Below, in pieces: positions 1 through 64,000 of a stretch of 64,000 nucleotides of DNA. Source of the stretch: Spirochaetota bacterium. GTDB lineage: Bacteria > Spirochaetota > UBA4802 > UBA5368. The position numbers and the translations under genes were made by a program. The stretch lies in NCBI GenBank assembly GCA_035477215.1, contig DATIKU010000034.1, forward strand, positions 70,037 through 134,036, in the 5' to 3' direction. Position 1 is the first letter of the stretch. The number at the start of each line of letters is the position of its first letter. The notes beneath the pieces were generated by a model. The model was given only the letters and a program-made list of their open reading frames with translations. It was not told where the DNA came from and searched no databases.

Positions 1-405
1 TACGAGTCGACGAAATTTCCATCACGGCTGTTGCAGCTCATCCGCCGATCGGGCGTGCGCGCCGGCCTTTCGATCAATCCGGCCACCCCGATCGAAGCGA
101 TCTTTGACCTCTGCTCCGAGTGCGACCTGGTTCTTATCATGTCTGTGGATCCGGGTTTTTACGGTCAACCATTTATGCCGGCCGCCCTCGACCGGATCAG
201 GCGCCTGCGCGAATTCCTCGACGGGCGCCCCGGTGGAGTCTCCACGCTCATCCAGGTGGACGGCGGCATATCAATGAACAACATCGCCCCGGTTGCGGCC
301 GCGGGCGCGGGCATAATCGTGGCCGGGAACGCCGTATTCGGCGCTGGCGATCCGAACCGAGCGGCGCTGGAGCTAAAAAGGGCGGCACAAAACAATAATT
401 TGTAG
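1..405 (+). CDS. rpe: ribulose-phosphate 3-epimerase, C-terminal part (5' end lies outside the window)
   Basis: Translation ...SVDPGFYGQPFMP...VDGGI...AGAGIIVAGNAVF matches the Rpe TIM-barrel C-terminus; the ORF runs to the window edge. Confidence 0.8.
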   Translation, partial: YESTKFPSRLLQLIRRSGVRAGLSINPATPIEAIFDLCSECDLVLIMSVDPGFYGQPFMPAALDRIRRLREFLDGRPGGVSTLIQVDGGISMNNIAPVAAAGAGIIVAGNAVFGAGDPNRAALELKRAAQNNNL

Positions 406-595
406 GACCGCGAGCGCCGGGAAAATCTTTCTCCGGGGGTCGGGACGTACCATCGATACAATTGCTTCAGCGCGTGATACCGCTCTTTTGGACCCGTTGA
501 ATGCGGGCGAAGAGCGGCCTTGCCTGTAAAGTGGCGGATTATTCCCGGTACGGTGTCAATTATTCATGCCGTGCGGGCGGTCCGGTCATTTTGTA

Positions 596-623
596 TTGAC
601 AAAAATCGGGCGGGGGAAATAAT
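596..623 (+). promoter_or_regulatory. candidate sigma70-type promoter for the rpsP operon (TTGACA-N16-AATAAT)
   Basis: TTGACA at about 596-601 and AATAAT at about 618-623, roughly 30 nt upstream of the GAGGAGG RBS and the GTG start of rpsP. Confidence 0.3.
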
Positions 624-653
624 CATCCCCTAATCTTCTGAGGAGGTAGCGGC

Positions 654-917
654 GTGTCGGTAAAGATTCGGTTGCAGAGAGTTGGGACCAAGAAAAAGCC
701 CTTTTACCGGGTGGTTGTGGTTGATGAGCGCAAGCGCAGGGATGGCGTGGCGATAGAAAATCTCGGGCAGTACCAGCCCATATCCGCCGGGAATCAGTTC
801 GCGGTCGACGAGACTCGGATTATCGACTGGCTCAGGAAAGGCGCCCAGCCGACCGCGACTATTGCGAGGCTCTTGAAGAAAACCGGAGTGTGGCGGAAAT
901 TCAAGAGCGTGGAGTAA
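654..917 (+). CDS. rpsP: 30S ribosomal protein S16
   Basis: MSVKIRLQRVGTKKKPFYRVVV... is the classic S16 N-terminus; GAGGAGG RBS 7 nt upstream; GTG start. Confidence 0.95.
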   Translation: MSVKIRLQRVGTKKKPFYRVVVVDERKRRDGVAIENLGQYQPISAGNQFAVDETRIIDWLRKGAQPTATIARLLKKTGVWRKFKSVE

Positions 918-932
918 ACCCTGGAGGCCGGA

Positions 933-1169
933 ATGAACTATAAGGACCTGGTGGAATACATGGTGAAGTCCCTGGTGGACCACCCCGACGAGGTACAGAT
1001 CCGGGAAGTAGAAGGGGAGAAATCCACCATCCTTGAGCTCAAGGTCACCAAAGAGGATATCGGAAAGGTCATCGGAAAACACGGCCGCATTGCGAGGGCC
1101 ATACGGACAATCATCAACGCTTCGGCCACCAAATCAGGGAAGAGGGTAGTGCTGGAAATACTTGATTGA
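933..1169 (+). CDS. KH-domain RNA-binding protein (YlqC/UPF0109 family)
   Basis: 78 aa with a [19 protein letters not shown] motif; conserved position between rpsP and rimM. Confidence 0.85.
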
Positions 1170-1690
1170 GCGATTCCCATATCAGAATAGCGAAGATCGC
1201 GGGCGCTCACGGGCTTAAGGGGCGTCTTAAAGTTGTTCTTATATCCGACATCGCCGAGCGTTTTTCCCCGGGAAACCAGGTATATATTCAAAAGGAATCG
1301 CTTTACGCGGCGTACATCATAAGGGAATTCCAGTCTGTTGGCGGCAAAACGGCGCTGCTTTTCCTGGAGGGCATTGAAGACAGGGACGCGGCGCTCGCCA
1401 TGCGGGGATCGGAGGTGTTCATCACCCGCGAAGAGGCGGAACGAACGAGGAATTTGCTGGACGGCGATTCCTTCTATTATTATGATATTATCGGGTGCGA
1501 GGTGTACAGAGACGGGCGGCCTTTCGGCCGGGTGACGAACATCATCCCCGGCGGCGCGGGAGAGCTGCTCGTTATTCTTGATTCCGACGGTCTCGAGCAT
1601 CTTGTTCCGTTTGTCAGCGCGATGGTCGATACGAAGGAAATCAAATCGGGAAGAATTGATATCGATCCCGCAAAGGGGCTTCTTGATTGA
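1166..1690 (+). CDS. rimM: 16S rRNA processing protein RimM
   Basis: [16 protein letters not shown]... PRC-barrel RimM signature; overlaps the KH gene stop; conserved synteny. Confidence 0.9.
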
Positions 1691-2448
1691 AGCGATGGCG
1701 GGAGGCCTCGAAACAATATGAGGATGATGGCCGGTCGTCATTGGCAGCGGTAAAAATCATAACCCTTTTCCCGGAGTTTTTCAACAGCCCTCTTTCGACG
1801 GGGCTTCTGGGCAGGGCGATACAGGCGGGGCTTTTACGTGTGAACGTGGTAGACCTGCGTGATTTCGCCGAAAACCGTTATCGCCAGTGCGATGATTACC
1901 CCTACGGTGGAGGAAGCGGGATGGTGTTGATGCCGGGTCCGCTCTTCCGGGCCATCTCTTCCGTCAGGGAAGAGGGCACCAGGGTGCTTCTCACCAGCGC
2001 CTCGGGGACGCTGCTCACGCAGGAACTGGTAAAGCGGCTCGCCGGCGAAAGGGATCTCTGCATCGTCTGCGGGCACTACGAGGGGGTCGACCAGAGAGTG
2101 GTCGAACGGTTCGTGGATTACGAGCTCTCGGTCGGCGATTATGTGCTATCGGGCGGAGAGTTCGCGGCCCTTGCGATCGTGGGCGCGGTCGCGCGTTACG
2201 TACCGGGCTTCATGTCGAACAGCGAGTCGCTCGTGGAGGAAAGCTTCGAAGGTGGTCTGCTTGAGTATCCGCAGTACACGCGGCCGGTGGAGATTGATGG
2301 ACTCGCGGCACCGGAGGTGCTGTTGAGCGGTGACCACGCCAGGATCAGGCGCTGGCGTCATGAACAGCGTATTGAGAAAACCAGAAGGGTGCGCCCCGAT
2401 CTGTATCAACGATATTGTGAAAGCAAGGATAAAGGAGAAGAGCGATGA
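1687..2448 (+). CDS. trmD: tRNA (guanine37-N1)-methyltransferase TrmD
   Basis: ITLFPEFF...[12 protein letters not shown] motifs; TTG start overlapping the rimM TGA (alternative TTG at 1741). Confidence 0.9.
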
Positions 2449-2876
2449 ATATACTGGAAACCATCCAAAAGGAAATCATGCCGCCTGAGCGTCCCCTGAA
2501 TTTTGAGGTCGGGGACACCGTCAAAGTACATTACAAGATCGTGGAAGGCAACCGCGAGCGTATACAGGTGTTCGAAGGGGTCGTAATCGCCATTAATAAC
2601 AAGGGCGTCGGCAAGAGCTTTACCGTGCGCCGCATCTCCTACGACGTCGGCGTCGAGAGGGTCTTTCCGCTCTATTCGGCCCGTATCGCCAAAATCGAAT
2701 CCATCCGCAAGGGCAAGACCCGGCGCGCCAAGCTGTATTTCCTGCGTGAGCGGACCGGGAAATCGGCCAAACTCAAGGAAAAGCGCGTCGCCCGCGGCAA
2801 GGCCAGAGCGCCCTTCGTGGAAGTGCCGGCCACTACCGAGGTGGCGCCTGAAGCCCGGGAACCCGAAAACGACTGA
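2445..2876 (+). CDS. rplS: 50S ribosomal protein L19 (with a basic C-terminal extension)
   Basis: [10 protein letters not shown]...[28 protein letters not shown] is L19; ATGA overlap with trmD. Confidence 0.95.
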
Positions 2877-2907
2877 TCCGTCCAGCGGGTCATTCCCGAC
2901 TCTCGGA

Positions 2908-3567
2908 ATGCCGTCTTTCGGCATCGAGCGGGAATTGTTCGAGCAGGGTTATCGGCGCATAGCCGGTGTCGATGAGGTCGGCCGGGGCGCTCTTGCGGGG
3001 CCCCTCTGTGTGGGTCTGGTGATGTACTCTCCAGAGGTGCTCGCGGGCCCGCCGGCCGCACTCCTTTCGTCCGTCAACGACTCCAAGAAACTGACGCATC
3101 CTGCCCGCCTGCGCGCCTGTGGACACATCAGCCGAAGCGCCATGTGCGTCCGCACCGCGATGGCCTCCCATAGGACAATCGACCGGCTTAACGTTAACGG
3201 CGCCACCGAGTACCTCCTGAGTAAAATCATAACCGAACTGGCCGAGCCGCCGGACGTTGTCATCATGGACGGCCGTTTCTCCTTTTCTCCCGGCGTGCGC
3301 TTTGTCGCGGTAAAGGGGGGGGATTCGCGTTCCATCAGCATCGCCTCCGCGTCGATCGCGGCCAAAATACACAGGGATGGCATACTCGAAAAATTTGATT
3401 TGCTATTTCCCGGCTACGGTTTTAAAAAAAATAAAGGCTATGGGACGCTCGAGCACAGGGAATCCATCGGGCGTATCGGTCCATCGCCGGTGCACCGCCG
3501 AAGTTTCGCTCCTCTGCGCGACATGGCGTGCCGGGAGGATCTTTTCGCATGCCATGAAGATCGATAA
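2908..3567 (+). CDS. rnhB: ribonuclease HII
   Basis: GVDEVGRGALAGPL active-site motif; start refined to the ATG at 2908 (the track ORF extends upstream into rplS in the same frame). Confidence 0.9.
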   Translation: MPSFGIERELFEQGYRRIAGVDEVGRGALAGPLCVGLVMYSPEVLAGPPAALLSSVNDSKKLTHPARLRACGHISRSAMCVRTAMASHRTIDRLNVNGATEYLLSKIITELAEPPDVVIMDGRFSFSPGVRFVAVKGGDSRSISIASASIAAKIHRDGILEKFDLLFPGYGFKKNKGYGTLEHRESIGRIGPSPVHRRSFAPLRDMACREDLFACHEDR

Positions 3568-4636
3568 CGCCGCCACCATTACCGTAACGGGGAAGGGGAG
3601 CCTGGTGGAGGCTTTCCGGGGCCTTAGAAAGGGCGGAGAAATCGGCGCCAGGATAGTTGATCGTATCGACACTCATCGGGCGGTCATCGAAGTGGCGGGC
3701 CGGCGCATTACCGCCGGCTTTGTGCAGGGGCTTCCTCCGGGTAATCTTCTGACGCTGGTGCTTGAAAAGAGGAGTGGGACGACGCTGGTGTTCAGGCTCG
3801 CGACGGCCGATCCGCAGGCCGCCGGCCGGGAACGCCTGCTTGGCTATACCGCTTTTGGCCGGGCCGATAATGCAGGAATTCCCTTCGCGCGCGCATCGTC
3901 GGACGGGATTTCGGGCGTATATGCGTATAACAGCCTGCTTTTCAGGCTGGCCGGTGGAGTCGAGAAAAAGGGAACGTTGGTGAACGTGTTGAACGCGCTT
4001 GCCGCCAGGGGCATAAAAAAAGAGCAATTGCTGTTTTTTTCTTTCCTTTTTTCTGATTTTGAAGGTATTAATCTAAACTGCCTTGTTTCTGTCCTGGCAA
4101 TTTCTGACAGGGAGGGGCGGCGGCGGCACAACCAATCTTTGAAAAGCTTTGCCGAATACACGCGTTCCGGGGAGGGGTTGGACGGCATTCTCAACACGCT
4201 GGATGAGCTCGCCGGGGAGGATTCCGGCGGGGGTGAGTTGTTGCGGCAACTGCTCCTGGCCCTTCGCGATGGGGGGGAGGCGGCGGATATTCGGGCCAAA
4301 AACGGCGTATTTTACTATTTCGACGACGGTTTTAAAGAGGCCCATTACATAGGTAGCACGGACGCCATTGTGGCCCTGGTGGATTTTTCGAAGATAGGAC
4401 GCGTGGAGGTGCTTGCGAAAGACCGTGACGGCCGAATAAACATCGACGTTTACTGCGAAAATGAGGCCCTTCGCGCCGAATTGGGCGCCGAAGCGGAGCG
4501 CCTCACCGGCACGATAGGTGAAGCACTCGGTCGTGGCTGTTCGCTTTCCGTCAGCGTAAGCGCCCAGGCCGTTTTAAACATTCGTTCGCTCGGAGCGCTC
4601 CTTTCCCAGGGTGGCGAGTTCGATGCGCGGGCGTAA
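3554..4636 (+). CDS. hypothetical protein, YlqG-like (possible FliK-like hook-length-domain protein)
   Basis: 361 aa from the ATG at 3554, overlapping the rnhB stop by 14 nt; same position as B. subtilis ylqG after rnhB; no confident motif. Confidence 0.5.
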   Translation: MKIDNAATITVTGKGSLVEAFRGLRKGGEIGARIVDRIDTHRAVIEVAGRRITAGFVQGLPPGNLLTLVLEKRSGTTLVFRLATADPQAAGRERLLGYTAFGRADNAGIPFARASSDGISGVYAYNSLLFRLAGGVEKKGTLVNVLNALAARGIKKEQLLFFSFLFSDFEGINLNCLVSVLAISDREGRRRHNQSLKSFAEYTRSGEGLDGILNTLDELAGEDSGGGELLRQLLLALRDGGEAADIRAKNGVFYYFDDGFKEAHYIGSTDAIVALVDFSKIGRVEVLAKDRDGRINIDVYCENEALRAELGAEAERLTGTIGEALGRGCSLSVSVSAQAVLNIRSLGALLSQGGEFDARA

Positions 4637-4910
4637 AGGGGCCGAAAAACTGAGTATCGCCCTTGCATACTCTCCGGCGGACGAGGCCCCGCGCGTTCTG
4701 GCGAGCGCGAGGGGATACCTGGCCGAGCGGCTGGAGAGAATGGCGCGGGATCACGGCGTCGAAGTATACGCCGACGCGGATCTCGCCGGTACGCTTTCGG
4801 CTTTGGACACGGGCAGCCTCGTGCCGCCTGATCTCTACAGGGCTGTTGCGGAAGTGCTGGCGTATTGTTACAGGATTAATGAGCGCTTGAAAGAGAAACT
4901 TGCGGAATAA
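4611..4910 (+). CDS. FlhB C-terminal-domain-like small protein (YlqH/EscU family paralog)
   Basis: 99 aa; EKLSIALAYSP...GVEVYADADLA...LYRAVAEVLAY resembles the FlhB_C autocleavage-domain family; overlaps the upstream ORF by 26 nt. Confidence 0.65.
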   Translation: MASSMRGRKGAEKLSIALAYSPADEAPRVLASARGYLAERLERMARDHGVEVYADADLAGTLSALDTGSLVPPDLYRAVAEVLAYCYRINERLKEKLAE

Positions 4911-4922
4911 GGGAATTAGGGA

Positions 4923-6113
4923 ATGGCGGGAACCATGAAGAAAATCCCGGTTGAGGAACTCAAGCCGGGCATGCGGTTTGACAAACCGGTCTATATCGAC
5001 AGCAATAACATGCTCGTAGGCGCGAACGTCACCATCAAGGAGGGCGATATCAAACGGCTGATGAAGTGGGGCATCAGCGAGATTGAAACGCTCGGCAACA
5101 TCTCCTCAAGCGAAGACGACATGCGTTTTGCCCAGAAAATTGACGCGTCGATTTCCGCCGACGCCAAAAAAATAGTCGACCAGTACAGCCTTCTGCTGCT
5201 CAAACGGAAGGAATTTATGGATGTCCATCGCGAGGCCTGCCGGGTGGTGGGTGACGTCTACACCGCGATCAAGAACGACGAAATGTTTACCACCGATTCC
5301 ATCGAGGGCGCGGCAAGGAACATTTTAAGGCTCATGGAAGATGACAATAATATCGTCCTGTTCCTCTATGGGCTGGAGGAGGGCAAAAACTACCTGGTGG
5401 CGCACTCGGTCAACGTCACCTTCTACGCACTTCTCGTCGGTACGGCGCTCAAGTACACTCAGGAAAAGATTCGGGAGCTCGCCCTGGGCACGCTCCTTAT
5501 CGACGCGGGCATGGTGAAGATGCCGGCCTATATCGCGTACAAGCAGTCGAACCTCAGCGACCACGAGTTCAACCTCATCAAGACGCACCCGCTGCATGGA
5601 TACCGGCTCATCAAACAGCTCGGCAAAGTTCGTGAAAAGAGCGCGCTTGTGTGCCTGCAGCATCACGAGTACTTCGACGGCAAGGGATATCCCCGCGGCC
5701 TCAAGGGAAACCAGATTGACGAATACGCGCGGATAGCCGCAATCGCCGATTCGTACGAGGCGCAGATCTCGAGCCGGAGCTACAGGGAGAAACAGTCGTT
5801 TTATCACGCCATGAAAAACCTCCTTTCGAGCGGGGTTAACAGGTTCGACCCGGTGATACTCCGTGTCTTCCTTTCCAAAATGTCGGTTTACCCGATCGGC
5901 TCGCTGGTTGAGCTCAGTGACGGCGGCGTGGGTCTGGTAATCGGCTCGGTGCCGAGGAAGCCGTTGCGCCCCATCATCAAGCTGATATTCGACAGTGAGA
6001 AAAACAGGCTTTCCGATCTCATCATCATCAATCTGCTCGATGAAACGGCGCTTTTCGTAAACCGCGTGCTCGACGAAAAGGAAGCCGGCGTAAGTCTCCT
6101 CGACGTTCTTTGA
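4923..6113 (+). CDS. HD-GYP domain phosphohydrolase (c-di-GMP phosphodiesterase family)
   Basis: THPLHGY...LQHHEYFDGKGYPRGL is the HD-GYP signature. Confidence 0.8.
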   Translation: MAGTMKKIPVEELKPGMRFDKPVYIDSNNMLVGANVTIKEGDIKRLMKWGISEIETLGNISSSEDDMRFAQKIDASISADAKKIVDQYSLLLLKRKEFMDVHREACRVVGDVYTAIKNDEMFTTDSIEGAARNILRLMEDDNNIVLFLYGLEEGKNYLVAHSVNVTFYALLVGTALKYTQEKIRELALGTLLIDAGMVKMPAYIAYKQSNLSDHEFNLIKTHPLHGYRLIKQLGKVREKSALVCLQHHEYFDGKGYPRGLKGNQIDEYARIAAIADSYEAQISSRSYREKQSFYHAMKNLLSSGVNRFDPVILRVFLSKMSVYPIGSLVELSDGGVGLVIGSVPRKPLRPIIKLIFDSEKNRLSDLIIINLLDETALFVNRVLDEKEAGVSLLDVL

Positions 6114-6484
6114 TCCGGCTGGTGGAAGACCGAAACTTACGACAGATAGGGTCCGGAGGCGAAGACCTTGCGGCCTCTTTCCTCGAAGCACGCGGTTTTG
6201 ATATCCTCGAGCGCAATTATCGCTTCGGTAAAGCGGGCGAAGTCGACCTCATCGCCCGAAGAGGCGACCTGGTGGTCTTCGTGGAGGTTAAAAGCCGAAA
6301 CACCTCAGTCTACGGAGGGCCTCTCTACGCCATAAACGAGCGGAAAAAACGTACGCTCAGGCTCGTCGCCTCGCACTATCTTGCCGCACGATCCGCCCTG
6401 GACGCCAGAACCATCACTTTCAGATTCGACATGATCGCCGTTTGCGGGGGCGCAATCGAATGGATCGAGGATATTCTGCGCTGA
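6110..6484 (+). CDS. yraN: YraN-family endonuclease (UPF0102)
   Basis: GEDLAASFLEARGFDILERNYR...GEVDLIAR...VFVEVKSR matches UPF0102. Confidence 0.85.
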   Translation: MIRLVEDRNLRQIGSGGEDLAASFLEARGFDILERNYRFGKAGEVDLIARRGDLVVFVEVKSRNTSVYGGPLYAINERKKRTLRLVASHYLAARSALDARTITFRFDMIAVCGGAIEWIEDILR

Positions 6485-6545
6485 TCACCCCCCTCCCGCA
6501 CTAAAAAACGCTCATGATTTACCTTCCGCGTTCCGATACGTATAG

Positions 6546-6770
6546 ATGAGGTCCAGAGACCAGCTCATGGAGGAGCGGGCGACCTTAACGCAAGGAGTGC
6601 ACCATATGAAGACTCTCATGAACAAGGATGATCGTGAGAAAAAGCCGGGATCCCTCCGCGGCGATCCAAAAAAGATAGAAGAATATCGAAAACGTATTTC
6701 CGATGAGACGTATCTGGAACACGCCATAAACAGGATAGCGACCGATCTGTCTCATTATCTCACGAAATGA
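6546..6770 (+). CDS. small hypothetical protein, weakly FlgM-like (real start may be the ATG at 6606)
   Basis: C-terminus ...YRKRISDETYLEHAINRIATDL loosely resembles the FlgM anti-sigma-28 C-terminal helix; no RBS verified. Confidence 0.25.
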   Translation: MRSRDQLMEERATLTQGVHHMKTLMNKDDREKKPGSLRGDPKKIEEYRKRISDETYLEHAINRIATDLSHYLTK

Positions 6771-6815
6771 TTAAAGTCCGTATCTGCGCGAAGAAACCGG
6801 GGACGGCGCGTTGTC

Positions 6816-7979
6816 ATGATTGAAAAGACCGATTCCTACATGAACCTGCAGCAGAACAAGAAGCTTAAGTACCTCTTTCTGGCTTTGTTCTCGCTGCTGC
6901 TCTTTTCCATGGCATACATCTTCCAGTATTATTTCTGGCCGCTTCTTTTTGCACTGGTCATTTACATCGTCCTGTCGCCGATGCACGATTTCATTGGCAG
7001 GTTTGTAAAGAGGAAGTCGCTGTCGGCGTCGATCATGATGCTGCTTCTCATCCTCGGCTTTCTCGTGCCGCTTTTTTTCCTGCTCCTGAGTCTGGCCGAT
7101 CAGAGCTACGATTTGTACCAGTTCGTCGAGAAAAAATTCAAGCCAGCGATGATGGATGAGTTCTTTTACCGCAGCAATTTTATCGTGGAGCTTGCGAACA
7201 GCCTGCGGATTTCCCGCGGAGATCTGATCAAGAAAACGACTGAGGTGATGCAGGGTGCGGCGTTTTCGTTGTTCCGGAACCTCACGGACCTTCTAACCTT
7301 TTCGATCAAGTTTTCGATCAACTTATTCTTCATGCTGCTCATTCTCTTCTTCCTTTTCATAGAGGGCGGCAAGTTCAAGGAGACGATCTACCGGGCGAGT
7401 CCTTTTCCCAAGGACATCGAGAACGATATAGCCAACCGGCTCAAGGAAGTCATAAAGGTCCTCATCGCCGGAAATTTATTGATCATGCTGCTTCAGGGGG
7501 GCATGGTGGGGCTGGGCTTCTTTATCGCCGGACTCGACGGGCCGCTTCTTTGGGGAAGCGTTGCCGCCGTTTTCTCGCTCGTCCCGGTAATCGGGACGTC
7601 GATTACATGGATACCGGCGGCGTTTTATCTGTTTGCGGTCGACCGCGTCGGCTGGGCGATCTTTTTGCTCGCCTGGGCAATTTTCTGGAACCTTCTTCTT
7701 GAAGACCTTTTAAAGCCGAAGGTCTTCGGCGAGCGGCTGAATTTTCATCCCCTTATTTTCTTCTTGCTGCTCCTGGGCAGCCTTCAGGCTTTCGGCCTGT
7801 CGGGGGTCATTGTGGGGCCCATACTCCTGACGCTTTTCTACTCGTTCCTGGAGATTTACCGGGTGCTCGATGAGTACGATACAAGGCAGGCGGCCCGGGA
7901 CCGTGACGGTCAGGCTGCGGACGTTTCGAGTAAAGGCCCTAGTGCCGGTCGCCGGGATCGAGGGAGCCGTCGTAAATAG
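6816..7979 (+). CDS. AI-2E family transporter (PerM/UPF0118)
   Basis: Polytopic membrane protein with ...LVPVIGTSITWIPAAFYLF... typical of AI-2E/UPF0118. Confidence 0.85.
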   Translation: MIEKTDSYMNLQQNKKLKYLFLALFSLLLFSMAYIFQYYFWPLLFALVIYIVLSPMHDFIGRFVKRKSLSASIMMLLLILGFLVPLFFLLLSLADQSYDLYQFVEKKFKPAMMDEFFYRSNFIVELANSLRISRGDLIKKTTEVMQGAAFSLFRNLTDLLTFSIKFSINLFFMLLILFFLFIEGGKFKETIYRASPFPKDIENDIANRLKEVIKVLIAGNLLIMLLQGGMVGLGFFIAGLDGPLLWGSVAAVFSLVPVIGTSITWIPAAFYLFAVDRVGWAIFLLAWAIFWNLLLEDLLKPKVFGERLNFHPLIFFLLLLGSLQAFGLSGVIVGPILLTLFYSFLEIYRVLDEYDTRQAARDRDGQAADVSSKGPSAGRRDRGSRRK

Positions 7980-8880
7980 TGAAGCGGTTTTTTCCATTCC
8001 CCTTGCTGCAATAGAGCGCGCGGTCCGCCTTCTTGATAAGGTCTATTCTGTCCATGGCATGGTCGGGGAACGAGGCGATTCCGATCGAAAGGGTGATGTT
8101 CTGTGCGACCGGGGGGTAGTTGTTGGATGAGACGGCGTCCAGTATGCGCTCGGCGACGCGCGTGGATTTTTCTACACCGGTCTCCGGAAGGATGATTCCG
8201 AATTCCTCGCCCCCGTAACGGGAGACGGTATCATGACTGCGGCAGGCCTTTATGATGTTCGATGATATCTTCTTGAGGACCATATCCCCCGTCTGGTGCC
8301 CGTAATTGTCGTTGACCGCCTTGAAGCCGTCTATGTCCGCCATCATAATCGTAAGGCTTTCCTTCTTGCGCTGGGAATACAGCATCCCTCGCTCGAGACT
8401 GTCCTGGAAATACTTGTGATTGAACATGCCGGTGAGCGCGTCGGTGAGGGACATGCGGAAGTAGATGTCCCGCTCGCGGGCGGCCTTGATGAGCTCTTTG
8501 CGCTCGAGCGTTTTTTGTATGATTATGTCAAGATGCTCGAAGTTGATAGGTTTACTGATGTAATCGATGGCGCCCGCCCTCATGAACGACACCGCCGACT
8601 CGATGGAACCGAAGCCGGTAATCACGATGATGTCGATGTCGGCGTTGATGGATTTGATCTTCTCGAGCACCGCCATCCCGTCCATGCCCGGCAGGTGAAT
8701 GTCCGTTATGACGATGTCGTACTCGCGGCTTCCGATCAGGAGGATGCCATCCTCTCCGCTGTCGGCCGTATCGACGGTGTGGCCGGAACGGTCCAGGAAT
8801 TTCTTTACGACCCTGGTTACGCCGCTGTCGTCGTCGATAAGGATGATGCGTCCCTTGCCGCTACCTTCCGGCCTGAACAT
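7939..8880 (-). CDS. response regulator with receiver plus GGDEF diguanylate cyclase domain (PleD-like)
   Basis: N-terminal REC (ILIDDD...DIHLPGMDG); C-terminal GGEEF motif (RYGGEEFGIIL) with a predicted I-site. Confidence 0.9.
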   Translation of the reverse strand: MFRPEGSGKGRIILIDDDSGVTRVVKKFLDRSGHTVDTADSGEDGILLIGSREYDIVITDIHLPGMDGMAVLEKIKSINADIDIIVITGFGSIESAVSFMRAGAIDYISKPINFEHLDIIIQKTLERKELIKAARERDIYFRMSLTDALTGMFNHKYFQDSLERGMLYSQRKKESLTIMMADIDGFKAVNDNYGHQTGDMVLKKISSNIIKACRSHDTVSRYGGEEFGIILPETGVEKSTRVAERILDAVSSNNYPPVAQNITLSIGIASFPDHAMDRIDLIKKADRALYCSKGNGKNRFTIYDGSLDPGDRH

Positions 8881-9652
8881 TGGCTTGTTCCTTTTTCATT
8901 ATGAACAGGTAATTAAAACCCCGAAGGAAGAAGTTGCCTTCCTCGGCCGCCCCGTGATAATTCCCCATCTTGAGGGTCTTGTTGTGCCGCGTTACGGCGA
9001 TTATATCGACCGGGGTGAAGCGTTGCGAGAGAATGCCAAACAGGTCGAAGCCGATGGGGATAAAGCCCTTTTTCCGGTGATAGTAGTCACAGACGTAGAG
9101 GGCCATGTAGCGGTCGCTTTTCAGTACGCGGTCGATCTCGCCGATCACGCCGCCCATCGCGGTTAAGTAACCCGGGTCGGCCGCGTTGATCCTGCCTATG
9201 CAGTCCTTCGCGTCGGAGTATTCAATGTTGTCGCCGTACGGCGGATCGACGAAGACGAAATCGGCCTTTTGGTTCTCAAGGGGGAGCTTCCTGGCGTCGG
9301 CCCGGTATACATCGCTTCTGACAGGGTGTATGTCGTAACCGAGGACGCGGCGGCCCGTGTCCCTGCACACGTCGATCGTCGTTCCGCTGCCGCACATGGG
9401 GTCCACCACGAGCTGCCCTTCTTTTGTATAGCGCGCGAGAACATTCCAGATGATGTAGGATGGGGTGGCGCCCGGGTAGTTCTGGTCACCCTGCTTTCCC
9501 CTGCCGTAATTCTGGGAGGGGTAATTCCAGAGTGTGGTTGTTTGAATGCGCAGCGAAGGTTTGTTCATCTCGTTTTCTGGCACGTTAAGGAGTCGTTTCA
9601 AGGGAGGAGGCATTTCCCAGTTCCTCCGGAGGAGCGTATCGCCCGTCACCAT
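8861..9652 (-). CDS. SAM-dependent methyltransferase with DPMCGSGTT (motif I) and DPPYG (motif IV): UPF0020/Trm11-like RNA m2G type or N6/N4 DNA methyltransferase
   Basis: VVDPMCGSGTT...DFVFVDPPYGDN; motif I precedes motif IV by about 50 aa; no THUMP domain; stop lies inside the start of the downstream GGDEF gene. Confidence 0.6.
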   Translation of the reverse strand: MVTGDTLLRRNWEMPPPLKRLLNVPENEMNKPSLRIQTTTLWNYPSQNYGRGKQGDQNYPGATPSYIIWNVLARYTKEGQLVVDPMCGSGTTIDVCRDTGRRVLGYDIHPVRSDVYRADARKLPLENQKADFVFVDPPYGDNIEYSDAKDCIGRINAADPGYLTAMGGVIGEIDRVLKSDRYMALYVCDYYHRKKGFIPIGFDLFGILSQRFTPVDIIAVTRHNKTLKMGNYHGAAEEGNFFLRGFNYLFIMKKEQANVQAGR

Positions 9653-9815
9653 GATTTGTAAAGGAGTTTTTTTGATTTAATATAATCATTGACATATATG
9701 GTCGTGGGAATAAAGAAAACTGTTTCGAGTTTTCGCTCCTGCGGCTGTTTCCATGGAACAAGACCACCAGAATTTATACAAGTTATCACCGGTCGATAAA
9801 AATAAAGGCGGGAGG

Positions 9816-12794
9816 ATGGTAATGTCCATAACCAGAAGGGATTTCCTCGGGCTGTCCGGCGTAACGGCGGCGGGGGCTTTCTTCGGCGGGGTATCGTTCC
9901 TCAGCGGATGCAAGTCCGCGCCGGACAAGCTGCAGGGGACTCGTGAAAGCACGACGATTTGCCCCTATTGCGGAGTCGGGTGCGGCCTTATTGTTTCCGC
10001 CAGGAATGGGAAAGTCGTCAATATCGAGGGTGATCCGGATCATCCTATAAACCAGGGTTCCCTCTGTTCGAAGGGCAGCGCGCTCTTCCAGATCTCCGAC
10101 AATCCAAGAAGACTGTCGAAGGTCCAGTACAGAAAGCCGTACGGCACGGAATGGGAGGAGATCTCCTGGGACCAGGCCGTCAAGATGATCGCGCGAAGGG
10201 TCAAAGACACCCGCGACGCGACCTTCATCGAAAAGGAAGGCGACGTTACGGTTAATCGCTGCGCGGGAATCGCGAGCCTGGGCGGTGCCGCGCTTGACAA
10301 CGAGGAGTGTTACACCCTCTCGAAATTCGCGAGGATGCTTGGAATAACCTACCTGGAGCATCAGGCTCGTATTTGACACAGCGCGACAGTCGCCGGTCTG
10401 GCGGCTTCCATCGGTCGTGGCGCGATGACCAATCACTGGAACGATATCAAGAATTCGGACGTCATCCTTATAATGGGGTCGAACGCCGCGGAAAACCACC
10501 CCATCTCATTCCGCTGGGTTCAGAAGGCCCAAGAGGAGCGCGGGGCGAAGCTCATCGTCGTCGATCCCCGTTTCACCAAATCGGCCTCGCTGGCGGATCT
10601 TTACGCACCGCTGCGTCCGGGCTCGGACCTGGCCTTCCTGGGCGGAGTTGTCAACTACGCCCTCGGGAATGAGCGGATTCAGAAGGAGTACGTTGTTGAA
10701 TATACCAACGCGGCGTACCTGATAAATCCCGAATTCAGGTTCAACGATGGCCTCTTCAGCGGTTATGACGGAAGCAAGAAGAGTTACGACAGCAAGACCT
10801 GGGCGTACCAGCTTGACGACAAGGGCATTCCGAAGCAGGACAGAACCCTCAAGGACCCCAATTGCGTCTACCAGCTCATGAAGAAGCATTATGCCCGCTA
10901 TACGCCGGAGAAGGTGGAGCAGTCGACCGGATGCCCGAAAGAGTCTTTCCTCAAGGTGGCCGAGCTCTTCACCTCCACGCACAAGCCCGACAGGGTGGCG
11001 ACCATCCTTTACGCCATGGGGACCACGCAGCACACCGTCGGGACGCAGAACGTGCGTATCTTCGCGATCCTGCAGCTCCTCCTGGGGAACATGGGCCTTG
11101 CGGGCGGCGGCATCAACGCGCTTCGGGGCGAGTCCAACGTGCAGGGTTCCACCGACGCCGGACTGCTCTGGCACATCCTGCCCGGCTATATTCCCGCGCC
11201 GGTCGCCAAAAAGCACCCCAATCTCGAAGCCTATATCAAGGCGACCACGCCCAAGACCAACGATCCGCGAAGCATCAACTGGTGGTCGAACAGGCCCAAG
11301 TATCTCATCAGCATGCTCAAGGCCTGGTACGGCGACGCCGCGACGAAAGAGAATGACTTCTGCTACGACTGGCTGCCCAAGGCGCACAAACCGGTCCCGT
11401 ATATCACGCTGTTCGAGGACCTGTACGCCGGCCGGCTTAAGGGGGCCATCTACATGGGGACCAACCCGATCGTCGGCGGGCCAAATTCCAACCGCACGGC
11501 GAAGGGTATGGAAAAGCTCGACTGGCTGGTGGCCGTGGACCTGTGGGAAACCGACTCCTCGATATTCTGGAAGCGTCCCGGCGCCAATGCCGCTCAGATA
11601 AAGACCGAGGTCTTTCTCCTTCCGGCGGCGGCGTCATTCGAGAAAGAGGGAAGCGTATCCAACTCGGGACGCTGGGCGCAATGGCGTTACAAGGCGCAGA
11701 ATCCTCCCGGCGTGGCCAAGAGCGACCTCGACATGATAGACCTGATTTACCGCGAGCTTAAGGGTCTCTACCAGAAGGAGGGCGGCAAGTTCGCCGATCC
11801 CATCCTCAAGCTCGTATGGAACTACACCGAGCCCGGCGAACACGAGGCCAGCCCGCATCTGGTTGCGAAGGAGATCAACGGATTCGATTACAAGACAAAA
11901 AAGCAGATGTCGACCTTCATGGACCTCAAGGATGACGGTTCGACCGCCTGCGGCAACTGGATTTACAACGCCAGCTACACCGAGAAGGGCAATATGATGG
12001 CCCGCCGCGGAGCCAGGGACGCCTCCAATAAGATTGGGATGTATCCGGAGTGGTCGTGGTGCTGGCCGCTTAACCGGCGCATCCTCTACAACCGTGCCGC
12101 CGTCAATCGCGAGGGAGAGCCCTGGGACAAGAACCGCTGGGTCGTCAAATGGACCGGCAGCGCATGGAAAGGAGACGTGGTGGACGGCGGGCCGAAGTTC
12201 GGTCCTGACGCCAAAAATCCATTTATAATGAACGCCGAAGGCGTGGGCAGGCTGTTCTCGAAGGACCTTGCCGACGGCCCGTTCCCCGAGCATTACGAGC
12301 CGATGGAAACGCTGACGGCGAACCTGTTTAACTCGCAGAAGCTCAACCCCGCCGTGCAAATACATGACACGCTGAAGGGCGATTTCAACGATGCGGCCCG
12401 CTATCCGTATATCGCCACCTCGTACCGCGTCGTGGAACACTGGCAGGCCGGCGCAATGACCCGCAACCTCCCGTGGCTCGCCGAGTTGGTTCCGGACATG
12501 TTCTGCGAAATCAGTCCATCGCTCGCGAAAGCTAAGGGTTTCAAACACGGCGACAAGGTTCGGATTTTCAACTCGCGCGGCGCCATCACGGCTTACGCGC
12601 TGGTGACCGAGAGAGTACAGCCGCTTAAAGTGCAGGGAAGGATGGTGGAGATGGTCGGTATGATCTGGCACTTCGGACACGGATGCGGTGTGTCCGGCGA
12701 CAGCTGTAATCAACTCACGCCGAGCATCGGGGACCCCAACACTGACATCCCCGAGTATAAGGCATTTCTGGTGGACATCAGGAAGGAGGCGTAA
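9816..12794 (+). CDS. fdnG: formate dehydrogenase catalytic subunit, selenocysteine-containing (in-frame TGA at 10374-10376 read as Sec), with Tat signal
   Basis: Twin-arginine signal TRRDFLGLSGV; the two track ORFs (9753-10376, 10425-12794) are in the same frame, split only by a TGA inside the conserved ...EHQARI-U-HSATVAGL... motif of FdnG/FdhA; GGAGG RBS before the ATG at 9816. Confidence 0.85.
10388..10406 (+). promoter_or_regulatory. SECIS-like hairpin 11 nt downstream of the Sec UGA of fdnG
   Basis: AGUCGCC-GGUCU-GGCGGCU, a 7-bp stem with a GGUCU loop at the spacing expected for bacterial SECIS elements. Confidence 0.45.
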
Positions 12795-12797
12795 GTC

Positions 12798-13583
12798 ATG
12801 TCAGAAAAAGCGTTTTTGGTTGACACAACTAAATGTTCCGGATGCAGATCCTGCCAGGTTGCCTGTAAACAGTGGAACAGTCTTCCGGCCGAGAAGACAG
12901 TATTCTTCGCCGGTCCGGAGATGACGAATCCGAAAGAGCTTTCGGCGATCACCTGGAACCACGTTAAATTTTTCAATGTCGACCGGTCCAACCCGGACCG
13001 CCCTATCTGGACGATCATGCACAAGAAGTGCTATCACTGCGAAGTGGCCAACTGCCTGCGCGTGTGTCCCGAGAAGGCGATCTACAAGAAGGACGGATGG
13101 ACGGTGATCGATCAGGAGAAGTGCATCGGCTGCGGCGCCTGCGTGAACGAGTGCGTATACCTTGTGCCACAGGTGAGCGATGCGGACCACAAGTCGCACA
13201 AGTGCCATGCCTGCGCGATGAATCCTCGAGAGATTCCCGCGTGTGCATTCGCCTGTCCCACCGGCGCGCTTACCTATGACCACCGGTTGAGCATCGTCAA
13301 GAAGGCCGAAAAGCGCCTGGAGGAGGTAAAGAGGGGCTTCCCAAACGCGAGCATTTACGGCAGGGAACAGTTTGAGGGCCTGAAGGTCATCACCATCAGC
13401 AGGGACCGTCCGGAGAAATACGGCCTCCCGCTCGATCCCAGGCCCATCGATCTGGTCAAGGCGGAGTCGATTCGCGAGACCTATAAAATGCTCGCCTTCT
13501 TCAGCCTGGGCCTCCCCTCGCTCAAGAGGGTGGCTTATCGCATGGCGAAATCCGCGGTCGAGAAGGACCGGCGGCGGGCCTGA
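12798..13583 (+). CDS. formate dehydrogenase iron-sulfur (4Fe-4S ferredoxin-type) subunit
   Basis: Multiple CxxCxxCxxxCP clusters (CSGCRSCQVAC, CIGCGACVNEC...); immediately downstream of fdnG. Confidence 0.85.
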   Translation: MSEKAFLVDTTKCSGCRSCQVACKQWNSLPAEKTVFFAGPEMTNPKELSAITWNHVKFFNVDRSNPDRPIWTIMHKKCYHCEVANCLRVCPEKAIYKKDGWTVIDQEKCIGCGACVNECVYLVPQVSDADHKSHKCHACAMNPREIPACAFACPTGALTYDHRLSIVKKAEKRLEEVKRGFPNASIYGREQFEGLKVITISRDRPEKYGLPLDPRPIDLVKAESIRETYKMLAFFSLGLPSLKRVAYRMAKSAVEKDRRRA

Positions 13584-13610
13584 GTTTTTCATACGATCGT
13601 ATTGCAAGCA

Positions 13611-13648
13611 GAAGGCGATGATATAATTCATCGCCTTCTTCATTTATT
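13611..13648 (+). terminator. rho-independent terminator after the fdh operon
   Basis: Perfect 11-bp inverted repeat GAAGGCGATGA / TCATCGCCTTC around a TATAAT loop, followed by a T-rich run. Confidence 0.6.
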
Positions 13649-13760
13649 GCGGCACTAAAAAGATTATTTGACAAAAAGCCGTCCGCGCCGATTAATAGTG
13701 GCTCGTCGCGCGGGCCCATATACGCGGGCCAGGCGTGGATTTCAGGTACAGGAGATCGCA

Positions 13761-14204
13761 ATGAAAAGGCTGGTGGTCGTTCTCGTGCTTCTGGCGCCCT
13801 TTACGCTGTCGTGCAGCTACTTCTTCAAGGAAACGCTGAACGTGAAGGAGGTGGTCGCGAAAAAGGAGGAGATGGACAGGTTTGACAATCCGGCCTATAA
13901 ATTCCTCGCCACCAAAGACCTTGCGGAGAAACGCGTGCAGGTCAAGAACGTGGTGGTCAAGGACGTTATCGTTTCGGGCAATATCGATTACGAATTCTGC
14001 GTGCTGGTCAGTGTCCCTTATGAAAAAGGAACCATTGACTGTTATATCTACTCCCGCGAACTGGAAACGGTTTCACGCCTCGTTAAGGGCAAAACGAAAA
14101 TAGACGTCGTCGGCGATTTCGGCCGGTTTTTTACGCTGCTCGACGATGCGTACACCAAGATCGAAATCATCAATGCCGATATAACCATACTGAAGGAGAA
14201 ATAG
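13761..14204 (+). CDS. hypothetical lipoprotein
   Basis: Signal peptide with LSC lipobox (LLAPFTLSCSYF); 147 aa; no recognised motif. Confidence 0.5.
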   Translation: MKRLVVVLVLLAPFTLSCSYFFKETLNVKEVVAKKEEMDRFDNPAYKFLATKDLAEKRVQVKNVVVKDVIVSGNIDYEFCVLVSVPYEKGTIDCYIYSRELETVSRLVKGKTKIDVVGDFGRFFTLLDDAYTKIEIINADITILKEK

Positions 14205-14210
14205 ATCGCC

Positions 14211-15443
14211 ATGGAGTCGTTTGTTCAGGGGCTCTTCGCGGACAGGATCGGCGGAGCGCAGTTCGGTAAAGAAGACAAAATATACAAGTTCGAAAAGATA
14301 AAGCGCGCCAAGCGAGAGGCGGCAAGTAAAAATCCCGGGGTGAGTCTTATCGACCTGGGCGTCGGAGAGCCTGACGAGAAGGCTTTCGGCCTGGTTATCG
14401 AGGCGCTCCGCGGGGAAGCCGATAAACACGAGAACCGCGGCTATTCGGACAACGGCATCGATGAATTCAAGGCCGCCGCCGCGGGCTATCTGAAAAAGGT
14501 TTTCGGCGTTGACGGCATATCGCCCGAGCGTGAGATAAATCACTCAATCGGATCGAAGCCCGCCCTGGCGATGATGCCGGCGGCGTTCATCAATCCAGGA
14601 GACGTCACCCTCATGACGGTCCCCGGGTATCCCGTGGCGGGTACGCACACCCGGTGGTACGGAGGGCGGGTCTACGACATCCCGCTTAAAAAGGAAAACG
14701 GGTTCCTTCCCGACCTCGAGTCCGTTCCGGCCGAAATCAGGAAGCGCGCCAAGGTATTGGTAATCAACTATCCGAACAATCCCACCGGCGCCCGGGCGGG
14801 CGAATCGTTCTATAAAGAGGTGATAGAGTTCGCACTGAGGAACGGCGTTGTGGTGGTTCAGGATGCGGCCTACGCAGCGCTGACGTATAACGGCGACCCG
14901 CTGTCATTTCTGAGCGTTCCGGGGGCGAAAGAAGTCGGCGTCGAGATACATTCCCTGTCGAAGTCATACAACATGACCGGATGGAGGATGGCGTTTGTCG
15001 CGGGGAACGAAAAAATCGTGAAGGCCTTCGCCACTGTAAAGGACAATTACGATTCGGGCCAGTTCAAGGCAATTCAATGGGCGGCCATACGGGCGCTCGA
15101 GCACCCGGAGCTGACCGACCGCATCAAAACGAAATACGAGCGCCGCCTTGGGGGGCTGGTGCGCGTTCTTTCGGGTATAGGATTCAACGCCGAGATGCCC
15201 GGGGGGACCTTTTATCTGTATGTGCAGAGCCCGAGAGGCCTTAAAAACGGGATGGATTTCCCGACCGCGGAGGACTTTTCGCAGTATCTTATCAGGGAAA
15301 AACTGATATCCACCGTGCCGTGGGACGATGTGGGTCATTTTCTGCGCTTTTCGGCCACGTTCGAGGCACCCTCGGTCGAGAGTGAAGCGCTTATCTTACA
15401 AGAGATTGAAAAAAGATTTAGTGATTTACAACTGGTGTTCTGA
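14211..15443 (+). CDS. dapL: class I/II PLP-dependent aminotransferase, LL-diaminopimelate aminotransferase (DapL) candidate
   Basis: About 410 aa aminotransferase fold with NPTGA and SKSYNMTGWR PLP-lysine region; N-terminus resembles DapL. Confidence 0.55.
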   Translation: MESFVQGLFADRIGGAQFGKEDKIYKFEKIKRAKREAASKNPGVSLIDLGVGEPDEKAFGLVIEALRGEADKHENRGYSDNGIDEFKAAAAGYLKKVFGVDGISPEREINHSIGSKPALAMMPAAFINPGDVTLMTVPGYPVAGTHTRWYGGRVYDIPLKKENGFLPDLESVPAEIRKRAKVLVINYPNNPTGARAGESFYKEVIEFALRNGVVVVQDAAYAALTYNGDPLSFLSVPGAKEVGVEIHSLSKSYNMTGWRMAFVAGNEKIVKAFATVKDNYDSGQFKAIQWAAIRALEHPELTDRIKTKYERRLGGLVRVLSGIGFNAEMPGGTFYLYVQSPRGLKNGMDFPTAEDFSQYLIREKLISTVPWDDVGHFLRFSATFEAPSVESEALILQEIEKRFSDLQLVF

Positions 15444-15651
15444 CGCTCCGTATGGTAGGATTGTTATGTATCGGGATAAAAGGGACGCCATCCGCCCGGG
15501 GCGTGGGCGGGTCCGACGTTCCCGGCTATTGCGTAAATATCATGTATCAATAAACGGCCCTGCGACATGATGCAGGTATTCCGGAAATCCCGGTCGCACG
15601 GACGGGAAGGAGCCGGAATATCGAGCGTGTGAGCGGGTCGGGAGAGTCCGG

Positions 15652-17958
15652 TTGCTCGGCGGATTGACTGTTTCCAGAAAGACAATGATTATCGCGGGCC
15701 TCGCGATGGCGGCGCTTGCAGTTGCCGTGCTCGGCGTCCGCCTCCTGCTTAAAAGCGTCGGTTCGCTTGACGGTTCCTTCTCCGGGGCGGTCGGCGACAG
15801 GGTCGAAATTCTGCGGGATGGAAGAGGCACGCCGATGATAAAGGCCGAAAACTGGGGCGATGCCTGTTTCGCGCTCGGCTATATCCACGCGCAGGACCGC
15901 CTGGTCATGATAGAGTATTACAGGGCGCTGGCGAGAGGGCGCATACAGGAGCTTTTCGAAAACGACGCCGGTCTCATGGACAGGCTTGCCGCGGTTATGG
16001 GATTTCACCGCCGCGCGGGCGAAATCCTGGCCAGGCTTAAATCGCCGCACCGTGAATACCTCGATGCCTATGCCGCCGGCGTCAATTTAATGAAAGACAG
16101 AAAGTACCGGGAGGTCGTCCGTTTCTCGCGGTTGCCGGACGATCCCTGGACGGCCCGGGACGTTATCGCCATACTGCTCCTGGTGGACTGGTCACAGGCC
16201 TTTCTCGCCAATCGGGAGCTCCGCTTCGCGCTTCCCGACAGACTGAGGACCTATCCCATACGCGATATCATACCCGAGGATATGCTGTACTGGTATTCCG
16301 ACGCCGAACAGAAAAATGTTTTCGCGCTCAGGGAGCTTAAAAACGCGGTGAGCGATTTCGTGGGCTCGTTCTCTTCGGGTTTCGCCTGCCTGGTCCCGAC
16401 CTCGCTGACGCACGACGGCAGTGCGCGAATCATCTTCAATCTCGATGTTCCCCTGCGCCTTTATCCTTCGTGGTACCCCGTGTGTTTTCGCGTGGCCGAC
16501 GGCGAGCTTGATGGAGTCAGTTTTTCGGGGATGCCTTTCGTTTTTACCGGCAGGAACCCATCCATGGCCTTTTCGTCGTTTACGATGAAAGCCGATACCC
16601 AGGACTTCCACATCGAAACGACACGAAAGCAGAAGGATTCGGAGCAGTACCTCGGGGCGTTCGGCTGGCGCGATTTCGAAGTGACGGAGGGGGCGACCGT
16701 TCCGGGCGTGGCCGCCCCCGTGCGCTCCACCGAGCGAGGGCCCGTTGTCAGCGATATCTTCGCGGGGATGTATCGGACCGATTGCATTACCGTTCGCTCG
16801 CTGTTTCCCGGTGAGGATTATATAGCAGCCCTTTTCGACGTGCCGCTCGCCGTTTCGCCCGCCGCGGCGCGTATGCGCCTTGCCAATGTTACGTCCCCTC
16901 CAAGGGCCTATCTCTTTTCGTCCGGGGAGTACGCCCTGCGCGGCTTCTCGGGAAAAATTCCCTTGCGTCTTCAGAAAGCGGGTTTATCCAAAAACCAGGT
17001 GTTCAATCCGATCTGGACGGGCGTTGCCGACATTTCGAATTACTTCGAGGCCGCGGGGCGTGATGTTTCTCTGATCGGCGGTTCGATCGCCGAGGGAGTT
17101 CCCCCTGCTATGCGGGACAGCCTGCAGTATGACGAGGAAGAAAGGACGGCAAGAATCCGAGATCTGTCCGGGGCGGGTGGAGTGCTCGACATCGCGGCCC
17201 TGCAGCGGGCGCTTCGCGACACCTATTCCATCTCCGCGGCGAAATTCGTACCGCTTTTTATACGGCTGCTCGAGAAGATACCGGTGACATCCGCCCGTCT
17301 TACGAGGATATACTTCATGGACTGGGACTACCGTATGCGTAAGGATTCGGTCGCCGCAACCATTTACCAGACGCTCGTGATAAAGCTCGTTCAAGAGACG
17401 ATGGGGGATGAGTGCAAAAACGAGATTTCCGGAATCCTCGAACACCATCACCATTTTTCCGATAGCTTTCTGAAGGCGATTGAGGAAGAAAAGTCGATTC
17501 TCTTCGACGACATAACGACGAGCACCCGCGAGGAGCGTCGGGACGATATTTTCGACAGGGCATTTCTCAGGTCCATGCGCTACCTCAATGACAGGCTCGG
17601 TCCGATAATGGAAAACTGGACGTGGGGAAGCCTTCACACCGGTCATTTTTCGGTTCCCCTCATCGACGAAAGCGCGTTCTGGTCGCGCCTTTTCCATGGC
17701 AGGATGGATGAGCCCTTCGAGGGCGGGTTCGCCACGGTTTATCGCGGGACGTCGCTACCCCTGGAGAATTTTAAGGCGGATGTGACAAGCTGTCTTTCCG
17801 GCATATACGACACTACGGCGGGGACTTACTCCGCATCGTACAGCTATTCGCTCAATCCCTTTTCGGATTACTTCGACTACAGGATGGAATACGGTAACTT
17901 CGCGGCCTTCAGACCGGACGACACCCGCCATCGCATTGAGATACGTCCGATGAAGTGA
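15652..17958 (+). CDS. penicillin acylase family (Ntn hydrolase) protein
   Basis: N-terminal TM/signal, then VEILRDGRGTPMIKAENWGDACFALGYIHAQDRL..., the penicillin amidase signature. Confidence 0.8.
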   Translation: MLGGLTVSRKTMIIAGLAMAALAVAVLGVRLLLKSVGSLDGSFSGAVGDRVEILRDGRGTPMIKAENWGDACFALGYIHAQDRLVMIEYYRALARGRIQELFENDAGLMDRLAAVMGFHRRAGEILARLKSPHREYLDAYAAGVNLMKDRKYREVVRFSRLPDDPWTARDVIAILLLVDWSQAFLANRELRFALPDRLRTYPIRDIIPEDMLYWYSDAEQKNVFALRELKNAVSDFVGSFSSGFACLVPTSLTHDGSARIIFNLDVPLRLYPSWYPVCFRVADGELDGVSFSGMPFVFTGRNPSMAFSSFTMKADTQDFHIETTRKQKDSEQYLGAFGWRDFEVTEGATVPGVAAPVRSTERGPVVSDIFAGMYRTDCITVRSLFPGEDYIAALFDVPLAVSPAAARMRLANVTSPPRAYLFSSGEYALRGFSGKIPLRLQKAGLSKNQVFNPIWTGVADISNYFEAAGRDVSLIGGSIAEGVPPAMRDSLQYDEEERTARIRDLSGAGGVLDIAALQRALRDTYSISAAKFVPLFIRLLEKIPVTSARLTRIYFMDWDYRMRKDSVAATIYQTLVIKLVQETMGDECKNEISGILEHHHHFSDSFLKAIEEEKSILFDDITTSTREERRDDIFDRAFLRSMRYLNDRLGPIMENWTWGSLHTGHFSVPLIDESAFWSRLFHGRMDEPFEGGFATVYRGTSLPLENFKADVTSCLSGIYDTTAGTYSASYSYSLNPFSDYFDYRMEYGNFAAFRPDDTRHRIEIRPMK

Positions 17959-17964
17959 GTTATG

Positions 17965-18037
<73 letters not shown>

Positions 18038-18104
18038 ACGGTGGGTCCACGGTATGCGGTGCCATGGACTGCGTCAATGAAAATTTATGCTTGGTTGATG
18101 ATAA

Positions 18105-21100
18105 ATGATGCATCCCCGGCGCTTATTTGCACGAAAAAGATCCAAAAGTAGTTTTCAACCGGAGGCAGCCGGCCCGAATGCAGAAGGTCCGGCGGCCGGA
18201 AAATTTTATCGCGTCTTTCCGCTTGCGGCCGTTTTCCTGCTGTGTGCGGGCGCGGTTTTCGCCGCCGATCCGCTGATTATGAACGGTAATTTTTCCGGGA
18301 GTCATTTAAACGGGCACCTTGAGTATTTTCTGGACGAAGATGGAGGGCTCGATATCTCGGCCATCGCCGCGCCCGGCTTCCCCTTCCGCGCGGCGCCGAC
18401 ATTGACTGGCAGCCCGAGTTTCGGCTACAGCCGCGGCGCGCTGTGGCTGCGGTTCCTTGTTAATAATCCCTCGCCCTCTCCGGTGGAATGGTATCTCGAA
18501 TACAATTACCCCATCACCGACCAGGTCGAGCTTTTCATTCCCGAGGGATTTGGATTTCGGCGAACCGAGGCCGGCGATCGAAAACCCTTCGCACAGCGCC
18601 CTGTCGAATATCGCTCGCCGGTGTTTCCGATTATACAGAAAAGCGGCACGTCCGCTTATTATCTGCGCGTACGAAGCCAGGGTTCCCTTACCGTGCCGCT
18701 CGTCGCATGGCTCCCCAAAGCGTTCGAAAAAATGAAGGCCGCTGAAATGCTGCTCCTTGGCATCTATTACGGTATAATGCTCGGGCTGACGCTGTATCAT
18801 GTGTTCCTTTTCATTTCAGTCCGGGAGCGGAGCTATCTGTACCTGCTCCTTTTCATTATCGGGGTGGCCGTTTTTACCATGGTGCACAATGGGCTGGGTT
18901 TTCAGTATCTCTGGCCCGAGAGCGTGCGATGGCAGAACCGGGCTCATCCATTTTTGATGTTTTTCCTGAACGCTGTCGTTCTTCAGTTCGCGCGGCTTTT
19001 TCTTTCAACACGGGAAAGGATGCCGCGTCTTGATGTGCCGGTGCGTGTACTGGCCGCTGCGAACCTGTCCGTGCTTGCCGTCCCTTTTATACTTGAGTAT
19101 TATTACGCGACACAGATTTCGGTAATCATGTCGGGTCTTTCGGGTTCGATGCTCATAATAACCGGGGCCGTGGGGTTCTTTCTTCGCCTGCGCGAGGCGC
19201 GCTTTTTCCTGACGGCCTGCCTGTGTTTTCTGGTCGGTGTATTGCTCATGGTGTTGCGCGCGTATGGCGTGCTGCCGGAGAATCCGATAACGGCGTGGAC
19301 CTACCAGATCGGTTCGTCGGTGATGATTCTATTATTTTCACTGGGCGTTGCCGACAAAATCAACATCATGCGCGGCGAACGCGAACGGGCGCTGAACAGC
19401 CTCGCCGAGTCGGAAGAAAAGTACCGCACGCTGGTGGAAAACGCGCGCGACGGGATCGTTTTGCTGGCAGACGAAAAACCGTTATATGCCAATCCTTCGC
19501 TTATCTCCATGCTCGGTTATACGGAGCGCGAATTTTATGAAAAGACCATTGTCGATTTCCTTCCGGACGACCCTCAGGGCAGGGACCTCGTGCTGCCCCG
19601 GCATCACGAGAGGATGCGCGGAATCGATCTGCCATCAAATTATGAGGCCCGGCTTCTGGCCGGGGATGGGAGGCTGCTGGACGTGATCATCTCGGCCTCG
19701 CGCATCCGGATGGGCGGCGATAATGTGATCATCGCGATCATCAGCGATGTCTCGCACCTGAAAAAGGCCGAAAACACAATTCACCGGCAATACCGGGAGA
19801 TCCATGCACAGTACGAGGAGGTGGAATCCCTCAACCGGGAACTCATGCGCACGCATAACGAGCTTGTGGACCTCAACGAGCGGCTTGCCAGGGAAAAGGA
19901 GCAGCTTGCGGCGACGCTGGTGTCCATCGGTGACGGTGTGATCGCAACCGATACGGAAGGCCGGATCGTGATGCTCAACCACGCGGCGGAACGCCTCACG
20001 GGCTGGCCGCAGGCGGAGGCCGAGGGCCGCCCGGTCGGCGAGCTGTTTAATCTCGCGGGGGGGCAGGTAAATAATCAAAGAATAAGCGGGACTGTTTCCG
20101 AGGTTACCCGTAGAGGCGGCCTGGAAATAAGCGACGTTCCGCTGGAGCTTGTCAACAGGAAAGGCGACGAACGGATAGTGGAGATGTCCGGCTCGCCGGT
20201 CCGGACCGCGGACGGGAAAACGCTCGGGGCGGTGCTCGCCGTACGGGACATCACCGAAAAGCACAAGCTGGAAAAAGAGCTCGCCAAGATCGGAAAGATC
20301 GAATCGCTCGGGCTGCTCGCAGGTGGGATCGCGCACGATTTCAATAATCTGCTTACCTCTATAATCGGCAACCTTTCGCTGGCGAAAATAGAGGCGGCCG
20401 GAAACAGCGCATGTTCCGAGATCCTTGACAGGATCGAAAGCGTTTCGCAGCGGGCGGTGAATCTGACAAGGCAGCTCCTCACCTTTTCCAGGGGTGGTGA
20501 TCCCATTAAAAAGACCGCCTCGATAGTGAAACTTTTGGAAGAGACTGTGTCTTTTCTCCTGGCCGGATCGAACGTCAGGAGCCATTTTTTCGTGGAGGGT
20601 GACATACCATCGGTCGACATCGATCCTGACCAGATCAGCCGGGTGCTGCACAACCTTATAATAAACACCGTGCAGGCCATGCCCGGCGGTGGCAATATTT
20701 CAATACGGGTGCAGAACGTCCCGGATGTACGCTGGCTGCCGCTTTCGGCCGGCCGTTATGTTAAAATATCAATTTCGGACGAGGGCGTGGGCATACCCCG
20801 GAAGCATCTCGGCAGGATTTTCGATCCATATTTCACGACCAAGGAATATGGCAGCGGGCTCGGCCTCGCCATCACTTTTTCCATCATCAAAAAGCATGGC
20901 GGGCACATCGACGTCGAGTCGAATGAAGGAGTCGGATCGACATTCAATGTGTATCTGCGCGCCTCGGAAATCGACGGCATTCCGGCGGAGGCGACGCCTG
21001 CATCGATGGCGCCCCGTCGGCGCGCGGGAAGGATCATGGTGATGGACGATGAGGAATGCATTCTCGACCTCGCGGTGAACATGCTGGGAAATTTCGGTTA

Positions 21101-21419
21101 TGAGGTAACGGTCGTTCGCAACGGAGGCGAGGCCCTCCAGTCCTATCGTCGCGCGATGGAGGAGGGGAAAAGGTTCGATGCCGTGATTATGGACCTCACC
21201 ATCCCCGGAGGAATGGGAGGGCGCGAGGCACTGGTGAAACTTAAAAGCGTTGATCCGGACGTGGTTGCGATCGTTTCGAGCGGATATTCAAACGACCCGG
21301 TCATGGCCAATTTCCGGGCGCACGGGTTCCGCGGTGTACTCGCGAAACCCTATACAATCGAGGACATGATACAGGCTATCGACGAGGTCACATCACCGGA
21401 AGGCGGCACGGCCGCCTGA
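18105..21419 (+). CDS. hybrid sensor histidine kinase: 7TMR-DISM periplasmic and 7TM domains, PAS domains, HisKA, HATPase_c and C-terminal receiver
   Basis: Signal peptide plus periplasmic domain, 7 predicted TM helices, PAS regions, H-box HDFNNLL, G-boxes, then a REC domain (MVMDDEE...DLTIPGGMGG). Confidence 0.85.
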   Translation: MMHPRRLFARKRSKSSFQPEAAGPNAEGPAAGKFYRVFPLAAVFLLCAGAVFAADPLIMNGNFSGSHLNGHLEYFLDEDGGLDISAIAAPGFPFRAAPTLTGSPSFGYSRGALWLRFLVNNPSPSPVEWYLEYNYPITDQVELFIPEGFGFRRTEAGDRKPFAQRPVEYRSPVFPIIQKSGTSAYYLRVRSQGSLTVPLVAWLPKAFEKMKAAEMLLLGIYYGIMLGLTLYHVFLFISVRERSYLYLLLFIIGVAVFTMVHNGLGFQYLWPESVRWQNRAHPFLMFFLNAVVLQFARLFLSTRERMPRLDVPVRVLAAANLSVLAVPFILEYYYATQISVIMSGLSGSMLIITGAVGFFLRLREARFFLTACLCFLVGVLLMVLRAYGVLPENPITAWTYQIGSSVMILLFSLGVADKINIMRGERERALNSLAESEEKYRTLVENARDGIVLLADEKPLYANPSLISMLGYTEREFYEKTIVDFLPDDPQGRDLVLPRHHERMRGIDLPSNYEARLLAGDGRLLDVIISASRIRMGGDNVIIAIISDVSHLKKAENTIHRQYREIHAQYEEVESLNRELMRTHNELVDLNERLAREKEQLAATLVSIGDGVIATDTEGRIVMLNHAAERLTGWPQAEAEGRPVGELFNLAGGQVNNQRISGTVSEVTRRGGLEISDVPLELVNRKGDERIVEMSGSPVRTADGKTLGAVLAVRDITEKHKLEKELAKIGKIESLGLLAGGIAHDFNNLLTSIIGNLSLAKIEAAGNSACSEILDRIESVSQRAVNLTRQLLTFSRGGDPIKKTASIVKLLEETVSFLLAGSNVRSHFFVEGDIPSVDIDPDQISRVLHNLIINTVQAMPGGGNISIRVQNVPDVRWLPLSAGRYVKISISDEGVGIPRKHLGRIFDPYFTTKEYGSGLGLAITFSIIKKHGGHIDVESNEGVGSTFNVYLRASEIDGIPAEATPASMAPRRRAGRIMVMDDEECILDLAVNMLGNFGYEVTVVRNGGEALQSYRRAMEEGKRFDAVIMDLTIPGGMGGREALVKLKSVDPDVVAIVSSGYSNDPVMANFRAHGFRGVLAKPYTIEDMIQAIDEVTSPEGGTAA

Positions 21420-21460
21420 AGAGAGCGGTCGCGCCGGGTTGGGCCGCGTTCCCGAACGGT

Positions 21461-22084
21461 TTATTGACGCGCCGTATCTTTCCCAAGCGCGAATGCGCGC
21501 CTGTTCGTTTCGAAATCGGAAAATTGTTCGCGGACCACCGCCAGGATCGATTCGTCCGATACCGGCAGGTCGCCGAGCGCGCTTGCCATGCCGAGCGCGA
21601 TTGTGTTGACCTGTCGCAGTGCATTGAAATGGCTTCTGGACAGCTCGTCGATCGGGAATAGATGGACATTCGGGGTGAATTCCCGAAGGCGCGCCTGGAT
21701 CGTTTCGAGCGGTGGGTACGCGCACTCTCCCATGCGCACGGATACCGGCGTGAGCGGGAAATCGTTGACGATGACGACAGACCGCTCGTTCAGGTAGCGC
21801 GCATGCCTGAGCGCTTCCATGGGCTCCATGGAAATCATCATATCGGCCCCTCCGGTCGGGATGAGCCCCGAGGCGGCCATACGGCGCTCGTCGGGCGTTT
21901 CGCCGCTTTCGGGCTTCCTGTATCGGACGTTGCTCGTCACGATACCCTCCCGCTGCGCGCCGCCGCGGCGCTCCGCCCCGACAACATCGAGCCCTTCGTG
22001 GATGGCGGCGAGTTTCAGCACGGTGCCGAGCGAAATGGCGCCCTGCCCCCCGATTCCGCAGATGAGGATGTCGTAAGCGATCAT
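21461..22084 (-). CDS. iorB: indolepyruvate ferredoxin oxidoreductase subunit beta
   Basis: MIAYDILICGIGGQG... is the IorB N-terminus; ATGA overlap with the iorA stop; start refined inside a longer track ORF. Confidence 0.8.
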   Translation of the reverse strand: MIAYDILICGIGGQGAISLGTVLKLAAIHEGLDVVGAERRGGAQREGIVTSNVRYRKPESGETPDERRMAASGLIPTGGADMMISMEPMEALRHARYLNERSVVIVNDFPLTPVSVRMGECAYPPLETIQARLREFTPNVHLFPIDELSRSHFNALRQVNTIALGMASALGDLPVSDESILAVVREQFSDFETNRRAFALGKDTARQ

Positions 22085-24000
22085 ACGGCCTCCACCCCGG
22101 CCGTCAGCCGCCGTATCTCCGTGCGTAAAATCGCCGAGTTGAGGCAGAGATCGTGGCACGCCCCGCAGCGCAGACAGTTCGCTTCCTCGATATAGTACCG
22201 CCACTTGCCGGTCGTTTCCTCTTTTCTGATGGCGGGACAGCCGAATTCGACGTAGCATTCGTTGCACTTCTGGCACCGCTCATCGTCTATCTGATAATAG
22301 ATCTCGTACTCTCCCGAATCGCGCGCGATCCGGCGGCCGTATTGGAGGGCGCATTCCTCCTCAGCGATTATGACGCGCACCCCTTTTCCCGCGCGGATCG
22401 CTTCCTTAACGGCGGCCAGGGAGGCCTTGATATTGAAGGGTTTGATGGTGCGCACATATGATACTCCGATCGATTTAAGCATGCCCTTCATGTCCACCGG
22501 ACGCATCTTCGTGCCGTCGAGCGCCGTGTCGGTGGTGGGGCTGGGCTGGTGCCCGGTCATGGCCACCCATTTATTGTCGAGGATGATGAGCACGAGGCTC
22601 GCGTTTTGCTGCACGGCGTTGATGAGTCCGGGAATGCCCGAATGGAAAAACGTGGAGTCGCCAACGTAGGCGATCACGTTCTCGCCTTCGATTTTCTGGA
22701 GCATGCCCTGGGCGATGCCGACGCCGCAGTTCATGCAGGTAACCCAGTCGAACGCGCGGAAAGGCGGCAGACAGGACAGGGTGTAACAGCCGATGTCGCC
22801 CGCGAAAACGGTCTTGCGGTCCGTGGCCTTGACGATTGAATAGAGCGTGGCGCGGTGCGGACAGCCGGTACAGAAGGCCCCCTGTCTGGGAGGCAGGTCG
22901 CCGGTGAGTTTTTTCGAAAGTTCGATCGCACGCGTCGTACGCTTCGGCAGCGGCGCGCGAAGCTCTTGCGAAAGGCTTTCGGCGATGAGATCGACGTCGA
23001 GCTCTCCATGTGCCGGGAAAACGTCTTTGCCGATTATGGGCACGCGGACGCCCGCGTCGTACAGCAGGCGCTTTGCCTGGAACTCGATAAAGCCCTCCAG
23101 ATCCTCGACCACATATATGCGGTCGAGATGCTTCGTGAAGGATGCTATCTCTTCCGGATTGAGTGGATAGCTCATGGCTATCTTGAGTATGGGCGCGTCG
23201 GTGATGCCGAGGAGGGAAAGCGCTTCCAGAAGGTAGAGATAATTGACGCTCGACGAAATGAAACCGGTTCGGCCGTAACCCGAAAGCGCCCTGTTGAGCC
23301 CGAGCGACGGGATCTCACCCTGAAGCCGTTTGACGGCCTCCATGGCGCGGCGGTGGTTTGCGACCGAGCCGGCGAACAGGTTAATATAACGCTCCGGGTT
23401 TCTATCGAAACGGCCTTTTGTGGGAAAGGCGTCTGGCAGTTTTCCGAGACGGAGCGAGCCGATATTATGGCAGAGTTTCGACGGCGCGTTGACGATGACC
23501 GGAAGGTTGTAGGTTTCGCTCAATTCAAAGGCGCGCGCGGTGTAGTCTTTGGCCTCCTGGATCGACGCGGGCTCGAGAATCGGGAGATGCGTGTGGAGCG
23601 AATACCACCGGTCGTCCTGTTCGCTTGTGGAGCTTGTGGCGCCGGGATCGGAGCCGATGACCACGACGAAACCAGCGCCGACGCCGGTGTAGCCGGCGAA
23701 GTGCAGCACCTCGGCCGCCACGTTCATGCCCACGTGCTTCATGGTGACCATTGAGCGAATGCCGGCCCAGCTTGCCCCCTGAGCGCCGTGCGCGGCGACA
23801 TGCTCGTTGACGCTGAACTCGGCATGGATGCCGGGAAACTCCTTCTCAAGCGACCGGTATCCTTCCCCGATCTCCGAGGCGGGGGTCCCCGGATAGGTGC
23901 TGAAATAGCCGAGCGCCGCTTCGAGTCCACCGCGGACTATCGCGTCGTTTCCCATGGCGAGGATGGTTCTGCCGGGTTCGTTAAGCGCGAGCGGATTCAT
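22081..24000 (-). CDS. iorA: indolepyruvate ferredoxin oxidoreductase subunit alpha (TPP-binding, two 4Fe-4S)
   Basis: ILAMGNDAIVRGGLEAA...TYPGTPASEI N-terminus, TPP motif GDSTFFHSG, C-terminal CxxCxxCxxxC clusters. Confidence 0.85.
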   Translation of the reverse strand: MNPLALNEPGRTILAMGNDAIVRGGLEAALGYFSTYPGTPASEIGEGYRSLEKEFPGIHAEFSVNEHVAAHGAQGASWAGIRSMVTMKHVGMNVAAEVLHFAGYTGVGAGFVVVIGSDPGATSSTSEQDDRWYSLHTHLPILEPASIQEAKDYTARAFELSETYNLPVIVNAPSKLCHNIGSLRLGKLPDAFPTKGRFDRNPERYINLFAGSVANHRRAMEAVKRLQGEIPSLGLNRALSGYGRTGFISSSVNYLYLLEALSLLGITDAPILKIAMSYPLNPEEIASFTKHLDRIYVVEDLEGFIEFQAKRLLYDAGVRVPIIGKDVFPAHGELDVDLIAESLSQELRAPLPKRTTRAIELSKKLTGDLPPRQGAFCTGCPHRATLYSIVKATDRKTVFAGDIGCYTLSCLPPFRAFDWVTCMNCGVGIAQGMLQKIEGENVIAYVGDSTFFHSGIPGLINAVQQNASLVLIILDNKWVAMTGHQPSPTTDTALDGTKMRPVDMKGMLKSIGVSYVRTIKPFNIKASLAAVKEAIRAGKGVRVIIAEEECALQYGRRIARDSGEYEIYYQIDDERCQKCNECYVEFGCPAIRKEETTGKWRYYIEEANCLRCGACHDLCLNSAILRTEIRRLTAGVEAV

Positions 24001-24002
24001 GA

Positions 24003-24542
24003 TTACGCAATCGGTTCTATCAACAGGGATTTTTGCTCAAGGGCCGGCATGATGGCGCTATCCAGCGCGATAAAATCGGCGCCCTCGTCAAGATAGTGGC
24101 GGGCGCGGCGTTCGGCGGCACCGTCGCCCGCGGCCGAGCGGACGATGATGATAAACGACGAGGGAATCGTCCCTTCACTCTTCAGTTTCAGGGCGAGTTT
24201 AAGCATCTGCGCGGGGTCGAGATCGTAGACGGGCTTCGCCATGCCCGCACCGGCGTCGAAAAGCCCGGAGGCGAGGACTGCGCCGTCAAAGCCGCAGATG
24301 GACGATGAGACGAGTCCCGAGTGTACGAGGTCGCGGTTCTTATTTTTTGAGACAATTTCGATGAACATCGGTCCCGTGAACGCTTTGCCGATGTGTCCGG
24401 CGATTGCCAGCGGGCTGATCCGGCCGTATTCGCCCAGCAGTATTCCCGAACCCGCCGGCACCTTCGCGCACGAAGCGGCGGCCGATTCGATCGATTCAAT
24501 CGACGCGATGTACGCCAGCCTGGTGATTACGGGCGCTCCCAT
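24003..24542 (-). CDS. hypothetical 179-aa protein, translationally coupled to the MetV-like gene
   Basis: ATG at 24542 preceded by GGGAGG-N5; overlaps the MetV-like stop; the upstream part of the 363-aa track ORF is Arg-rich out-of-frame noise; no recognised family. Confidence 0.5.
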   Translation of the reverse strand: MGAPVITRLAYIASIESIESAAASCAKVPAGSGILLGEYGRISPLAIAGHIGKAFTGPMFIEIVSKNKNRDLVHSGLVSSSICGFDGAVLASGLFDAGAGMAKPVYDLDPAQMLKLALKLKSEGTIPSSFIIIVRSAAGDGAAERRARHYLDEGADFIALDSAIMPALEQKSLLIEPIA

Positions 24543-25171
24543 ATAACCTCCCGCGGGGAATGGCATTTTGACCAGTCGACCGGCCCGTGATAGGCGGTAA
24601 AACGGTCGAGTTCGCCGCTCTCCTCGAGGCGCCGGTAAATGGTGTGCCAGACGCAGTCCCGGTCTTCGTATACTTCGCAGCGCGTACCCTTTATGCCCTC
24701 GCACGGGCCGTTGCGCACTCCCTTGGGGCACAGGGTGACGGGGCAGAGCATGGAGGTCTCGTTGAGAATGCATTCGCCGCAGTGTGAGCAGCGCTCGTAA
24801 AAACGCCCCAATCGTTCGACCATCCCCGCGAAATCCGTGTCGAGGGCGGCGACCACCCGCTTGCCGGTCACTTCGGCGATGGCCTGCACGCCACCTCCGC
24901 AGGCAAGCGCAATGAGCGCGTCGGCGCCGGAGAGTTCCTCTTCGATACGCCTGAAATCGCGCGCCGAGATGCGTTTGTCGCAGGGAGACTCTATGGAGAT
25001 GGTCGCGAGCACCTCGCGGTCGGCGAACATCTCCATCATCTCCTTGACCTGTTCCGAGCCCCCGGTGCGGCAGACCGCGGCGCACTCGGAGCAACCGACG
25101 ATGATTATTTTCCGTGCGTCGGAGGCGTACTTCTTTACGATTCCGGGGTCCTTTTTATGGGTGACAATCAT
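24527..25171 (-). CDS. MetV-like protein (methylene-THF reductase C-terminal zinc-ribbon domain family)
   Basis: CPKGVRNGPCEG motif plus additional Cys clusters (CSEC, CSHCGEC) typical of the MTHFR_C/MetV domain; 214 aa. Confidence 0.6.
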   Translation of the reverse strand: MIVTHKKDPGIVKKYASDARKIIIVGCSECAAVCRTGGSEQVKEMMEMFADREVLATISIESPCDKRISARDFRRIEEELSGADALIALACGGGVQAIAEVTGKRVVAALDTDFAGMVERLGRFYERCSHCGECILNETSMLCPVTLCPKGVRNGPCEGIKGTRCEVYEDRDCVWHTIYRRLEESGELDRFTAYHGPVDWSKCHSPREVIWERP

Positions 25172-25383
25172 AACGCACTCTCCGGGATTGCTGGAAGGCG
25201 CGGATTTTTTCCGCGTCCTCCACTATTTACGGGTGCCGGATTAAAATCAATAGTTTTTCAGATCGGGCGGCCTTTCAGGCCGGACGGATGCGGCCGCCCG
25301 GTCCGAAAGGCGCGGCATTCGGCTTGACTTCGGTGTTCGAATCATTTAGGAAAACCGATGATTGGGCGGGAGGAAAGCGACAA

Positions 25384-26195
25384 ATGAAAATCACCACGCT
25401 TAACTGCAACGGCCTGCGCTCCGCCGTGGAGAAGGGCTTTTTCGACTGGCTGCACACGGAAGGGCCGGACGTGTTGTGCCTGCAGGAGACGCGGCTTTCC
25501 AACGAATTTCGGAAAACAGGGCGTTTCACCCCGAGGGCTACCACTGTTATTTCAACAATGCCGACAAAAAGGGCTACAGCGGGGTCGCTATTTTCTCCAA
25601 AACCGAGCCGGATGGCCTGATCGTCGGAGATGGCTGGGCAACGATGGCCGATGAGGCCCGCTATATCGAGGCGCGTTTCGGTAAACTCAGCGTGGTTTCG
25701 CTCTACCTTCCATCGGGCTCGAGCGGGCCAAAGCGGCAGGAGGTAAAATTCGATTTCTTAAACCGCTTCATGGATCAACTGCGCTCGATGCGCCGCTCGC
25801 GGCGCGAGTACGTGCTGTGCGGCGACTGGAACATCGCCCATAAAAACATCGATATAAAAAACTGGCGGTCGAACCAGAAGAACTCGGGCTTTCTTCCCGA
25901 GGAGCGCGCCTGGATGGACGAGCTTTTCGGGCCCGCCGGCTTTGTCGACGCTTTTCGCGTTGTCAACCAGGAGGCCGACGAGTATACTTGGTGGTCGCAC
26001 CGCGGCCGTGCCCGCGAAAAGAACGTCGGATGGCGGATCGATTACCAGGTGGTTACCCACGGCCTCAGGGAGAAGGTGGTTTCGGCCTCGATTTACAGGA
26101 ACAAGCGCTTCTCGGACCATGCGCCGCTTACCATGGTGTACGACATGGAACTTCCGCGCTCTTCCCCCTCTCAAGCCGCTTGTCGAGCTCACTGA
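25384..26195 (+). pseudogene. xth: exodeoxyribonuclease III (xth) interrupted by a -1 frameshift at an A4 run (about 25513-25516); pseudogene or homopolymer sequencing error
   Basis: N-terminus MKITTLNCNGLRS...CLQETRLS in one frame (track ORF 25288-25620); remainder ...FHPEGYHCYFNNADKKGYSGVAIF...SDHAPL in the -1 frame (ORF 25476-26195); one extra A restores a contiguous Xth. Confidence 0.6.
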
Positions 26196-26456
26196 CGGCT
26201 TTCCGGAATTCGTGGCGAGTATGTTGTTTTCGGGACCCCTCCGATATCCTTCCGATAAAAACGGGCGTTTCAGATGAAGGCCTGGACACCCCGCCGACAG
26301 GGACCGGATGGTTTCAGATAAAAAAATACTGGATTATTCCATAAGCCACGGCGTATAATTCGAGGCGGCCGATTGCGGCGCGCATTTCCTCCGGTCCGCT
26401 TCGCGGATCGGTCTGCGCCGCCGAAATACGGCATTCCGTAAGAGGGGGGCCTTATC

Positions 26457-28436
26457 GTGCTGAAACGATCAGACATGAAGGTTCGTATTCGGCGTTTGGC
26501 GCTTGGAGTTATGCTGTGCTGTGCGCTCGCGCAGGCGCCGGCGGACCTTCGGGCCGCCGACTGGCCCATCTACAAGGGAAACATCTATTTTACCGGTAAT
26601 AACGATGAGATCGTCGTTAATAACAATAATCTCAAGTGGCTATTCGAATCTCCGGGCACGGTGTTTAACCCGGTCGTTTCCGACGGGAAAGTATATTTCC
26701 TCGACATTAAGAAAAACGTCTACTGTCTCGACGAAGAGGAGGGGAAACTCCTGTGGAGACTGGACCTGCTCCAGACGTCCGCCCAGTTCAACCCGACCCG
26801 CCGCCCCGCGGGCAAGGTAAAGTATCCCCTGGTGAAGGGAGATACCCTGTTCGTTTCGGACTCCTATGCGATCTACGCGATAGATAAGAACAGCGGCGCG
26901 GTGCGCTGGGCCCGTACAGGCATGCCCGAGGAGCACTATGGCAAAACCTCCGGGGCCATGGTCGACGGTATTTACTCCGACCCATTCGTATCCGACGACG
27001 CAATTTTGTACGGAACCAGGAACGTATTCATGTCGCGCGAGTTGAAGAATGGCAGATCCGTCTGGAGCAACAGCGCGATCGGAAGCTACAGCGGCTTTCC
27101 CACGTTTTACGACCGCTACGTGCTGACCCAGTCCATGGATTTCAGCAAGGACCGCTATTCGGTCTTCTGCCTGTTTGCCGACAGCGGAAAAATAAAATGG
27201 GAAACCGTAATTGAAAAGCCGCCGGTCATTTACCCGCCGGTGGTATACAAGGGGAATGTGTATATCGCCTCCGGCGCAAAAATCTATTGCCTGTCCCTCG
27301 AGGGCGGTCGGGTGCTGTGGTCCAGGGAATACGGCGACCTTATAACGTCCAACCCCGGCTTTACCGAGCGCGAAATCCTCTTCTCGGTCGGTAACAGGAG
27401 GATCGTATCGGTCGATCCGGCCGATGGCGGGGTGCTCAACGATATCGATTTCGGTGAGCGGACCGGTCCGTATTTTGTGACGATACGCGACCAGATATAC
27501 ATAGCGCATTCCATCCAGCGGAACGTGGGCGGGCGCGATCTGCCCTTCACCTCCCTCAAGGCCATTCGGTTTTCGAACAACGAGAAGCTGTGGGAGTTCG
27601 TCTCGCCGTTTCCGGGCGCGCCGTCTCAGCCCGTAGCCTCCAGGGGTATCATGCTTCTTCCCGCGGGCAACTATCTCTATGCCGTCGGCACCGAGTACTA
27701 CCCGCGCACCGTAAAGGGAGGGAGCGGTTATTACAAACCGGGGAGTGAAAAGCCGGTGACCGATACCGCGCTGCGCCCCGAAGTGAAGGAGGAACCTCTC
27801 GAGCCGGTAAAGCGAGAGCCCGAGAAAACGCTCCCCCTTCGAACCATGAAACTCTCCGTGTCCGATGAGGGAGACAAACCGACCGGCGCCAGGGTGAGCG
27901 TGAAAAAGCGGGAAAAGGACCGGCTGGTGTATTCAAAAGAAGTTACGGTGAGTAAGCCCGGCGAGATAATCGAGGTTCCCGACACCGACGGCGTAGAGGT
28001 GATGGCGAATTCGGACGGATTTATCCCCAAAAAAATCGTCGTAAACCGCGGCGACGACGAACGCTCGATCAAACTGGAGAGGATAGAGCAGGGCAAAACC
28101 ATCGTGATGGACAGCATCTACTTCGAGATCGACCGGGCCTATCTGAAAAAAGAATCGCTCGACGTGCTCGACAGGGTCGCCGCCATTTTAAAGAAAAATC
28201 CCTCGATGAAGATCGAGGTGAGGGGGCATACCGATTCCACCGGGGAGAGAGCCCACAACCAGCGGCTTTCGGAGCGGCGCGCCGACGCGGTCGCCGAGTA
28301 TATGATCAAGAACGGCATAAGCCCGGAGCGCCTTTCCGCGGTGGGTTTCGGGGCCGATAAGCCGATTGCGAGCAACGCGAACGAAGATGGGCGGAAGAAG
28401 AACAGGCGCACGGAGTTGTTCATCATCCGAAAATAA
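26457..28436 (+). CDS. secreted PQQ-like beta-propeller repeat protein with C-terminal OmpA-family peptidoglycan-binding domain
   Basis: Signal peptide, BamB/PQQ-like repeats (GKVYFLD...NVYCLD...GKLLW), C-terminal OmpA_C motif (RGHTDSTG...NQRLSERRADAV...NRRTE). Confidence 0.8.
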   Translation: MLKRSDMKVRIRRLALGVMLCCALAQAPADLRAADWPIYKGNIYFTGNNDEIVVNNNNLKWLFESPGTVFNPVVSDGKVYFLDIKKNVYCLDEEEGKLLWRLDLLQTSAQFNPTRRPAGKVKYPLVKGDTLFVSDSYAIYAIDKNSGAVRWARTGMPEEHYGKTSGAMVDGIYSDPFVSDDAILYGTRNVFMSRELKNGRSVWSNSAIGSYSGFPTFYDRYVLTQSMDFSKDRYSVFCLFADSGKIKWETVIEKPPVIYPPVVYKGNVYIASGAKIYCLSLEGGRVLWSREYGDLITSNPGFTEREILFSVGNRRIVSVDPADGGVLNDIDFGERTGPYFVTIRDQIYIAHSIQRNVGGRDLPFTSLKAIRFSNNEKLWEFVSPFPGAPSQPVASRGIMLLPAGNYLYAVGTEYYPRTVKGGSGYYKPGSEKPVTDTALRPEVKEEPLEPVKREPEKTLPLRTMKLSVSDEGDKPTGARVSVKKREKDRLVYSKEVTVSKPGEIIEVPDTDGVEVMANSDGFIPKKIVVNRGDDERSIKLERIEQGKTIVMDSIYFEIDRAYLKKESLDVLDRVAAILKKNPSMKIEVRGHTDSTGERAHNQRLSERRADAVAEYMIKNGISPERLSAVGFGADKPIASNANEDGRKKNRRTELFIIRK

Positions 28437-28458
28437 AACGAAGGGGAAGGTGGTAGCG

Positions 28459-29160
28459 ATGAAAAAAACGGTAAAAACCGGAAAGACGGCGGAAACGGCT
28501 GCCGGAAAGAAGGCGGCTAAAAAGCCCGCTGTAAAGGCGAAATCCGCGCCGAAAATTAGATCCGCGCCGAAAACCAAATCGGCGGCAGTGGCGAAAAAGC
28601 CTGCGGTGAGGATCAAGCCGACGAAGAGGAAACCTTCTGTCTCCCTTAAAAACCGGGCGAAAAGCGCGCCCTCCCGGAAATCAAAAGGAGCCACCGGCGC
28701 GGGAAATGCGCTCCTCGCCGAACTGCGCGCCGCGGTCTCGGATCTGGACGCTGAAGGCATCCGCCACCTCATCCGACAGGCGGCGGTACTGAAGCACAAC
28801 ATGCGGGTGATGAAGGATCATACCGAGCGAAAAAAGATGGCGACGGGGGACGCCGTGCGCAAAGGAGGCGGCGTTTCGAACAAGACCGCCATCGACGTGA
28901 AAGAGGCCGACGACAACAGTTCGTTTATCATCATCATCAACAACGCGCGGAACTTTTTCGCGCTCGACGAGATGCGCAAGCTTGTGGCGATCTGTCATGC
29001 GGCCGAAAGCGAAACGGACGCGGCGCGCCGGTTGTATAACTGGTTCGCTCAATACAGAAAGGACGTTCTTCTCGATACCGATATCGGCGGATTCGCCGAT
29101 CCGGCTCTGGGTACGATATATCGATTCATAAAGGGAAAGTATGCGCTGAAGCAGGGGTAG
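28459..29160 (+). CDS. hypothetical protein with histone-H1-like Lys/Ala/Pro-rich N-terminal tail and uncharacterised C-terminal domain
   Basis: ATG at 28459 after a GAAGGTGG RBS; N-terminal roughly 85 aa are AKKPAVKAKSAPK-type repeats; C-terminal roughly 150 aa have no recognised motif. Confidence 0.55.
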   Translation: MKKTVKTGKTAETAAGKKAAKKPAVKAKSAPKIRSAPKTKSAAVAKKPAVRIKPTKRKPSVSLKNRAKSAPSRKSKGATGAGNALLAELRAAVSDLDAEGIRHLIRQAAVLKHNMRVMKDHTERKKMATGDAVRKGGGVSNKTAIDVKEADDNSSFIIIINNARNFFALDEMRKLVAICHAAESETDAARRLYNWFAQYRKDVLLDTDIGGFADPALGTIYRFIKGKYALKQG

Positions 29161-29196
29161 GCGCGGGGCGTTCCCGTAAAAACGGAGGGTGGTCAT

Positions 29197-30513
29197 ATGG
29201 CACAGGCGCTTTCATTTACGGCAGATGTAGTTGTGGTGGGATCGGGCCCGGGCGGAGCGACGGTCGCGCGGGCTCTGGCGAAGGCGGGCAAAAAAGTGGT
29301 GCTTCTGGAGCGCGGGATCGATCATCGTGGGAAATCGTATTACGGCACCTATATCGGCGCGCTCATGTATTCGGACAGAATGAGCCTGCTTTTTACGAAG
29401 GAAGGGCTGCAGATCGTCAGTCCCATCATGCTTGGCGGCGCGACCGGCATGTACTGCGGGTGCTCGGCCAGACCGCCGGGGTGGCTGAAGAGGAAATACA
29501 AGATCGACATCGACAAAGAGGTCATCGAGACCGAGAAGGAGCTTTTCATAGCGCCGCTACCGGCCGAGCTTCGCGGGAAAGCGTCCACGCGGATCGCCGA
29601 GGCGGCGGGCAACCTGGGGTACAAGTGGTTCGCGCAGCCAAAGTTCATGCAGCCTTCCCGGAGCGAGCATTTCGACTGCACGGCCTCGTGCATGCTGGGC
29701 TGTCGCTGCGGTGCGAAGTGGAACGCGGCGGAGTATGTCGATGAAGCCGGGGGATACGGGCTCGAAGTCCTGACCGGGGCGCGGGTGGATCGTGTTCTCG
29801 TTGAGGGCGGCCATGCCGCGGGAGTGGAGGGGCGCATCGGGATGAAACCCTTTACGGTGCGCGCGGGAACGGTTGTGCTCGCCGCGGGAGGCATCGGCAG
29901 TCCCCGCATTCTCCTGGCTTCCGGCTTTAAGGACGCCGGCGTGGGGATGACGATGGATACCACGGTGATGGTGTATGGTTTCATTAAAGACAAGGGGATC
30001 GGCAAGGAACCTCCGATGACCTGGTCGTGGGAAAACGACGAGGATGGTTACATGCTCTCAACGCTCATCGACCCGTGGCTGCTCTATCCGCTGGGGGCCG
30101 TTCGCGTTGGACTGCGGCACGCGCTCAAATGGCCGCGCTGGGGCAACATCCTGGGAGTGATGATTAAACTCAAGGACGATATTTCGGGCGGGGTGTACCC
30201 GAAGTATATCAGCAAACAACTGACGGCGGGTGACCGCCTGCGGCTCTCGAAGGCGGAGGCGGTGTGTAAAAAGATCCTCCTTAAAGCGCGGGCGGATTCG
30301 TCGGGCATCTTTACCAGGCCGCTCATGGGCACGCACCCGAGCGGTACCGTGCGGATCGATACCATGCTCGACAAGAATCTGATGACGAGCGTAAAGGGCC
30401 TGTACGTCTGCGACGCAAGCGTCTTTCCCGAGTCACTCGACAGGCCGACGGTTCTGACGATTATCGGGCTGGGGAAGCGCCTGGCGGGGCATATACTCAG
30501 GCAAAAAAAATGA
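29197..30513 (+). CDS. GMC-family FAD-dependent oxidoreductase (short form)
   Basis: N-terminal FAD Rossmann VVVVGSGPGGATVARALA...VVLLERG and GMC C-terminal region; 438 aa. Confidence 0.7.
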   Translation: MAQALSFTADVVVVGSGPGGATVARALAKAGKKVVLLERGIDHRGKSYYGTYIGALMYSDRMSLLFTKEGLQIVSPIMLGGATGMYCGCSARPPGWLKRKYKIDIDKEVIETEKELFIAPLPAELRGKASTRIAEAAGNLGYKWFAQPKFMQPSRSEHFDCTASCMLGCRCGAKWNAAEYVDEAGGYGLEVLTGARVDRVLVEGGHAAGVEGRIGMKPFTVRAGTVVLAAGGIGSPRILLASGFKDAGVGMTMDTTVMVYGFIKDKGIGKEPPMTWSWENDEDGYMLSTLIDPWLLYPLGAVRVGLRHALKWPRWGNILGVMIKLKDDISGGVYPKYISKQLTAGDRLRLSKAEAVCKKILLKARADSSGIFTRPLMGTHPSGTVRIDTMLDKNLMTSVKGLYVCDASVFPESLDRPTVLTIIGLGKRLAGHILRQKK

Positions 30514-30626
30514 GGAAACCCGCCCGATCTTTTCGTATTTTACATAACTGGATTCCGCGGTAACGGGGAATCGTGCGCCGCGGGGGCCCGGCGGGTTTTC
30601 ATTAACTCAATCAGAGGAGGTTGCTC

Positions 30627-31136
30627 ATGGAACGAAGAGGAGTGGTTACTTTCAAGGGGATGCCCGTAACGCTTCAGGGGCGCGATATTCCCGTGGGCGA
30701 TATGGCCCCGAATTTCACGGCGATCGACAAGGACATGCGGCCGGTGAAGCTTGACTCCCTGAAGGGCGAAATCGTGATCATAAGCGTTGTCCCTTCTCTG
30801 GATACCCGCGTCTGCGAACTGCAGACCAAACGCTTCAACGAGGAGGCGGCGAAGCTCAATGTGAAACTGGTGACGATATCGATGGACCTCCCGTTCGCCC
30901 AGCGAAGGTTCTGCGATTCGTTCAAAATAGAAAATATCACCATGCTCTCGGATTACAAGGACAGGGAGTTCGGCATGCGTTACGGCATGTATGTCGAGGA
31001 GCTGGGGCTTCTGGCCCGCGCGGTGTTCATCGTGGACAGGGACGGCAAACTGGCTTATAAACAAATAGTAAAGGAGTCGGGAGATCAGCCGGATTACGAC
31101 GCGGTGCTTTCCGAGGCAAGGAACCTTGGCGCCTGA
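30627..31136 (+). CDS. tpx: thiol peroxidase (atypical 2-Cys peroxiredoxin)
   Basis: VPSLDTRVCELQT...RRFC motifs; AGAGGAGG RBS; ATG at 30627 (track begins at the TTG at 30621). Confidence 0.9.
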   Translation: MERRGVVTFKGMPVTLQGRDIPVGDMAPNFTAIDKDMRPVKLDSLKGEIVIISVVPSLDTRVCELQTKRFNEEAAKLNVKLVTISMDLPFAQRRFCDSFKIENITMLSDYKDREFGMRYGMYVEELGLLARAVFIVDRDGKLAYKQIVKESGDQPDYDAVLSEARNLGA

Positions 31137-31228
31137 GGGGGCCGTGGTATGGGAATGAGGCGATGAAATAAAGATTTGACACTCGTTGTTACGGACTGTA
31201 GCCTATTCCATTATAACGATCAATCTGA

Positions 31229-32335
31229 ATGGGCCGAATGAAACCGAACAACGCATCCGCTCCGTACGGCATTCTCGTCGCGGCGATATTGATTGTCGTA
31301 AACACGGCGGTGTATGCGAGAACGAATATAACCCTCACTCCGGCCGGAGGCATTACCATGCCTGCCGGGTATTCGGATGACAGCCTTGAAGTTGAGGTGC
31401 AGCAAAAAGCCGATCTGAACGGGCCGATTATCGCCGATTCTCTTGCCATGGGGAATATCACCGGATATCCGGTCGGCAAGGCGCACGTGGGCAGCCTGCC
31501 TCATTTCTCTGTCGGGGTTGCCCTGGGCACGGGTATGACCAATATGCGGTATTTCGACGATAGCAGGCCCGAGAGTGACAACGGCAGCCTCCCCGGAATA
31601 ACGCCCAATCCCGTTCTCCATTTTGCGCTGGGACTGACGAAGGATTTCGATGTTCTCGGTAAGTACTTTTCGCTGTCGGATACAGTGGTAGACCCCGGAC
31701 TGGATACCGATATCGCCAAGCTAACCGATTATAAACTGCTGTCGCTCGGCGGGAAGCTGCGCTACAACATCGTAAAACGGAAGAAGCTCCTTCCTTTCAT
31801 TTTCAACTTCGGGGGACTTACCGTATCCGCGGGGGCCGACTTTCAGTATGGCGATATAAGGGTTCAGGGCGATTACGATGCCGATCTGCCCGAAGTCGAT
31901 GTCAGCATCACCGCTCCCGCGGCTTTCACCGGAACCATCACCACACAGTTCGACGGGCAGTACGCCGCGCGGGCACTGTACAGCATTTTTTCACTCTCCG
32001 CTCAGGCGGTGGCCTACTTCGATGTTTTCTACCTTTTTTCTTTTTATACGGGATTCGGGCTTACCGGAAACGTGGGATATTTTAAAATGGATTTTGACGG
32101 TGACGGCGTACTGACAACGGATGATCCCGGCTACAACGCGGCGGCGGGGACCGATCAGATCGGCACACTCCTTTTTGAATCATCAAACAAATACCACCCA
32201 TACTACGCCTTTCCCACCTATCTCATCGGCCTCGAGATCAACCTGTGGGTGTTGAAAGTAACCGGCGAAACCATGGTGAACCTCTACAACCGCCGCGACG
32301 TTAACGCAACAGTCGGCGTTCGCGTGCAGATTTAG
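31229..32335 (+). CDS. putative outer-membrane beta-barrel protein
   Basis: Signal peptide, alternating amphipathic strands, C-terminus ...TVGVRVQI; no family recognised. Confidence 0.4.
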   Translation: MGRMKPNNASAPYGILVAAILIVVNTAVYARTNITLTPAGGITMPAGYSDDSLEVEVQQKADLNGPIIADSLAMGNITGYPVGKAHVGSLPHFSVGVALGTGMTNMRYFDDSRPESDNGSLPGITPNPVLHFALGLTKDFDVLGKYFSLSDTVVDPGLDTDIAKLTDYKLLSLGGKLRYNIVKRKKLLPFIFNFGGLTVSAGADFQYGDIRVQGDYDADLPEVDVSITAPAAFTGTITTQFDGQYAARALYSIFSLSAQAVAYFDVFYLFSFYTGFGLTGNVGYFKMDFDGDGVLTTDDPGYNAAAGTDQIGTLLFESSNKYHPYYAFPTYLIGLEINLWVLKVTGETMVNLYNRRDVNATVGVRVQI

Positions 32336-32962
32336 CTATCGTTCGGGCCGCAGCGCCTTCCATAACAGATCGAATATCTCCTCGATGCGCTCTGTGAGTT
32401 TCCATTTCATGCCGTGGTAATACCAGGTATGGATATGGCGATAACAGAGCATGTAGTACATCATTTCGATGATCCTCGGCGTTACCGACGCGTCGATGTC
32501 GCCGCGTTCTTTGCCGCGCTCCACAAGCTCGCGAAGTATTGTTTTTACGTCCTCCCGGCGATATGAATGCTCCTGCATCCAGGTGCGGGTGGGAACGGTG
32601 ATAAACGCCGTGATGGCCACCGCCGGATTGCGCTCGTAAAAGTCCATGGAGACCCGGACGATCTTCCTGAAAATCTCCACGGTATTGTCGAGTCCCTGTA
32701 AGCGGGCTGCGAAAAGCCCGGGGAGCTCGCTCATCTTCTCGTCGAGTATGGTGAAGAGGAGGTCCTCCTTCGATGAGAAGTATTTGTAGATGGTACCGGT
32801 GCTGATTCCCGTCTGATGGGAGATGTCGCGCAGGTTGACCTGGTGGAAGTCCCTGCGCGAGAAGAGGTCAAGCACCACGGGATAGAGGCGCCGTTTGATT
32901 TTGTCCGGGAGCGGATGAAGCGTTCTCCGGCTTCCCGTATCATTTCGAAGGTGCTCTTTCAT
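32336..32962 (-). CDS. TetR/AcrR family transcriptional regulator
   Basis: N-terminal HTH ...FHQVNLRDISHQTGISTGTIYKYFSSKEDLL. Confidence 0.85.
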   Translation of the reverse strand: MKEHLRNDTGSRRTLHPLPDKIKRRLYPVVLDLFSRRDFHQVNLRDISHQTGISTGTIYKYFSSKEDLLFTILDEKMSELPGLFAARLQGLDNTVEIFRKIVRVSMDFYERNPAVAITAFITVPTRTWMQEHSYRREDVKTILRELVERGKERGDIDASVTPRIIEMMYYMLCYRHIHTWYYHGMKWKLTERIEEIFDLLWKALRPER

Positions 32963-33193
32963 CTGGATCGGCGTGGTTCTCCGCCCGGCTCAATATTTCA
33001 AGCGCTGCGTGTGGGAAAGCGCGGCGCCGGTAACCGGGGGCGTCGAGGGCGGGTGTAGCTCATGGCGGACATTTCGGCAAGGACATTTCGGAACGATACT
33101 GTCGCCCGTATTAATAATTTGACGGCGTGCTCCGGATGGATCATACAATGATAAAATGAATTTTATTCCTGATTTTCGGTTGGCGAGGTTGGC

Positions 33194-33568
33194 ATGAAAC
33201 GTACGGCGGCGCTGTTCGCGTCACTGGTCCCCTTATTCTGTACATCCGGCGCGATTACGACGCTTTCCGTTGAGGCGCAGGAAAAAAAAGTCGTACTTCA
33301 CTTTTTCTACGGGCGCGAGTGTCCGCACTGTAAAAGGATTGAGCCTGAAATAGAGTCGCTCGTGAAGAGCAATCCCCGGCTGGAACTGAAGAAGTACGAG
33401 GTGTGGTATAACACGGATAACCGGGCGCTCCTGATGCGGATGACGGAAGAGCGCGGCAAAAGCGCACAGGGTGTCCCAATCGTCATCATCGGCGCCGACG
33501 TCTACCTGGGGTCCGATATGGCGAAAATAAGAGATATTGCAGCCAAAAACACGCGAAAGCATAACTGA
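33194..33568 (+). CDS. secreted thioredoxin-fold protein (CPHC active site)
   Basis: Signal peptide; FFYGRECPHCKRIEPEI thioredoxin/glutaredoxin-like motif. Confidence 0.6.
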   Translation: MKRTAALFASLVPLFCTSGAITTLSVEAQEKKVVLHFFYGRECPHCKRIEPEIESLVKSNPRLELKKYEVWYNTDNRALLMRMTEERGKSAQGVPIVIIGADVYLGSDMAKIRDIAAKNTRKHN

Positions 33569-33732
33569 TCCGGCAGGGGACGGTGACCGGCGCCGGTTCA
33601 ATTGCGCAATTAAAACTAAATATATTTAAGTATTTATTATCTATTTTATAAACAAAAATATTGACACGGGGGGCGCGCCCGCTACAGTGATTTGAGATAG
33701 TTCCCCCTTAAGTTAAAAATTGCGAGGTAGCC

Positions 33733-35439
33733 ATGATTCTATTTAACCCAAAGAAATATGACGGTGCCGACGTCGACCCTGAAACCAGGGACATTTTATT
33801 AAAGACGATCGATTTTTTCGAGAAAAAGGGCCTGAAGAAAATCAAGGAGGACGACCAGTCGAGCGTCTGGTACGATGATTTCCTCGAGTTCGTAAAAAAG
33901 GAAAAGGTCTTCGCCACCCTGCTCACTCCCTCGGGCTATGGAGAGAGCGACTCGCGCTGGGACATGTGGCGTATCGCCAAAATGAACGAAATTCTCGGCT
34001 TCTACGGCCTCTGTTACTGGTATACTTGGCAGGTTTCCATCCTCGGCCTCGGCCCGATCTGGATGGGCGCCAACGAGGAGATGAAGCACAGGGCGGCGAA
34101 GCTCCTTAAAGACGGCGGAATTTTCGCTTTCGGACTTTCGGAGAAGGAGCACGGTGCGGACATCTACGGCACGGACATGATGCTCTATCCCAAAGGCGAC
34201 GGAACGTATGTGGCCCGTGGGGACAAGTACTATATCGGCAACGGCAACGAGGCGGCACTGGTCTCGGTCTTCGCCAAGATGGCGGATACCGGAGAATATG
34301 TCTTTTTCGCGGTCGATTCAAAACATCCCAATTACGAATGCGTCAAAAAGATCAGCACCTCGGGCGTGCGGCAGGCCTATGTGGCCGAGTTCGCCCTGCA
34401 CGATTACCCCATAACCGAGGCCGACATCCTCGCGCGCGGCCAGCTTGGCTGGGACTCCTCGCTCAATACGGTAAACGTGGGCAAATACCAGCTTGGCTGG
34501 GCGTCGATCGGCATCTGCACCCACGCCTTTTACGAGGCGATGGACCACGCGGCCAACCGGAACCTTTACGGCAAGTTTGTGACCGACTTCCCGCACGTCA
34601 AAAAGATATTTACCGAGGCCTATGCGCGCCTTTCGGCGATGAGACTTTTCGGCCTGAGGGCTTGCGACTACATGCGCACCGCCGGCGAGAAGGACCGCCG
34701 GTATCTATTGTACAATCCCATCCAGAAGATGAAGGTCACAATGGAGGGCGAGAGGGTGGTGGGTCTGCTGCACGAGGTCACGGCCGCCAGGGGCTTCGAG
34801 CAGGACACCTATTTCGAAATGGCGATACGCGATATCGGCATGCTCCCGAAGCTTGAGGGAACCACTCACGTCAACATCGCGCTGGTCGCCAAGTTTATGA
34901 AGAATTTTCTCTTTGCGCCGGCCGAATACCCAGAGGTGGCCAAAAGAAACGACCAGACGAATGACGCCTATCTGTTCAACCAGGGAGCGACCGCGGGCCT
35001 GTCGAAGATCACATTCCACGATTACCAGGCATCCTTCGACGGTATCAAGAGCGCGAACCTCGGCATCTTCAGAGAGCAGATCGACGCTTTTAAGGGCTTC
35101 CTGGCCAAGGGCACTCCCGATGAAAAGCAGAGCAAAAACATGGATTATATGCTCCAGGTCGGGGAGCTTTTCACGCTTATTCCCTATGCACAGCTCATAT
35201 GCGAAAACAAGAAGATCTACGGGGTGGATGACGTCATAATCGACGAGATTTTCAATTTTATCGTTCGCGATTTCTCGGCCTATGCGCTGAGGCTCTATAC
35301 GGGCCAGGATAACAGCGATATCCAGAGCGAGCTGATTCTCAAGATGCTCCGCAAGCCCTCCCAGGACCAGACAAGTTTCAATGCCGTCTGGGAGAAATAT
35401 GTCTATGCCATGAAGGGACAGTACCAGATGAATCAGTAG
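33733..35439 (+). CDS. acyl-CoA dehydrogenase family protein (long form, about 568 aa)
   Basis: ACAD N, middle and C-terminal regions recognisable (YYIGNGNEAALVSVFAK...); RBS GAGG before the ATG. Confidence 0.75.
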   Translation: MILFNPKKYDGADVDPETRDILLKTIDFFEKKGLKKIKEDDQSSVWYDDFLEFVKKEKVFATLLTPSGYGESDSRWDMWRIAKMNEILGFYGLCYWYTWQVSILGLGPIWMGANEEMKHRAAKLLKDGGIFAFGLSEKEHGADIYGTDMMLYPKGDGTYVARGDKYYIGNGNEAALVSVFAKMADTGEYVFFAVDSKHPNYECVKKISTSGVRQAYVAEFALHDYPITEADILARGQLGWDSSLNTVNVGKYQLGWASIGICTHAFYEAMDHAANRNLYGKFVTDFPHVKKIFTEAYARLSAMRLFGLRACDYMRTAGEKDRRYLLYNPIQKMKVTMEGERVVGLLHEVTAARGFEQDTYFEMAIRDIGMLPKLEGTTHVNIALVAKFMKNFLFAPAEYPEVAKRNDQTNDAYLFNQGATAGLSKITFHDYQASFDGIKSANLGIFREQIDAFKGFLAKGTPDEKQSKNMDYMLQVGELFTLIPYAQLICENKKIYGVDDVIIDEIFNFIVRDFSAYALRLYTGQDNSDIQSELILKMLRKPSQDQTSFNAVWEKYVYAMKGQYQMNQ

Positions 35440-35567
35440 CGAAAAGCCGGGGTGCCGCGGCGGTTACGCGACATAAGTCGTCCCGCTGCGGCATCCGGCC
35501 TCCCATTCTCAGGGCCGGGCCGCGGATGGGAGAGGGGATGGGGGCCGGGTGCGGTTTCATTAATCTC

Positions 35568-35595
35568 TTGACAGGCCGGCATATTTTTGTACAAT
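35568..35595 (+). promoter_or_regulatory. candidate sigma70 promoter upstream of the flaA-like genes (TTGACA-N16-TACAAT)
   Basis: Consensus -35 and near-consensus -10 with 16-nt spacer, about 220 nt upstream of the ATG at 35821. Confidence 0.35.
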
Positions 35596-35820
35596 AATTC
35601 CCTGATGACGGCCTTTGAAGTGTTTTTAATTAAATTTCTTTACTTTTTTTTCCGATTATATTACAAGTACTACGTATAAGGTGCCTCTCGGCAAGAAAAT
35701 GAAAGTGATGCTAAGCAGCGAAGCCTCCGTCGGAGGGGGTGGACTCGTTTTCTGGCGGACAGCGGGCCTTGCTCGAAGACATTATGTTAGCGCAAAAATC
35801 ATTTTTAAAAGGAGTTAAAA

Positions 35821-36564
35821 ATGAAGAGGGAGGTCAAGTCGATTATATTGGCGTTTCTGATGGGGTGTTTGATTCTCCTTGTTGGGAGCGGCAATATAAC
35901 CCTGCAGGCGCAGGAGGAGGCCAAGAGCACGGCGCCGGAGAAAAAACAGCAGACCGGTCTTATCGAGGACTGGCTGAATGATTTCGAGGCGGCGGAAGAC
36001 TGGAGGGCGACGGCCACCTCCCCGCTGGGCGACACGAAGATACGTAAAATACCGGGAAAGCCCCGTCCGGTGGACGATAACGGCAATCCCATTGAGTTTC
36101 CCAACGAGATCACCGACGATAATGGAATAACCCATAAAAATGAATTCGTACTGGGTGTAAAAACCTATTTTATGGATCGGGGTTTCGATCGCGTCGAGGT
36201 GCTTCCCCCCAATGAATACATAATCCGCGGCAAGGCCAAGGAGATCAAGGTATGGGCGCTGGGGAGAAAGTTCCGCCATACCTTGTTTGTAAAGCTTCGC
36301 GATTTCAGGGGAAGGCTGTACAAGATCAAGATCGGCAGGCTGGATTTCTGGGGATGGAAAGAGCTTTCGGTCGTCATTCCAGGCTGGTTGCCGCAGTCTG
36401 CAAGCTATGCCATGCTTGATAAAAACCTGCACTTCGTTTCGTTCTTCGTAGAGAGCGATAATTTCGAGGTTCCGGGGACGTTTTATTTCTACCTGGACAA
36501 CTTCAGGGTGATTACCGACCTCTCCGAATTTACCGGCGATACCTTCATAAGGGATACGTGGTAA
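35821..36564 (+). CDS. flagellar filament outer-layer (sheath) protein FlaA-like, paralog 1
   Basis: Signal peptide; motif ...FVKLRDFRGRLYKIKIGRLDFWGWKEL... resembles the FlaA LRD..G...GYLNFDGWKEL region; AGGAG RBS. Confidence 0.45.
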   Translation: MKREVKSIILAFLMGCLILLVGSGNITLQAQEEAKSTAPEKKQQTGLIEDWLNDFEAAEDWRATATSPLGDTKIRKIPGKPRPVDDNGNPIEFPNEITDDNGITHKNEFVLGVKTYFMDRGFDRVEVLPPNEYIIRGKAKEIKVWALGRKFRHTLFVKLRDFRGRLYKIKIGRLDFWGWKELSVVIPGWLPQSASYAMLDKNLHFVSFFVESDNFEVPGTFYFYLDNFRVITDLSEFTGDTFIRDTW

Positions 36565-36599
36565 ACGAGAGCAGGGTATACTATCAACGGAGGCATGCA

Positions 36600-37457
36600 A
36601 TGAAAATTGAATATAATAAACTGATTCCCGCCCTTGTGTGCGGCATCGCGGTCGTGGTCGCCGGGGTCCTCGCTCCCGACCGGGCCAGTTCCAGACTGAA
36701 TACCAATGTCCCCGCCGACCTCAGCGAGAGGGAGCTTCGGGCCCTCGTCGTAGAGGACTTCGAGCAGCAGACCGACTGGATCATTGATTCGGTGCCGAAA
36801 AAGAACGCCGATGAGAAAAAGAATCCGGTACCGGTGCTCGAGCTTAGATATATAGAGGGCGGCCCCTCCGACCTGATCGAGGAGAAATGGTCCCAGGATA
36901 AGAAGGGAATGGAGAAGAAACAGGCCCTGGGCGTCCATTTCAGGTTCAAGTATCCCGGTTTCAACTCGGTGCACCTGCTGCCGCCGCCCGAGGTACAGTG
37001 GGACGAGCCCACGAAAAAGGTTATGACCTATGATCCGCGCACGGGGGCGGAGGTCCAGGAAAGGGCTGTCCAGCTTCCCGGAAGGGCAAAGGGTGTTTCG
37101 ATATGGTTTCACGGACGCGGCAACGACTATACCCTCGAGGCGTGGGTGAAGGACTTCAAGGGAGATGTCCATATTTTAAGGATGGGCTCGCTCAACTTTG
37201 TGGGTTGGAGGCCGCTTAGGGCTTTTATACCCGAAAATGTCCCGCAGGAGATACAGTCCTATCCGCAGACCAGGGTGACGAAACTCGTGCGCCTTGTCAT
37301 CCGCGCGACCCCCTATGCGGGGACGGAAAATGTGTACATGTTCTTCGACCAGCTTAAGGTTCTCACCGATGTATTCGAAGTGAACTTTGACGGGCAGAAT
37401 CTTCACAAGGCCTTTCAGGGTGGGGCCAAGGGGAGCGCCGATACGACGAAAAAGTAA
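36600..37457 (+). CDS. FlaA-like protein, paralog 2 (tandem duplicate)
   Basis: Shares the core ...VKDFKGDVHILRMGSLNFVGWRPL... and the LPPPE/LPPNE region with the upstream gene; GGAGG RBS; ATG at 36600. Confidence 0.45.
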   Translation: MKIEYNKLIPALVCGIAVVVAGVLAPDRASSRLNTNVPADLSERELRALVVEDFEQQTDWIIDSVPKKNADEKKNPVPVLELRYIEGGPSDLIEEKWSQDKKGMEKKQALGVHFRFKYPGFNSVHLLPPPEVQWDEPTKKVMTYDPRTGAEVQERAVQLPGRAKGVSIWFHGRGNDYTLEAWVKDFKGDVHILRMGSLNFVGWRPLRAFIPENVPQEIQSYPQTRVTKLVRLVIRATPYAGTENVYMFFDQLKVLTDVFEVNFDGQNLHKAFQGGAKGSADTTKK

Positions 37458-37490
37458 CGAAACACCGGCTTTTACGTAGCCAGCCGCGAA

Positions 37491-37529
37491 CAAAGAGGGT
37501 GCCGATCCGGAAAGGGGGCATCCTCTTTG
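37491..37529 (+). terminator. possible terminator hairpin after the flaA-like pair
   Basis: 13-bp imperfect inverted repeat CAAAGAGGGTGCC / GGCATCCTCTTTG; no clear U-tract. Confidence 0.3.
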
Positions 37530-37867
37530 CTCAATAAAGTGCTTGCCAAAATAGTCGCCGGGATATACGCTGTGACCGAGATTTCAGGGTTAGCCGGGCC
37601 GAGGCAGTCTCCCTTCCTAAATTATACAGGGGTAGCGGGAGAGGTTGTCTGCCGGATTCAGATCAATCCCTCCCTATAATTCAGTAGCTCGAAACATGGA
37701 ATTACCCGGGTTGTGTGAACTAAGTCAGGGGGATTTGCTGTTCGTAACGCTAAAAAAAGCGTCGCAATTCGAGAGTTATCGTATAACCGGAATATGCAAC
37801 GGCCTTCACCGGTCCGCGGCGGAAAGAGGCATGCCGTCTCCGGGTGACACGGTGACCTTATTACATC

Positions 37868-40600
37868 ATGGCAGAGGGTAAGGCTATGGAAAAAGAAAAA
37901 CTTCTGGATAAAGTGAATTCCCTTTTTAAAGAAGAGTTGTGGGGCCGCATCGAGCCCAAAGATATTGGAATATCAAAATTCAAGATTCTCGACGATCTGT
38001 TCAACAGCCTGGTCGGGGACAATCTTTTCCAGGAAATACTTGAACTTTGCAAAAGCCACCTCGTCGAGCACCCGGATTCCATCACCGCGTCGTATCTGGT
38101 GGGCCTTATCGGCTACCACCTGGACCGGATGGAGGACAAGTTCCAGCTTCGCAAGCTCATCGATCTCTTTCTCGATCACCACAAGTGGGCGGTGGTCGAA
38201 CGCATTTCAGAGAAGATCCTGGAATACGGTGAAAACAGGGTGGCGCTCAAGGCGCTCGCGACGGCTCTCGAACGCCTGGGCCGCAATCGGGAGGCCATTC
38301 CCGTATGGGAGAACCTGCTGAAAATAGATCGATTCGACGCGGACGTTTCCAAAAAGATCGCGTTCGCGATCATCGAGGACGACCCGGCGAAGAGTATTCA
38401 ATACATGAAGCTCTCGATCGAGGGCTATATTAAAAACGGTGAATACGACAATATTGTGGACCTCTGGAACAAGCTGGTTTCGGTTTCCTGGGAGGATATA
38501 CAGTTCTTTGAAAGGATCGAGCGGATGCTGGTTGAGGCAAAGCAGCGCGAGCTGGCGGCGAGCCTTTTAAAAACGCTCCTGCACAAGTATCGCGACGAGG
38601 AAAATCCCGACCAGTCCATCGAAATTTTAAAAAAGATACTCGAATACACGCCCGAGGACAACGCGGCGCGACGCGATATCGTAAAGTTTTACGAGAAGAA
38701 GTACGGCAACCATTCGCAGTATCAGCAATTCCTCAAGCTGTCCAAGTTCAACAATTTCAAGCATCCCGTACGGCATGCCATCGAGGACTTCGAGAAGAAC
38801 ATCGTTTTCGACAAGGGGAACTACGCCTTCCATCGCTCGTGGGGGGTCGGCAAGATCGTCGACATAAACAGCGAGTATCTGGTCATCGATTTCAGGGGAA
38901 AGAACGAGCACCGGATGTCGATCCAGATGGCCCTGCAGTCCATGAAGCCACTGAAGCACGACCATATTTATGTTATGGATTATGAAGACCCCGATGTGCT
39001 CGCGGCCCTTTTCAAAGCGGACTTTATACAGTTTTTCGAGGCCCTCATCAAGTCGTATGACGGAGAGATGACGGTGGCCGACATTAAAAAGGAGATGTGC
39101 CCGCGATTCATCGACCCGAAGAACTGGTCGAAGTGGTGGAGCCGCACCCGCACGGAGATACGCAAGGATCCGCGCTTCGGGGTTTCCGAGAAAAAGAAGG
39201 ATATCATCTTTATGCGCGACAAGCCGGTTACTTTCGCCGAAGAGCTGCTCGACTCGTTTATAAACGGGCTTTCGTTCAGCGAGAAGATGAATGTCGCCAT
39301 AGAGTTCGTCAATAACGTCGAGCCCGACGAGGGGGCGGCGATGGCTCAGTTTTTTATCGATTATTACACCAGGGAGGCCCGCGAGTCGACGCCGACCAAA
39401 CAGATCCTTTCATACTTCATACTGCGGGGGCTTTCGAAATTCGTCGACGCCAAGAAACTGAAGCTCGATCCGATCAGGACCAAAATCATCGACTTCATGC
39501 GTGAGAGCGGCGAGCTCCCCTTCATCTCGATGAAGATCAGCTCCTATGACAATAAGAAGGACCTGGTTAATCTGATCGAAGAGGCCCGCGAGGACTGGCC
39601 GAACGTTGTCGCCGAAATATTATTCGAGACTCCCGTGCGCATACACCGCTACATCTTCAACAACCTCATCCGCGCGCATGCGTACAATCCCATCAACGGA
39701 TTTATCGACAGGGTGATCACCGGGGCCAAGCAGTATCCCGAAATCTTTCTGTGGGTTGCCCGCAATCTTGCCACGCGCGCCTGGGATTACGAGTGGCTTG
39801 ACTACTCGCGCGAGAGTCTGCTGCTTACCTTCTTCCGGTTGATGAACGAGCTCAAGCGCATCGAGACGAAGGGCAACCGCCTGAAGAACATGGCGCTTGA
39901 TATCCTGTTCGACAACGAAGGCGCCGTGCTCAAAGACGTCGTCGGCCAGAGCAGGGAGCCTTTCCTCGGCAAGGTGTACGATATGCTGGTGGGAGTTCCT
40001 TATGTGGAGGACTCGCATAAAAACAGATTTCTCGCCATCATCAAGGCAAGGTACCCGGAATTCAAGGCATATACCGCGGCGCAGCCGAAGGAGGGCGCGG
40101 ATGAATGGGTGCTCGACGTGGAGAAGATCTATGCTTCTCCCGAGGGTTACCAGAAAATGACCGACGCGCTCAACCGCATGGTGAAATCGGAGATGACATC
40201 GCTTTCGCGGGAGCTCGCCAGGGCGGCCGACATTTCCGGCGACATTCGGGAAAACGTTGAGTACAACGCCCTAATGGAGAAGCAGGCGATATTGAAGATG
40301 GCGATAAACAAGCTCGAGGATGAGATAAAGAAGGCCGAGGTTGTGAATCCGGCTTCGATCTCGATCGAGACGGTCAATGTCGGCGCAAACGTCCTGGTGG
40401 AGGAAATTGACTCGGGCGAGCGGAACCTGTACACGCTTCTTGGCCCCTGGGACGCGGACTACGAGAAAAAGATCCTCTCGTACCGCTCGCCGATCGGAAT
40501 GGCGCTTCTGGGCAAGAAGTCGGGGGATGTCATTGACCTGAGGATCGGCGACGAGGCGCGTAAACTGAAAATTCTATCGATAGAGAAATACAGGCAATGA
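37868..40600 (+). CDS. greA: transcription elongation factor GreA, long form with roughly 750-aa N-terminal extension
   Basis: C-terminal roughly 160 aa have the GreA coiled coil (GDIRENVEYNALMEKQ) and FKBP-like domain (SYRSPIGMALLGKKSGDVIDLRIGD...KILSIEKY). Confidence 0.7.
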   Translation: MAEGKAMEKEKLLDKVNSLFKEELWGRIEPKDIGISKFKILDDLFNSLVGDNLFQEILELCKSHLVEHPDSITASYLVGLIGYHLDRMEDKFQLRKLIDLFLDHHKWAVVERISEKILEYGENRVALKALATALERLGRNREAIPVWENLLKIDRFDADVSKKIAFAIIEDDPAKSIQYMKLSIEGYIKNGEYDNIVDLWNKLVSVSWEDIQFFERIERMLVEAKQRELAASLLKTLLHKYRDEENPDQSIEILKKILEYTPEDNAARRDIVKFYEKKYGNHSQYQQFLKLSKFNNFKHPVRHAIEDFEKNIVFDKGNYAFHRSWGVGKIVDINSEYLVIDFRGKNEHRMSIQMALQSMKPLKHDHIYVMDYEDPDVLAALFKADFIQFFEALIKSYDGEMTVADIKKEMCPRFIDPKNWSKWWSRTRTEIRKDPRFGVSEKKKDIIFMRDKPVTFAEELLDSFINGLSFSEKMNVAIEFVNNVEPDEGAAMAQFFIDYYTREARESTPTKQILSYFILRGLSKFVDAKKLKLDPIRTKIIDFMRESGELPFISMKISSYDNKKDLVNLIEEAREDWPNVVAEILFETPVRIHRYIFNNLIRAHAYNPINGFIDRVITGAKQYPEIFLWVARNLATRAWDYEWLDYSRESLLLTFFRLMNELKRIETKGNRLKNMALDILFDNEGAVLKDVVGQSREPFLGKVYDMLVGVPYVEDSHKNRFLAIIKARYPEFKAYTAAQPKEGADEWVLDVEKIYASPEGYQKMTDALNRMVKSEMTSLSRELARAADISGDIRENVEYNALMEKQAILKMAINKLEDEIKKAEVVNPASISIETVNVGANVLVEEIDSGERNLYTLLGPWDADYEKKILSYRSPIGMALLGKKSGDVIDLRIGDEARKLKILSIEKYRQ

Positions 40601-41856
40601 ACAGTTACGACGATTATTTCCCCTGCAACGGAAACGAGCTGATGTGCGAGGGCCTGCCCCTCCGGGAAATAGGCGAGCAATACGGAACACCGCTGTATAT
40701 CTATAGCGAGAGGGGATTTCGCGAACGATATCGCGAAATAGATGGGGCGCTTGCGGGCGTTTGGCACCTCATCTGTTATTCGATAAAGTCCAATTCGAAC
40801 GTCAACATCCTTCGAACGATGGCGGAGATGGGGTCGGGTATGGACGTGGTCTCGGGCGGGGAGATACGGCGTGCGCGGGCCGCAGGGGTCGACCCGGGAA
40901 AGATCGTGTTCGCGGGCGTGGGCAAGACCGACGAGGAGATTTCCGAGGCGATCGACTGGAAGATCCTCATGTTCAACTGCGAATCGTTCGAGGAGATGGA
41001 GAAGATTGACGGCATTGCGCGCGCAAAGAAGGTTGTGGCCGATATCTCGGTCCGGGTGAATCCCGACGTAGACGCGAACACGCACCATTACATCACGACT
41101 GGCAAAAAGGAGAACAAGTTCGGGATAGCGATCGATCAGCTTCTCGAGCGGCGCGCCTTTGTAAAGGGGCTTGCGGGCCTACGCCTGATCGGAATACACT
41201 GCCATATCGGCTCGCAGATCGTCGACATGCGGCCGTTCATCGCGTCGCTTGAGCGGCTGATCGCGCTTATCGACGAGTTGAAAAGGGGCGGCTTTAAGGA
41301 TATCGCTTACATCAATCTCGGCGGCGGAATGGGGATCCGCTACAGGGACGAGGAATTTTTCCCGATCGCCGAGTGGGCCGGCGAGGTGAAGAAGCGGGTT
41401 TCGGCCGCCAAACTAAGGCTCATCATCGAACCGGGGCGTTATATAAGCGGCAACAACGGGGTGCTTCTGGTCAGGCTTCTGTACAGGAAGCAAAGCGCCA
41501 ATAAGGTGTTTCTTGTCACCGACGGCGGCATGAATGATCTTATTCGGCCATCGCTCTATTCCGCGTACCAGAACGTGCAGAACTGCGTCCGCCGGGATGC
41601 GAACGAAGTCGTCGATGTCGTGGGGCCTGTCTGTGAATCCGGCGATTTCTTCGCGAAGGACCGCGAGATAACGCGCTCGGAGCAGGGGGACTATCTCGCC
41701 GTAATGTCCGCAGGCGCGTACGGCATGTCGATGGCCTCCCGGTACAACACGCGCCGTCTGCCCGCAGAGGTGATGGTCGGGACCGACGGAAGTGCGCGTC
41801 TTATCAGGAGACGCGAAACGTACGACGACATGCTGGCGCACGAACTCCCTCTGTAA
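40597..41856 (+). CDS. lysA: diaminopimelate decarboxylase
   Basis: YGTPLYIY...ICYSIKSNSN...HCHIGSQ...EPGRYISGN...CESGD fold-III PLP decarboxylase motifs. Confidence 0.9.
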   Translation: MNSYDDYFPCNGNELMCEGLPLREIGEQYGTPLYIYSERGFRERYREIDGALAGVWHLICYSIKSNSNVNILRTMAEMGSGMDVVSGGEIRRARAAGVDPGKIVFAGVGKTDEEISEAIDWKILMFNCESFEEMEKIDGIARAKKVVADISVRVNPDVDANTHHYITTGKKENKFGIAIDQLLERRAFVKGLAGLRLIGIHCHIGSQIVDMRPFIASLERLIALIDELKRGGFKDIAYINLGGGMGIRYRDEEFFPIAEWAGEVKKRVSAAKLRLIIEPGRYISGNNGVLLVRLLYRKQSANKVFLVTDGGMNDLIRPSLYSAYQNVQNCVRRDANEVVDVVGPVCESGDFFAKDREITRSEQGDYLAVMSAGAYGMSMASRYNTRRLPAEVMVGTDGSARLIRRRETYDDMLAHELPL

Positions 41857-41902
41857 AATTAAATTGACAAATACCGTGCGTCATTTATAGGGATGTATCC
41901 TT

Positions 41903-41986
41903 GCCGCGATGGCGGAATTGGTAGACGCGCCAGGTTCAGGGTCTGGTGGGCGTACGCCTGTGAGGGTTCAAATCCCTCTCGCGGCA
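41903..41986 (+). tRNA. tRNA-Leu (anticodon CAG)
   Basis: GCCGCGATGGCGGAATTGGTAGACGCGCCAGGTTCAGGGTCTGGTGGGCGTACGCCTGTGAGGGTTCAAATCCCTCTCGCGGCA; long variable arm; anticodon loop TTCAGGG. Confidence 0.85.
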
Positions 41987-42051
41987 AAGGTTTTTTTCCT
42001 CTTTCAGGCGACATCAGAAAACCCGTAAAAATCAGGTTGTGATCCTCCCCC

Positions 42052-42882
42052 ATGTTCCAGATACAGGTTGTGAGACATATGGACGAACCGGCCGAACGTG
42101 GAGAATCCCGCTTCGTCATTGATGATTACGAATCCCCGTGCGAAATGGATGGTGGCGGGCTTTTGCACTGCACCGATGCGTTTAAAAACCTGGAGCATTT
42201 TGAAGAAAGCGTTGGTGCGGCGGGCGATCCGTTCGGCGAAATCGGCGGCAGTATATGGCGCTGCCATGCGGAAAGCATGGAGGTCATCGAGCTTGAATCC
42301 GGCTTTTACATCCAACCGCTCGCCTCCGCGTCCATGGCGCCACCGTCTTTTCCATCCGTCATCTATATAGATCCGTTCAGCGCGTTCGGCGACGGCAGGC
42401 ACCCCAGCACGTCGCTGTGCCTGCGTTTTCTCGCGGAGCATGCGGACTCTTTCACCGCTGACGAGCGCGCCATGCTTTCCGTTCTCGACGCCGGGGCGGG
42501 TACCGGTATCCTCTCCATCGCCGCGGAAAAACTGGGCGCGGGATTGATCGACGCGGTGGAGCTGCACGGTGCGGCCGCGGAAAACGCCCGGAGAAATGTC
42601 CGCCTCAACGACTGCGTCCGCGTCACTGTGCGGCAGGGAGATCTTCTGGCGGTGAGATTCGGTGGGGAGTACGATATCGTGCTCGCCAATCTCATCTCGG
42701 ACGTTATGATCGCCTGCCTTGGCGTGCTCACTCCGCTCGTGCGCCCCGGCGGTGTCATGATCGCCAGCGGCATTGTAAAAGCGCGCGCCGCGGAGGTCGA
42801 GGAGCGCATTATCGACAGCGGTCTGAGGTTCAGGGATATCGCGCTCCTCGATGGCTGGATGGGATATCTTCTGACGCGCTGA
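42052..42882 (+). CDS. prmA: ribosomal protein L11 methyltransferase
   Basis: FGDGRHPSTSLCL...VLDAGAGTGILSIAA motifs of PrmA. Confidence 0.8.
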   Translation: MFQIQVVRHMDEPAERGESRFVIDDYESPCEMDGGGLLHCTDAFKNLEHFEESVGAAGDPFGEIGGSIWRCHAESMEVIELESGFYIQPLASASMAPPSFPSVIYIDPFSAFGDGRHPSTSLCLRFLAEHADSFTADERAMLSVLDAGAGTGILSIAAEKLGAGLIDAVELHGAAAENARRNVRLNDCVRVTVRQGDLLAVRFGGEYDIVLANLISDVMIACLGVLTPLVRPGGVMIASGIVKARAAEVEERIIDSGLRFRDIALLDGWMGYLLTR

Positions 42883-42897
42883 GCCGGCGCATTATTA

Positions 42898-43539
42898 TCA
42901 GGCCTTTACCACGACCTCGATGAGCTTTTCGACCGGCTCGGCCCCGATGATCTCGATGGTCTCGTTGATTACGGTCTTCGGGACGGAACTGACGTTGTAC
43001 TTTACCGCGAGCTGGGGGAAGGTTCCCGCGTCCACCATGTCCGCGCGTATCCTGGGGCTTTCGAGCGCGATGCGATGCGCCACGCTGACCGCGGCGGGGC
43101 AATACGGGCAGGTGAGCGAGATAAAGACCTGGATGTGAACGTCCCTGGCTATTTTCTTTATCGCTTCGGCCTCCTTCGCGGGGAGTGCTTCTTTTTGACC
43201 GGAAACCTCGAAGATGCTCTGGATGAACGAATTGATTTCGTAACCGCCGGGTAGGCCGAAAAAGCGCACGCCGGTGTCGTTGTCGTTTTTATCCAGCAGA
43301 ACGATCGCGGGTATCTTGTCAATCCTATAGTAGGCGGCCTTGTCGCGGTCCTTTACGAAATCAAACACGACCAGTCCGATCTTGTCGCTGAGCGATGTGA
43401 ACTCGTTTAAGAATTCGTGGGTCTCCTTGCAGATGCCGCACTCCATTTCCTGCGTGAAATAAAGCAGGTTGACCCGGTCGGCAAGCTTCGCCAGGATATC
43501 GCCTATCTGCTTCCTTACTTTGTCATCGAAGATTGCCAT
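42898..43539 (-). CDS. glutaredoxin-like / protein-disulfide oxidoreductase (AhpF N-terminal-like, two thioredoxin folds; CGIC and CPYC sites)
   Basis: MECGICKETHEF and LTCPYCPAAV redox motifs; immediately downstream of trxB. Confidence 0.6.
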   Translation of the reverse strand: MAIFDDKVRKQIGDILAKLADRVNLLYFTQEMECGICKETHEFLNEFTSLSDKIGLVVFDFVKDRDKAAYYRIDKIPAIVLLDKNDNDTGVRFFGLPGGYEINSFIQSIFEVSGQKEALPAKEAEAIKKIARDVHIQVFISLTCPYCPAAVSVAHRIALESPRIRADMVDAGTFPQLAVKYNVSSVPKTVINETIEIIGAEPVEKLIEVVVKA

Positions 43540-43560
43540 ACTTCATCCTCCATTCTGTCG

Positions 43561-44553
43561 TTATGATTCTCTTAGCACGTATTCGCAGGCGGAAAGCGCC
43601 GCCTTGGCGCCCTCCCCCGCCGCGATGATAATCTGCTTGAAGGGAACCGAGCTTACGTCTCCGGCGGCGAATATCCCCGGGCGGCTGGTACGGCAGGCGC
43701 AATCCACGTTGATTTCACCGAATTCGTTCAGCTCGAGCAGGTCTTTGACCAGTGCGTTATTGGGGATAAGGCCGATCTCAATAAATATGCCCTGCGCGTT
43801 CAGTTCGCTGACGGCGCCTGTCGCCCGGCTTTTAACCACGACGTTCTCCACCCGGAGCTCCCCCTTTATTTCAACGACCTCGTGTTCGTACATGACCGTT
43901 GTGTTGGCAAAGGCTGAAAACGCATCCACAAGGATTTTGTCGGCGGTGAGTTCGGAGAGGAGCTGGATGACGGTGACGTGTTCGGAGATCTTGGCGAGAT
44001 CTATCGCGGACTCTATTCCCGAGTTGCCACCGCCCACTACGACGACCCGCTTGCCGGCGAAGAGCGGGGCGTCGCAGATGGCGCAGTATGCCACGCCCTT
44101 GCCGGTGAGTTCGGCTTCGCCGGGAACGCCAAGCCGCCTCCAGCTCTTGCCGGTGGTGATGATGAGCGTGCGGGCCCTGAAGGCGCTTCCGTCCTCGATC
44201 CGTATCGTTTTTACCCTGCCGTCCTCGATCGAATCGGCTTTTTTGCCCTCGACAACGGCGATTTCGAACTGTCGCACCTGCTCTCTGAATTTCGAGGCGA
44301 GGTCGACGCCGGTGATGTAGTTGTAGCCCATGTAGTTCTCGACGGTGGAGGTGTCGGAGAGCTGGCCCCCGAAGTCCATGGTGATCAGCCCCGTGGAGAC
44401 CCCCTTGCGCATGCAGTAAACGGCGGCCGTCAGCGCCGCGGGCCCGCCGCCTATTATTATAACGTCGTATAACACGTCCTCCTTCATCGGGACCACCCTG
44501 TCGTCGGTCCCGGATGTGCCGATACTCAGCTTGAATTCCATGACAACGGACAC
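43561..44553 (-). CDS. trxB: thioredoxin-disulfide reductase
   Basis: VIIIGGGPAALTAAVY FAD site, redox-active CAIC, NAD(P) site VVVVGGGNSG. Confidence 0.85.
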   Translation of the reverse strand: MSVVMEFKLSIGTSGTDDRVVPMKEDVLYDVIIIGGGPAALTAAVYCMRKGVSTGLITMDFGGQLSDTSTVENYMGYNYITGVDLASKFREQVRQFEIAVVEGKKADSIEDGRVKTIRIEDGSAFRARTLIITTGKSWRRLGVPGEAELTGKGVAYCAICDAPLFAGKRVVVVGGGNSGIESAIDLAKISEHVTVIQLLSELTADKILVDAFSAFANTTVMYEHEVVEIKGELRVENVVVKSRATGAVSELNAQGIFIEIGLIPNNALVKDLLELNEFGEINVDCACRTSRPGIFAAGDVSSVPFKQIIIAAGEGAKAALSACEYVLRES

Positions 44554-44828
44554 TCCTTCCGGGTGATGGCGGCGGGCAGGGCCTCCGGAGGGGGTCCGGC
44601 CGCACCGCAGAATTATGTTACAGGATTACGCGGGTGCTGTCAAGAAGCGATTGCCGCGGGTAATGACGGCTTTAGTGCGGCTATACATTCGAAAGCGACC
44701 GGACCAAAATTTACCTACCCGTAACAATTAGCGGCAATTTTGAATTGAACCGCGCCAGAGCGAGGGTATCTTTACTTACACTAACATATCACCGTGATAG
44801 TTAAGCGCGGCTATACAAGGAGCGCCAT

Positions 44829-45893
44829 ATGTGCGGCATAGTGGGAATAATCAACACCGATAAAAGAAAGATTGACGGAAGCCATATCCGCGAGGCGATA
44901 CGAATACAGCGGGAGCGGGGCAACGGGCTGGGCGGGGGTTTTTCGGCCTACGGCATTTACCCGGAGAACCGGGATAAATATGCCTTCCATATGATGTACG
45001 AGGGTAACCGGCACAATCCGGTGATCGGCCAGGTCGAAAGCTACCTGGAGAGGAAGACCAGGGTCTACCAGTCGGAGGAAATACCCGTGTACCCGAACGA
45101 GCGGATCCCGCGCGGTCCTCATTTCAAGCGATATTTCGTGAAAATCCTCGAGGAACAGATCAACGCGGACCAGACCGAAGAGGACTGCGTGGTCGAAATA
45201 GTCATGAACATAAACCGCATGGGCGGGGCCTTCGTCGTTTCGTCCGGCAAGAACATGGGGGTGTTCAAAGGGGTCGGGTACCCGGAGGACATCGCCGATT
45301 ATTTCAGGATTGAGGACTATGAGGCCTACGCATGGACCGCGCATAACCGCTTCCCCACCAATACGCCGGGCTGGTGGGGGGGCGCCCATCCCTTCACCAT
45401 CCTCGACAAGGCGGTGGTGCACAACGGGGAGATAACGAGCTACGGGACGAATGTGCGCTGGCTCGAGATGTACGGCTACTTCTGCCTGCTTCAGACCGAC
45501 ACCGAAGTGATAAGCTATATTTACGACAAGCTTACAAGAAAGGACCACCTCTCAATGCGTGACGCCTGCTATGTTATGGCGCCCTCGCTGTGGGAGGAGA
45601 TAGAGCGCGAGAATGACGGCAAGAAGAAGACCCTGCGACAGATATATGGACCGGCCGTGGTGAACGGACCGTTCGGCATCGTGCTCACGCACGAGCGGGG
45701 GGCCATTGTGCTCAACGACAGGAACAAGCTGCGGCCCGTGGTATGTGCGAAGAGCGGTAACACCTTTTACGCCTCGTCTGAGGAGTGCAGCATCAGGCTT
45801 CTTTCGCCGGAGGTCGATGAGATCTGGTCGCCGCGCGGCGGCGAGCCGGTCATCATCGATCTGCAGCGGGAAGAGGGCAAGGAGGTCGCCTGA
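44829..45893 (+). CDS. glutamate synthase, glutamine amidotransferase (class II, Ntn) domain protein (archaeal-type split GltS, domain 1)
   Basis: N-terminal MCGIVGI... catalytic Cys; GATase_2 fold. Confidence 0.8.
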   Translation: MCGIVGIINTDKRKIDGSHIREAIRIQRERGNGLGGGFSAYGIYPENRDKYAFHMMYEGNRHNPVIGQVESYLERKTRVYQSEEIPVYPNERIPRGPHFKRYFVKILEEQINADQTEEDCVVEIVMNINRMGGAFVVSSGKNMGVFKGVGYPEDIADYFRIEDYEAYAWTAHNRFPTNTPGWWGGAHPFTILDKAVVHNGEITSYGTNVRWLEMYGYFCLLQTDTEVISYIYDKLTRKDHLSMRDACYVMAPSLWEEIERENDGKKKTLRQIYGPAVVNGPFGIVLTHERGAIVLNDRNKLRPVVCAKSGNTFYASSEECSIRLLSPEVDEIWSPRGGEPVIIDLQREEGKEVA

Positions 45894-47416
45894 TGGCCGA
45901 CATGAACAACAACTGGAAGGTCATACCGCCGTTTCATCCCGAGTTCGACCTGGAGCGTTGTGATTACGAAAACGGATGCGCCATATGCGCGCACGAGTGT
46001 TCGTTCGGCGAGATCGGCCTCAAGCCGGTGAAGGGGCCGGACGGCCAGGTGCGACAGCGTCCATGGGCCAACCTCAGTTCGTGCGGCGCCTGCCAGCGCT
46101 GCGTGAAGATGTGCCCGCGCAACGCCATTCATATCGCCTGCCAGCCGATGCACACAAGTCATAATTACTGGACGCCGGATTACGTTAACGCCATCTGGCG
46201 GCAGTCGGGCGCGCGCGGTGGTGTGCTCCTGGTCGGTAACGGGGCCACCGGTCCGCAGAGGCGTTATTTCGATCATATGATGTTCGATGCCTGTCAGGTA
46301 ACCAATCCGTCGATCGACCCGCTTCGCGAACCGATGGAGATTCGAACCTATCTTGGCAGAAAGGCGGAACGTTTCGGCGAGGACATGGGTCCGCAGTTGA
46401 AGCTGGAGGTGCCGATCATGTTCGGCGCGATGAGCTTCGGGGCGCTCAATCTCCGTGTCCACGAGGCCGAGGCGCGGGCCACTCGGTCAATCGGCACTTT
46501 CTGGAACACCGGAGAGGGCGGATTCCATAAATCGCTTCGCGGATACGGGGCCAATACAATAGTTCAGGTCGCCTCCGGGCGGTTCGGCGTATCGGAGGAC
46601 TATCTGAACTCGGCCGCGGCCGTCGAGATCAAGATCGGCCAGGGCGCCAAGCCGGGGATCGGCGGGCACCTGCCGGGCGAGAAGGTTTCCGGAGAGATAT
46701 CGGAGACACGGATGATCCCGGTGGGAAGCGACGCGCTTTCGCCGGCCCCGCACCACGACATCTATTCGATCGAGGACCTCAGGCAACTCATCTTCGCCAT
46801 CAAGGAGGCGGTCGAGTACCGGGTGCCAGTTTCGGTGAAGATAGCAGCGGTGCATAACGTCGCCCCTATCGCCAGCGGAATCGCCCGCGCGGGCGCCGAC
46901 ATCATTACGATCGACGGTTTCCGCGGGGGAAGCGGGGCCACGCCCCTCCAGATCCGCCAGAACACGGGGATACCGCTGGAGCTTGCCATTGCGGCGGCGG
47001 ACCAGCGCCTGCGCGAGGAGGGCATACGACAGACGGTAAGCTTGGTCGCCTCGGGGGGAATACAGTGTTCCTCGGATGTGCTGAAGGCGATCTGCCTGGG
47101 GGCCGATGCGGTGTATGTCGGGACACCGGTACTTATCGCGCTCGGCTGCGGCGTCTGCCAGCGCTGCTTCAGCGGCAAGTGCGCCTACGGCATCACCACC
47201 AACAGGCCGGGGCTGGCCGAGCGCATTGATGTTGATGGAGCGACCGAGGCCCTCGAGAACCTGCTGCATGCCTGGGCGGAGGAGATCAAGGAGCTTATGG
47301 GATCGATGGGAATCAGCACCATCGAGGCCCTTCGTGGAAACCGCGACCGGCTTCGGGCGGTGGGCCTGACGGCAGGGGAGATGTCCATCCTCGGAATAAA
47401 ACACGCGGGCGCATAA
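45893..47416 (+). CDS. glutamate synthase FMN-binding domain protein with N-terminal 4Fe-4S ferredoxin (domain 2)
   Basis: CAICAHEC...CGACQRCVKMCP clusters, then VEIKIGQGAKPGIGGHLPG, the GltS FMN domain signature. Confidence 0.85.
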   Translation: MADMNNNWKVIPPFHPEFDLERCDYENGCAICAHECSFGEIGLKPVKGPDGQVRQRPWANLSSCGACQRCVKMCPRNAIHIACQPMHTSHNYWTPDYVNAIWRQSGARGGVLLVGNGATGPQRRYFDHMMFDACQVTNPSIDPLREPMEIRTYLGRKAERFGEDMGPQLKLEVPIMFGAMSFGALNLRVHEAEARATRSIGTFWNTGEGGFHKSLRGYGANTIVQVASGRFGVSEDYLNSAAAVEIKIGQGAKPGIGGHLPGEKVSGEISETRMIPVGSDALSPAPHHDIYSIEDLRQLIFAIKEAVEYRVPVSVKIAAVHNVAPIASGIARAGADIITIDGFRGGSGATPLQIRQNTGIPLELAIAAADQRLREEGIRQTVSLVASGGIQCSSDVLKAICLGADAVYVGTPVLIALGCGVCQRCFSGKCAYGITTNRPGLAERIDVDGATEALENLLHAWAEEIKELMGSMGISTIEALRGNRDRLRAVGLTAGEMSILGIKHAGA

Positions 47417-47432
47417 GAGGAGTCAATAAGCT

Positions 47433-49601
47433 ATGGTAAGCCTGGACGCCAACGGAATTTATTACAGAATGCTCAACCGGCACGTTCGCGAGGTTCTTGC
47501 GCGCGGCGAGCGGGAGGTGTTGATCAACAACGTGCTCGGCCAGCGTTACATCGGAGGGGGGCTGAACGCGAAGGCGCGGATACTCATCCACGGAACGCCC
47601 GGGCAGGACCTCGGCGCGTTCATGAACGGCCCGGAGATCGTCGTATTCGGCAACGCGCAGGACGGCACCGCCAATACCATGAACGCGGGAAAGATAGTTG
47701 TGCACGGCAAGGCCGGCGAAATACCGGGCCACTCGATGCGCGGCGGCAAGGTGTTCATCAAGGGAGACGTTGAGTATCGGGCCGGCATACACATGAAGGA
47801 ATACCTCGAGCAGGTGCCCTGCCTGGTTATCGGTGGGACGACGAAGGACTACTGCGGCGAATACATGGCCGGCGGAAAGATCATCGTACTGAACCTCGAA
47901 AACCGCAAAGGCTCCCCGGTAGGGCACAGCGTGGGCACCGGTATACATGGAGGGGCCATCTTTATCCGCGGAGTCGTAGAGCCCTACCAGCTCGGCCCCG
48001 GCGCCGTCTTCGCCGATATCGACGCCGAAGATATGACGTTTCTTCAAAGCGCGCTCGGCGAGTTTTCCGAGGACCTCACGATCGAGCTGCCCGAAAGCAT
48101 TTACGGTGAATTCGTAAAGATTACCCATAAAGGCCACCGGCCGTTTGAAAAGTTGTACACCCCGGGTATCAATATTCGTACCGACACGCCCCGGCACCTC
48201 AACCTGACGCCTCCGTGCACCTACAGCTGTCCGGCGATGATTCCGACGCCGGTTTATTTCAACCTGATCAGGGATGGGAAGCTGCGTGAGGCGCAGACGC
48301 TCATGGACGAGTTCACTCCTTTCAGAATGTCGGTCTGCGCTACCGTGTGTCCCGCACCCTGCATGCAGTCGTGCAGCAGGGCGATGATCGACGGTCCTCT
48401 CGAGATTCAGAAACTGGCGCGGGAGTTCTATCCCGATTTCAACCCCCTCCGGGCGAAAACGCGCCGTAAAGAAAGCGTCGCGTTAATAGGCGCGGGGCCG
48501 GCGGGCCTTTCGGCGGCGTGGCAGCTCGCCCGGCGCGGGTACGCGGTTTCGGTATACGACGCCGCGGACGACCTGGGCGGCAAGCTTCGCAAGGCGATAC
48601 CGCGCGAGCGCCTTTCGGACGAAACGCTCGAGAAGGACATACGGCGAATCAGGTCCCTGCCCATAAAGTTCCACCTTAAACAGGCGGTCGACGCGGCGGC
48701 TTTCGGGAAAATCCGCGGGGCGAACGACCTGGTGCTCGCCGCCACCGGCGCTCATATATCGAAAACGATCCCCTTCGCCGGGGGTGAGCGGATTCTTTCG
48801 GGCCTGAAGTTCCTCGTCGATATAAACGAGGGCAGAAGTATGGATCTGCATGGCAGGGAACTGGTCGTTATCGGCGCGGGCAATGTGGGAATGGATATTG
48901 CGTGCGAGGCGTGGCGCCTTGGGGCTAAACGAGTAACGGCGATCGATGTTCAGAAGCCCCTGGCCTTCGGCAAAGAGCTGGACATGGCGCGAAAGCTCGG
49001 CACCGGAATACTGTGGCCCCGCCACATCGACCGGCTTGACGAGCGTCGCGTCTATTTCAAGGACGGGACCGACCTCAGGGCGGACGTTGTGATTTTCAGC
49101 ATCGGCGAGTTGCCCGAATCCTCGTACCTGCCGGAGTCGGTGATGCGCGATGACAGAGGATATGTTATCACATCGGACAAATCGTTCAGGACAAGCGATG
49201 TCGCGATATACGCATGCGGCGATTTGTTAAAGCCGGGACTCGTCACGGACGCCATCGGGAGCGGCCGGCTCGCCGCCATGCAGATGCATGCTGCCTGCGC
49301 CGAGAAGCCCTTCGTTTATCCGGAGCGGCATCTCGTTCCTCGGAGGAGGATCCAGGCGGCCTATTTCGGAAGTGAATCGCGCGAGCTCGACCGCTGCATA
49401 AGCTGCGGAACCTGCGTCTTTTGCGATAAATGCGTCGATGCGTGTCCGCAGCGGGCGCTTTCGCGCAACGGCGAGATATTCACCATCGATTCGGTGCTGT
49501 GCACAGGCTGTTTCACCTGTGTCAATGTCTGTCCCAGGGGGGCGATTCAGGGCGATGATGTCGCCGATTTCGCACGGGATACGATGGAGAACGAGGGATA
49601 G
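47433..49601 (+). CDS. fusion of glutamate synthase GXGXG (alpha-subunit C-terminal) domain with GltD-like NAD(P)H-dependent FAD/Fe-S small subunit
   Basis: N-terminal GXGXG repeats (NNVLGQRYIGGGLNAKARILIHGTPGQDLGAFMNGPEIVVFGNAQD...) followed by VALIGAGPAGLSAAWQLARRG (FAD), a second dinucleotide site VVIGAGNVGMD, and C-terminal Cys clusters. Confidence 0.8.
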   Translation: MVSLDANGIYYRMLNRHVREVLARGEREVLINNVLGQRYIGGGLNAKARILIHGTPGQDLGAFMNGPEIVVFGNAQDGTANTMNAGKIVVHGKAGEIPGHSMRGGKVFIKGDVEYRAGIHMKEYLEQVPCLVIGGTTKDYCGEYMAGGKIIVLNLENRKGSPVGHSVGTGIHGGAIFIRGVVEPYQLGPGAVFADIDAEDMTFLQSALGEFSEDLTIELPESIYGEFVKITHKGHRPFEKLYTPGINIRTDTPRHLNLTPPCTYSCPAMIPTPVYFNLIRDGKLREAQTLMDEFTPFRMSVCATVCPAPCMQSCSRAMIDGPLEIQKLAREFYPDFNPLRAKTRRKESVALIGAGPAGLSAAWQLARRGYAVSVYDAADDLGGKLRKAIPRERLSDETLEKDIRRIRSLPIKFHLKQAVDAAAFGKIRGANDLVLAATGAHISKTIPFAGGERILSGLKFLVDINEGRSMDLHGRELVVIGAGNVGMDIACEAWRLGAKRVTAIDVQKPLAFGKELDMARKLGTGILWPRHIDRLDERRVYFKDGTDLRADVVIFSIGELPESSYLPESVMRDDRGYVITSDKSFRTSDVAIYACGDLLKPGLVTDAIGSGRLAAMQMHAACAEKPFVYPERHLVPRRRIQAAYFGSESRELDRCISCGTCVFCDKCVDACPQRALSRNGEIFTIDSVLCTGCFTCVNVCPRGAIQGDDVADFARDTMENEG

Positions 49602-49627
49602 GAAAAGGGGCGCGGGATGGCACCCCT

Positions 49628-50386
49628 TCAGGTGTCCTGTTTGATCACCTTTCGAAGGCTCTTCTCAAGATAATTAACATGCAGGATGATGAGCTTTTTG
49701 GCGGTCACCCCGTCGCGGGCTTCGATCGCCTCGATGATCTTCACATGATGTTCGTACAGGGCGCGCGAGCTCCCCTTTACCTTGCTGAGCTTCTCGCGGC
49801 TGTAGGGAAGGACCCCCCTGATGATAGACGATATGGCCTTGAGCATGTGGGAGAAGATGGTGTTGTTGGTGGCGTCGTACAGATCGTTGTAAAACTCGCC
49901 GTACAGCTTCCCCCCCTCCTTGGTCAGAATGATTTTGTCGATTCCCATGGCGTCGGCCCGGTCCTTGAACGCGTAGAGCTTTTTTATCTGTTTTTCCGTG
50001 GCGGTTTCCGCGGCGAGTGCGGCCGCCTCGGAATCGATGATCCTGCGCACGGTCAGGAGTTCCCAGATCTTTCTGTGGTCGACGAGAATCATGCCCTCGA
50101 TGGGAGAGCGGAGCGCGTTGTCCACGACCGATTTGACGTATTTCCCCTTCCTGCCCTGTGATTCTATGAAGCCCTTGGCCTCCAGTAGTTTCATCGCTTC
50201 CCTGAGCGATATCCTGCTGATGCCGAAACGCCTGGTCATTTCGAGTTCGGATGGAAGCCTGTCTCCGGGCTTAAGGACCCCGGTCGTGATAAGCTCCACC
50301 ACCTGGGTTACGACCATGCTGGGTATATCCGGGGCTTTTTCAATCCGGTTTATCGTGATATCAACGCTTTTCGCTCGTTTTTCCAT
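49628..50386 (-). CDS. GntR/FadR-family transcriptional regulator
   Basis: N-terminal winged HTH ...GDRLPSELEMTRRFGISRISLREAMKLLEAKGFIE plus FCD-like C-terminal domain. Confidence 0.8.
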   Translation of the reverse strand: MEKRAKSVDITINRIEKAPDIPSMVVTQVVELITTGVLKPGDRLPSELEMTRRFGISRISLREAMKLLEAKGFIESQGRKGKYVKSVVDNALRSPIEGMILVDHRKIWELLTVRRIIDSEAAALAAETATEKQIKKLYAFKDRADAMGIDKIILTKEGGKLYGEFYNDLYDATNNTIFSHMLKAISSIIRGVLPYSREKLSKVKGSSRALYEHHVKIIEAIEARDGVTAKKLIILHVNYLEKSLRKVIKQDT

Positions 50387-50731
50387 CGCGCTCTCCGTCG
50401 GACTTTTTTTATACGGATCAGCTCAGACGCGTCCGGCATCCGAAATATTCCGCAACTTTGTTGAAAAATATATTATTACAAAATTAGTGCAACGGTTAAG
50501 CGACAGGTCCGATCCTTTATAATACGGTATAATATATCTCAATCTGTACAATATACAACAAAAACAAAATAAACGAGTCAATTCTTTTGAATACCTTTGT
50601 TCGGGCGCGCGGGAAGCCCCTTTTTCTTTACGCTTCTCCCGTGATCGGCCGCGAAAGCGGCCCGCACGCTTGGAATGCTCCGGATACCGGACGCGCAAAT
50701 CGGAATATCGCTCTTTATTTTCCGGTCCGAT

Positions 50732-50798
50732 CGATTGTATGACGGGCACGGGACGTTCCGATTGTGCGACGGCAATGCGTATTGTAATTGTGTAATAC
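50732..50798. promoter_or_regulatory. array of ATTGT-containing direct repeats (CGATTGTATGACGGG / CGATTGTGCGACGGC plus ATTGTAATTGTGTAAT), candidate GntR-type operator sites
   Basis: Two 15-nt direct repeats with 27-nt periodicity, each containing GT-N3-AC cores, plus two further ATTGT copies; in the 680-bp AT-rich spacer between gntR and the hypothetical gene. Confidence 0.3.
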
Positions 50799-50943
50799 TA
50801 TATATATGCAATTATGTCAACTAAAAATATTATAGTATGTGTGTGGCCCATCGGACCTCCCATCTGGGCGCCGGACAGGCTAAAGTCGCCGAAATTGGCA
50901 GCACAGTCGATTCCGTACAAAAATAATATAAAGAAGAAAATAT

Positions 50944-50972
50944 TTGACAAAAGCGATTGCCGGTAATAAAAT
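50944..50972 (+). promoter_or_regulatory. candidate sigma70 promoter (TTGACA-N17-TAAAAT) for the hypothetical gene at 51065
   Basis: Consensus -35, 17-nt spacer, 5/6 -10; GGAGGTG RBS downstream. Confidence 0.4.
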
Positions 50973-51064
50973 ACTCTCGGGTTTTGATGAGACTGAATGA
51001 TGCGTAAAGGAGTGACGCGTCATTCCCCGGAACACATCATCGAGGGCGACATGGAGGTGGGTGC

Positions 51065-51976
51065 ATGATGACGAGGATGAGAAGCGGACGGGCGATCGCA
51101 ATGGTGATGCTGTTCTTTGTCGCTTTGGCGGCGCTGCCGGTCTACGCTTATTTGGGAAGGAGCATCGACTATATTCCGATCGAGGTTGAGACGATCTCCC
51201 GCTTTACCGAAGACAGGATTGCCTATCAGCAGTTTCAGACCGCGCCGAATCTGGGAAGAGATGATTCGCTCGCGAGCCTTTTGATAATAAAAGACAGGAA
51301 GATGTATCTTCTTAAAGACGGATTCGATGATCCCCGGATCGTGCGTGCGCAACAGTTAATTATCGAAAAGCAGAGCGCTATCTTAGGGGATGTCTGGGTC
51401 AATAAAATCAACGACAAGCCGGATTATATCCGCATCACCGAGCGCCGCATCGAACTCATGAAGAATTTCGGAGAGGAATTCGTCTCCAAGCAGTTCGGGC
51501 CGTTTTATATCTCGGTCCGTAACGCGTTTCTCAATAAGCACATCGCGACGTTCAGGCAATTGATGAACGACAGGGCCGAGTCAGGCCTTGTCGTTGAGCG
51601 CATCCCCCTTCAGGCGCCGATATATATCGGCGCTCCTAATGAACAGACGAAGTATGCCACCTACGTTATCGGGAAGACCATTGATGAAAGACTGTACTAT
51701 GCCATCGACGCGGACGGGGACGGCGTAACCGAAACATTTACCGTGAGCATTCCAGACGGGTTCCACTGGGGATACAAGTCGGGCCCCAATATCATCCTCA
51801 TTTTAAACAATACCGACGAGGAAATCAAGGGGATTATAGGAAAGCTCGCTCACGAGGCGTACTACGGCACGCCGGACGAGGAGAAAAACATCATTCAGAC
51901 CTTCCCCAAGGATTCGGATATCATACGGCAATTCAACCTCGACGCGGCCGTCAGGGCTTCCGATACCAAAAAGTAA
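51065..51976 (+). CDS. hypothetical secreted protein
   Basis: Signal peptide (AMVMLFFVALAALPVYA); 303 aa; no recognisable family; flanked by an unusually long AT-rich upstream region. Confidence 0.5.
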   Translation: MMTRMRSGRAIAMVMLFFVALAALPVYAYLGRSIDYIPIEVETISRFTEDRIAYQQFQTAPNLGRDDSLASLLIIKDRKMYLLKDGFDDPRIVRAQQLIIEKQSAILGDVWVNKINDKPDYIRITERRIELMKNFGEEFVSKQFGPFYISVRNAFLNKHIATFRQLMNDRAESGLVVERIPLQAPIYIGAPNEQTKYATYVIGKTIDERLYYAIDADGDGVTETFTVSIPDGFHWGYKSGPNIILILNNTDEEIKGIIGKLAHEAYYGTPDEEKNIIQTFPKDSDIIRQFNLDAAVRASDTKK

Positions 51977-52034
51977 AGTCAAATACCGGTATATGCAATC
52001 AGCAGAGCGGGGTCGAAAACCCGCTCTTGGCGTT

Positions 52035-52925
52035 TTAGCCGGCCCGAATGCCCGCCGCTTTCCTGAGTTCCTCGAGGAGGCGGTAGTCGTTGCCCTCTAT
52101 CCCTCCCATCGCCACGCGGGGCTTGGTGGTGGGGCCGTGGAAGTCGGAGCCGGCGGTCACCAGAAGGCCGGTCTTCCGCGCATACGAAAGATAAAACTCG
52201 ATATCTTCCGGCTCGTGATAGCTTGAAACTGCCTCGATGCCCAGGATGCCGTATTCGCGAATTATATCGAGCCATTCCTTTTCGCGCACGAATTTGGGAT
52301 GTGCGAGGACCGGAACGCCGCCCGCGCTTTTTATCGCCTCTATTCCTTCGGCGGTCGATATGGATTCGAACGGCACATAAGCGGGTTTCCCCTCGAGCAG
52401 GTATTCGCGGTAGAAATGGAACAGTCGATTGTCCGCCTTGTCTCCTGTGATGTAATCGTCAAGACGCGGGTCGGAAGCGTTGTTCCAGTTTTCAAGAACC
52501 GCACGCATGATGGCGGTTGCGGTCGGCGCGCGCCCTTCCGCGATTTTCCATACCCAGTCTTCATCGAGTGCGAAGCCTATCGCATGGAGGGCTTTTATGC
52601 GGTTTTTGGCGACGGTGACGCGGCAGGCGTGGATCTTTTCCAGCGCAGAGTTGAGCCGCTCGTTGGTTTCGTCGATATAATAACCCAGAATATGCTGCTG
52701 CGAGCCGTCAACGGGGAAAACCGTGGTTACTTCGACGCCCGGCGCGTACTCGACGCCGTACCGTTCCGACGCGTCCGCGCAGTCGGCGATTGACTCGAGC
52801 GAATCGTGGTCGGTTATGGAAATCGCATGAAGGCCCGCCGCGCGGGCGATTGAGAACAGCTCATCGACGGAGTGATCGCCGTCCTCGCTGTAGCGGGAAT
52901 GCATATGAAGATCGATGGTCTTCAT
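52035..52925 (-). CDS. PHP-domain phosphoesterase (TrpH/YciV-like)
   Basis: MKTIDLHMHSRYSEDGDHS...ISITDHD metal-binding motifs of the PHP family. Confidence 0.8.
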   Translation of the reverse strand: MKTIDLHMHSRYSEDGDHSVDELFSIARAAGLHAISITDHDSLESIADCADASERYGVEYAPGVEVTTVFPVDGSQQHILGYYIDETNERLNSALEKIHACRVTVAKNRIKALHAIGFALDEDWVWKIAEGRAPTATAIMRAVLENWNNASDPRLDDYITGDKADNRLFHFYREYLLEGKPAYVPFESISTAEGIEAIKSAGGVPVLAHPKFVREKEWLDIIREYGILGIEAVSSYHEPEDIEFYLSYARKTGLLVTAGSDFHGPTTKPRVAMGGIEGNDYRLLEELRKAAGIRAG

Positions 52926-52955
52926 CGGTACCGCGGGCGCGGCGAAGCGCCCGGC

Positions 52956-53693
52956 CTATTTCCAGTTTTTAATGGTATGAAGGAGTTTTAATCCGTCGTT
53001 TGTCGGGAGGAAGTCGAGCGGATCGAGCGGGATGTCGTTGCACCGGATCTCAAAGTGAAGATGGTTGCCGGTCGAAACCCCCGTGCTCCCGACCAGGCCG
53101 ACTATTTGTCCCTTTTTGACGAAATCACCTTTTTTTACAAAAAGGGCCGAAAGGTGCGAGTATCTCGTGATAAAGCTGTTCCTGTGCTCGATGTCGATGG
53201 TGTTTCCGAAGCCTGCAAGATAGATTGAGCACACCACGCGGCCTTCCATCGACGCGCTCACCGGCTCCCCCCTCCGCGCGGGAATGTCCATGCCGGAGTG
53301 AAAGCGTCCGCCCCGCAGTCCCAGGACTGACGATACGTTTTTGACATCATCAATGGGCCAGATGAATTTATCGTCGGAGGTCTCAATTGCCGAGCGGGTG
53401 ACCCCCCTGGCTGACAGTTTCTCGATATGGCCTTCGGAAAAGGGAACAAAGACATAGGTGCCATGGGACATCTTGCGGGCGGGATTTTCATTGATGGCGT
53501 GGACTTCGTCGACGGTGGTGCCGAATTCACGGGCAATCTGTACGAGCGTGCCGTTGGAGCTCATCATCGTCCACTTTCCAAGCCGTCCCCTGTATTCCTG
53601 AATCTCGGCATTATCGATAAAGACCTTTTCGCGCGCGCCGGCAATTCCAAAGCAGAACAGAAAAATAATAACGCAAATGACGCCTCTCCTCAT
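52956..53693 (-). CDS. M23-family metallopeptidase with N-terminal LysM-like region
   Basis: HSGMDI...GNHLHFEI zinc-binding motifs (HxxxD, HxH); signal/TM at the N-terminus; start refined to the internal ATG before the signal. Confidence 0.8.
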   Translation of the reverse strand: MRRGVICVIIFLFCFGIAGAREKVFIDNAEIQEYRGRLGKWTMMSSNGTLVQIAREFGTTVDEVHAINENPARKMSHGTYVFVPFSEGHIEKLSARGVTRSAIETSDDKFIWPIDDVKNVSSVLGLRGGRFHSGMDIPARRGEPVSASMEGRVVCSIYLAGFGNTIDIEHRNSFITRYSHLSALFVKKGDFVKKGQIVGLVGSTGVSTGNHLHFEIRCNDIPLDPLDFLPTNDGLKLLHTIKNWK

Positions 53694-54038
53694 TACTCGC
53701 TCTTTCACATTCAAACTCGAAAGCTTACGCTTTCTGCAGGGCCTGACTAAAACGGTTGACTCTTTCGATGTAATCGCCGAACCGGCGACTATCCCTTCCC
53801 AGGATGGCGGCATAATTTATCTGTAGAGCGCCGCCGTGCCCCTGAAACGCCATTTTCTTTCTATCAGCGGGAGCAAAGGTGTCAATAAAAAAAATGATTT
53901 CCGCGACCGGCATGAACGATGAAAAAAGGCCCCTGGAGGGGCCTTTGGCAAGCGCTCAAATCGGCGGGTGAAGCCGCCGGAATGCGTTTCGCGAAATCGC
54001 GCCTGCCGGAGTCGGGCGGCGCTTTCGCGAATGGGGCG

Positions 54039-55424
54039 TCAGGCTATGTGAATTTCCCGTTCTTTCGCCGCGGGCCGTATTCCCATGAGTCCGGCGAGTA
54101 CGGCATTCCAGTTATAGTTTGCCAGCACGTTCCTTCGGGATTTTTCCCGCATGTCGATATAGCCCTCGAGGTCGTTTTCCATAAGGTCGATGATGTATTC
54201 GATCGCCCGGACCCATTCGGTCACGTCGGTTGATGAGGCGACCAGGCCGGTCTCGTTTCGAATGATTATCTCCTGCGGCCCCCCCGCTTCCGATACCACG
54301 GCCGGCAGTCCGCAGGCCTGCGCCTCGAGGACCGACATGCCGAAGGTGTCGGCGATGCTGGGAAACACGAACATATCGGAACCGGCGTAGACGTCGGGAA
54401 GTACCGATTGTTCGAGTTTGCCGGCAAAAACGACCCTGTCGTAGCCGCGCATGGTCTTTTTAATGGTCTCGATGTATGGACCGTCGCCGACCAGGAGCAG
54501 GTTGACGTTTTCCCTTTTGGCGGCGAGCCTCTTGTAGGCCTCCAGGAGCAGGTCGAGGTTTTTATCCTTCGACATCCTGCCCGTAAAGAGGATCGTGACG
54601 CCGTCGCGGATGCCGAAGCGCTCCATGAGCACGGTTTTGCCGGTGTCCTTCATCGAGAAAAAGTCACAATCGAGGCCGCGGCGGAATATCCTCATTTTGG
54701 AGCGGTCGTAGCCGCGCGATTCGATAATGTCCATGTATTCGTGCGTGGGCACGTGGATCTCGTCCATCGAGTTGTAAAACCATATCATCAGCCGCTCGAG
54801 GATATAGGGGATGATGCCGTTACCCACGACCGCCTTGGATTGCAGGTAGAAGTCGGTATGATAGATGCCGACCTTTTTTACGCGCAGGATGTTCGCCGCC
54901 ATCAGTCCGAAAAGACCCACCGGCCCCGGTGTCGAGATGAATATCTCATCGGGCTTGCAGCTTCGAATGAGCTTGAGCGCGCGAATCAGCGCCGGGATCT
55001 TCAGCGTGTACTTGTCGTAGTACGGCAGTTTGAACGCGTAAAGGAACGGCAGGTTGACGAAGTTGGGCGGAAGCTCGTCGGTTATTTCCTCTTCGAGCAG
55101 GGAGGAGACCAGTTTGAGTTTAAGCTTCTTTTCGTGCGCGAGCCAGCCGAGCTTCTTCAGCGTTACCGAAGGCCCGTTGAGGTCGTTTATGGTGTCGGTG
55201 AACCAGAGGATGCGCTTTTCATGGTCGAGTTCACCGCCGGGATACGCGCCGGCCAGAGGCGAAAGGCCCTTCTGCTCGTCGAGAAAAAGGTATTTCACCG
55301 GCGAAAAGAAAGGCATGGAAAAGAAGAGCGAGGCGACCCCCTGGCCCGTTTCGATGGATTTATTTCTTCCGCCGGACCCCCCGGAAATTCTGGAGAATGC
55401 GGCGCCGATTTTATTCAAAAGCAT
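54039..55424 (-). CDS. glycosyltransferase family 4 (GT-B, group 1)
   Basis: C-terminal ...VFPSIADTFGMSVLEAQACGLPAVVSEAGGPQEII, the GT4 signature (E-X7-E-like region). Confidence 0.8.
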   Translation of the reverse strand: MLLNKIGAAFSRISGGSGGRNKSIETGQGVASLFFSMPFFSPVKYLFLDEQKGLSPLAGAYPGGELDHEKRILWFTDTINDLNGPSVTLKKLGWLAHEKKLKLKLVSSLLEEEITDELPPNFVNLPFLYAFKLPYYDKYTLKIPALIRALKLIRSCKPDEIFISTPGPVGLFGLMAANILRVKKVGIYHTDFYLQSKAVVGNGIIPYILERLMIWFYNSMDEIHVPTHEYMDIIESRGYDRSKMRIFRRGLDCDFFSMKDTGKTVLMERFGIRDGVTILFTGRMSKDKNLDLLLEAYKRLAAKRENVNLLLVGDGPYIETIKKTMRGYDRVVFAGKLEQSVLPDVYAGSDMFVFPSIADTFGMSVLEAQACGLPAVVSEAGGPQEIIIRNETGLVASSTDVTEWVRAIEYIIDLMENDLEGYIDMREKSRRNVLANYNWNAVLAGLMGIRPAAKEREIHIA

Positions 55425-55485
55425 GATCGTGGTCCTGTTATGGTGTTCATTTTAATGTGTCGAATCGGACCGTCGGGAACGCGCC

Positions 55486-55629
55486 TCAGCCGCGATCCTT
55501 CTCGAGGGATTCGAGATTGAGTTGACTTTTCTCGCGTTTGCTGATGCGCTGATAGAAGTATTCAACCAGCACCCAGAGGAATGCCGAGAGCCAGAATATA
55601 AAGAAGATTTCAAGTGCCGAGAATTTCAT
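55486..55629 (-). CDS. unannotated 47-aa small membrane protein (below the ORF-track size cutoff)
   Basis: Minus-strand ATG preceded by GAGGAGGAA; translation MKFSALEIFFIFWLSAFLWVLVEYFYQRISKREKSQLNLESLEKDRG has one hydrophobic helix; stop 61 nt upstream of the GT4 start. Confidence 0.4.
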   Translation of the reverse strand: MKFSALEIFFIFWLSAFLWVLVEYFYQRISKREKSQLNLESLEKDRG

Positions 55630-56448
55630 TGTAATTCCTCCTCTGTCATACTATTAAGCATAATGCGTGCCAGTTGTATTTTTAAAGCTCGTTGTAACCC
55701 CTCGTATTTCCAGGGGTTATAAGCGGTAGTGCGGCAGAGGATGGACTTCGCCCCTGTTTGTGGTCTTTTATTAATAACATTGTATCATATATGCAACAGT
55801 TCGGACATGTTGCCGGAGGGCACCTTGTCCTGAGAGCGGTGGCTTTTCGTGTTTAGGCTGTCCGGGCGGCGGAATGAATGCGGGGATTCTCTTCCAAAAC
55901 AAGCGTAACAATGGGTTACAAGCCTTCGTTATGTGTTTTGGTAACTCTGTACAGGAGGAATCGGATCAACCGACACGATATTCCGTTCCGAAAAAGCATA
56001 TCCGGACAATGTCCCAGAACCCGTTCATGGTTTCGACGTTGCGGGCGCACTGCGGACTCAACACCGCCTGGCGCAACGGGCTTTCAGGGGTCTGTGGCAT
56101 TCCCGCGAGAAAAAGGGCCAGGTCGTTCCAGAAGGGATTGAAATAGTACAATCGACACGTTAACTGGTACCGGAATGATCATTTTCGGTCAAAAGGTTAA
56201 TACTATTGTATGTTTTTAGATGTTTTTTTATTGACAAAAAAGAGAATCGTCGTTAATTAACCGATCAATTTAATCGCTTGGTTAATCATTGCCGCCTGTC
56301 AGACCCTCCATCGATTGAAGATCGGATAGATGTTCCGGGCCGGACAGTACGCCAGTCCGGCGGGTTGGTGCCGTCGTATAATAAAGGCACAGGCTGGGCG
56401 GATTTACGGGCCTTCCGGAGCCAAATATATAAAGAACGGGTTAACGTG

Positions 56449-57174
56449 ATGTTAAACACCGATCAGATCCAGACGCGGGAGCGCATACTCCAGGCCGCCA
56501 AAAAGGAATTTGCCGAACGGGGATACGATGGAGCGCGGATGAGCTCCATCGCACGGCGGGCCGGGGTGAATCAAGCCCTTATCCATTATTATTTCGAGAA
56601 CAAGGAGCAGCTATATGTCCGCGTTCTGCACCTCATCCTCGGTGTGGATAGGGAGCCCGAATTCAAGAACGAGGCCGCTTTCGAGGCCCTGACCCCTTCA
56701 CAGCGACTGTACATGGTGCTCTATTTTCTCGTGCACACGCATCTTCAGGAGTACGACCGCGATTTCAACCGCATCATCGCGATCGAGCTGGCGCAGGGGC
56801 ACCGCCATATCAGGGAGATCGTGGCGCGGTATTTCATCCCGCGGATGGAGCGCATCGAGAACACCATCGAGGAGGGGATACGCTCGGGCGAATTCGAGTG
56901 CGAAAATCCCATGCTCTTCGTGCTCAGCCTCATCTCGTTCGTCATCAATTATGGCGACCGCGAGAACTGGGAGGGCACCCCGTGGTTTGAGCGCATATAC
57001 GGGCAAGGTTACAGGGACCGGGTGTTTTCGTTCCTTGTCAACCATACCTTCAAGGCGCTTTGTCGGTCGGGGAGAGGCCATGTCATCCCCTCCATCCCCG
57101 AAAAGGAGATGGAGGTGCTGAAAGATATCGTAGAGAAGACCAATTCCGATAGAAGAGGAGAAATCCGTGCATAA
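56449..57174 (+). CDS. TetR-family transcriptional regulator (efflux operon)
   Basis: HTH ...RILQAAKKEFAERGYDGARMSSIARRAGVNQALIHYYFENKEQL; ATG at 56449 inside a longer track ORF. Confidence 0.8.
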   Translation: MLNTDQIQTRERILQAAKKEFAERGYDGARMSSIARRAGVNQALIHYYFENKEQLYVRVLHLILGVDREPEFKNEAAFEALTPSQRLYMVLYFLVHTHLQEYDRDFNRIIAIELAQGHRHIREIVARYFIPRMERIENTIEEGIRSGEFECENPMLFVLSLISFVINYGDRENWEGTPWFERIYGQGYRDRVFSFLVNHTFKALCRSGRGHVIPSIPEKEMEVLKDIVEKTNSDRRGEIRA

Positions 57175-58726
57175 ACAATTAAGGATTGGGGCCGTATTAG
57201 GTATTATCTGCCTCCTTCCGGGGGGCGCGCTCCCGGTCAGCGGCGAGGAAATGTCCGCAACGGGCGCCGAGAAAACGGCGACGATCACCATCGCCGGACA
57301 CGTCATTACGCTGGAGCGGGCGATAGACCTCGTGCTCCGGAACAATCTTACGTTGCAGTCGGCGAAGTACAACGTGATTATGAGCGATAGCGACTACGAG
57401 CGTTTCAGCGGTAAATTTTCCCCCTCGCTGAACCTTGAGGGCGGGTACGCAAACCAGAAATCGCCGCCCACCGGCATGTCGGCGTTCACCGGAGACAGGC
57501 AGTACCAGTATGACGCGTCGGCTTCGATCTCGAAACTCTTTTCGAGCGGTACGACCATTTCGGCCGGGGTGAAAGAGGTGTTCTTCGACGCCAACGATCC
57601 CGGCGTACCTGCGTTCGGTATCGAGAAAACGCCCGCCTACCATAAACCGTCCCTCTTCGTGAGCCTGCAGCAGGAGCTGCTCCGCAACGCCTTCGGGCGC
57701 GGCGACCGCCTGCAGAAGGAGATGCTTAACAGCGCCGCGCAGATGCAGCGCGCCGCGATCATTAACGAGCTCTCGGGCCTTGTGGTCTCAACGCTAATCG
57801 ATTACTGGACGATCACCGTGCAGAAATCGGCTGTGGAAAACGCCCGCCTCGAGCTTGAATCGGCGCGGCAGGTGCGCGACATCATCGCGCGTAACGCGCG
57901 CTACGGACTCGGCGAGCTGTACGATCTCAACCAGTACAACGCCCTGGTGGCATCGAGTGAGGCCGGGCTCGATGCGGCCGCCCAGCGCCACCGTGAGGCT
58001 GTGCGCAAGCTGGTGCGGACCATGAACATGCCGGCGGACACGAAGGTCGAGGGCGTAACAGACCTCGTGGACGCGCTCCCCGCGCTCGACGAGGACGCGG
58101 CGGTGAAGACCGCCTTCGAAAAGCGCGTGGATTACCGGAACGCCCGCCTGATGCTTGAGAACGCCGACCGGGAGCTCGGTTATCATAAGAACAACGCGCT
58201 CCCCTCGCTCGTCATAAGCATGGGGCTCAACACGCTCGGCCAGGATGAAAATTACAGCCCGGCCATGCGCGACACGGCCTCGGCGAAGTATCCATCCTGG
58301 GAGGCGCGAGCGAAGCTTACGTATCCGCTCGACGACCGCGAGTTGAAAGTCAACCTCCGCAACGCCGAGCTCAGGCGCCGCCAGGCCGCGATCGACCTTG
58401 ACAGGACAAAGCTCGAGGTTCGCGACGACGTGCTGAATTCGCTCGAGCGGGTCAGGCTTCTGCATTCGTCGCTGGGCAAGGCGCGTACGGCGCGCAGCGA
58501 GTCCGAGTTATATTATCAGCGGCTGCTGGCGCGCTTCAGGCAGGGCAAGGCGACCGCGGTGAACGTAAAGTTCGCGCTCGACGCGCTGGTGCAGGCGCGC
58601 CAGGGCGAGCTCGAGGCGCTGGTGCAGTACAACGTGACGCTGCTCGGTTTCGACCTCGCCAAAAACGAGATATTCGACCGGTACAACGTGGATGTCGAAA
58701 AGTATATTCGGGTCGGCAAGGAGTAA
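57167..58726 (+). CDS. TolC-like outer membrane efflux protein (OMF family)
   Basis: Signal peptide plus two OEP repeats with coiled-coil character; overlaps the tetR stop. Confidence 0.8.
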   Translation: MHKQLRIGAVLGIICLLPGGALPVSGEEMSATGAEKTATITIAGHVITLERAIDLVLRNNLTLQSAKYNVIMSDSDYERFSGKFSPSLNLEGGYANQKSPPTGMSAFTGDRQYQYDASASISKLFSSGTTISAGVKEVFFDANDPGVPAFGIEKTPAYHKPSLFVSLQQELLRNAFGRGDRLQKEMLNSAAQMQRAAIINELSGLVVSTLIDYWTITVQKSAVENARLELESARQVRDIIARNARYGLGELYDLNQYNALVASSEAGLDAAAQRHREAVRKLVRTMNMPADTKVEGVTDLVDALPALDEDAAVKTAFEKRVDYRNARLMLENADRELGYHKNNALPSLVISMGLNTLGQDENYSPAMRDTASAKYPSWEARAKLTYPLDDRELKVNLRNAELRRRQAAIDLDRTKLEVRDDVLNSLERVRLLHSSLGKARTARSESELYYQRLLARFRQGKATAVNVKFALDALVQARQGELEALVQYNVTLLGFDLAKNEIFDRYNVDVEKYIRVGKE

Positions 58727-58730
58727 TCGG

Positions 58731-61700
58731 ATGAATATCGCACAGTTTTCGATCAAACGCCCCATCTTTATAAGCTGCCTGGTCATATTAATGATGGTTA
58801 CCGGCATGATCGGGTTGAACAGGATGGGAGTCGACCTGTTCCCGCCCATCGATTTCCCGGTGGTGACCGTCACCACCATCTATCCCGGCGCCACGCCGGA
58901 GGAGATAGAGAAGCTCATCTCGAAACCCCTGGAGGAGCAGGTGAGCACCATTTCGGGCATCAAACGGCTCTCATCGAGGAACCTCGAGGGCATATCGATC
59001 GTCGTCGCCGAGTTCACCTACGAGACCGACGTCAAATACGCCGAGCAGAAAATGCGCGAGAAGGTGGCCCTGGCGCGCAACAACCTGCCCGATGACCTCG
59101 AGGACGAGCCGCTGGTGCGGCAGTTCGATTTCACGAACATGCCCGTGCTCACACTCGCGGTGATGGCCGAGCTTCCCCCGGCTGAGATGTACGACCTTGT
59201 AAAGGAGAAAATCAAACCGCTCATCGAGCAGGCCGACGGCGTTGGGGAGGTTGTGATCTCGGGCGGCACCCGGCGCGAGATCCAGATAGAGCTGGACCGG
59301 GCCAAACTGAACGCCTACGAGATCCCGGCGTCCACCGTCGCGGAGAACATACGAAATTCGGGGGCGAATGTTCCGATCGGCAAGTTTGACCGCGGCGGGC
59401 AGTCCACCATCTTCAAAACGGTCGGTGAGTTCAACGCCATCGAGCAGATCAGGAAGTCGGTGGTGAACTTCGCAGGCGATGTGGCGAACGCGGTGACCGT
59501 AGACAGGATCGGCACGGTGCGCGACGGCACCGAGGACATCGCAACGCTCACCTATCTCTACTATCCGGTGAAGGACAAAAAGAAAAAGTCGTTTTTCGGC
59601 AAAAAAGACGGGAAGAAGGCCGAGAAGGAGACGCGCCCCTGCATCATCCTCGACGTCTACAAGCAGTCGGGGGCAAACTCGGTGGCGGTTGCCGACAGGG
59701 TCGTGAAGCGGATCGACCGGGTCAACGAGGTCATCAGGGCGCACGCCGGAAATCCGCGCCTCGTGTTCGTGTACGATACGGCGAAGTGGATACGCAGCAA
59801 TATCGCGGACGTTCAGGAGACCATGATCATCGGTATCATTCTCGCGGTCATCGTTGTGTATTTTTTCCTGGGGAACGTCCGCTCGACAATTATCACGGGA
59901 ATCGCCATACCGAACTCCATCCTCGGGGCCTTTGTCATCATGTATTTCATGGGGTTTACCATTAACATCATGACGCTCATGGCCCTTTCGCTTTCGGTGG
60001 GCCTGCTCGTGGACGACGCGATCGTGGTACGCGAGAACATCTTCCGAAAACTCGAATCGGGCATGCCCGCCTTCAAGGCGGCCGCCGTGGGCACGACCGA
60101 GGTGATGCTCGCGGTGCTCGCCACGACGCTCACCATCATCGCGGTGTTTCTGCCGATCGGATTTCTGCAGGGCATTGTGGGCCGCTTCTTTCACCAGTTC
60201 GGGCTTGCGGTGGTGTTCGCCATGTGCATCAGCCTCTTCGACGCGCTCACGGTGGCGCCGCTGTTGTCCGCGTATTTTGCGGGGACCGGCGCCAAGGCGA
60301 AGAATCGCCTTGTCGTCTGGTTCGACCGCCTTCAGGATCGCATCGACGGGCTGTACGCGAAGGTCCTGGCATTCAGCGTCAACCGGCCGATCATGGTCAT
60401 CGCGGCGACCTCGCTTGTCTTTTTCCTGAGCATAGGGGCTTTCGGCGTTATAGGCAAGACGTTCAGCCCGGATGCCGACGAAAACGAGGTGATGATCAAC
60501 TTCGAGATGCCCTCGGGCGCGAGCGTCCATGGAACGATGGAGGTGGCGCAAAAGATCGCGGAGAAGATGAAGGGCGTCCCCGAAATAGACTACATGACGA
60601 TCAAGGCCGGTAACGATCAGGGCGAGTACAATCTGGGCGTGGTGGGGGTGTTTTTCGTCACCCGGTCCGAGGGCAGAAAGCGCCACAGCGTCGAGGTCAA
60701 GAAGGATATACGAAAGCTGCTTGAAGAGTTCGCCTTCGTGCAACCCTCGGTGGACGAATACAACGCGACTGGCGGGGGGACCGAAAAGCCGTTCATCCTC
60801 AACATTACGGGTGAGGACCTGGGTGTTTTACAGAATTATTCGGTCGCGGTCGTCGAGCGGCTGAGGAAATTCAAGGACCTCGCCGAGGTTTCCTCCAGCT
60901 ATAAGAAAGGAAAGCCTGAATTCCAGGTGGTGCTCGATAATCAGCGGATGCAGGCTCTGGGCGTGAACCACAGGATGGCGGGGATGGAACTGCGCTACCA
61001 TGTGGAGGGCGGTGTTGTGGGCAAATTCCGCGAGAGGGGGCTGGAATACGACGTACGTATGCGCCTTAAGCCCGAGCAGCGCGACCTCAGGCAGACCTTC
61101 CACGAAACGCGCGTTCCCAACGTACAGATGGAAATGATACCCCTTTCCGCGATCGCGATGGGAAAGGACGCGGTTGGCCCGGCGAAGATACTCCGGCAGG
61201 ACCGTGCGCGCGTGGTCCAGGTTATGGCGAACATCGCCCCGGGAGGCGCGGTGGGCACCGCGATCGAGGAGACGCGGAAGCTCCTCGAAAAGGACCTGCC
61301 AATGCCCGAAGGTGTGGGGTACTCGTTCGTGGGCCAGGCGGACGCCTTCGAGGACATGGTGTCGAACATCATGTTCGCCTTCATGCTTTCGCTCCTCTTC
61401 ATCTACCTGGTGCTGGCGAGTCTTTACGAGTCGTTCATCACGCCGGTAACCATCTTCATGGCGCTGCCGCCGGCGCTCTCCGGCGCGTTCCTCTCGCTCT
61501 TCGTTACCGGGCTCAACATGGACATGTTCAGCATGATCGGCATCATCATGCTGCTGGGGCTGGTCACCAAGAACTCGATTCTGCTGGTGGACTTCGCCCT
61601 GGTGGGGGTGCGTTCGGGGCTCGAGCGCAAGGAGGCGATACGGCGCGCCGGCATGGTGCGGCTGCGCCCCATCCTCATGACCACCTTCGCGATGCTCGCG

Positions 61701-62015
61701 GGGACGCTGCCGCTCGCGCTCGGAGTCGGCGAGGCGGCGCAGTACCGGCAGAGCATGGGCGTGGTCATCATCGGAGGTCTCATCATCTCGACGCTCATCA
61801 CGCTCATCGTTGTGCCGGCGGTCTTCGAGTACGTGGACCGCTTCCGCGAGGCGATAGAAGGCCGGTTTCGGCCGGAGGAGGCGGTCGCGGGATCGGTGAA
61901 GGACGCGTTCGATAACGGCGTGCAGTTCGCTCCCGCGGTCGAGCTTCCTCCCGTCGCGCGGATAAAAGAAAAGTTGAAGGAAAAAGTGAAGGACCGCCTG
62001 AAGAAGAGGAAGTGA
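58731..62015 (+). CDS. RND-family efflux transporter permease (AcrB/HAE1-like) with Lys-rich C-terminal tail
   Basis: MNIAQFSIKRPIF... N-terminus and 12-TM/two-loop RND architecture; AAGGAG RBS. Confidence 0.9.
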   Translation: MNIAQFSIKRPIFISCLVILMMVTGMIGLNRMGVDLFPPIDFPVVTVTTIYPGATPEEIEKLISKPLEEQVSTISGIKRLSSRNLEGISIVVAEFTYETDVKYAEQKMREKVALARNNLPDDLEDEPLVRQFDFTNMPVLTLAVMAELPPAEMYDLVKEKIKPLIEQADGVGEVVISGGTRREIQIELDRAKLNAYEIPASTVAENIRNSGANVPIGKFDRGGQSTIFKTVGEFNAIEQIRKSVVNFAGDVANAVTVDRIGTVRDGTEDIATLTYLYYPVKDKKKKSFFGKKDGKKAEKETRPCIILDVYKQSGANSVAVADRVVKRIDRVNEVIRAHAGNPRLVFVYDTAKWIRSNIADVQETMIIGIILAVIVVYFFLGNVRSTIITGIAIPNSILGAFVIMYFMGFTINIMTLMALSLSVGLLVDDAIVVRENIFRKLESGMPAFKAAAVGTTEVMLAVLATTLTIIAVFLPIGFLQGIVGRFFHQFGLAVVFAMCISLFDALTVAPLLSAYFAGTGAKAKNRLVVWFDRLQDRIDGLYAKVLAFSVNRPIMVIAATSLVFFLSIGAFGVIGKTFSPDADENEVMINFEMPSGASVHGTMEVAQKIAEKMKGVPEIDYMTIKAGNDQGEYNLGVVGVFFVTRSEGRKRHSVEVKKDIRKLLEEFAFVQPSVDEYNATGGGTEKPFILNITGEDLGVLQNYSVAVVERLRKFKDLAEVSSSYKKGKPEFQVVLDNQRMQALGVNHRMAGMELRYHVEGGVVGKFRERGLEYDVRMRLKPEQRDLRQTFHETRVPNVQMEMIPLSAIAMGKDAVGPAKILRQDRARVVQVMANIAPGGAVGTAIEETRKLLEKDLPMPEGVGYSFVGQADAFEDMVSNIMFAFMLSLLFIYLVLASLYESFITPVTIFMALPPALSGAFLSLFVTGLNMDMFSMIGIIMLLGLVTKNSILLVDFALVGVRSGLERKEAIRRAGMVRLRPILMTTFAMLAGTLPLALGVGEAAQYRQSMGVVIIGGLIISTLITLIVVPAVFEYVDRFREAIEGRFRPEEAVAGSVKDAFDNGVQFAPAVELPPVARIKEKLKEKVKDRLKKRK

Positions 62016-62053
62016 CGCGGCGACGAAACAAGACTCGCATAACACACTGAGAA

Positions 62054-62080
62054 AACGGGGCCGGGAGGCCCCGTTTTTTT
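62054..62080 (+). terminator. rho-independent terminator after the RND gene
   Basis: AACGGGGCC-GGGA-GGCCCCGTT followed by TTTTTTT. Confidence 0.7.
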
Positions 62081-62085
62081 GCGCG

Positions 62086-62119
62086 CCAGCGAGCGAGGTC
62101 ACGTGACCTCGCTCGCTGG
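62086..62119. repeat. 34-bp perfect palindrome CCAGCGAGCGAGGTCACGTGACCTCGCTCGCTGG
   Basis: Exact reverse-complement symmetry centred on CACGTG, immediately 3' of the terminator. Confidence 0.85.
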
Positions 62120-62246
62120 AAAATGATCCATGAAAAATCATGTTCGTCATATTATATGACAGACAGAAAAAGGTGATTAATGCTATTGATCGAGGATAGA
62201 CGATGATCGGTTGTGGCTTGTAAACAACGCATTCTGGAAGGTGGCC

Positions 62247-63176
62247 ATGAACAAAAGTCTGCTCCTGGGTCTCGCCGTTATTGTCTGTCTGTCCGCCTGC
62301 CCCCTCTCCGCGGCCGAGAAGATGCAGGTGGCGGTACTGGAGCTCCAGCCCAGGGGGGTATCGAAGATCGTTACCGGGGCGGTGAGCGACATCATCCGCT
62401 CGGAGATGGTGAAGACGGGCCTCTTCACCGTGGTGGAGCGCGCCCAGATGAACGAGATACTGAAAGAGCAGGGCTTCCAGATGACCGGCTGCACCGACCA
62501 GGCATGCGCGGTGCAGGTGGGAAAGCTCCTCTCGGCGCGGAAGATCCTGGTGGGCGAGGTCAACCGGGTGGGAAAGGCTTTCATGATCACGGTGCGCATA
62601 GTGGACGTGGAGAAGGGCGTGTCGGAGTTTGCGGCGAACGAGAAAGCGGAGAACGAGGACGTGCTGGATAAAGCCGGCGCCGGCATAACGCGAAAACTCG
62701 CGCAAAATATAGTGGAAGGAAACGAAGAGTACTTCGTGGAGCGAAAGACCCGCTCCGGCTATTACACCCGGGCCATCGTGCCGGGCTGGGGGCAGTTTTA
62801 CGCGGACCGGGACACGAAGGGCTATGTGTTTCTGGGGAGCTTCGCCCTGTCGGCCGGTTTCGCGGTGTTCAGCTACATGAGGTATTCCGGGGCTGCCGAC
62901 GACTACAGTTCCGTGCCTCGGGGGGCGCCGCAGAGCGAGTTCGATTCCAAGTACGACGCCAAGGTGAAGGCGGCCAACCTGTTCATGGTGGCCGGGGGAA
63001 TCACGGCGTTGATGTACGCGGCGCACTGGGTGGACATTCTCTTCTTCTCCAAGCCCGAGTTCGGGGAGAAGTCGGCAGCGCGTGGTGAAGAAGGCCCGTT
63101 TCGCCTGGACGTGGTGTACTCGAACGCCAGCGGCCCGGAACGAATTGTGTACGGGAGCGCGGTGGCGAGGTTTTAG
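62247..63176 (+). CDS. lipoprotein with LpoB/CsgG-like periplasmic domain followed by predicted TM helices
   Basis: Lipobox LSAC; ...VAVLELQPRG...GLFTVVERAQMNEILKEQGFQMTGCTDQACAVQVGKLLSARKILVGEV... resembles the LpoB/CsgG/FlgO-type fold; hydrophobic segments in the C-terminal third. Confidence 0.45.
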   Translation: MNKSLLLGLAVIVCLSACPLSAAEKMQVAVLELQPRGVSKIVTGAVSDIIRSEMVKTGLFTVVERAQMNEILKEQGFQMTGCTDQACAVQVGKLLSARKILVGEVNRVGKAFMITVRIVDVEKGVSEFAANEKAENEDVLDKAGAGITRKLAQNIVEGNEEYFVERKTRSGYYTRAIVPGWGQFYADRDTKGYVFLGSFALSAGFAVFSYMRYSGAADDYSSVPRGAPQSEFDSKYDAKVKAANLFMVAGGITALMYAAHWVDILFFSKPEFGEKSAARGEEGPFRLDVVYSNASGPERIVYGSAVARF

Positions 63177-63286
63177 GGAGCATGCGGAATGGTGATGGAA
63201 GGCGTATGCCGCTGCGGTGATGGGCGACTTTATATACGCGCAATGATAAAGATGTTCGGGGAAAGGAAATAACCAGGAGGAAGCTC

Positions 63287-63871
63287 ATGAAGAAACGAGT
63301 ATTCCGGATAGTGATTCTGCTCGGCGTCGTTGTAAGCCTGTGCCGCTTTGACTGCGGATTGGTAAATACGGCACGTGACAATCCTAACGATAGCTCCAGC
63401 GGTGGGTACCTGGAAAGCCGGATGGCCCTTTCGTTGTCAACGGGGGAGGTTATCAACCGGGATGATATTTGGTCCTGTCAGTATGGGAACAGATGCCAAC
63501 CGTCGTTGATCACTCTCGTTTTCAATGTTACCAACAACGGCTCCGGTCCCCTTATACTCAGCGGGACGCCGAGGGTGTCCTTGGCCGGTTCTTCGACCTA
63601 TACGGTTCTCCTGCAGCCCAGCGGCATCATTGCGGCCGGGAATACGACATCGTTCGAAATCAGGTTCAACTCCGATTGCGCCCATGTTAACAGAAGTACA
63701 CTCGTTTCCATTCCCACGAATGACGGCACGTTTACATTTGAAATAGAAATGGTCCATGTCTGTGTCAATCCGGGCGGTGTTGGATCGCGGCCACCACCCT
63801 GTGATGTTCAGACATGTGACGGTGAATGTGTAAACCAGGTCGTCTGGGGGTCGCCCTGTCAGGCCCTGTAA
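63287..63871 (+). CDS. hypothetical secreted Cys-rich protein
   Basis: Signal peptide (IVILLGVVVSLC); 12 Cys including a C-terminal CDVQTCDGEC cluster; AGGAGG RBS. Confidence 0.4.
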   Translation: MKKRVFRIVILLGVVVSLCRFDCGLVNTARDNPNDSSSGGYLESRMALSLSTGEVINRDDIWSCQYGNRCQPSLITLVFNVTNNGSGPLILSGTPRVSLAGSSTYTVLLQPSGIIAAGNTTSFEIRFNSDCAHVNRSTLVSIPTNDGTFTFEIEMVHVCVNPGGVGSRPPPCDVQTCDGECVNQVVWGSPCQAL

Positions 63872-64000
63872 TGGGGACAGGACGTCATGTGAAAATCCTC
63901 GTCGGGCCGGGAGATTCACCATAGTGTAAGCGGGCGAGATCGCGTGACCATCGCCCGCATAGTAAATGTTAAAATCAATCATTTGAAAAACCATCGCATT

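Follow-up and report, generated by a model that had tools for sequence, protein, structure and literature searches.

Does the close association of a methyltransferase gene with a gene for a diguanylate cyclase mark a dedicated regulatory or epigenetic module, as a preliminary description of this DNA had proposed? In the window, by which we mean the entire stretch of 64,000 nucleotides of Spirochaetota DNA analysed here, both genes lie on the minus strand. The methyltransferase (235 aa) occupies positions 8861..9568, and the response regulator with REC and GGDEF domains (PF00072 and PF00990; 313 aa) occupies positions 7939..8880.

The gene pair and its expression signals

The longest possible methyltransferase ORF extends from 9652 to 8861 on the minus strand (263 aa) and had initially been taken as the gene, but homologues and in-frame stops in relatives place the true start at ATG 9568. 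The ATG at 9652 was ruled out because, in four close relatives, in-frame stops interrupt the extension upstream of ATG 9568; an alternative start at Met13 with a GGAGGA box was likewise discarded, given in-frame stops in relatives and homologues that begin at Met29. In the frame of the response regulator, the ATG at 8880-8878 is the earliest start codon of any kind, and none follows before the receiver domain begins. Since the methyltransferase ends with the TAG at 8863-8861, the two coding sequences overlap by 20 nt (8861..8880, minus strand), as first described. The identical overlap from ATG to stop is kept in five independent related loci (L001, L008, L009, L010 and L011) and, judged from these sequences, is not a product of chance. 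The pair is flanked by genes for an AI-2E transporter (convergent), UPF0102/YraN, an HD-GYP protein and a divergent selenocysteine formate dehydrogenase; as noted before, neither a restriction endonuclease nor a histidine kinase is present among the genes flanking the pair in the window.

Upstream of the methyltransferase, an A-tract followed by a TTTACA box (9657..9673, minus strand; TTTACA at 9662-9657) is likely to be the -35 element of the operon promoter: the motif AAAAA..TTTACAAA shows no variation across the nine upstream regions aligned (alignment A2). A candidate -10 hexamer, TACGCT (9633..9638, minus strand), can be read 18 nt downstream of TTTACA, and the closest relatives carry similar TAnnnT hexamers; a consensus promoter scanner did not call it. 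A Shine-Dalgarno-like AAGGAA box for the cyclase (8888..8893, minus strand) is located 7 nt before ATG 8880 and within the 3' end of the methyltransferase gene, and a box of the form AAAAAGGA(A/G)AA is kept in L001, L008-L011, L094 and L095. An Rfam search of the window returned two tRNAs only, and no c-di-GMP riboswitch or other regulatory RNA.

These signals suggest how the operon may be expressed. Transcription probably starts from a sigma-70-like promoter (A-tract and TTTACA, 18 nt, TACGCT) and yields an mRNA with a leader of about 55 nt, from which the methyltransferase would be translated first. Ribosomes ending its translation would then, aided by the AAGGAA box, start anew at the ATG that lies 20 nt before its stop, so that the cyclase would be made in step with the methyltransferase. 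Co-transcription and translational coupling of the two genes are our reading of the sequence. Of the fusion in expression that the preliminary description had claimed, the overlap stands and is kept in relatives; the coupling mechanism itself is deduced from the sequence.

The cyclase gene encodes what appears, from its motifs, to be a canonical and active-looking single-receiver enzyme. Its receiver domain (aa 12-119; 8524..8847, minus strand; PF00072, 95.3 bits) comprises the acidic pocket D16-D18, the phospho-acceptor D60, T88 and K110, and its GGDEF domain (aa 145-299; 7984..8448, minus strand; PF00990, 147.6 bits) contains a GGEEF active site (aa 223-227; 8200-8214, minus strand) and, five residues upstream, an RxxD inhibitory site, RSHD (aa 214-217; 8230-8241, minus strand). 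The D/T/K triad, GGEEF and RxxD are all intact, which confirms the REC-GGDEF assignment. The earlier label "PleD-like" is not retained: the protein scores 210 bits with the PleD model NF007135 (cut-off 474) and 164 with the DgcR equivalog (cut-off 500), and because it has one receiver domain only it is WspR/DgcR-like and not PleD-like. Once phosphorylated at D60 by a kinase, the enzyme would dimerise and make c-di-GMP at GGEEF more readily, with product inhibition exerted through the RxxD site.

Distribution of the pairing among genomes

The methyltransferase-cyclase pair was found only in the window and in L001/L002, L008-L011 and L093-L095, all of which share one syntenic block (fdhBA / MT-RR / AI-2E, sORF, UPF0102, HD-GYP, FlhB-like ...) and belong to one sub-lineage of uncultured Spirochaetota. 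The pair extends to methyltransferase relatives of 69-75% identity, as traced via cyclase homologues, and persists down to 61% cyclase identity. Within the pair-bearing loci the ten-gene neighbourhood is fully conserved, and the conservation of the pair thus does not exceed that of the background synteny. The junction varies among loci, which show an overlap of 20 nt or of 50 nt, a gap of 1 nt or TGATG.

Outside these loci the two genes occur apart. Cyclase orthologues at 50-54% identity (L098, L099) retain the right-hand block and have a divergent, unrelated gene upstream, where a methyltransferase is absent; the conserved partners of the cyclase are the right-hand genes, namely those for the AI-2E transporter, the small ORF, YraN, the HD-GYP phosphodiesterase and flagellar-export-like proteins. 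Conversely, a GGDEF neighbour is absent at about 75 other methyltransferase loci (spread over spirochaetes and eight or more further taxon labels), among them the closely related spirochaetes L013, L014 and L016, of which L013 retains fdh and the methyltransferase. The occurrence of the cyclase block without the methyltransferase, and of these methyltransferase loci without GGDEF, indicates that the junction is a secondary juxtaposition that was subsequently co-transcribed. We thus regard it as probable that the two-gene operon results from a lineage-specific rearrangement and is not a dedicated methylation/c-di-GMP module.

The translational coupling would be explained by a true functional module, with DNA or RNA methylation mechanistically tied in this lineage to signalling by c-di-GMP. 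A module of this kind would fit the overlap or tight junction, which at least nine loci retain down to the limit of cyclase identity given above, as well as the operon's own conserved promoter box and the HD-GYP phosphodiesterase in the same block. We nevertheless consider such a module very unlikely, since the synteny extends equally over the ten genes, each partner occurs without the other, and junction geometry is variable. The regulatory or epigenetic module of the preliminary description is therefore not upheld: the pairing is restricted to one spirochaete sub-lineage in which the whole block is syntenic, and it is not kept in most of the methyltransferase family. Given its persistence among diverged cyclases, co-expression may still bring a selective benefit within the sub-lineage.

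The rearrangement illustrates that a gene for a response regulator, once deprived of its own start region, can end up translationally coupled to any gene landing upstream; in itself, the operon changes little. A farther-reaching proposition would be that a global methyltransferase family with one invariant target has its synthesis stoichiometrically tied to a c-di-GMP synthase here. We hold this to be unlikely; if true, a Dam/CcrM-like motif in DNA or a universal position in rRNA/tRNA could be the invariant target, and this spirochaete lineage would regulate its methylation capacity together with c-di-GMP signalling.

Class, spread and substrate of the methyltransferase

The unusual part of the locus is only the strong cross-phylum conservation of the methyltransferase. 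Its sequence matches that of P0001, "DNA methyltransferase [Spirochaetota bacterium]", at 100% identity. As described before, the protein contains DPMCGSGTT and DPPYG, which are 52 residues apart (about 50 in the earlier estimate). By alignment and motif position, the former is motif I, the SAM-binding loop (aa 56-64; 9377..9403, minus strand), and the latter motif IV, the catalytic motif for exocyclic-amine methylation (aa 108-112; 9233..9247, minus strand), in which D108, P109, P110 and Y111 are invariant. In beta-class enzymes a HPTQKP-type motif X precedes motif I. Its equivalent here is GATPS (aa 33-37; 9458..9472, minus strand), identified by HMMER alignment to CcrM (6pbd), and G33, A34, T35, P36 and S37 are invariant in alignment A1.

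Motifs and profiles predict a SAM-dependent exocyclic-amine methyltransferase of nucleic acids, and to this extent the earlier reading was right. The earlier comparison of its motif spacing with Trm11/UPF0020 enzymes (PF01170) is not borne out by HMM classification, which assigns the protein to PF01555 (75.6 bits, cut-off 26.7; 74.8 bits for the 235-aa form) in two out-of-order stretches, against 32.4 bits over the whole protein for PF01170 (cut-off 22.3), with no single stretch significant and matches confined to the motif I/IV regions. None of the curated equivalog models reached its family cut-off: TIGR01177 scored 28.4 bits (cut-off 316.55), Trm14 (Trm14_Arch) 19.3 (cut-off 280) and the CcrM model NF050803 33.1 bits (cut-off 830). 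On these profile scores the protein is not a standard Trm11/UPF0020 enzyme.

The motif order, X/I (aa 33-64) followed by IV (aa 108-112), is opposite to the IV-TRD-X/I order of the beta class, and the closest PDB sequence relatives, beta-class DNA methyltransferases, are each matched as two non-collinear pieces. Swapping the halves in silico yields one collinear PF01555 match (positions 2-213/221, 81.3 bits), which identifies the protein as a circularly permuted amino-methyltransferase of the beta type. The family would accordingly derive from the beta-class DNA N6/N4 amino-methyltransferases by a circular permutation that put the SAM-binding half first, with loss of the recognition domain. 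A target recognition domain, which in the beta class lies between motif VIII and motif X, is absent, the protein stopping about 10 residues past the last conserved core strand (…NYLFIMKK), and the core family length is 227-235 aa. The profile search gave no match to a THUMP or other RNA-binding domain, in line with the preliminary description, and only about 30 residues precede the core. A conserved C-terminal segment, RHNKTLxMGN...NFFLRGFNYLFIM (aa 194-224; 8897..8989, minus strand), is marked by invariant residues in A1 and may represent a candidate substrate-binding loop that stands in for the recognition domain; AlphaFold pLDDT is below 50 over aa 194-216 despite the strong conservation there.

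The family is single-copy and chromosomal, with 60-75% identity across phyla and 83 invariant columns among 19 cross-phylum sequences (A1). It is shared by Planctomycetota, Hydrogenedentota, Nitrospirota and part of the Spirochaetota, a patchy distribution across phyla; all of the 80 best genome loci are from uncultured genomes. Members of one phylum largely group together in the tree, from which the family appears to be inherited mainly by vertical descent. It has no fixed partner gene: an all-against-all clustering of three genes on each side of 87 loci recovered lineage-level synteny only, and no neighbour family is common to more than six of 83 loci, save for a loose receiver-domain cluster. 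Recurrent neighbours by Pfam are functionally unrelated (DHH/DHHA1, TruB, DeoC, radical SAM, RuvC, ADH). Cluster names are "DNA modification methylase" or none, and our literature searches found no paper on the family.

One might suppose the gene to be what remains of a restriction-modification system or of a mobile element, a solitary Type II methylase without cellular role. Its matches to PADLOC Type II methyltransferase models (best PDLC03376, 74.8 bits) and its collinear distant relatives, some with ParB_N/HTH_ParB domains and others on conjugative plasmids and annotated as DNA adenine methylases, could be read in this way. Yet no restriction endonuclease, integrase or mobile-element gene was found in the inspected loci, the phage matches amount to five weak ones, plasmid matches reach only 26-29% identity, and both the phylum-coherent tree and the very high conservation speak against a leftover, which we regard as extremely unlikely. 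Membership in a defence system was rejected, the PADLOC models being generic ones only, as was a phage origin, on account of the few weak matches.

For the derived beta-type enzyme preferred here, the methyl group of SAM would most likely be transferred via DPPY to the exocyclic amine of a nucleic-acid base, and the target would be one and the same in all phyla. A review of such methyltransferases cautions that neither sequence nor fold tells apart enzymes acting on DNA, on RNA or on protein, and gives HemK as an example (PMC7544214). In the present case we slightly favour DNA adenine over an RNA base, giving DNA about an even chance and an RNA base a tangibly smaller one. Counted toward a DNA enzyme were the preference for PF01555 over PF01170 and the relatives that bear ParB_N/HTH_ParB domains or lie on plasmids. 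Other observations run against a DNA substrate. The best fold matches, which are collinear, are the tRNA m2G enzymes Trm11, TrmN and Trm14; some planctomycete homologues have K/R- or RGG-rich tails; and in some Phycisphaerales loci the gene has TruB as a neighbour or overlaps, by ATGA, a preceding NrnA-like DHH gene. The identity across phyla is, to our knowledge, far higher than among DNA methyltransferases that differ in specificity.

A housekeeping RNA enzyme, for example a tRNA/rRNA m2G or m6A methyltransferase whose linkage to the cyclase is incidental, would act in a THUMP-less, Trm11/TrmN-like manner on one universally conserved RNA site. Extreme conservation largely along phylum boundaries would fit this, as would the missing restriction endonuclease, the near absence of the family from phages, the basic or RGG-rich tails, the DHH and TruB neighbours, and the name "TRM11 family SAM-dependent methyltransferase" given by NCBI to one member. 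On the other side, the profiles clearly prefer DNA methylase models, TIGR01177 and Trm14 remain far below their cut-offs, RNA-binding domains are missing, collinear relatives are fused to DNA-binding ParB/HTH domains, and the patchy distribution is odd for a core RNA modification; we consider this explanation possible but somewhat doubtful.

The broader interest lies in a family of amino-methyltransferases of about 230 aa without recognition domain, circular permutants of the beta class that are structurally Trm11-like. Thousands of "DNA methylase" annotations would gain a function once their substrate is identified, which would also show whether a beta-type enzyme has moved to RNA in bacteria. 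A shift to RNA in eukaryotes is known from MT-A70.

Comparison with known systems

The closest sequence relatives of the methyltransferase are enzymes of the beta class of DNA N6-adenine/N4-cytosine methyltransferases (PF01555), which we take to include CcrM, M.MboIIA, M.RsrI, TTHA0409 and DpnA. Features in common are motif IV (DPPY) and the helical segment that follows, the "ATPS" resembling motif X, and motif I (DPxxGSGTT). Unlike these enzymes, the methyltransferase has motif I before motif IV, lacks a target recognition domain, and is an orphan that is far more conserved across phyla. It likewise differs from CcrM/Dam-type orphans, whose equivalog models, including that of CcrM (33 against 830), remain far below cut-off, and from Type II restriction-modification systems, as an adjacent cognate restriction endonuclease gene is missing. 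With Trm11, Trm14 and TrmN (PF01170, UPF0020) it shares the fold of the catalytic domain, but not a THUMP or N-terminal RNA-binding domain.

The orphan "DNA adenine modification methylase" of Vibrio conjugative plasmids (for example WP_069541838.1) is collinear over 94% of the query and therefore has the same permuted order, and it likewise has no adjacent restriction endonuclease. Its identity is no more than 26-27%, however, its length is greater (296 aa), and it is located on a mobile element, whereas the family described here is chromosomal.

The cyclase resembles WspR and DgcR in its succession of REC, helical linker and GGDEF and in its intact catalytic and regulatory motifs. It scores below the equivalog cut-offs, lacks an adjacent cognate kinase, and differs from PleD, which has two receivers, by its single one.

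The gene pair and its surroundings

Because ATG 9568 corresponds to the first residue of all homologues and of a database protein identical to the product, and four close relatives carry in-frame stops upstream, we take this codon as the true start of the methyltransferase (235 aa) and reject the 263-aa form given by the longest ORF (9652 to 8861, minus strand). In the REC-GGDEF (cyclase) ORF downstream (8880 to 7939, minus strand, 313 aa), ATG 8880 is the earliest start codon of any type and the sole one ahead of the receiver domain. With the methyltransferase stop at TAG 8863-8861, the 20-nt overlap reported in the preliminary description is therefore real. An AAGGAA box lies 7 nt 5' of ATG 8880, and the two genes are presumably cotranscribed and translationally coupled.

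An A-tract and a TTTACAAA box 5' of the methyltransferase gene are invariant in all nine pair-bearing loci. We read this box as the -35 element of a putative sigma-70-type promoter, with TACGCT following at 18 nt in the window; a simple consensus scanner made no call at the site. A TTGACA hexamer (9689-9694, plus strand) lies within a ATTCATTGACA box, which several relatives have likewise conserved in front of the divergent formate dehydrogenase genes (fdh). It is probably the fdh -35 element, arranged back to back with the promoter of the methyltransferase.

Pfam annotation of the neighbouring genes gives a convergent AI-2E transporter, UPF0102/YraN, an HD-GYP protein and an FlhB-C-like gene, and on the opposite flank a divergent TAT-signal selenocysteine formate dehydrogenase. 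Neither a nuclease nor a histidine kinase is among them, as had been noted for an adjacent restriction endonuclease or cognate kinase. The formate dehydrogenase alpha gene (9753-12794, plus strand), whose product starts with a TAT signal and an Fe4S4 domain, is split into two ORFs of the same frame (9753-10376 and 10425-12794) by an in-frame TGA (10374-10376, …ARI*HSATV…) that almost certainly encodes selenocysteine. The AI-2E ORF (6816-7979, 387 aa) overlaps the convergent cyclase ORF tail to tail by 41 nt (7939-7979); since the proteins of relatives are shorter (351-378 aa), its basic C-terminal tail may be a read-through extension. Between AI-2E and UPF0102, a small ORF (6546-6770, plus strand; 54-74 aa) without Pfam match occupies the same position in all related loci (L001 10812-10976, L095 3258-3422, L098 8133-8297, L099 5454-5618). 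A FliK-like ORF (3377-4636, plus strand; weak Flg_hook match in its L098 counterpart) overlaps a 99-aa FlhB C-terminal-like ORF (4611-4910, plus strand; Bac_export_2). These flagellar-export-like genes stand outside any full flagellar operon and in relatives lie between RNase HII/L19/TrmD and the HD-GYP gene. A whole-window Rfam/ARAGORN scan found no riboswitch, its matches being limited to tRNA-Ala(CGC) (17964-18037, minus strand) and tRNA-Leu(CAG) (41902-41987, plus strand).

Distribution of the pairing and nature of the cyclase

Among 83 non-redundant methyltransferase loci, a REC-GGDEF gene lies directly downstream in the closest relatives only; a loose receiver-domain cluster aside, every other neighbour family is limited to six loci at most. 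A search from the cyclase side widened the pair to orthologues of 61-65% identity directly after methyltransferases of 69-75% identity. All such pairs sit in one block (fdhBA <- / -> methyltransferase-cyclase / <- AI-2E <- small ORF <- UPF0102 <- HD-GYP <- FlhB-like <- FliK-like <- RNase HII <- L19 <- TrmD), with junctions varying by locus (20-nt overlap, 50-nt overlap, 1-nt gap or TGATG). Two related loci, L098 and L099, are decisive on the pairing: their cyclase orthologues (50-54% identity) keep the whole right-hand block, and a divergent transglutaminase-core or hydrolase gene takes the place of the upstream methyltransferase. The locus L013 retains fdh and the methyltransferase without the cyclase, which is likewise absent from L014 and L016, nested within the same methyltransferase clade. 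In the remaining spirochaetes and in every other phylum, the genes beside the methyltransferase are unrelated ones, among them pyruvate carboxylase and RF3, B12-radical SAM, MutY, rhomboid, TetR/RND, DHH/DHHA1, TruB, RuvC and DeoC.

While the overlapping arrangement was described correctly, the interpretation put on it is supported only in part: the pair is confined to the block of one sub-lineage, and a true methylation/c-di-GMP module appears highly unlikely. In the simplest history, the cyclase would be native to the c-di-GMP/flagellar block, the segment with fdh and the methyltransferase would have come to lie beside it in one sub-lineage, and the shared promoter would have arisen after that juxtaposition. 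As an operon, the pair joins two known kinds of gene in an ordinary arrangement specific to its lineage. About 2 kb from the cyclase, the HD-GYP (HD_5) protein (4923-6113, plus strand) is likely a c-di-GMP phosphodiesterase; its gene stays in the cyclase block at every related locus, including those two lacking the methyltransferase, and this block looks like the real functional neighbourhood of the cyclase.

The cyclase matches PF00072 (aa 12-119) and PF00990 (aa 145-299). Its receiver residues are intact (acidic pocket D16-18, acceptor D60, T88, K110), and an RxxD site (RSHD, 214-217) stands five residues upstream of GGEEF (223-227). Judged by its sequence, it is presumably an ordinary, active, product-inhibited diguanylate cyclase, the activation of which would depend on a kinase. 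The former label "PleD-like" does not hold because the protein has just one receiver; it also scores below the cut-offs for PleD (210 vs 474) and DgcR (164 vs 500).

Circular permutation of the methyltransferase

The motifs DPMCGSGTT and DPPYG are spaced 52 residues apart, close to the 50 first estimated, and Pfam finds no THUMP domain, again as first described. PF01555 (DNA methylase N-4/N-6) matches with 75.6 bits but split over two stretches, such that the protein's N-terminal portion pairs with the C-terminal portion of the profile, whereas PF01170 (UPF0020) reaches just 32 bits with no single stretch individually significant. The closest PDB-sequence relatives of the family profile are the beta-class DNA methyltransferases TTHA0409, N4CMT, M.MboIIA, CcrM and DpnA (classes as defined by Woodcock et al. 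2020, PMC7544214), each aligned as two non-collinear pieces (in TTHA0409, chain 28-107 with query 92-170 and chain 230-274 with query 46-90). When aa 88-235 were placed in silico ahead of aa 1-87, PF01555 matched in a single collinear stretch (profile positions 2-213 of 221, 81.3 bits). Together with the two-piece native matches, this shows that the methyltransferase is a circular permutant of the beta class.

By sequence-order structure comparison, the AlphaFold model (pLDDT 77, pTM 0.79) is closest to tRNA m2G enzymes, with generic class I methyltransferases scoring at most 15.8, and on this predicted fold "Trm11-like" is a structurally reasonable label. No curated NCBIfam model attains its cut-off.

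Family and candidate substrate of the methyltransferase

Homologues number 5437 in a word-indexed search (62-100% identity and mostly 227-300 aa for the best 120), and an exhaustive search gave 99 cluster representatives (50% identity) with E <= 1e-30. Relatives occur in at least 435 species (contigs, one genome per species). The best 80 genome loci are all from uncultured genomes, with labels that include Spirochaetota/Leptospirales-like, Planctomycetota (many Phycisphaerae), Hydrogenedentota, Nitrospirales, Desulfobacterota/Deltaproteobacteria and Gemmatimonadota. Phages have essentially no homologues, and a literature search found no publication on the family. The 83 invariant columns among 19 cross-phylum sequences and a neighbour-joining tree largely coherent by phylum point to a family under strong constraint that has for the most part been inherited vertically. 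A decayed restriction-modification remnant is very unlikely. Besides the SAM and DPPY motifs, the top-conserved segment is RHNKTLxMGN...NFFLRGFNYLFIM, partly predicted to be disordered (aa 194-216, AlphaFold model), which may serve as a substrate-binding element. A clade at about 45% identity (P0145 and its cluster) has an N-terminal DCD (Development and Cell Death, PUA-like) domain fused to the same permuted core, and one relative has a LAGLIDADG-like insert.

We favour a nucleic-acid exocyclic-amine methyltransferase that would act on one invariant target. According to a review, the substrate of this enzyme class is not assignable from sequence or fold alone (PMC7544214). DNA adenine, at roughly even chances, comes slightly ahead of RNA: DNA methylases have far stronger profile support, and distant collinear relatives (33-45% identity) have DNA-binding fusions (N-terminal ParB_N/HTH_ParB domains). 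Further collinear relatives, at 26-27% identity, are carried by Vibrio conjugative plasmids as orphan genes named "DNA adenine modification methylase". On the side of RNA, a substrate we consider a tentative but real candidate, stand the ranking of folds, the exceptional conservation, the missing recognition domain and the basic tails on homologues. Such tails, long, K/R-rich or with RGG repeats, N- or C-terminal, occur in several planctomycete and Wallbacteria homologues (P0114, P0083, P0067, P0116) and are absent from the spirochaete proteins. Six Phycisphaerales genomes (L045, L046, L069, L073, L084, L085) have a DHH/DHHA1 (NrnA-like) gene directly 5' of the methyltransferase, with a 4-nt ATGA-type overlap in four and a spacing of 1 nt in L046; five others have a convergent TruB gene downstream. 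Such neighbours, with roles in RNA metabolism, might give a clue to the substrate.

Within the amino-methyltransferase superfamily, this uncharacterised methyltransferase stands out as permuted, devoid of a recognition domain and very highly conserved. It differs from the beta class in its motif order (X/I, then IV-VIII) and in the empty slot of the beta-class recognition domain. Of the Trm11/UPF0020 comparison in the preliminary description, the likeness in fold to Trm11-type enzymes stands, but with no THUMP domain and with equivalog scores under the cut-offs, the protein does not qualify as a member.

Follow-up and report, generated by a model that had tools for sequence, protein, structure and literature searches.

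Organization of the locus

The window, by which we mean the whole 64,000-nucleotide stretch of Spirochaetota DNA that was analysed, carries on its minus strand a tight cluster of four genes coding for a MetV, a short MetF-like protein (mini-MetF) and the two subunits of an IorAB-type oxidoreductase:

24527..25171, minus strand: metV-like gene (214 aa), with an N-terminal cysteine-bearing alpha/beta domain and a C-terminal cysteine-rich MTHFR_C/zinc-ribbon domain
24003..24542, minus strand: mini-MetF gene (179 aa), a truncated, divergent (beta/alpha) barrel of the MTHFR family with 7 strands
22081..24000, minus strand: iorA-like gene (639 aa), with fused POR_N and TPP_enzyme_C domains and a C-terminal 2x[4Fe-4S] ferredoxin domain
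21461..22084, minus strand: iorB-like gene (207 aa), with a PF01558 POR gamma-type domain
24527..24552, minus strand: metV/mini-metF junction with putative translational coupling (GGGAGG at 24552-24547, TTAT, ATG at 24542)
25172..25383, no strand assigned: intergenic region between metV and a divergent ExoIII-like gene, where the promoter of the four-gene operon is presumed to lie

The mini-metF gene runs from its ATG at 24542 to its stop at 24003, so that its first 16 nt are shared with the end of metV. A ribosome-binding site for it can be read inside the 3' end of metV, with GGGAGG and the ATG separated by the four nucleotides TTAT. An earlier note on this DNA had described this overlap correctly but had given the spacer as five nucleotides instead of four. 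Two nucleotides lie between the TAA stop of mini-metF and the ATG of the iorA-like gene, which confirms the reported abutment of mini-metF on iorA-iorB in the same orientation, and the ATG of the iorB-like gene (a start also read from the sequence) overlaps the iorA stop as ATGA. The 271-aa call made for iorB by the ORF finder is over-extended upstream. A scan for sigma-70 promoters and terminators detected none delimiting a four-gene transcript, and no sigma-70 consensus in 25172..25383. No riboswitch was found by an Rfam search of positions 20800-26500, in which the lone match, to mir-4018 (E 0.36), is attributable to chance.

The MetV protein

The 214-aa protein, which contains LCPKGVRNGPCEG, had been taken for a MetV or MTHFR C-terminal domain, and the profile search bore this out. 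Its residues 108-201 match PF12225 (DUF5981, the MTHFR C-terminal domain) over profile positions 2-95 of 95, with an E-value of 9.3e-32 and a score of 109 bits (cutoff 23). The cysteine set is complete: comparison with 56 MetV homologues showed that all 13 invariant or nearly invariant cysteines are present (C27, C30, C34, C64, C91, C128, C131, C134, C143, C148, C157, C165 and C173), in the MetV pattern of an N-terminal CxxCxxxC with two single cysteines and a C-terminal CxxCxxC...C...C...C...C...C. The AF2 model is confident (pLDDT 90.6); no solved homologous structure was found. This protein is a genuine MetV. Characterized MetVs are reported to bind zinc and FeS clusters (PMC9430772), and the cysteine pattern predicts FeS clusters and a Zn site in the present protein as well.

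A truncated relative of MetF

The 179-aa protein gave no match in sequence searches of Pfam, NCBIfam and the PDB, nor any family even at E-values up to 1, in agreement with the previous remark that it carries no recognizable motif; a PDB profile search returned only TIM-barrel noise (E ~0.3). Alignment by hhalign with MetFs nonetheless reached a probability of 99.1% (E 5e-19), and a profile built on the protein reaches PF02219 proteins. The protein is a truncated, divergent MetF homologue. The view that it is not a working MetF holds, whereas its description as an unrelated unknown does not.

Structure prediction of the protein alone yielded a confident barrel of 7 strands and 6 helices (AF2 pLDDT 86.5), short of the full (beta/alpha)8 barrel, which takes about 280-320 aa. 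The last third is absent, the equivalent of E. coli residues 184-296 (~110 residues) being reduced to ~20. Key residues are lost as well (E. coli numbering; catalytic and pterin-binding roles according to PMC11094777 and PMC3156243). The window protein has L in place of Asp120, a position that varies (L/R/A/V/I/K) within the mini-MetF family; the position of Gln183 is D or variable, that of Glu28 is A or variable, and the Phe223 region is deleted. All 27 tabulated iorAB-linked MetF-like proteins lack Asp120 and Gln183, whereas Glu28, Gly119-Asp120 and Gln183 are kept in every scorable MetV-adjacent MetF that is not accompanied by iorAB (~50 sequences, some others being cut by contig ends). Since folate-binding and catalytic residues have been lost along with the last third of the barrel, mini-MetF most likely does not reduce methylene-THF.

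Other features have been retained. Mini-MetF shares with MetV-type MetFs the motifs RD/KN-x-NR, AKPVYDLD and GAD and the Gly of the 'GD' loop, and 22 columns are invariant across its family. Several conserved polar residues (E38/Y39, E62, S92/G93 and R135) lie in the model at or near the C-terminal ends of the barrel strands. These invariant columns and polar residues leave room for some residual chemistry, and mini-MetF may still bind a ligand or a flavin.

The IorAB-like core

Both core proteins have the IorAB architecture: POR_N and TPP_enzyme_C are fused in the IorA-like protein and followed by the 2x[4Fe-4S] domain, in which the motifs CxxCxxCx5CP and CxxCxxCxxxC can be read, and the IorB-like protein matches PF01558 (E 3e-25). 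Their scores fall below the NCBIfam equivalog cutoffs, at 572.6 bits against 650.9 for IOR_alpha (TIGR03336) and at 129.8 against 205.8 and 135.5 against 238 for the IOR_beta models (including TIGR03334), which makes the substrate uncertain; an aryl-pyruvate or another 2-oxoacid may be supposed. The window has an aminotransferase gene ~6 kb from the operon, and one related locus (L004) has one at a distance of a few kb, a weak aryl-pyruvate context.

The IorA-like protein is 43-91% identical to other MetV-linked IorAs and 33-35% identical to canonical ones. MetV-linked IorAs have in common an extended N-terminus and an insertion ahead of the ferredoxin domain, both absent from canonical IorAs, and all except the archaeal one carry a C-terminal tail. 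The IorA of the window thus belongs to a distinct, divergent, MetV-linked subclade.

Distribution and conservation of the four-gene unit

The order MetV, short MetF-like protein, IorA, IorB is found, with overlapping or abutting genes, in all the related loci examined (those with a MetV of at least 63% identity: the window, L001-L011, L013-L019, L021 and L022). As this order recurs while the flanking genes differ from locus to locus, the arrangement is not due to chance. The unit occurs in Spirochaetota relatives and also in Deferrisomatales, two 'Deltaproteobacteria' MAGs and Abyssubacteria, whose IorAs show 50-59% identity, and all its sources are MAGs; 15 further pairs of MetV and IorA matches on equal-sized contigs were counted toward the linkage. 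The wiring of a MetV/MetF-like pair to an IorAB-type oxidoreductase, which had been proposed from the window alone, is therefore no peculiarity of one genome but a module widespread in several bacterial phyla and found also on Asgard-like archaeal contigs. The neighbourhood survey included as controls three annotated canonical iorAB loci, of Monoglobus, Selenomonas and Peptoclostridium, none of which contains MetV or MetF. A 187-aa protein upstream of the Monoglobus iorA, considered as a hidden mini-MetF, proved to be a membrane-like protein with no match. In the literature that we searched, no description of a linkage of MetV/MetF to IorAB was found. That metV, mini-metF, iorA and iorB form one functional unit is supported by their conserved synteny and by reading frames that overlap or abut.

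The four proteins differ in their rates of change. Identities across the loci are 63-95% for MetV, 74-94% for IorA and 68-91% for IorB, and only 38-74% for the MetF-like subunit, which evolves much faster than the others, as would fit a relaxed, non-catalytic role. An intact ORF of 175-184 aa is nevertheless present at every orthologous locus, with identity down to 38%. The bacterial MetF-like partners measure 175-251 aa in several phyla, and the iorAB-linked loci as a whole offer a length series of 302, 251, 228, 213 and 179 aa.

The longest member of this series comes from Asgard-like (Atabeyarchaeia-type) archaeal contigs (L012, L030), which carry an iorA-iorB-metV-metF cluster. The same four protein families are encoded there on one strand, but iorAB come first. 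The archaeal IorA is 43% identical to that of the window and shows the same extended N-terminus and the same insertion ahead of the ferredoxin domain. The archaeal MetF also lacks Asp120 and Gln183; unlike mini-MetF, it has full MetF length at 302 aa, is recognized by PF02219 and has the Glu28 position preserved. A rough NJ tree groups the archaeal MetV with archaeal MetF-linked MetVs and not with the bacterial IOR-linked clade, which would suggest that the archaeal and bacterial associations of MetV with IorAB arose independently, whereas the insertions shared by the IorAs suggest common ancestry.

Possible function of the four-gene unit

We favour, with a probability of roughly 0.6, the reading that the locus codes for a four-subunit enzyme of the IOR type, in which MetV, held in place by a vestigial MetF, serves as a dedicated electron-transfer module, in line with the accessory role suggested in the earlier note. 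The catalytic core would be an IorAB-type, TPP-dependent 2-oxoacid:acceptor oxidoreductase converting the 2-oxoacid and CoA into acyl-CoA, CO2 and two electrons, and the two extra subunits would have been recruited from a MetFV methylene-THF reductase. MetV would be dedicated to exchanging electrons with IorA's [4Fe-4S] ferredoxin domain, replacing or supplementing free ferredoxin, and the conserved motifs of mini-MetF would probably provide the surface on which MetV docks and possibly a flavin site. MetV is better conserved than mini-MetF. Electron transfer by MetV is biochemically plausible, as reduced ferredoxin supplies MetVF enzymes with electrons and MetV is a Zn/FeS protein (PMC9430772). 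Homology, residue loss, truncation, synteny, tight gene coupling and a distinct IorA subclade are directly observed; co-transcription, the physical complex, the direction and route of electron flow, the acceptor and the substrate of the oxidoreductase are inferred.

It is conceivable, though in our opinion unlikely, that the relic MetF binds a flavin (FMN) and that MetV and this flavin together convert one-electron into two-electron transfer. The complex might then be linked to NAD(P)+/NAD(P)H, a quinone or a disulfide and work as a ferredoxin-independent enzyme of the 2-oxoacid:NAD(P)+ type or as a bifurcating one. Mini-MetF keeps barrel strands beta2-beta6, the region that carries most FAD contacts in MTHFR, and the Y39 and Y106 loops; its GEYG and KPVYDLD correspond in the alignment to the TYG(A) loop and to PEMYASD, respectively, of E. 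coli MetF. The conserved polar residues near the C-terminal barrel ends would suit a flavin site, and 2-oxoacid oxidoreductases with added modules are known, namely the KorABC 2-oxoglutarate:NADP+ and PadEFGHI phenylglyoxylate:NAD+ enzymes and the pyruvate:NADP+ oxidoreductase fusions. However, residues near the expected isoalloxazine site vary by subgroup: the His88/Gln position is occupied by E, P, K, A or C/S, and the residue preceding the conserved Gly is also variable. The expected vicinity of flavin N5/N1 differs among the mini, mid-length and archaeal subgroups and points in neither direction clearly. MetV-type MetFs are reported to have lost the use of NADH (PMC9430772), and mini-MetF lacks both the Phe223 region and Gln183, a residue that influences the binding of NADH and of folate in related reductases (PMC11094777). 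The fast evolution of mini-MetF, moreover, suits a scaffold better than a cofactor site.

Fast evolution is also in keeping with an improbable alternative, in which MetV and mini-MetF are assembly, stabilizing or regulatory subunits, involved for instance in FeS-cluster delivery or oxygen protection. Stand-alone MetV homologues adjoin IscU/NifU-like genes in other lineages, and no electron acceptor can be named for the complex. Against this, MetV keeps the full cysteine pattern of redox-active MetVs and is as conserved as IorA, the overlapping or abutting frames suggest coupled translation, as for one complex, and the MetV-linked IorAs have insertions of their own around the ferredoxin domain.

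We regard as very improbable a working MetVF-type methylene-THF reductase that merely stands beside iorAB and receives IOR-reduced ferredoxin for methyl-group synthesis. Reduced ferredoxin does serve as electron donor to MetVF enzymes (PMC9430772), mini-MetF is a homologue of MetF, one source labels a family member 5,10-methylenetetrahydrofolate reductase, and IOR occasionally contaminated a Sporomusa ovata MetFV preparation. The residue losses argue the other way, with Asp120 and Gln183 replaced, Glu28 not conserved and the Phe223 region deleted. In E. coli MTHFR, D120N keeps 0.3% of kcat and E28Q about 0.002-0.01%, a figure that varies between passages of the paper, and the Km for folate rises more than 250-fold in Gln183 variants (PMC11094777). 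The scorable MetV-linked MetFs without iorAB all keep Glu28, Asp120 and Gln183, and mini-MetF misses ~110 barrel residues and any PF02219 match. Finally, the idea of chance adjacency, or of a decaying metF pseudogene fragment, to which the shortness of the 179-aa protein, its lack of a Pfam match and a long spurious ORF (24003..25094) overlapping mini-metF in this GC-rich DNA might lead, is effectively refuted by the comparative data: intact ORFs with 22 invariant columns at all orthologous loci, a ribosome-binding site and a metV overlap that recurs in these loci, a confident AF2 model and a gene order kept across phyla.

Anaerobic amino-acid fermentation and reductive carboxylation depend centrally on the 2-oxoacid:ferredoxin oxidoreductases, and the energy conserved by the cell depends on how their low-potential electrons are routed. 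An IorAB clade with a MetV-based partner would represent a new solution to electron routing and would give MetV its first assigned role outside methylene-THF reduction. Debate continues over which electron donor MetVF enzymes use physiologically. The reduction of MetF to a non-catalytic core would be a clear example of enzyme subunit reduction.

A bolder generalization, which we offer only tentatively and hold to be rather unlikely, is that these loci define a new widespread class of four-subunit 2-oxoacid oxidoreductases with a captured and progressively stripped MetV/MetF module, perhaps a flavin and a new acceptor or donor. The spread claimed for such a class comprises Spirochaetota, Desulfobacterota-type lineages, Abyssubacteria and Asgard-like archaea, and its members, instead of simply reducing ferredoxin, might oxidize or synthesize 2-oxoacids in an NAD(P)-linked or bifurcating manner. 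There is also a consequence for annotation. Existing annotations call mini-MetF and the adjoining MetV 'hypothetical' or '5,10-methylenetetrahydrofolate reductase', and the latter name could falsely imply Wood-Ljungdahl or methionine-cycle capacity in metabolic reconstructions based on MAGs.

Comparison with known systems

The closest relatives of the additional subunits are the MetVF-type (type II) reductases of acetogens, which use low-potential electrons from reduced ferredoxin (PMC9430772 and references there). The window shares with them a MetV with the same PF12225 domain and cysteine pattern, a metV gene directly upstream of, and translationally coupled to, a MetF-family gene, and the RDxNR, AKPV[YF]DLD and GAD motifs of the latter. 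In contrast, the partner in the window measures 179 aa against about 290-320 aa for MetF, does not reach the PF02219 threshold, is devoid of Glu28, Asp120, Gln183 and the Phe223 region, and is accompanied, together with MetV, by iorAB and not by Wood-Ljungdahl, hdr or rnfC2 genes.

Canonical IorAB, of which the Pyrococcus and Methanococcus enzymes have been studied biochemically, has the same two-gene core, with POR_N, TPP_enzyme_C and 2x[4Fe-4S] in IorA and PF01558 in IorB, and IOR_alpha and IOR_beta are the best NCBIfam models for the proteins of the window. The differences lie in the low identity (33-35%) and sub-cutoff scores of the window IorA, in the two extra upstream genes of the MetV-linked loci, and in the phenylacetate-CoA ligase gene, which adjoins two of the three control loci and none of the MetV-linked loci examined.

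The module of the window, derived from MetV and MetF, is unrelated to the ferredoxin:NAD(P)+ reductase-type flavoproteins of KorABC, PadEFGHI and the pyruvate:NADP+ oxidoreductase fusions, and contains no recognizable nucleotide-binding site. What it would have in common with these systems is the principle of a TPP/FeS core provided with an electron-output module of its own, instead of relying on free ferredoxin only.

Organization of the four-gene unit

Four genes occupy adjoining positions in the window:

24527..25171, minus strand: metV-like gene, a 214-aa ORF with LCPKGVRNGPCEG and a match to PF12225
24542 (ATG) to 24003 (end), minus strand: mini-MetF gene, a 179-aa frame that opens 16 nt before the metV stop
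22081..24000, minus strand: iorA-like gene, 639 aa, its ATG 2 nt past the mini-MetF stop
21461..22084, minus strand: iorB-like gene, 207 aa, PF01558, its start overlapping the iorA stop (ATGA)

These coordinates and domain matches confirm the arrangement described in the earlier note, a MetV-like gene followed by a 179-aa gene and iorA-iorB on the same strand. The junction was then read as GGGAGG-N5-ATG; GGGAGG and ATG do lie within the end of metV, but the spacer is 4 nt (TTAT) and not 5. An ORF finder places the 179-aa gene, in frame, inside a 363-aa TTG-started ORF (24003-25094, minus strand). We rejected this longer frame, since its 5′ extension is an artefact of GC-rich sequence overlapping metV in another frame; the true start at 24542 is fixed by orthologues.

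The MTHFR C-terminal/MetV domain ascribed to the 214-aa protein was borne out by the profile search that the note had proposed (PF12225, DUF5981, ‘methylene-tetrahydrofolate reductase C terminal’; E 9.3e-32, 109 bits, cutoff 23). All 13 conserved cysteines are kept in comparison with MetV homologues, and the protein is assigned on these features to the MetV family. In the 639-aa protein, Pfam identifies POR_N and TPP_enzyme_C, followed at the C-terminus by a ferredoxin domain for two clusters. Among NCBIfam models it matches TIGR03336 (IOR_alpha) best, but its 572.6 bits fall short of the equivalog threshold (650.9); the IorB-like protein likewise scores under the equivalog cutoffs. The window IorAB is a divergent subclade within the IOR family.

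Past iorB, 41 nt separate the end of the operon from a convergent hybrid sensor kinase gene (7TMR-DISM/PAS/HisKA/HATPase/receiver; 18105-21419, plus strand). Such a kinase again lies downstream in several orthologous loci (L001, L002, L010), and L005 has a PAS hybrid kinase on the upstream side. An ExoIII-like gene (PF03372; 25384-26195, plus strand) runs divergently from the operon and is split over two reading frames: compared with the intact 281-aa orthologue of L001, residues 1-41 are in one frame and 42-269 in another, which indicates a frameshift near 25500-25515, either a MAG assembly error or the mark of a pseudogene.

Identity of the 179-aa protein

The family of the 179-aa partner had not been recognized on first inspection, and searches of Pfam, NCBIfam and PDB sequences indeed gave no match; profile comparison nevertheless assigns it. 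Among 5.8 billion proteins, a word-indexed search returned only 15 clusters (142-184 aa, 40-100% identity), the alignment of which has 22 invariant columns. With hhalign, this family matched the MetF of an archaeal iorAB-metVF cluster (probability 95%, E 2e-8) and an alignment of 20 MetFs including that of E. coli (99.1%, E 5e-19), columns 38-158 aligning in the latter to E. coli MetF residues ~69-183. A HMMER search with the profile of this family, run exhaustively over 1.84 billion representatives, recovered 12 core members (81-185 aa, mostly 169-185); next came four intermediates of 222-243 aa, followed by ~110 weaker matches of varied length. Ten matches were scanned with Pfam: PF02219 was above threshold in all six longer than 250 aa, whereas two of the four intermediates fell just under it and two had no match. 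The KNKNRD, GFDGxxLASG and AKPVYDLDP motifs of the mini-MetF are counterparts of CRDRNR, GIxNxLxxxGD and AKPVFDLDS in MetV-type MetFs. We regard the profile matches as decisive: judged by its sequence, the 179-aa protein is a truncated MetF, a homologue of MTHFR.

Loss of residues required for methylene-THF reduction

In the E. coli enzyme, Glu28 is the catalytic acid (E28Q retains about 0.002-0.01% activity, the figure varying with the passage), Asp120 forms hydrogen bonds to N3 and NH2 of the pterin (kcat falls to 0.3% in D120N), Gln183 contacts the pterin at N1 and NH8 (Km raised >250-fold in variants) and Phe223 stacks onto the substrate (PMC11094777, PMC3156243). From 100+ loci, all MetF-like proteins adjoining a MetV were aligned to the MetF profile. 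Glu28, Gly119-Asp120 and Gln183 are kept in all scorable MetV-adjacent MetFs without iorAB (~50 sequences, some cut by contig ends), while all iorAB-linked proteins carry a non-acidic L/R/A/V/G/I/K after the invariant Gly and lack Gln183. This loss holds for the 175-184-aa, the 213-251-aa and the full-length archaeal iorAB-linked forms, and for further representatives from the HMMER search; the mini form additionally lacks the Glu28 equivalent and the entire Phe223 region. The mini-MetF is thus predicted not to be a working methylene-THF reductase and, as a homologue of MTHFR without its defining features, should not be annotated as one. Across loci, identity to the window proteins is 38-74% for the MetF-like protein, 63-95% for MetV, 74-94% for IorA and 68-91% for IorB. 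These values indicate relaxed constraint on the MetF-like protein but not decay, its ORF being intact everywhere.

Conservation of the unit

The same four genes recur as a conserved and widespread unit, every source of which is a MAG or metagenome. MetV, mini-MetF, IorA and IorB are encoded on one strand in every relative of the 179-aa protein with a readable contig, with differing flanks. Scanning the GTDB species genomes for the window MetV gave seven loci, all in the four-gene order and all from Spirochaetota or ‘uncultured Leptospirales’ MAGs. Among 80 metagenome loci found with a MetV alignment, the nearest two (65-82% identity) show this order as well; at ≤47% MetV identity, iorAB adjoins MetV in two (L012-like L030), and the remainder carry MetV either on its own or beside a MetF of full length. 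The Asgard-like contig L012, its MetV named Atabeyarchaeia by the source, reads iorA-iorB-metV-metF with a MetF of 302 aa.

The nearest IorA relatives beyond the spirochaete group belong to Deferrisomatales, two ‘Deltaproteobacteria’ MAGs and Abyssubacteria (50-59% identity pairwise, 48-59% in the search table). All four such loci examined, a sample of the clade, encode a PF12225 protein, a 213-251-aa protein without Pfam match that is also MetF-derived, IorA and IorB. In fifteen further pairs of MetV and IorA matches the longest contig is of identical size within the pair, from which we infer that each pair lies on one contig. The survey of iorAB neighbourhoods suggested by the earlier note found MetV/MetF-like linkage in these IorA relatives and neither MetV nor MetF at three canonical control loci (Monoglobus, Selenomonas and Peptoclostridium; 33-35% identity), two of which have a phenylacetate-CoA ligase downstream of iorAB. 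MetV-linked IorAs, the archaeal one included, are all extended at the N-terminus and carry 10-15 inserted residues ahead of the ferredoxin domain, and the bacterial ones additionally have a C-terminal tail; canonical IorAs have none of the three. In a rough neighbour-joining distance tree, bacterial IOR-linked MetVs form one clade, separate from MetF-linked MetVs.

Other arrangements were also seen. A separate MetV clade (L074 1879-3536; L089 7001-8655; L096 5795-7430) has no adjoining MetF-like gene, so a MetF barrel does not invariably accompany MetV; there it is followed by an IscU/NifU-like gene and one resembling, at the N-terminus and by eye, 5-formyltetrahydrofolate cyclo-ligase. L012 carries two more MetF-family paralogues a few kb off (8977-9834 and 10456-10648, both minus strand): one has 285 aa, matches the MetF profile weakly and is aberrant at the key residue positions; the other, with PF02219, is truncated where the locus stops.

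Proposed function and comparison with known systems

At the level of sequence, the core belongs to the IorAB type of TPP/FeS 2-oxoacid oxidoreductases and is encoded with MetV and a MetF relic in reading frames that overlap or abut. Reduced ferredoxin can supply MetVF enzymes with electrons, and the MetV subunit contains Zn and FeS, two [4Fe-4S] clusters being predicted (PMC9430772). We propose that MetV would dock on the IorA ferredoxin domain, via or along with the relic barrel, and serve as a dedicated electron acceptor, or as a donor in the reductive-carboxylation direction. Should the relic bind a flavin, the MetV/MetF module could instead convert one-electron FeS to two-electron chemistry toward an acceptor. 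Our proposal is that the relic would be retained mainly because MetV requires its barrel core; the motifs that it keeps are exactly those conserved in all MetV-type MetFs and not conserved in the MetV-less E. coli enzyme.

Aminotransferase (class I/II) and penicillin-amidase-family genes lie at 14211-17958 (plus strand), separated from the operon by ~3.5-6 kb that include the sensor-kinase gene; downstream of the L004 operon they are the two nearest genes (9272-12555). The aminotransferase, ~6 kb from the window operon and a few kb from that of L004, is weakly consistent with amino-acid catabolism, and the proximity of both genes may be a recurring link to the breakdown of amino acids or amides.

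IOR is an occasional, inconsistent contaminant, by mass spectrometry, of purified Sporomusa ovata MetFV methylene-THF reductase (PMC9430772), which may be fortuitous or may hint that IOR and MetFV have some physical affinity for each other. We found no solved MetV or IOR structure for comparison. Full-text literature searches gave no description of truncated MetFs or of MetV/IorAB linkage, in keeping with the initial impression that the latter was unfamiliar. Oxidoreductases of the OFOR type with an added electron-transfer module include KorABC, PadEFGHI and pyruvate:NADP+ oxidoreductase. The four-gene unit would follow the same principle, but the origin of its module differs.
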